A stretch of DNA of 63,793 nucleotides, filler included, from Reclinomonas americana ATCC 50394 (taxonomy: Eukaryota), in assembly GCA_048213135.1 (NCBI GenBank). It is 21 parts of 21 records of this genome, joined end to end, with 100 filler letters (N's around TTAATTAATTAA, not from the genome) between each part and the next. Parts side by side here need not be neighbours in the genome. Positions count along the whole stretch, not along the records: positions 1 to 7,639 come from AFZH01022121.1; positions 7,740 to 10,413 come from AFZH01022122.1; 19 more parts are not named here. One strand, 5' to 3'. Shown here in pieces: positions 1 through 63,793 of the stretch. The position numbers and the translations under genes were made by a program. The notes under the pieces are model-generated. The model ran no database searches, was not told the DNA's origin, and saw nothing but the letters and a program-made list of their open reading frames with translations. The stretch's first letter is position 1, and every line of letters starts with the position of its first letter.

Positions 1-297
1 AGTATCAAGCTTGCTCTTTTTTCTCTCTCTCTCTCTCTCTCTTGGGCGAGGCCAGTGCGCGCAACTCGCCGCCAATCACACTCAAGTCGCGCACAGGCAA
101 GTTCGACAGTGAGAGAGTGTGTGTGGTGGAGTTGAAGGCCTGTCGCACCACCTTTGAGAAGAGAGAGGGATGTTACATAACCGCGATTGCAGAAACGCAA
201 TATCAAGCTTGCTCTCTTCTCTCTCTTGGGCGATCGCGAGGCCAGTGCGCGCAACTCGCCACCAATCACGCTCAAGTCGCGCACAGGCAAGTTCGAC
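1..297. repeat. Direct duplication (~100-bp unit, ~200-bp spacing) downstream of the WD40 array
   Basis: tatcaagcttgctct..(ct)n..tgggcga..ggccagtgcgcgcaactcgcc.ccaatcac.ctcaagtcgcgcacaggcaagttcgac occurs at ~3-107 and ~201-297. Confidence 0.8.
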
Positions 298-332
298 CAG
301 AAACGCAAACGAATTCATTCACCGAAACGATG

Positions 333-1415
333 TCACAGATGCAGTTGTGGATCCACGAGACATCGATGCACCACAACCTCCGCCTCCTCCACCATGAAGC
401 AGCGCAACACAAGCTCCGGCAGACAGCGAGGGTCTGCCTCCTCGCCCTCACAGCACTGCAACTCCTGCACCGCCTGCCTGGCCATGCGCGCTGCGTCCAG
501 CTCGCACCGTGCAAGGCCGCAGGGCGTGGACCACACACGCACAGTGTTGTCCATACTCCCACTCACAGTGTACTGACCGCAGGGGGCGATGGCAACAGAA
601 AACACCCATCCAGCGTGAACCATTTGTTGCACTTCCTTGCCACTCGCCAACGACCACACTCGCACAGTGCTGTCGCCTCCCCCACTCACCACATGCCGAC
701 CATCGGGGGTGACGGCGACAGAGTATATCTGCCTGCGATGTCCCTCCATTCGCCACACCTCCTCTCCACTCGCCAGCGACCACACTCGCACGGTCTTATC
801 CTCGCTCCCACTCACAACATGGAGGCCATCTGGTGTGACGGCAATACTCCACACACCCCAAGTATGTCCCTCCAACCGTCGCACCTCCTCTCCACTCGCC
901 AGTGACCACACGCGAGCTGTCTTGTCCTCGCTTCCACTCACCACGTGCCGACCATCGGGTGTGACGGCGACAGATCGCACATAGTCGGCATGACCCTCAA
1001 GCTGTTGGACCTCCACGCCACTCTCCACAGACCACACTCGCACGGTCTTGTCGAACCCTCCACTTACAATGTGCTGTCCATTGGGAGTGATGGCCACTGA
1101 CTCTATGCCTCCGTGGTCGCCCTCCAGTTGTCGCACCAGTTCCCCAGTTGCCAGTGACCACACGCACACCGGGCCACCATCACTCCCGCTCACTATGTGC
1201 TGGCCATCGCGAGTCACAGCGACAGACCACACCACACCAGTGAGCCTAGTCTCTTGTCGTGCTTGCGCTCCACTCGCCAGTGACCACACTCGCACTGTCT
1301 CGTCGTGACTGCCACTCACAATGCGTTCACCATCGGGAGTCACGGCGACAGATCGTACCCAGAGAGTGTGTCCCAGCAGCACGTGCTTGCAGAGGAAGAG
1401 AGGAGCGCCGGACAT
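333..1415 (-). CDS. WD40 array gene 1: 7 WD40 repeats + conserved C-terminal tail (360 aa), intronless
   Basis: 7 copies of LEGHxxxVxSVAVTPDGxxVVSGSxDxTVRVWSL, then STPCGLAR...DPRCLPELVLRCFMVEEAEVVVHRCLVDPQLHL*. Confidence 0.93.
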   Translation of the reverse strand: MSGAPLFLCKHVLLGHTLWVRSVAVTPDGERIVSGSHDETVRVWSLASGAQARQETRLTGVVWSVAVTRDGQHIVSGSDGGPVCVWSLATGELVRQLEGDHGGIESVAITPNGQHIVSGGFDKTVRVWSVESGVEVQQLEGHADYVRSVAVTPDGRHVVSGSEDKTARVWSLASGEEVRRLEGHTWGVWSIAVTPDGLHVVSGSEDKTVRVWSLASGEEVWRMEGHRRQIYSVAVTPDGRHVVSGGGDSTVRVWSLASGKEVQQMVHAGWVFSVAIAPCGQYTVSGSMDNTVRVWSTPCGLARCELDAARMARQAVQELQCCEGEEADPRCLPELVLRCFMVEEAEVVVHRCLVDPQLHL

Positions 1416-1665
1416 GGATGGAGAGAGAGAGAGAGAGAGAGAGAGCAGAGGGGGAGATTCAGCTCGTCAAACGTGGACCAAACGTGTGTGTTTGCGTTTT
1501 AGTTGGGACACGCATGACTTCGACTTCGGCAGGCTTCTTCCATCTACGTTGACAACAACAAACTCCGTTGTTCATTTTAACAGGTACAAGAGAAATGGAG
1601 GCAGACGTTCACAGCCTGCGCGACCACAGAACATCTGCATCGGCGTCTGGGATCTTTGCCTATTC

Positions 1666-2748
1666 TCAAAGGTGCAATTGTGGATCCACGAGACATCGAT
1701 GCACCACAACCTCGGCCTCCTCCACAATGAAGCAGCGCAGCACCAACTCTGGCAGACAGCGAGGATCTGCTTCCTCGTCGCTCACGAACTGCATCTCCTG
1801 CACCGCCAGCATCGCCATGCGCGCACAGTAAAGCTCGCGCCGAGCAAGGCCGCACGGCGTCGACCGCACTCGCACTGCCTTGTCGTAACAGCCGCTCACG
1901 ATGTGTTGACCATTGGGAGATACAGTGACAGACTTTACCCAGTAAGCGTGATCCATTCGTCGCACTTCCTCGCCACTTACCAGCGACCACACTCGCACTG
2001 TCTTGTCATTGCTCCCGCTCACCACATGCTGACCATCGGAAGTGACGGCAACGGAGTACACCTGCCTGCGATGCCCCTCCAGTCGCAGCACCTCGTCTCC
2101 GGTTGCCAGTGACCACACTCGCAGTGTCCCGTCCCCACTCCCACTCACCGCGTGCTCACCATCGGGAGTGACGGCAACAGAGATCACCACACCAGTGTGG
2201 CCCTCCAACCGACGCACTTCTTCTCCATCCGCCAGTGACCACACGCGAACTGTCGTATCCAAACTTCCACTCAAAAGAAGACGACTATTGGGAGTGAAGG
2301 CGACCGCGTACACACAATGAGTGTATCCCTCCAACCGTTGTACCTCCTCGCCACTCGCCAGCGACCACACCCGCACAGTTTTATCATAGCTCCCGCTCAC
2401 GATGCGCTGACAGTCGGGCGTGACGGCGACAGCAGCCACCGCACCGATGTGTCCCTCCAACTGGCGCACTTCCTCTCCGCTCACCACCGACCACACTCGC
2501 ACAATGTTGTCAGCACCTCCGCTGACAATGTGTCGACCATCGGGAGTGACGGTGACTGAAAAAACTTGACCATTGTGCCCCTGCAGTTGTCGCACTTCTT
2601 CTCCACTCGCCAGCGACCACACTCGCACAGTCTCGTCGTGACTGCCACTCACAATGCGTTCACCATCGGGAGTGACGGCGACCGAGCTCACCAAATCGGT
2701 GTGCCCTTCCAGTACGTGTTGGCAGAGGAAAACAGGAGCGGTGGACAT
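1666..2748 (-). CDS. WD40 array gene 2 (7 WD40 + tail)
   Basis: ORF 1666-2850; start set at the paralog-conserved MSTAPVFLC (ATG 2748). Confidence 0.92.
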   Translation of the reverse strand: MSTAPVFLCQHVLEGHTDLVSSVAVTPDGERIVSGSHDETVRVWSLASGEEVRQLQGHNGQVFSVTVTPDGRHIVSGGADNIVRVWSVVSGEEVRQLEGHIGAVAAVAVTPDCQRIVSGSYDKTVRVWSLASGEEVQRLEGYTHCVYAVAFTPNSRLLLSGSLDTTVRVWSLADGEEVRRLEGHTGVVISVAVTPDGEHAVSGSGDGTLRVWSLATGDEVLRLEGHRRQVYSVAVTSDGQHVVSGSNDKTVRVWSLVSGEEVRRMDHAYWVKSVTVSPNGQHIVSGCYDKAVRVRSTPCGLARRELYCARMAMLAVQEMQFVSDEEADPRCLPELVLRCFIVEEAEVVVHRCLVDPQLHL

Positions 2749-3012
2749 TGTTGAGAAAATAAGAGAGGGGGGCGTTGTTGGCTCTCTCCAAACTTGAATT
2801 TGACTGTCAAAAGTGCCGGACAAGATGACTTCGCCGTGGAAAGACTTCATCCACCCAAGTTAGGCTTGTTTACTGAAACAGATGCAAAGGGCACGAAGAG
2901 AAATAGAAGGCAAGCGTTGACACGAGTCTGGATCCGGAGAGGCGCAGTCGGCCATTTCAAGTGCACCACAGCGTATGACCTGGGAACCATCATCCGCGAT
3001 CTCCAATACTTC

Positions 3013-4101
3013 TCACAGGTGCAGCAGTGGGTCTACGAGGCAGCGATGTACCAGAACCTCCGCCTCCTCCACAATGAAACAGCGCAACACAAGCTCCGGC
3101 AAACAGCGAGGATCTACCTCTTCATCATCGCTCACGAACTGCATCTCTTGCACTGCCAGCATTGCCGATCGCGCTGTGTCGAGCTCGTGCCGAGCAAGAC
3201 CGCACGGCGTGGACCACACTCGCACAGTATTGTCCAAACTACCGCTCACCACATGCTGACCATCGGGAGAGACGGCAACAGAAAGCACCCAGCAAGTGTG
3301 GCGCCTCAGCTGTCGCACTTCCTCGCCACTCGCCAGCGACCACACTCGCACTGTCTCGTCACCGCTCGCACTCACCACATGCTGACCATCGGAAGTGACG
3401 GCAACGGAGTACACATGCCTGCGATGACCCTCCAGTCGCAGCACCTCGTCTCCGCTTGCCAGTGACCACACTCGCACTGTCCCGTCCCCACTCCCACTCA
3501 CCGCGTGCTCACCATCGGGAGTGACGGCAACAGCGTTCACCACACCAGTGTGGCCCTCCAACCGACGCACTTCTTCTCCATCCGCCAGCGACCACATGCG
3601 AACTGTCTTGTCCAAACTCCCACTCACCACACGCTGACCGTCAACAGCGACTGCGACAGACGTCACGGCTGCAGTGTGTCCCTCCAGTCGCCGAACTTTT
3701 TCTCCGCTTGCCAGTGACCACACTCGCACAGTCCCATCCCCACTCCCGCTCACCACATGCTCACCATCGGGAGTGATGGCGACAGCAGCCACCGCACCGG
3801 TGTGTCCCTCCAACAGGCGCACCTGTTCTCCAGTCGCCAATGACCACACCCGCGCAGTATTGCCATAAACGCCACTAACAATGTGTCGACCATCGGGAGT
3901 GACGGCGACTGAATACACGCGGCCAATGTGCCCCCGCAGTTGTCGCACTTCATCTCCACTCGCCAGCGACCACACTCGCATGGTGTGGTCGTAACTGGCA
4001 CTCACGATGTGTTGACCATCAGGGGTGACAGCGACTGAGGTCACCCAGGAAGCGTGCCCTTTCAGCACGTGCTTGCAGAGGAAGAGAGGAGCGGTGGACA
4101 T
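3013..4101 (-). CDS. WD40 array gene 3 (7 WD40 + tail)
   Basis: ORF 3013-4221; conserved start MSTAPLFLC at 4101. Confidence 0.92.
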   Translation of the reverse strand: MSTAPLFLCKHVLKGHASWVTSVAVTPDGQHIVSASYDHTMRVWSLASGDEVRQLRGHIGRVYSVAVTPDGRHIVSGVYGNTARVWSLATGEQVRLLEGHTGAVAAVAITPDGEHVVSGSGDGTVRVWSLASGEKVRRLEGHTAAVTSVAVAVDGQRVVSGSLDKTVRMWSLADGEEVRRLEGHTGVVNAVAVTPDGEHAVSGSGDGTVRVWSLASGDEVLRLEGHRRHVYSVAVTSDGQHVVSASGDETVRVWSLASGEEVRQLRRHTCWVLSVAVSPDGQHVVSGSLDNTVRVWSTPCGLARHELDTARSAMLAVQEMQFVSDDEEVDPRCLPELVLRCFIVEEAEVLVHRCLVDPLLHL

Positions 4102-4401
4102 AAGTGGGAGGGCGAGCAGGAGGAGAGAAAAAGGATGTTTCCAGCTGGGAGTATGGGCGTGAAGAAGAATGTGCCGGGACAAGATTGACTTCGACATCAA
4201 GTCAGCTTCCTCCGCCGACAATTAGAATAAGCAAGCTTTACTGACATACACGCAAAGGAGTTCCAGAAAGGAGGCAGGTCGTTCAGATACGACGAGTCTG
4301 CAGCGACATCGACGTTGGCCAGCAATGCACCGAGGCACGCGTCACCACGACGCACGACCTCTGCTTCGGCGAGAACCATCGTCCATGACCTTTGCTTCTT
4401 C

Positions 4402-5496
4402 TCACAGGTGCAGTTGCGGATCTGCGAGGCAGCGACGTACCACAACCTCCGCCTCCTCCACCATGAAACACCGCAACACAAGCTCCGGCAAACAGCGAGG
4501 ATCGACCTCTTCACCATCGCTCACGAACTGCATCTCTTGCACCGCCAGCATTGCCGATCGTGCTGTGTCGAGCTCGCGCCGAGCAAGGCCACGCGGCGTG
4601 GACCACAGTCGCACAGTGTCGTCCAAACTACCGCTCACCACATGCTGACCGTCGGGAGAGACGGCGACAGACCACACACCCTCAGTGTGTCCCTCCAGCC
4701 GTTCTTCTTCCTCCCCACTCGCCAGTGACCACACACGCACTGTCCGGTCATTGCTCCCACTCACAACACGCAGACCATCGGGGGTGACGGCGACAGACAC
4801 AACTTGTCCGCTGTGCCCCTCCAGTCGCCGTACCTCCTCTCCACACGCCAGTGACCACACTAGCACAGTCGCATCCTCATCCCCACTCACAGCATGGAGA
4901 CCATCTGGTGTGACGGCAACTGAGAACACCCTCCCCGTGTGTCTGAGGAAACATTGCACTTCTTCTCCGTTCGCCAGTGACCACACGCGAACTGTCGTAT
5001 CCAAACTCCCACTCACCACATGCTGACCATTGGGGGTGACGGCAACAGACCGCACAATGCTCGTGTGTCCCTCCATTCGCAGATCGAGAAGTTCTTCTCC
5101 ACTCGCCAGCGACCACACCCGCACAGTCTTATCGACACTCCCGCTCACGATGCACTGACAATCGGGAGTGACAGTGACAGTAGCCACCGCACCGGTATGT
5201 CCCTCCAACAGGCGCACCTGTTCTCCAGTCACCAACGACCACACTCGCACGGTGCTGTCATGACCGCCACTGACAATGTGCAGACCATCGGGAGTGACGG
5301 TGACTGAATACACGCGGCCAATGTGCCCCTGCAGTTGTCGCACTTGTTCTCCACTCGCCAGCGACCACACTCGCATGGTGTGGTCGAAACTGGCGCAGAC
5401 AGCATGCTGACCATCAGGGGTGATGGTGACTGAGCTTACCAAAGATGTGGGCCCCTGCAGCACGTGTTTGCAGAGGAAGAGAGGAGTGGTGGACAT
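4402..5496 (-). CDS. WD40 array gene 4 (7 WD40 + tail)
   Basis: ORF 4402-5628; conserved start MSTTPLFLC at 5496. Confidence 0.92.
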   Translation of the reverse strand: MSTTPLFLCKHVLQGPTSLVSSVTITPDGQHAVCASFDHTMRVWSLASGEQVRQLQGHIGRVYSVTVTPDGLHIVSGGHDSTVRVWSLVTGEQVRLLEGHTGAVATVTVTPDCQCIVSGSVDKTVRVWSLASGEELLDLRMEGHTSIVRSVAVTPNGQHVVSGSLDTTVRVWSLANGEEVQCFLRHTGRVFSVAVTPDGLHAVSGDEDATVLVWSLACGEEVRRLEGHSGQVVSVAVTPDGLRVVSGSNDRTVRVWSLASGEEEERLEGHTEGVWSVAVSPDGQHVVSGSLDDTVRLWSTPRGLARRELDTARSAMLAVQEMQFVSDGEEVDPRCLPELVLRCFMVEEAEVVVRRCLADPQLHL

Positions 5497-5754
5497 ATGA
5501 GAGAGAGAGAGAAAGAGAGAAAAGGGAGAGGAAAGCGATGTTTCGGCTCGGAGGATGTGTGGGATCGAGAAGAATGCCGGGACAAGATTGACTTCGACAT
5601 CAACGCTTCCTCCAATAATGACAAGCAAGCTTCACTGACATACACGCAGAGGAGTTCCAGAAAGGAGGCAGCTCAGTCAGACACGACAAGTCTGCAGCGA
5701 CATCGACGTAATGCACCGAAGGCCACAGCACGCGCACCTCTGAATCGAGGAGAA

Positions 5755-6861
5755 CTATCGTCCGCGATCTCCACAAAGGTGGAGCCGCGGATCTACAAGG
5801 CATCGATGCACCAGAACCTCCGCCTCCTCCACGATGAAACAGCGCATCACCAGCTCCGGCAAACAGCGAGGATCTACCTCTTCATCATCGCTCACGAACT
5901 GCATCTCTTGCACTGCCAGCATTGCCGATCGCGCTGTGTCAAGCTCGCGCCGAGCAAGACCGCACGGTGTGGACCACACTCGCACTGTCTCGTTGTCACC
6001 ATCGCAAACGATGTGCTGGCCATCGGAAGTGACGGCGACAGACAGTACCCAGTCAATCTGTCCCTCCAGTCGCTGCACCTCCTCCCCACTCACCAGTGAC
6101 CAAACGCGGATTGTGCTATCAGCGCTCCCGCTCACCACATGCTGACCGTCGGGGGTGACGGCGACAGACCACACAGAGTCAGTGTGTCCCTCAAATCGAT
6201 ACACCTCGTCGCCACTAGCCAGTGACCACACTAGCATGGTCGCATCCGCACTCCCACTAACAATGTGCTCACCATCAGGAGTGACGGCGACAGACCATAC
6301 CGACAAAGAATGTCCATTCAGCCGCCTCACCTCGTCGCCACTCGCCAGCGACCATACGCGAACTGTGTTATCGGCGCCCCCACTCACCACATGCTGACCA
6401 TCGGGGGTGACAGCCACAGATAGCACCCCCACAGTATGTCCCTGCAGTCGCCGAACTTCCTCTCCGCTTGCCAGCGACCACACTCGCACAGTCTTGTCAT
6501 TGCTGCAGCTCACGATGAGCTCACCGTCGGGAGTGACAGCGACAGAGTGCACTCTTCCAGTGTGTCCCTCCAGTCGCCGAACTTCGTCTCTGCTCACGAG
6601 CGACCACACGCGCACTGTCTTATCGACACTCCCGCTGACAAAGTGCTTAGAATCGGGAGTGACGCGAACACAATTCACCCAACCAGTGTGCCCCTCCAAA
6701 CGTCGCACTTGTTCTCCACTCACACGAGACCACACTCTCACTGTGGTGTCTTGACTGCCACCCACGATGTGCTGGCCATCGGGAGAGACTGCGACACACC
6801 GCACTGCTTGGGTGTGCCCTTCCAGTACGTGTTGGCAGAGGAAGAGAGGAGCGGTGGACAT
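5755..6861 (-). CDS. WD40 array gene 5 (7 WD40 + tail, extended C-terminus LHLCGDRGR)
   Basis: ORF 5755-6957; conserved start MSTAPLFLC at 6861. Confidence 0.92.
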   Translation of the reverse strand: MSTAPLFLCQHVLEGHTQAVRCVAVSPDGQHIVGGSQDTTVRVWSRVSGEQVRRLEGHTGWVNCVRVTPDSKHFVSGSVDKTVRVWSLVSRDEVRRLEGHTGRVHSVAVTPDGELIVSCSNDKTVRVWSLASGEEVRRLQGHTVGVLSVAVTPDGQHVVSGGADNTVRVWSLASGDEVRRLNGHSLSVWSVAVTPDGEHIVSGSADATMLVWSLASGDEVYRFEGHTDSVWSVAVTPDGQHVVSGSADSTIRVWSLVSGEEVQRLEGQIDWVLSVAVTSDGQHIVCDGDNETVRVWSTPCGLARRELDTARSAMLAVQEMQFVSDDEEVDPRCLPELVMRCFIVEEAEVLVHRCLVDPRLHLCGDRGR

Positions 6862-7173
6862 GGTGGGAGAAGAGAAGGGAGAGAAAGAGAGAAAAGGGAG
6901 AAGAAAGCGATGTTTCGGCTCGGAGGATGTGTGTGATCGAGAAGAATGCGGGGACAAGATTGGACTTCGACATCAAGCAAGGCTTCATCCGCCGACAATA
7001 ATGACAAGCAAGCTTCACTGACATACACGCAGATGAGTTCCAGAAAGGAGGCAGGTCGTTCAGACATTAGTCCGCAGCGACATCGACGTCGGCAGGCAGA
7101 GCGCCGAAGGCCACAGCACGCGCGACCTCACGCGCGACCTCTGCATGGAGGAGAACTATCGTCCGCGATCTCC

Positions 7174-7822
7174 TCAATGGTGGAGCCGCGGATCTACAAG
7201 GCATCGATGCACCAGAACCTCCGCCTCCTCCACGATGAAACAGCGCATCACAAGCTCAGGCAAACAGCGTGGATCTGCCTCTTCTTCACTCTCGCACTGC
7301 ATCTCCTGCACCGCCAGCATTGCCGAGCACGCCGTGTCGAGCTCGCACCGAGCAAAGGAGCAAGGTGTTCCCCACACTCGCACCGTGCCGTCGTAACACC
7401 CGCTCACGATGTGTTGACCATCGGAGGTGACGGCCACAGACATCACCGTATCATGGTGCGCCTCCAGTCGTTGTACTTCTGCCCCACTTGCCAGCGACCA
7501 CACTCGCACTGTGTTGTCACTGCTGCCGCTCACCACATGCTGACCGTCGGGAGTGACGGCGACAGATAGTACCCACTCAGTGTGTCCCTCCAGTCGCCGC
7601 ACCTCCTCGCCACTTGCCAGCGACCACACTCGCAATGTANNNNNNNNNNNNNNNNNNNNNNNNNNNNNNNNNNNNNNNNNNNNTTAATTAATTAANNNNN
7701 NNNNNNNNNNNNNNNNNNNNNNNNNNNNNNNNNNNNNNNTTGGGAGTGGCAGTGACAGACCATACATCGCCGGTGTGCCCTTCCAGGTCGTGTTTGCAGA
7801 GGAAGAGAGGGGTGGTGGACAT
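7174..7822 (-). CDS. WD40 array gene 6, interrupted by an assembly gap
   Basis: N-terminus MSTTPLFLCKHDLEGHTGDVWSVTATP at 7740-7822; last WD40s and tail at 7174-7635; gap 7640-7739 (could hide further copies). Confidence 0.8.
7640..7739. other. Artificial contig linker N44-TTAATTAATTAA-N44 (first of 20)
   Basis: The same 100-bp linker starts at 7640, 10414, 12162, 15188, 17205, 19769, 21871, 24788, 28226, 30732, 37321, 39218, 40663, 44095, 46224, 47381, 51289, 53465, 56840 and 61593; the 12-mer gives stops in all six frames. Confidence 0.97.
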
Positions 7823-8119
7823 GGGTGGGAGAAAAGGAGGGAAAGAGAGGAGGGGGGAGGATGTTTCGGCTCGGAGAATTATACGTAGATGACGAGCGTG
7901 ATGTGTCGGGACAAGATTGACTTCGACATCAAGCAAGGCTTCCTCTGCCGACCATTATGACAAGCAAGCTTCACTGGCATACACGCAAAGGAGTTGCAGA
8001 AAGAGGCAAGTCGGCGACATCGACGTTGGCCAGCAATGCGCCGAAGGCCACAGCACGTGCGACTACGACGCACGACATATGCATTGAGGAGAACTATCGC
8101 CCGCGATCTCCGATACTTC

Positions 8120-9208
8120 TCACAGGTGCAGTCGCGGATCCACGAGGCATCGATGCACCACAACCTCGGCTTCCTCCACGATGAAACAGCGCATCACTAG
8201 CTCCGGCAAGCAGCGAGGATCTACCTCATCATCATCGCTCACGAACTGCATCTCCTGCACCGTCAGCATTGCCGATCGCGCCGTGTCAAGCTCCCGCCGA
8301 GCAAGACCGCAAGGCGTGGACCACACTCGCACCGTGCTGTCGTAGCCGCCGCTGACAACGTGTTGGCCATCGTGAGTGACGGCGACAGACCACACCTCCC
8401 CAGTATGTCCCCTCAGCAGTTTTACTTCCTCCCCACTCACCAGCGACCGCACTCGCACTGTCCGGTCACTGCTCCCACTCACGATATGCCGACCATCGGG
8501 AGCTACGACAACAGAAAACACTCGGTCGGTGTGTCCCTCCAGTCGCCGCACCTCCTCTCCACTCGCCAGTGACCACACGCGGAGTGTCTTGTCTTCACTC
8601 CCACTCACAACATGGAGACCATCTGGTGTGACGGCAACTGAGATCACCACACCAGTGTGGCCCTCCAACCGACGCACTTCTTCTCCATCCGCCAGCGACC
8701 ACACGCGAACTGTGTTGTCCAAACCCCCACTCACTACGCACTGGCCATCAGGAGTGACGGCGACAGACAGCACGCTCCTAGTGTGCCCCTCCAACCGTTG
8801 CACCTCCTCGCCACCTGCCACAGACCACACTCGCACAGTCAAGTCGGCGCTCCCACTCACGATGAGTTCGCCATCGATGGTGACAGCAACAGCGTTGACC
8901 GCACCAGTGTGTCCTTCCAGCCGACGCACCTGTTCTCCAGTCGCCAGCGACCACACTCGCACAGTCTTGTCAGCACTTGCGCTTAGAATGTGTCGATCAT
9001 CGGGAGTGACAGTCACAGACATCACCCAGTTGGTGTGCCCCTGCAGTCGTCGCACATGTTCCCCACTTGCCAGAGACCACACGCGCACGGTGCGGTCGTA
9101 ACTGCCGCTCACGATGTGCTGTCCATCGGAAGTGATGGTGACTGAGCTTACCCAGTAAATGTGTCCCTGCAGCACGTGTTTGCGGAGGAAGAGAGGAGTG
9201 GTGGACAT
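8120..9208 (-). CDS. WD40 array gene 7 (7 WD40 + tail)
   Basis: ORF 8120-9310; conserved start MSTTPLFLRK at 9208. Confidence 0.92.
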   Translation of the reverse strand: MSTTPLFLRKHVLQGHIYWVSSVTITSDGQHIVSGSYDRTVRVWSLASGEHVRRLQGHTNWVMSVTVTPDDRHILSASADKTVRVWSLATGEQVRRLEGHTGAVNAVAVTIDGELIVSGSADLTVRVWSVAGGEEVQRLEGHTRSVLSVAVTPDGQCVVSGGLDNTVRVWSLADGEEVRRLEGHTGVVISVAVTPDGLHVVSGSEDKTLRVWSLASGEEVRRLEGHTDRVFSVVVAPDGRHIVSGSSDRTVRVRSLVSGEEVKLLRGHTGEVWSVAVTHDGQHVVSGGYDSTVRVWSTPCGLARRELDTARSAMLTVQEMQFVSDDDEVDPRCLPELVMRCFIVEEAEVVVHRCLVDPRLHL

Positions 9209-9463
9209 GGGTGGGAGGGAGAGCAGGAGGAGAGAAAAAGGATGTTTCCAGCTGGGAGGATGTGCGTGTTTTGAAAAAGAATGTGTCGGGACAGGATTGA
9301 CTTCGATCAAGGCTTCCCCCAGTTATGACACAAGCTTCACTGACATACATGCAAATGAGTTCCAGAAAGGAGGCAGGTCGTTCAGATACGACGAGTCTGC
9401 AGCGACATCGACGTTGGATACAGATCTAATACACAAAAGAACTCCTTCACTTCATATATCGTT

Positions 9464-10548
9464 TCACGGTAATCTATCTCGTTTCCGCTCCCACACTCGA
9501 CCGTACAAGGCCGCCGACACCATTCCGCTGCCGGAAAACGTCGACGCGCCCAGCTCTTGCGTATTTCGCGCCCTGCTCAGCGCCTCCTGCATGGCGTCGG
9601 CGTCGTCCAGCGAGTGCGTAAGCACCGGTGGTGGCGTCAACCACCACGTGGCATCGGCGCGCGACAGCACCGCACCGCCATTCATCAGCACCACCGGGAA
9701 CACAAAGGTGTCGTCGGAGAAGCGACCGCGAATGGTAAAGTAGTCGAACACCGTGTCGGCAAAGAACACACGATCGAGGCACGTCGCGTCGTCCGAGTTG
9801 CGGCAGCGGAACAGGGCGCACACCTGCAACTCGACTCCGAGCTTGCTGCTGACGCCGTCAAAGACGCCCACCGCGTACGTGGCATCGGTGGCATTGGAGA
9901 AGCGCGAGCCGGGCGACTGGTGGCTCACCGAGAAGGAGAACTCGCAGCAAAAGTCGTTCTGTCCACACACCTCCACATTGGTGTCGTAGGCACCCGGCTC
10001 CGCCTCAAACACCTCCATGGTGAACTCGTCCTTGTCGGCCAGCAAGTCGACCGGTGGGTTCCACGGAGGTCTGCGCAGCGCCGCGGGGATTGGCGGTGGC
10101 GGCTCCGGAGTCACCTCGGCCTGCACCACAGACACCAGCATCTCGCTCTTGGGCTCGAACGGCGAAACATTAACAAACGTCGCCACGGCGTCGCCGCGCA
10201 CAAAAATGCCCGAGCCAGTCATGCTCTTCGAGGGGTCGTCGAGGTTGGCCGCCAGCAGGACCGATTGCGTGGAGCGTGACCAGGCTTGTTGGATCTGTGA
10301 GGGAAGGGGGGGAAGGGGGAGGGGGGGAAGGGGGAGAAGGGGGGGAGGGGGGAAGGGGGGGAGGGAGGAAGGGGGAGGGGGGAAGGGGGGAAGGGGGGGA
10401 GGGGGGAAGGGGGNNNNNNNNNNNNNNNNNNNNNNNNNNNNNNNNNNNNNNNNNNNNTTAATTAATTAANNNNNNNNNNNNNNNNNNNNNNNNNNNNNNN
10501 NNNNNNNNNNNNNCTCTCTACTACTACTCTCTCTCTCTCTCCTCTCTC

Positions 10549-10586
<38 letters not shown>

Positions 10587-47642: not shown

Positions 47643-48679
47643 CGTGCAACTCACCGCGATATACGCGCAACAGCACTCGCATGCGGACCCGCTTTCTCAC
47701 TCATCGACACACACGAAAACCGACGTGACACCACAGTTGCCACATCGCCACATCAAGCCTCCTCTCAAAGCCCCATTTCATGCTTGCTTCCTCATCACGC
47801 CACGCACATGAGAGAGACGCTCGTGCAGCAGTATGTGGCGATCATTATGAGTGGACGCGCGTGAAAAACGCAATTGTGAATGAGAGGCAACGAGGAATTC
47901 GAATTTTCGTCGATGGAGATTGTGCATGCCATGTGCGCGTGTTCTCTCTTGCGTATGTGCACGAGGCATACTGTGTGCGTGCAGTGTGTCGGCGTGGACG
48001 CAGCTGCAGCGTGGAGGAGAGGCCATGGTTTCGAAATGGCGGCATGCGCAATTTCGCGTGTTTCTGTTGCCTCTTTGTCGTGCGCGCTCAATGGCAGTGT
48101 GCTTCTGCACTGTGAGACGCACATGGTGTGCACGTGTTGCCACTCAAAACGCGCCAGCATCGACTGCAAACTGGCCGTCGTTTTGAATTTGTCGACTGTA
48201 TTGGCATCCGCAGGCGCTTTCTTTTCACGTGTACGTGCATGCGGTGTGTTATATACAGTGTGTCGCCTTGTACGGGGCTGCTGCGTGCAGAGAGGTCGTG
48301 AAAGTGTCAGGTTTTTTGAATTGGCGGCCATTTCGTCACTTTCATCACACGCGACTTGGGAGCGAAGTGCACGCATGTTCAGCAGTTGCGTTCTCTCTCA
48401 TACACACGCACAGAGAGAGAGAGACTCTCGCAATCTGTTCTCTTTGTTGTCTGTGCGAAAGACTGTCAACTTTCTCACTTTCACCGCTCTCTCTCTCTCT
48501 CACTCACTCTCTCACACTCTCTCTGCCTGACTCTTTGCTGTGTGCGTCGAGACAATGAAGAGTCTTGTTGCATGCGGATTCTCGTCATTTTGTTGTCTCT
48601 GATGTCACTGTCTCAATCACACTTGCTCTTCTGCTTTGCCTCTCTGCTCACTGTCGTTCTCCTGGTCCTCTCTCTCGTT

Positions 48680-49520
48680 CACACACAAACGCACGCGCGT
48701 GCGACCTTATATCATTCCTTCAGTCAGCACTTGCATTCCCTCACTCTCTCTCGTGCGCACAAACGCACGCGCTCGTGCGTGCGAACTCATTCTCTCCTGC
48801 CTTCTCCTTCAATCAGCTCAGCACCTGCTCAACCTCTGCCTCTTGTCTCTCGCACGCAAAAGCACGCGCATGTGAACTCATTCTCTCCTGCTTTCCCCTT
48901 CAATCGGCGCTTGCATTCTCTTAGCACCTGCTCAATCGCCCTCTCTTGTCTCCTCACTCTCGTGCACACAAACGCACACGCTCGTGCGTGCGAGTTCATT
49001 CACCCCTGCCTTCCACTTCAATCGGCGCTTGCATTCCCTCAGCACCTGCTCACTCTGCCTCTTGTCTCTCGCTCTCACACAAACGCACGCGCACGCGCGT
49101 GCGAACTCATTCTCTCCTGCCTTCTCCTTCAGTCAGCACTTGCATTCCCTCAGCACCCACTCACTCTCTTTCTCTTGTCTCTCTCGCACACAAACGCACG
49201 CGCACGCGCGTGCGAGTTCATTCTCTCCTGCCTTCTCCTTCAATCAGCACTTGGACTCCCTCAGCACCTGCTCACTCTCTTTCTCTTGTCTCTCTCACAC
49301 ACAAACGCACGCGCACGCGCGTGCGAACTCATTCGCTCCTGCCTTCTCCTTCAATCAGCACTTGTATTCCCTCGGCACCTGCTCACTCTCTCTTGTCTCT
49401 CTCCTGCACACAAACGCATGCCAGCTCATTCTCTTCTGCCTTCTCCTTTAATCAGCACCTGCTCACTCTCTCCCCCCCTCTCTCTCTCACACACACACAC
49501 ACACAAACGCACGCGCACGC
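48680..49520. repeat. Tandem repeat, 111-bp unit (~7 copies), upstream of the first visible PAP exon
   Basis: aaacgcac anchor at 48970, 49081, 49192, 49303 and 49412; unit ..gcgtgcgaactcattctctcctgccttctccttcaatcagcacttgcattccctcagcacctgctcactct.. Confidence 0.9.
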
Positions 49521-49623
49521 GCTTATTCTCTCTGCTTTCGCCTGCTCTCTCTTCTCTTTTCTCCCCCTGTTCTCCTCTCCCTTCTCCCGCCCCCTCCTTG
49601 CCCTCATCTCCCTGCCTTGTCCA

Positions 49624-52600
49624 GAGGTCGTCTCCGAGGCCCAGCCAACGGCTGCCGAGTACGAATCCAGCGAGCGCCTCGACCAGGTCCTGCGCAGCCA
49701 CAACCTGTATGAGCCGCCAGAGGAGAGTGCGCGTCGTGAGCGCGTGCTGGGCAAGCTGAACGCCATTGTGCGCGAGTGGGCCTATCGCGTCAGTATGCAA
49801 AAGGTCTGTGTGTGTGAGTGTGGTGTGAGTGGTGTGTGCGAGAGAGAGAGAGAGAGAAAGAGTGTGTGTCTGTGTGTGTGTGCGTGGGTGTGTGTGTGTG
49901 CCTCTCCTCTCCGCCCTTTTCCCTCCCTCACCCTCCGCCCTTCTCCCTCCCTTACCCTCCGCCCTTTTCCCTCCCTCACCCTCCTCCCTTCTCCCTCCCT
50001 CACCATCCGCCCTTCTCCCTCCCTCACCCTCCGCCCTTCTCCCTCTCTCCCTCGCAGGAACTGGGCGAGGAGGTCGCTCAGCAAGCCGGTGCCAGGATCT
50101 TCACATTCGGCTCGTACCGTTTGGGCGTGCACAGCAGCGGTGGCGATGTGGATACGTTGCGTTGATTCATCAAGCCGATTGTCTTCTCCGCACCATCTCA
50201 TTGTGGCGTCAACAGCCTGGTGGTGGCCCCACGCTTTGTCGATCGCGACGACTTTTTCGGCACCCTGGCCGACATGCTGCGCGAGACGCCCGGTGTGACA
50301 GATTTCACGGTGCGTTGCGACTATCAAGCGAATATACATTGTGTCTTGCTGCCGTCGTCATTGATCGCCTACATCACGCTTTGCTCTTTGTTGGTCATTG
50401 ACGCAACGTCCTTTCTTCGTATCGCCGTCAGGGCGAAGCGTGATCAGCTCATCCAGTACTTCTCGCCTCGTTTCTTTGAATACTCCTTTTGTTGGTGAAG
50501 ATCCCTTCTGCTTTCCATCTCCTCGGCTTCTCCACGCTATTCTGCCCTCTTCTCTTCATCGCATCACCATTCCCTTCATTCCCAGCTTTACTCTCTTTGT
50601 CCGCCTCTTGGCTTGCTCTTGCCCGTCTTTTGGCATCTCTCTTCTCTTCTTTTAGCGAATACTTCGTTGCTTTTCTGTCCCTTCATTCCCCGCTTCCCGT
50701 ACTCGCATTCTCCGCTTTTGTCTTGCTCTTGCCCCTGTCTGTATTCTGCATGCTTCCTTTTTATCTTCCTCCAAGTTGCCTTGTATAATCTTTCCTCGCT
50801 TCCCATACCCTCATTTAGCGCAGCTTGGCTTGCTCATTCACTTCTCTCAGTCATTACCGCTTCCCTTTCTCTTCCTTTCAGTATCCTTTTTGTTGCATCC
50901 GATGGGGACCTTCCTCGACCGTCCTTCGCCAATACTTTGTCGCTCCTGTGCCTTTTTCCCCACTCTCTGCCCTTCCTCGTCGCTCGGTACCCTTCATACT
51001 GCTGCTCTCATTCCCTTATTCCCATTTGCCGCCCTTTACTACTCTTGTTCTTCTCTTGCGCTCCACTCACATCTCTTCTTGAATCCGTCTCCTGTATTCC
51101 GCCCTTCCCTCACTCTCTTCCTGCTTTCCCTCCTTTCCCCTTTCCCTCTTTTCCCCCTCCATTTCTCTCCCCTCCCCTTCCCCTCCCTTCCTCCTTCCCT
51201 CCCTTCCCCTTCCCCTCCCTTCCTCCTTCCCTCCCTTCCCATTTCCTCTCCCTTTCCCTTATGCCTCCCTTCCCCTCACCCTTCCCTTNNNNNNNNNNNN
51301 NNNNNNNNNNNNNNNNNNNNNNNNNNNNNNNNTTAATTAATTAANNNNNNNNNNNNNNNNNNNNNNNNNNNNNNNNNNNNNNNNNNNNCTTCGTCTCCAA
51401 CCCTCCTTTTTCCGTTGCTGACTTGGTCGCGTTGCTGCCCGCAGATCAGGAGGGGTGACGAAGTGACGGCAGAGATCGAAGCAGGCACGAAACCGTGGGA
51501 GGCCCTCTTTGAGCACAGTGACTTTTTTGTACAGTACGAGTGGTATCTGCAGATTGAGATTGTGTCGGTCGACCCGGATGCTCATCCGCGATGGTTTGTT
51601 TGCACGCGCATCATGTCGCGTTTATTGCACGTGTGCATTCTCTCTCTCTTCTCGTTCTAGTCGCTCTTGTGCATGCATTCTCTCTGCATCCTCACTCATG
51701 TGTGACCTGCATTCGACTCGCCCGACATGATCCTGCAGTGGGTGGCATTTCTGCCGTCTCCCTCTAAGTCACTCTCCTACGCTTTCACTCTCCTCGCTCT
51801 CGCGCATGCATTCTCTCTACATCGCTCATGTGTGACTTGCGTTCGACTCGCCCGACATGATTCAGCAGTGGGTCACATTTCTGTCATCTCCGTCTCCTTC
51901 ACTCTCCTTCTTGTTCACTGTCCCTCTCTTCTCACTCTCCTCGCTCTTGTGCATGCATTCTCTCTGCATCACTCATGCGTGACGTGCATTCGATCGCATT
52001 TCTGTCATCTCCCTCTCTTTCCCTCTCCCCTCTCATTCACCTATTCCCTCCTTTCCCTTCACCCCCTCCTTCTCCTTCACCCCCTCTTTCTCTTTCCCTG
52101 CCCACCTTCTCCCTCACTTCGCGACCACAGGAAGGGCGCCGTCGAATCGCGTCTGCGGTATCTGGTCATGGCGCTGGAGAATGTCGACGGTCTCTCGGTG
52201 CACCCGTGGCCGGAGGATTACACACCGCCGACCGCCGAAGATGGACTCGTGTCCTCCGTGTACTTTTTCGGACTGATTTACGACAAGACGAGGGTGTGTC
52301 TCGCCTCCTGTTGTGTGTGCGCACACCTCGTTCATGTCGTGCTGATCATCTTTGGTGCCTGCAGGGTCGCCACCAAATCGAACTCGGTGGTCCAGGTTTC
52401 GTCACTCGGTCACTCATCCCCGTCTTTGGCGCTTGTCATAACACCTCTGGCGCACAGTACGCAAGTTCCTTGACGATCTCATGGCGTGGGGTTCTGAGTA
52501 CGCAGCTCGTGAGCCGATTATGACGCCGGTGAAACGGTTCGCCTACGTGAATGAGAAGCAAGGGTGATGCAACGTGCTGATCGTCTCCCCCCCCGTGCAG

Positions 52601-52916
52601 AGCCAACATTCCCGACTTTGTGTTCCCCGACGGCATTCGTCCCCCGATCCCTCCCAAGCCACGCAAGAAGCGCGCATCGGCCGGCGCCGCCGGCTCGAGT
52701 GCCACTCCTGAGCCGCCGTTGAAGCGACAAAAGACGGAAGGTATCTCTCCCTTTTCGACGATCCCCTGCGCGTCTGTGTTGATGTTGCTTATCGTCGTGC
52801 GACAGCTGCGGAGGAGTTACCCGAAAGCCCCGGACTGGAGCTCTTTGCACCGGCGGGAGGCTCCAGCTCTGCGCCGCCCAAGCCCTCCGGAACCAAGAAG
52901 CCAGCCATCGTCATGA
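49624..52916 (+). CDS. PAP1: Canonical poly(A) polymerase, multi-exon; central part lost in gap 51289-51388
   Basis: SEAQPT..NLYE..EES.RRERVLGKLN; ARIFTFGSYRLGVHSSGGDVDTL (catalytic DxD); APRFVDRDDFF; WEALFE.SDFF..Y; GAVESRLRYLV; IPDFVF. Confidence 0.92.
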
Positions 52917-53571
52917 GTTGATTGGACGCGTGGGAATGTCCGTGTGGAGTTACGGCGGGTGTGTGTTGGAGAAGGGGAGTGTGTGATGAAGAAAAAAGAG
53001 AAAACTAAAAAGTAAAAGCCGCGTTGATACTGGCTAGTCGTGAAGGGAATGAAGTGCAACAACAAAACACTTTATTCACCACATTCCAATAATGCGATAA
53101 ACGCCCACAAATCCCTTGCCGACAATGACGTTGGCACAACACACATAGTTACTTATACTCAAAAATCCATAGTGTGGCGGAGTCTGAAGGGAGAGGAAGA
53201 GAGCCGAAGTGATTTGCTTCTCGACGTGAGCTGATCCTGCAAAGTCTGCTTTCAGGAAAGCACGTCGACCACGAAGTCCAAGTCCTGAACATTCGCGTTG
53301 TGAGTCGAATGCCCACTCTGTCCTTTGCTCTTTGCAGGAGAGGATGTCTGCTTCCAGGAAAGCACGTCGCGAAGTCCGAGTCCTGCATTCGCGTCTTTCC
53401 GGTCTTTCCTCTTCCTTTGTCTGTTTGTTCCGCTCTGGGTCGCTCTGCTCTCTCTCTCTCTCACNNNNNNNNNNNNNNNNNNNNNNNNNNNNNNNNNNNN
53501 NNNNNNNNTTAATTAATTAANNNNNNNNNNNNNNNNNNNNNNNNNNNNNNNNNNNNNNNNNNNNTCGTCTC

Positions 53572-53610
<39 letters not shown>

Positions 53611-53635
53611 CCTACCTCTCCTCCTCTCTCTCTCG

Positions 53636-53666
<31 letters not shown>

Positions 53667-53750
53667 CCTCCTCCACTCTCCTCCTCTCTCTCTCTCTCCC
53701 TCTCCCTCTCTCTCCCTCTCCCTCTCTCTCCCTCTTTCCTCTTCCCTCTC

Positions 53751-54827
53751 ATGTCACCCATCCTCATTCCATCAAAATGTCTCGAGGGACACGCGAGCCT
53801 TGTGCACTCTGTCGTCGTCACTCCCGACAGTCAGCATGTCGTGAGCGGGAGCCAGGACAAGACTGTGCGCGTGTGGTCACTGGCAAGTGGCGAGGAGGTG
53901 CTCCGGTTGGAGGGGCACACTGGTCCCATTCTATCGGTCGCGGTAACCCCCGATGGCCTGCACGTTGTGAGTGGAAGCGGAGACCGCACAGTGCAAGTGT
54001 GGTCACTGGCAAGTGGAGAGCAAATACGTCGGCTGAGGGGACACTCCAGTGCAGTTCTCTCCGTCGCGGTTTCTCCCAATGGTCAGTACGTTGTGAGTGG
54101 AGGGAAGGACGGAACTGTGCGCGTGTGGTCACTGGCGAGTGGTGAGGAAGTGCGACAGTTGAAAGGCCACACGTCGACTGTGCAGTCTGTCGCTGTTTCT
54201 CCCGATGGCCTCTTCATTGTGAGCGGAGGTGTTGACGAGACAGTGCGAGTGTGGTCGCTGGCGAGTGGTGAAGAATTGCGACGGTTGGATGGGCACACTC
54301 GCCCTGTAGTCGCCGTCTGTTCCAATGGTCACGAGATTGTGAGTGGTAGCCGCGACATGGTGCGATTGTGGTCCCTGGTGAGTGGCGAGGCACTGCGACT
54401 GCTGGTGGGACACAGCAGAGTCGTGATGTCCCTCGCCGTCTCGCCCGATGGACAGCACGTTATGAGCGGGAGTACAGACGACGCCATCCGACTGTGGTCC
54501 GTGGCAAGTGGTGAATTGGTGCGCTTGTTGGAGGAGCACACAAGCTCGGTGAGTTCTGTCGTCTTCACTCCCGACGGTCAGTACATCGTCAGCGGCAGCT
54601 GGGACAAGACCGTGCGTGTGTGGTCCACTCCGCTTGCGCTTGCTGGCCAGGAGCTCGGCGCAGCGCGTGCGGCGTTACAGGCGGTGCAGGAGATGCAGCA
54701 ACAGGAGGAGGAGGAGAAGGAGCCAGATTCTCGTTGCCTGCCGGAGATGGTGTTGCGCTGCTTCATAGTCGAGGATGCGTCGGTTATTGTGTATCGATGC
54801 AGCGTGACCCCTGGGTGGCATCTGTGA
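53751..54827 (+). CDS. WD40 + tail family member 8 (7 WD40, intronless)
   Basis: Same repeat consensus as the array; tail STPLALA..DSRCLPEMVLRCFIVEDASVIVYRCSVTPGWHL*. Confidence 0.92.
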   Translation: MSPILIPSKCLEGHASLVHSVVVTPDSQHVVSGSQDKTVRVWSLASGEEVLRLEGHTGPILSVAVTPDGLHVVSGSGDRTVQVWSLASGEQIRRLRGHSSAVLSVAVSPNGQYVVSGGKDGTVRVWSLASGEEVRQLKGHTSTVQSVAVSPDGLFIVSGGVDETVRVWSLASGEELRRLDGHTRPVVAVCSNGHEIVSGSRDMVRLWSLVSGEALRLLVGHSRVVMSLAVSPDGQHVMSGSTDDAIRLWSVASGELVRLLEEHTSSVSSVVFTPDGQYIVSGSWDKTVRVWSTPLALAGQELGAARAALQAVQEMQQQEEEEKEPDSRCLPEMVLRCFIVEDASVIVYRCSVTPGWHL

Positions 54828-55283
54828 AGTCGATGAAGAAAAGAGAGAGTTCGTGTGGTCGGAGCTTGAGGCTTCTTTGTGTCTGCTTGTGTTCGTGTCT
54901 TAGTCTTCGAAAGCACTTGGCGGTCAGCATGAAGTATTGTGTTGAATGGGCTGGCATGTGGTGCAATGTAGAAATTAAAGCAACACTCTTGATGTCTGCG
55001 TTTTGTTACTTTAACTGTTTGATCGTCGCGGCACGTGTTGCTGGTGCATGGAGGAATAAGGTTGTGAACCGGGTGCAAGAAAGCCATCACTGTCGACGGG
55101 AGGGCACGTCGACATGACAAGATTCCGTCCCATCGACCCTTGTTCTCATTCACATTTTGCGAGCCGATTCACACCCTCCCTGTGCTCCGCTCTACTCTCC
55201 TCTTCTCCCTCCCCCTGCTCCCCCCTCTCTTGTTCTCCATACGCCCATTCTCTCACATCCCACTTCCCCTCCCGCCCCCTCAC

Positions 55284-56433
55284 ATGTCACTTTTTCCTCC
55301 TCCTCCTCCTCCCCCTCCCCCTCCTCCTCCCCCCTCCTCCTCCCCCTCCCCTTGTCTTTCTGACGAAACACTGCTTGCAGCATGATTCTCCAGTGCACTG
55401 CGTCGTCGTCACTCCCGACGGTCGGCATGTCGTGAGCGGGAGCCAGGACAAGACTGTGCGCGTGTGGTCACTGGCAAGTGGCGAGGAGGTGCGACGCATG
55501 GAAGGCCACACTGGTCCCATTCTATCGGTCGCGGTAACCCCCGATGGCCTGCACGTTGTGAGTGGAAGCGGAGACCGCACAGTGCAAGTGTGGTCACTGG
55601 CGAGTGGAGAGCACATACGTCGGCTGAGGGGACACTCCGGTGCAGTTCTCTCCGTCGCGGTTTCTCCCAATGGTCAGTACGTTGTGAGCGGCAGTGGCGA
55701 CAAGACAGTGCGAGTGTGGTCTCTGGCGAGCGGAGAAGAAGTGCGACAGTTGAAAGGCCACATGTCGACTGTGCGGTCTGTTGCCGTCACTCCCGATGGT
55801 CAGCATGTCGTAAGCAGAGGGAAGGACGAGATAGTGCGAGTATGGTCACTGACAAGTGGTGAAGAACTGCGACAGATTGTGGGGCGCGTTGGAGCAAACC
55901 CTTTATATTCTGTCGCCGTCACTCGCGATGGTCAGTACGTTGTGGATGTGAGCTGGGACGGAAACATTCGGGTGTGGTCGCTGGCAAGTGGCGAGGACAT
56001 GCGGCAGGTGAAGGAATATCCTGAATGGATAGATTCTGTCGCTGTGTCTCCCAACGGACAGCACGTTGTGAGTCCGAGTACCGACAGAACTGTTCGGCTG
56101 TTGTCCCTCGCAAGCGGAAAGATGGTGCGTCTGTTTGAGGAGCACACAAACTTTGCGAGATCTGTCGCCTTCACTCCCGACGGTCAGCACATCGTCAGCG
56201 GCAGCTGGGACAAGACCGTGCGTGTGTGGTCCACTCCCAGTGGCCTTGCTCGTCTGGAGCTCCACGAAGCGCGTGCGGCATTGCTGGCGGTGAATGGGAT
56301 GCAGCGAGCTGTGCCGATTGACGAGGAGCCCGATTCTCGGTGCCTGCCGGAGATGGTGTTGCGCTGCTTCATCGTCGAGGATGCGGCGGTTATCGTGCAT
56401 CGGTGCAGTGTGACCCCTGGGTGGCATCTGTGA
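55284..56433 (+). CDS. WD40 + tail family member 9 with probable poly-Pro N-terminus (apparent +1 frameshift at C6 run 55329-55334)
   Basis: ATG 55284 MSLF(P)n is in a different frame from PPLVFLTKHCLQHD..7 WD40..DSRCLPEMVLRCFIVEDAAVIVHRCSVTPGWHL*. Confidence 0.85.
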
Positions 56434-57119
56434 CGAGTGAGTGGTGATGTTTTCTTTCCTTCTCTTGCTCTTACCTCCGGAACTGAGTTTGGTTGTCTGC
56501 TTGCTTGAGGGGCCGTGTGCGTGTCTGCGTTTTATTTTCTTCTTCAGAGTTCGCGTAATCGTCGTCGTGTAATGTAATTCGCGTGTTGCCGTCGTGCAGC
56601 CCATTTGCAGATACACTTTTTTCTTTGCAGTCACCTCGCCATCTCCAACTACTCTTTTCGTGGACGATATCCTGACCGCCCGAACCGCTTTTTTTGCCCG
56701 TCTCTCTCCCTCCATCATAGCAGGCATCATCACGCTTCGTTGCATCAATGATCTATCCTGCATTTCTTCTCCTTCTCCCCCTTTCCCGTTCTCCTGCTCG
56801 TCCGGCTCGTCTCTCTTCTCCTCTCCCCCTCTTCGCCGTNNNNNNNNNNNNNNNNNNNNNNNNNNNNNNNNNNNNNNNNNNNNTTAATTAATTAANNNNN
56901 NNNNNNNNNNNNNNNNNNNNNNNNNNNNNNNNNNNNNNNCCCTTCGCCCCTTCTCTCTCTTCCTCTCCCCCTTCTCCCTCTTCCTCTCCCTCTTCCTCTC
57001 TCTTCCTCTCCCCCTTCTCCCTCTTCCTCTCCCTCTTCCTCTCTCCCTTCCCTTCCCCCGTCCTTCCCCCTCCTCCATTCCCTTTCCCTTCTTCTCCTCC
57101 TTCCCCTTCATTCCTCCTC

Positions 57120-59000
57120 CCCCACCACCAACGAATGCGCCCTCCCACACGCCACTGCCACCACCCGCCGCGCACCGCGCACCTCTACCCGCGCCGGCCG
57201 CTCCAGGCAGAACGGCCGCTCCACCCCACACTGCCCGTACACCGAGCTTCCGAATGCATACAAGCGACCCGACTCGGTCACCAACAGTGTGTGCTCGGCG
57301 CCGCACGCCGCGCTCAGCACCGGCTCGTCGAGCTTCAACACGCGCGTGAAAATCGCGGCATCGTCGCTGCTGCCGTTGCCGAGATTGCCGCCGTACGCCC
57401 CATTGCCAATGTCGCCCTTGCTGCACCACAACACACGTGTTATGAGCGAAAGAGGCACGCGAACACACACGCACGCATACACGCGCGCGTGCAAGAGAAA
57501 CATCAAAGGGCAAAGCTGCTTCGATAAGGGCCACGCACCCACACGCATACACACATTATCGCAAACACTCACACATATACACTGAATTCTGCCACCACAC
57601 AAGCCACTGCGTCGACTTTCTTCCTTTCTCTTTCCCACGTGCGAGAGAGACATTAAAAGGCAAAGCTTCTCCGATAAGGGCCACGCACCCACACGCATAC
57701 ACACATTCTCGCAAGCATACACACACACACACACGCTGTCTTTCGGCCACCACACAAGCCATTGCGTCGACTACCTTTTTCTCCATTTCCTCCTTCTCTC
57801 CCTTCTGTTACTTTCTCCCCCTTCGCTCCCTGTCTCACCTCCCACCCAGTCGCCGTTGCTCTCCCCTCTTTCTCGGTTTCTTCCTATTTCCATGTTGCCC
57901 TCCCCTGCTTCGCTGTCTCACGTACTAAACACTCGCCAGTGCTCCTCCCCTTCAGTTTTCTTTCTCTTTCCCACGTGCAAGAGAAACATCAAAAGCGCAA
58001 AGCTATTATGATTAGGGCCACGCACCCACACGCAAACACCTCGCCCTCCTCCGACATGGCCAACGAGTGAAACGCGCCGGCCGCCACCGCCCGCACACGC
58101 ACCGACACTGGCGCACCCCTCTCGTCGACAAACGGCACCACAGCAGCCTGCGCGCACAGCTTCCCATCCTGCTCCACACTCTCCATCACACTCTCCGTGT
58201 GCCCGAGCCCGAGCGCGCCATTCCCATTCGTTCCAAACCCAAACACGCGACCCTCACGCGCGCTCACCAACAGCGCGTGGTGGCCACCAGCCGCCACATC
58301 CACAACCTGCCAGCAGAAGCATGGGCACCACGCGAGGAAGGATCCCGCGTGCACACCATACCTTGTCATCGTCACTGCTGGCATGCACCGCCGAGTAACC
58401 ACCGCGACTCCAGCCTGCCATGACCACTTGCGACCCATCCTCCGACAGGAACAACGAGTGACTGATGCCAGCAGCCACCTTGCGCACGGCAAAGGGAAGC
58501 TGCAGTTGCACCGGGTCCGCAGCACACTCGGCCTCGATGCCCAGTCGACCATGCGCGTTGGTGCCTTTGACAAGTGATCAATCATCGGAACAATAAGAGG
58601 TAGATTGTATGCAGTGTCACTTACCGCACGCCCACACATGACCGTCCTCCGTCACCAACAGTGTATGATAGGCGCCACATGCGACGTCGCAGACTCGCAC
58701 GTCTTCTGGCAACACAAAACGTCGCCATGTTTCGGCAGAGGAGGGTGGCACTTGTCCATAGCGCGAGTGCCCTGCTCCCCATGCGCTCCCGTCACTGAGT
58801 ACGCACACAGAGTGCTCCAGGCCACATGCGACAGCACTGCAGCAGAGTGAGAGCAAAGGAGAAGAGACAAGAGAATCGCGAGTGGTAGAGACTGACCGGC
58901 ATGTCGCACTGGCAAATGCCTCGCAGCGTGTGAAGGGCGATGGTGTGTCACTGCTTCCACACTGGCCATATTCGTTGCTGCCTGCTGCCCACAATGCCAT
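57120..59000 (-). CDS. RCC1/UVR8-like repeat protein, multi-exon, 3' end in gap
   Basis: MALWAAGSNEYGQCG; VACGLEHS; VACGAYHTLLVTEDGHVWACG; VAAGGHHALL..GFGTNGNGALGLG; AACGAEHTLLVTESGRLYAFGSSVYGQCG. Confidence 0.9.
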
Positions 59001-59252
59001 GTCTTCTGCGAATGTGTTGAGAAGGAGGAAATGTCCTGCGTCTGCATCTGTCAGTCTGTGGAACCCGGCAGGGTTTTTGGTCAACCTTGACCTGCTAGTG
59101 TCCGGTTCGCCGGGTTACAACCCGGCGGCTGAGCAGGTCACCTCGCTGGTCGCAGGCGAGCCGGAAAGAAGTCCGTGAGGGAGCGTCGCGTGTCAGTGTC
59201 CCATGTCCCGATCAAACTCGACTCTCACACTCAGAGCGCAAGTGGTCACAAA

Positions 59253-59844
59253 ATGGAGCTGCTGTCTGTTGGCTCGCAGGTGGTCAGCCATTGGCCCGGC
59301 GCGTCGCCGCGCTTCGTTTTTATCGTCTCCTTAGTCCACCTCCTCCTCGTGATCATCCTGTATTACAATCACGTGCGTGACCATGTGTGTGAGCATTTCC
59401 ACTTACACACTGCCCTCAGCGCTAATCTCCCTGCACGTGACAGCGACTGCGCGTTCGGCGAGAGCAACTTGCCACCACTGTGGACGCGTATCTGGTGACA
59501 GCCCGTGTGGTAGAGAGCAACTTGGCTGTGAGGCGTGCAGCATGGACGGATGCGGCACAAATGGCAGTCGGTGGCACGCGCGATTTTGTGGTGCGCTTTG
59601 GAGCCTCGCCTGAGGGTGTAGGTGTGTTCTGGTTCTCCTTCTGTTCGTTTTACGCGCACTGACGTATTTCGTTGCAGAGTTGGCCAACGAGATTCAGCAG
59701 CGCTATGTGCGACTGTCGGCAATCGTTAACGACCTTGCCCACCTTCAGCGCATGGCTTCCGTGGAGTTGGATTCAGCCATCGATGAGTGTGAGCGGCGTG
59801 TGAAGGTTCACGGCGAGGAGCTCCACTTGCTGCAGGCGCAGTGA
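59253..59844 (+). CDS. Small hypothetical helical/coiled-coil protein (spliced)
   Basis: MELLSVGSQ|gt; exon RLRVRREQLATTVDAYLV..; cag|ELANEIQQRYVRLSAIVNDLAHLQRMASVELDSAIDECERRVKVHGEELHLLQAQ*. Confidence 0.35.

Positions 59845-63793: not shown

What the first reader, a model, noticed from the sequence alone, without database searches (positions are those of the whole stretch)
333..9208. Tandem array of 7 intronless WD40 genes with hypervariable top-face residues: a candidate recognition repertoire
Seen: a head-to-tail ~1.35-1.4-kb unit, with all fully sequenced copies intact. The repeat scaffold (SVAVTPDG..VVSG..D.TVRVWSLASGEEVRRLEGH) is highly conserved. The residues after GH (TLW, ADY, TWG, RRQ, TDL, NGQ, IGA, ASW, IGR, TQA, SLS, IYW, TNW, TRS...), the residue before SV (R/W/E/Y/F/S/I/K/T/L/M) and the residue before the conserved D (H/F/E/G/M/Y/L/N/A/Q/V) vary freely. 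Established: these positions form the top face of the propeller and are the ones under diversifying selection in fungal HNWD non-self receptors. Inference: an expanded family of variable ligand-binding receptors.
Basis: partly seen in the sequence, partly recalled or inferred. Interest (0 to 1): 0.8.

Follow-up and report, generated by a model that had tools for sequence, protein, structure and literature searches.

The report
Tandem WD40 genes with diversified top face
A head-to-tail cluster of small intronless genes encodes seven-bladed WD40 propellers that keep an almost identical scaffold and tail but have been driven apart by selection at the few residues of the usual binding face, as in fungal non-self receptors but in a new, stripped-down architecture.

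Summary
On the minus strand, 333-9208 carries six complete genes and one gene split by a scaffold gap, spaced 1.33-1.40 kb apart. Each encodes about 360 aa: an N-terminal closing strand, exactly seven 42-aa WD40 repeats, and a conserved 65-aa C-terminal tail with no known family.

Variability is concentrated at five of the 42 repeat positions: two in the d-a loop, the second residue of strand a, and the two residues flanking the conserved Asp of the b-c turn. All 44 repeats carry a different five-residue signature.

My own codon-model fits give omega about 1.9-2.2 at these positions, against 0.26-0.30 for the scaffold and 0.18-0.24 for the tail. Omega=1 is rejected (p 5e-7 to 2e-6, tree-free independent pairs). 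Four of the positions are homologous to the selected codons of Podospora HNWD genes.

The array genes are not HNWD members. They have no NACHT or HET domain, their repeats are only about 60% identical, there is no concerted evolution, and the repeat number is fixed.

The same window holds two more such genes and a NACHT-pentapeptide-WD40 gene built on the same repeat scaffold. Outside the window the tail was found in only three proteins, one from a jakobid EST.

Ligand, function and current polymorphism are unknown. I rate this a new variant of a known kind.

The parts
333..1415 (-). g1: 360-aa gene with a closing strand, 7 WD40 repeats and the tail. It is the most divergent copy; blades 2 and 3 have lost GH.
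1666..2748 (-). g2: 360-aa gene with 7 WD40 repeats and the tail
3013..4101 (-). g3: 362-aa gene with 7 WD40 repeats and the tail. This is the protein that was modelled.
4402..5496 (-). g4: 364-aa gene with 7 WD40 repeats (a 2-aa insertion after blade 3) and the tail
5755..6861 (-). g5: 368-aa gene with 7 WD40 repeats and the tail, which carries a 6-aa C-terminal extension
7174..7635 (-). g6, C-terminal part: end of blade 5, blades 6-7 and the tail, cut by the scaffold gap
7640..7739 (.). Scaffold linker (N44, TTAATTAATTAA, N44) standing in for about 546 bp of g6, or for more copies
7740..7820 (-). g6, N-terminal 27 codons (start Met, closing strand and beginning of blade 1)
8120..9208 (-). 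g7: 362-aa gene with 7 WD40 repeats and the tail
3016..3213 (-). Example of the conserved 66-aa tail (g3). The others lie at 336-533, 1669-1866, 4405-4602, 5758-5973, 7177-7374 and 8123-8320. Predicted as helix, acidic loop, helix. Omega is 0.18-0.24.
4102..4401 (-). Example of the 250-312 bp spacer, which ends in a polypyrimidine tract just before the ATG. Spacers of units g3-g7 are 70-89% identical.
53751..54827 (+). g8: further family member outside the array (358 aa, 7 blades with one shortened, same tail)
55342..56433 (+). g9: further family member. It has no ATG at the usual place; the open frame runs from 55114.
32690..36988 (+). 1432-aa NACHT, pentapeptide and 14 x WD40 gene built on the same 42-aa repeat scaffold, with the same variable positions

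Best explanation
The array encodes a paralogous family of small cytosolic one-domain binding proteins. Each is a seven-bladed WD40 propeller closed by its N-terminal strand. Scaffold, bottom loops and a 65-aa C-terminal helical tail are held constant by purifying selection.

Five residues per blade, about 35 per protein, all in the d-a loops, at the first turn of strand a and in the b-c turns (the canonical top binding face), have been driven apart by positive selection. Each paralogue therefore presents a different surface on the same scaffold.

The most likely mode of action is this: the top face binds a paralogue-specific ligand, and the invariant tail couples all paralogues to one shared partner or pathway. 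New specificities arise by tandem duplication, point substitution at the top face and occasional blade-sized gene conversion between array members.

The family shares its repeat scaffold with a NACHT-pentapeptide-WD40 STAND NTPase 23 kb away, so it is probably a free-standing offshoot of, or source for, an NLR-type sensor domain.

Shown: gene structure, fold, site-specific omega above 1, mosaic exchange, tail conservation and rarity.

Inferred: ligand binding by the top face, coupling through the tail, and any role in non-self recognition. I put about 0.35 on non-self recognition and about 0.3 on endogenous or substrate-adaptor roles.
For: **Structure**
- 6 of 6 fully sequenced copies are intact.
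- There are seven WD40 repeats per gene.
- The AlphaFold2 propeller has pLDDT above 90 over blades 1-7.
- The best PDB matches are seven-bladed, highly repetitive or designer WD40 propellers and WDR5: TM 0.92-0.98 on the target, 28-41% identity.

**Concentration of variability**
- Entropy is 3.0-3.7 bits at positions 3, 4, 6, 22 and 24, against 2.15 or less elsewhere.
- 5 of 42 positions carry 33% of all non-synonymous pairwise differences, and 44 of 44 repeats have distinct signatures.
- Mean entropy is 2.28 in the top loops, 1.15 in the bottom loops and 0.90 in the strands.

**Selection** (my own MG94-type maximum-likelihood code)
- Joint tree of 9 sequences: omega 1.90 at the five positions (LRT against 1 = 41.7, p 1e-10), scaffold 0.26, tail 0.24. 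By position, omega is 1.72, 2.11, 2.65, 2.06 and 1.34 at positions 3, 4, 6, 22 and 24, and below 1 at the other 37.
- Four phylogenetically independent pairs, with no tree needed: 1.87 (p 2e-6). For the literature-defined hotspot set {4,6,22}: 1.86 (p 9e-5). Controls: bottom loops 0.50, and the next most variable scaffold positions 0.77.
- Array genes alone, three pairs: 2.15 (p 5e-7).
- Parametric null: 0 of 300 simulations under omega=1 reach the observed value; the maximum was 1.33.
- Synonymous sites are not unusually slow. Spacers of g3-g7 are less diverged (JC distance 0.12-0.39) than the branch-length parameter of the coding pair fits (0.33-0.7).

**Composition at the variable sites**
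- It is not neutral: W is 7.3% against an expected 2.9% or less, Y and K are raised, and P and C are depleted. The paralogues are not independent, so the p-values are optimistic.

**Exchange between copies**
- g2/g3 blade 5 is 97% identical against 71-90% in the other blades (p 4e-7).
- g8/g9 blade 2 is 98% identical against 63-92% (p 7e-15).

**Tail**
- It has 29 invariant columns in 9 sequences.
- A profile search of 1.84 billion representatives finds only 3 proteins. Two are 381 and 394 aa beta-propeller proteins with the tail at the C-terminus. One is an EST-derived fragment named Reclinomonas americana, so a relative is transcribed.

**Kinship with an NLR-type gene**
- NACHT PF05729 at 40 bits against a cut-off of 26.7, Pentapeptide PF00805, and 14 repeats of the same scaffold with the same variable positions.
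Against: - No ligand, partner, expression or polymorphism data exist for these genes.
- Divergence is old. The branch-length parameter of the pair fits is 0.33 or more for the closest pairs, and raw pS among repeats is 0.55, close to saturation. Omega above 1 may therefore record past neofunctionalisation of paralogues rather than ongoing diversification.
- The five-position set was chosen after looking at the data. The a-priori three-position set is also significant, but it rests on only 21 codons.
- The codon analysis is home-made, not PAML or HyPhy.
- The single-tree LRT can be inflated by the recombination that I detect. Internal bootstrap supports are only 49-78. The pair analysis avoids the tree but still assumes one divergence per pair.
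- A first pairwise run had an optimiser stuck at its start value for one pair. It is superseded.
- The tail has no recognisable family and only moderate model confidence (pLDDT 56-79 with 12 sequences, below 50 with 9). Its adaptor role is a guess.
- g1 has two degenerate blades and g9 lacks the usual start codon, so some members may be decaying.
- Scaffold order across the gap is unverified.
Confidence: 0.6

Rival explanations
1. These are ordinary WD40 scaffold paralogues. The loops vary because they are weakly constrained, and each copy has drifted or sub-functionalised to bind a different housekeeping partner. Under this reading there is no adaptive diversification and no repertoire logic.
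For: - Divergence is old and close to saturation.
- There is no concerted evolution and the repeat number is fixed at seven.
- Raw pN/pS at the variable sites is only 1.1-1.3 among all repeats.
- Hu et al. 2017 (PMC5587647, passages read) describe repetitive WD40s with diverse hotspot sites, and a minority kept similar by purifying selection.
Against: - Omega=1 is rejected in tree-free pairs (p 2e-6; p 5e-7) and by 0 of 300 null simulations.
- The next most variable scaffold positions give 0.77, not above 1.
- W and Y are enriched and P and C depleted at the variable sites.
- The tandem expansion to at least nine members with one invariant tail is not typical of housekeeping WD40s.
Confidence: 0.12
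2. The proteins are substrate receptors of a cullin-RING-type ubiquitin ligase. The tail would be a divergent F-box- or SOCS-box-like adaptor helix, and the variable top face would select substrates, as in the expanded F-box families of plants and nematodes.
For: - The architecture, a propeller plus a short helical module, is like F-box/WD40 and SOCS-box/WD40 receptors (my recollection, not from any call).
- The invariant LPE(L/M)V(L/M)RCF stretch looks by eye like the first helix of an F-box (recollection).
- The tail is predicted as a helical hairpin.
- Omega above 1 on the substrate-binding face is what such families show (recollection).
Against: - No F-box or SOCS-box model matches any of the 9 tails even at E up to 10.
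- There is no PDB sequence match.
- There is no usable language-model neighbour.
- The motif is C-terminal and one residue out of register with the F-box consensus as I recall it.
- No Skp1 or Elongin C partner could be examined.
Confidence: 0.12
3. The small genes serve the neighbouring NACHT-WD40 gene. They would act either as a reservoir of repeat cassettes donated by gene conversion, or as decoys or regulators that compete for its ligands.
For: - The 42-aa scaffold and the variable positions are the same in the NACHT gene's 14 repeats.
- The genes share a locus, 23 kb apart.
- Blade-sized conversion does occur among the small genes.
Against: - The best nucleotide identity between any NACHT repeat and any array repeat is 0.79, no higher than among array repeats. 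There is therefore no sign of recent exchange.
- The small genes keep intact frames, a start, a closing strand and a selected tail, which a mere cassette store would not need.
- No significant similarity links the tail to the NACHT protein's N-terminus.
Confidence: 0.08
4. The array is an assembly or scaffolding artefact: copies from elsewhere in the genome were stitched together, or one gene was falsely multiplied.
For: - The window is built of about 2-3 kb contigs joined by 20 artificial linkers.
- One linker cuts g6.
Against: - Five complete genes and part of a sixth lie on one uninterrupted contig, 1-7639.
- Copies differ by about 20-30% in coding sequence and have distinct spacers, so they cannot be a mis-multiplied single copy.
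Confidence: 0.03

Closest known systems
Podospora anserina HNWD/NWD genes (het-e, het-d, het-r), as described in PMC1805685 (passages read) and PMC4986451 (passages read)
   Same: - 42-aa WD40 repeats on a conserved scaffold.
- Positive selection at two pairs of codons that flank a conserved residue, one pair in the d-a loop and one in the b-c turn. HNWD codons 7/9 and 25/27 correspond to positions 4/6 and 22/24 here.
- A multigene family with exchange of repeats between members.
- A NACHT-WD40 relative sits in the same locus.
   Different: - The array genes have no NACHT and no HET or other effector domain. They carry instead an orphan C-terminal tail.
- There are exactly seven repeats forming one closed propeller, rather than 10 or more with variable number.
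- Repeats are about 60% identical in protein and 67% in DNA, not about 85-100%.
- Repeats of one gene are no more alike than repeats of different genes (0.656 against 0.655), so there is no concerted evolution.
- The genes are arranged in tandem.
- The only named relative of the tail is from a jakobid, not a fungus.
Highly or moderately repetitive WD40 propellers of prokaryotic and fungal STAND proteins (PDB 2ymu Nostoc, 5yzv Thermomonospora; classes defined in PMC5587647, passages read)
   Same: - These are the best structural and sequence matches: 40% identity, TM 0.95-0.98 on the target.
- The scaffold is conserved and the hotspot sites are diverse.
- With internal identity of 0.48-0.63, the genes fall in that paper's 'moderately repetitive' band.
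   Different: - Those domains are C-terminal sensor parts of large multidomain proteins, often with 14 or more repeats.
- Here the propeller stands alone with a tail and is amplified as whole genes.
NACHT-pentapeptide-WD40 proteins of Mortierellomycotina fungi and a Glomeribacter bacterium (names as given by the sources)
   Same: They have the same three-part architecture as the window's 1432-aa gene, whose repeats match those of the array.
   Different: - They are only 25-30% identical over the NACHT part.
- None of the listed proteins is a stand-alone propeller with the tail.
F-box/WD40 and SOCS-box/WD40 substrate receptors (recalled, not retrieved)
   Same: A single propeller is joined to a short helical adaptor module. 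In some lineages these families are expanded and positively selected.
   Different: - No profile match of the tail to F-box or SOCS-box models.
- The module is C-terminal and has no known partner.

Membership tests
WD40 repeat / seven-bladed beta-propeller (Pfam PF00400) | Repeated WD40 units matching the profile above its cut-off | tested here: met
   E 5e-70 to 2e-79, 230-259 bits against a cut-off of 27, in 6 of 6 full genes
WD40 repeat / seven-bladed beta-propeller (Pfam PF00400) | Closed propeller fold | tested here: met
   AlphaFold2 gives pLDDT above 90 over 28 strands. Foldseek TM is 0.92-0.98 on seven-bladed targets.
HNWD/NWD fungal non-self recognition genes | Central NACHT NTPase domain | tested here: not met
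   Only WD40-type families were found in the seven array proteins. NACHT is present in the separate gene 32690-36988.
HNWD/NWD fungal non-self recognition genes | N-terminal HET (or other death/effector) domain | tested here: not met
   The proteins start directly with the propeller's closing strand. There is no HET hit.
HNWD/NWD fungal non-self recognition genes | High internal repeat conservation (about 85% or more amino-acid identity; PMC4986451) | tested here: not met
   Mean identity within a gene is 0.48-0.63. Across all array repeats it is 0.60.
HNWD/NWD fungal non-self recognition genes | Concerted evolution of repeats within and between genes | tested here: not met
   Nucleotide identity is 0.74 for the same position in different genes, 0.656 for different positions in the same gene, and 0.655 for different gene and position. 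Only local conversion tracts are seen.
HNWD/NWD fungal non-self recognition genes | Positive selection at four top-face codons flanking conserved residues | tested here: met
   Omega is 2.11, 2.65, 2.06 and 1.34 at positions 4, 6, 22 and 24; the last is not significant on its own.
HNWD/NWD fungal non-self recognition genes | Repeat-number polymorphism between alleles | not testable with these tools
   No second strain or reads were available. Among the paralogues the number is always seven.
F-box (PF00646/PF12937) or SOCS-box adaptor | Profile match of the adaptor module | tested here: not met
   0 of 9 tails match at E up to 10. There are no PDB relatives.
NLR/STAND with amyloid signalling motif pair (HET-s/NWD2 type) | Short motif shared by the C-terminus of one protein and the N-terminus of the neighbouring NLR | tested here: not met
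   hhalign probability is 0.1%. The best BLASTP E is 0.03, on a different stretch.

The most novel reading that the evidence does not exclude
A protist outside the fungi, probably a jakobid or a relative, keeps a germline-encoded recognition repertoire made of free-standing WD40 sensor domains. These would be NLR-type propellers released from the NACHT engine, amplified in tandem, diversified on the top face by positive selection and shuffled by blade-sized conversion. All would signal through one orphan helical tail to a common effector. That would be a new architecture for innate non-self recognition, and a new adaptor domain.
Probability: 0.25. Interest if true: 0.8.

Novelty: new variant of a known kind. 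Interest (0 to 1): 0.6.

Why it matters
Diversifying selection on the top face of a conserved WD40 repeat scaffold is the signature of the fungal HNWD allorecognition genes. In the papers I read it is discussed for fungal NLRs, and the diversity of hotspot sites for prokaryotic repetitive WD40s.

Here the same four homologous positions are selected in a different setting. The propellers are stand-alone, carry an orphan tail, sit in a tandem array next to a NACHT-WD40 gene, and come from a genome whose only named relative for the tail is a jakobid EST.

If the function is recognition, three things follow:
- The sensor module of STAND/NLR proteins can be used on its own.
- The tail would be a new coupling domain to look for.
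- The family would give a compact set of natural binder scaffolds with defined variable positions.

My two literature searches for jakobid plus NACHT (0 papers) and for WD40, tandem array, positive selection and protist (4 papers held the terms, 3 were listed, none of the 3 relevant) found no description of such a family. That covers only the open-access library searched.

Tried and rejected
**Unavailable or empty**
- No whole genome is held for this window, so genome-wide copy number could not be counted.
- Sequencing runs for 1-7639: none was listed and no RNA holder was listed.

**Tail searches with no usable result**
- Pfam on one tail and on all nine: only sub-threshold chance hits, such as CENP-F_C_Rb_bdg at E 0.015-0.09.
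- PDB sequences with the tail profile: best E 0.28.
- Protein atlas: no usable hit.
- Metagenome scan with tail patterns: the one confirmed locus, L001, is spurious. It lies out of frame in a GC-rich contig whose real gene is a membrane protein on the other strand.
- Third homology search, with the 12-tail alignment and longer proteins: it returned only P0151 and P0152, which were already in the query.

**Other searches and tests**
- The idea that the tail and the N-terminus of the NACHT protein share an amyloid-type signalling motif came from an eye match (VEEA...RC). It is not significant and was dropped.
- A zinc-binding CCCH reading of the four invariant Cys/His was dropped, because two of the four are not kept in P0150-P0152.
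- A peroxisomal C-terminal signal was dropped, because g5 extends past the LHL end and P0150 ends differently.
- PADLOC: only a generic repeat model and a P-loop fragment.
- PDB sequences with the first 270 aa of the NACHT protein: nothing.
- Rfam on the whole window: 0 matches.
- Complex prediction on two copies of the tail: no verdict. It says nothing for or against binding.
- The first full-length homology search gave only generic WD40 proteins at 29-62% identity over about 66-94% of the query. None of the 120 listed had comparable architecture.
- First pairwise maximum-likelihood run: the optimiser stuck for one pair. It was replaced by multi-start fits.

**Antisense frames.** Long ORFs on the plus strand across the array (for example 8376-9101) are antisense frames of the repeats. 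I did not test them further, because the minus-strand frames carry the WD40 profile and the purifying selection.

Full report
**1. What is there**

The finding lies on the minus strand. ORF listing, translation and alignment give seven loci:
- g1 333-1415
- g2 1666-2748
- g3 3013-4101
- g4 4402-5496
- g5 5755-6861
- g6, C-terminal 153 codons at 7174-7635 and N-terminal 27 codons at 7740-7820
- g7 8120-9208

ATG-to-ATG distances that do not cross the gap are 1333-1395 bp.

The two parts of g6 are separated by an artificial linker, N44-TTAATTAATTAA-N44. The window holds 20 such linkers, so it is a scaffold of 2-3 kb contigs. Five complete genes and part of g6 lie on one contig (1-7639). g7 and the start of g6 lie on the next. 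The 182 missing codons would restore the normal unit length. That fits true adjacency but does not prove it.

A tblastn inventory of the window finds these loci, two more genes of the same kind on the plus strand (g8 53751-54827, g9 about 55342-56433), the WD40 part of a large gene (34967-36724), and nothing else.

**2. Gene product**

Pfam finds WD40 (PF00400) at E 5e-70 to 2e-79 in the six complete genes. Repeat anchors lie exactly 42 residues apart, seven per gene. There are three small exceptions.

Each protein (360-368 aa) has three parts:
- about 14 residues that supply the closing strand;
- seven repeats;
- a 65-aa tail.

AlphaFold2 on g3 gives a seven-bladed propeller with pLDDT above 90. 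With 9 sequences the tail was a helix (299-323) followed by a low-confidence stretch. With 12 sequences, adding the three outside relatives, it became two long helices (299-322 and 331-356) at pLDDT 56-79.

Foldseek against the PDB matches only the propeller (TM normalised to the query 0.80 or less). The best matches are designer seven-blade propellers, the Thermomonospora and Nostoc repetitive WD40 domains (40% identity) and WDR5.

DSSP on the model places repeat positions, counted from the G of GH as 0, as follows:

| Positions | Element |
|---|---|
| 0-4 | d-a loop |
| 5-10 | strand a |
| 11-15 | a-b loop |
| 16-21 | strand b |
| 22-24 | b-c turn |
| 25-30 | strand c |
| 31-35 | c-d loop |
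| 36-41 | strand d |

**3. Where the variation is**

I extracted 44 repeats in register.

Entropy singles out positions 6, 22, 4, 24 and 3 (3.67, 3.46, 3.39, 3.10 and 2.97 bits; 11-15 residue types). The next position has 2.15 bits. Position 2 has 1.90 bits, with T in 27 of 44.

The five positions carry 33% of all non-synonymous pairwise differences, and all 44 repeats have a different five-residue signature. Mean entropy is 2.28 bits for the d-a and b-c loops plus position 6, 1.15 for the a-b and c-d loops, and 0.90 for the strands.

The variation therefore sits on the side of the propeller formed by the d-a and b-c loops. By the WD40 convention, and by the HET-E model described in PMC1805685, this is the top interaction face. 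I could not read model coordinates, so the mapping rests on secondary structure plus that convention.

**4. Is it selection?**

Raw Nei-Gojobori counts over all repeat pairs are near saturation: pS 0.55, pN 0.60-0.72 at the five sites. I therefore compared whole genes, in which blades are positionally orthologous. Nucleotide identity is 0.74 for the same blade in different genes, 0.656 for different blades of one gene, and 0.655 for different gene and blade.

I wrote an MG94-type codon likelihood with a synonymous scale shared across site classes.

| Analysis | Site set | Omega | Test against omega=1 |
|---|---|---|---|
| Joint tree, 9 sequences | five variable positions | 1.90 | LRT 41.7, p 1e-10 |
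| Joint tree | position 2 | 0.62 | |
| Joint tree | scaffold | 0.26 | |
| Joint tree | tail | 0.24 | |
| Four independent pairs | five variable positions | 1.87 | p 2e-6 |
| Four independent pairs | a-priori hotspots {4,6,22} | 1.86 | p 9e-5 |
| Four independent pairs | bottom-loop control | 0.50 | |
| Four independent pairs | next most variable scaffold positions | 0.77 | |
| Three pairs, array only | five variable positions | 2.15 | p 5e-7 |
| Three pairs, array only | a-priori hotspots | 2.13 | |

- Position by position, pooling the seven blades, omega exceeds 1 only at positions 3 (1.72), 4 (2.11), 6 (2.65), 22 (2.06) and 24 (1.34, not significant). The other 37 positions are below 1.
- The tree has weak internal support (49-78) and recombination is present, so I repeated the test on phylogenetically independent pairs, which need no tree. 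The pairs were g3-g4, g8-g9, g2-g7 and g1-g5.
- Under a parametric null of omega=1, 0 of 300 simulations reach the observed value; the maximum was 1.33.
- Synonymous sites are not unusually slow. The spacers of units g3-g7 are less diverged (JC 0.12-0.39) than the branch-length parameter of the coding pair fits, 0.33-0.7.
- Residue usage at the variable sites is not what mutation alone would give. W is 7.3% against 2.9% or less, Y and K are raised, and P and C are depleted. The paralogues are not independent, so those p-values are optimistic.

Limits of this analysis:
- It uses my own code, not PAML or HyPhy.
- The five-site set was partly chosen post hoc.
- Divergence is old.
- A first optimiser run misbehaved for one pair.

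**5. How the family evolves**

Blades of one gene are no more alike than blades of different genes, so there is no concerted evolution of the HNWD kind. Exchange between genes does happen:
- g2 and g3 are 97% identical in blade 5 but 71-90% elsewhere (heterogeneity p 4e-7).
- g8 and g9 are 98% identical in blade 2 but 63-92% elsewhere (p 7e-15).

The 250-312 bp spacers end in a polypyrimidine tract next to the ATG. Among g3-g7 they are better conserved than synonymous sites. I cannot explain this beyond regulatory constraint or homogenisation.

**6. The tail**

Nine tails share 29 invariant columns and evolve at omega 0.18-0.24.

No family was found for it:
- Pfam: 0 of 9 tails.
- PDB sequences.
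- Protein atlas.

A profile search of 1.84 billion representative proteins returns only three proteins:
- P0150, a 116-aa fragment (E 3.5e-28). Its source names it as an EST-derived protein of Reclinomonas americana. It is 62-67% identical to the window's proteins.
- P0151 (381 aa) and P0152 (394 aa), unnamed, from Logan assemblies. Both are divergent beta-propeller proteins with the tail at the C-terminus.

The propeller-plus-tail architecture is thus older than this array, rare in public data, and transcribed in at least one jakobid. A metagenome scan gave one spurious locus. The dimer prediction gave no verdict.

**7. Neighbourhood**

23 kb from the array, 32690-36988 (+) encodes 1432 aa:
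- an unassigned N-terminal 260 residues;
- NACHT (PF05729, 40 bits against a cut-off of 26.7);
- pentapeptide repeats;
- 14 WD40 repeats with the same scaffold and the same variable positions.

Its repeats are at most 79% identical in DNA to array repeats, so there is no recent exchange. Its NACHT part is 25-30% identical to NACHT-pentapeptide-WD40 proteins that their sources name as Mortierellomycotina fungi and a Glomeribacter bacterium.

Elsewhere the window has a vanin-like gene next to g7, a poly(A) polymerase fragment and an RCC1-repeat gene split over frames. There are no Rfam matches.

**8. Comparison with what is known**

In Podospora HNWD genes, codons 7/9 and 25/27 are under positive selection. 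They flank the conserved codons 8 and 26 and lie in the d-a loop and the b-c turn (PMC1805685, passages read). Positions 4/6 around V5 and 22/24 around D23 are the same sites with an offset of three.

The defining features of HNWD are otherwise not met:
- no NACHT or HET domain;
- internal identity 0.48-0.63, not about 0.85 (threshold from PMC4986451);
- no concerted evolution;
- a fixed seven repeats.

By the classes of PMC5587647 the proteins are 'moderately repetitive'. That paper also notes diverse hotspot sites in repetitive WD40s, and a minority kept alike by purifying selection, which is what the scaffold omega of 0.26-0.30 indicates here.

Searches of the open library for jakobid plus NACHT (0 papers) and for WD40, tandem array, positive selection and protist (4 papers held the terms, 3 listed, none of the 3 relevant) found no description of this family.

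**9. Verdict**

The best reading is a family of stand-alone WD40 binding modules with a positively selected top face and a constant, orphan tail, related to an NLR-type sensor (confidence 0.6). Whether they recognise non-self is open: about 0.25 for the full repertoire reading.

It works like the HNWD sensor domain but is not a member of that family. I rate it a new variant of a known kind, with interest 0.6.

Noticed in passing
window 32690-36988 (+): A 1432-aa gene with NACHT, pentapeptide repeats and 14 WD40 repeats on the same scaffold as the array. Its first 260 residues match no Pfam, PDB or PADLOC entry. The nearest relatives, at 25-30% identity, are named by their sources as Mortierellomycotina fungi and a Glomeribacter bacterium.
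   Followed up: partly
window 53751-54827 (+) and 55342-56433 (+): Two more propeller-plus-tail genes lie in tandem on the other strand. g8 has one shortened blade. g9 has no ATG at the usual place (the open frame starts at 55114, behind a proline- and leucine-rich stretch) and has lost GH in several blades, so it may be decaying.
   Followed up: partly
window spacers 4102-4401, 5497-5754, 6862-7173, 7821-8119, 9209-9463: The intergenic spacers of units g3-g7 are better conserved (JC distance 0.12-0.39) than synonymous sites of the genes they separate. They end in a polypyrimidine tract directly before the ATG. The cause is unknown: regulatory constraint or homogenisation.
   Followed up: partly
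whole window, e.g. 7640-7739, 10414-10513, 12162-12261: There are twenty artificial linkers (N44, TTAATTAATTAA, N44), one every 1-6.5 kb, typically 2-3 kb. The window is therefore a chain of small contigs whose order and orientation cannot be checked here.
   Followed up: yes
window 9464-10222 (-), continuing beyond the gap at 10414-10513: A vanin/biotinidase-like gene (Vanin_C, E 4e-25) lies directly upstream of g7 on the same strand. It marks the end of the array.
   Followed up: no
window 57111-59114 (-): RCC1-repeat coding sequence is spread over three ORFs in different frames, which suggests introns or frameshift errors. This contrasts with the uninterrupted WD40 genes.
   Followed up: no
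window 42-905, 8376-9101 and others (+): Long open frames antisense to the WD40 repeats (up to 287 aa), rich in S, P, T and R. They are probably a by-product of the repeat's codon composition.
   Followed up: no
window 2202-2077 vs 3555-3430 (blade 5 of g2 and g3): By my reading of the repeat listing and the 0.97 identity, these two blades differ at about 4 of 126 bases. They show four amino-acid differences, one at hypervariable position 6. The sample is too small to test.
   Followed up: no
window 10300-20000: A dense run of purine-rich and dinucleotide microsatellites (GGGGAAGG-type, GA, CT, and GT runs of 50 units). It lies between the array and the plus-strand genes.
   Followed up: no
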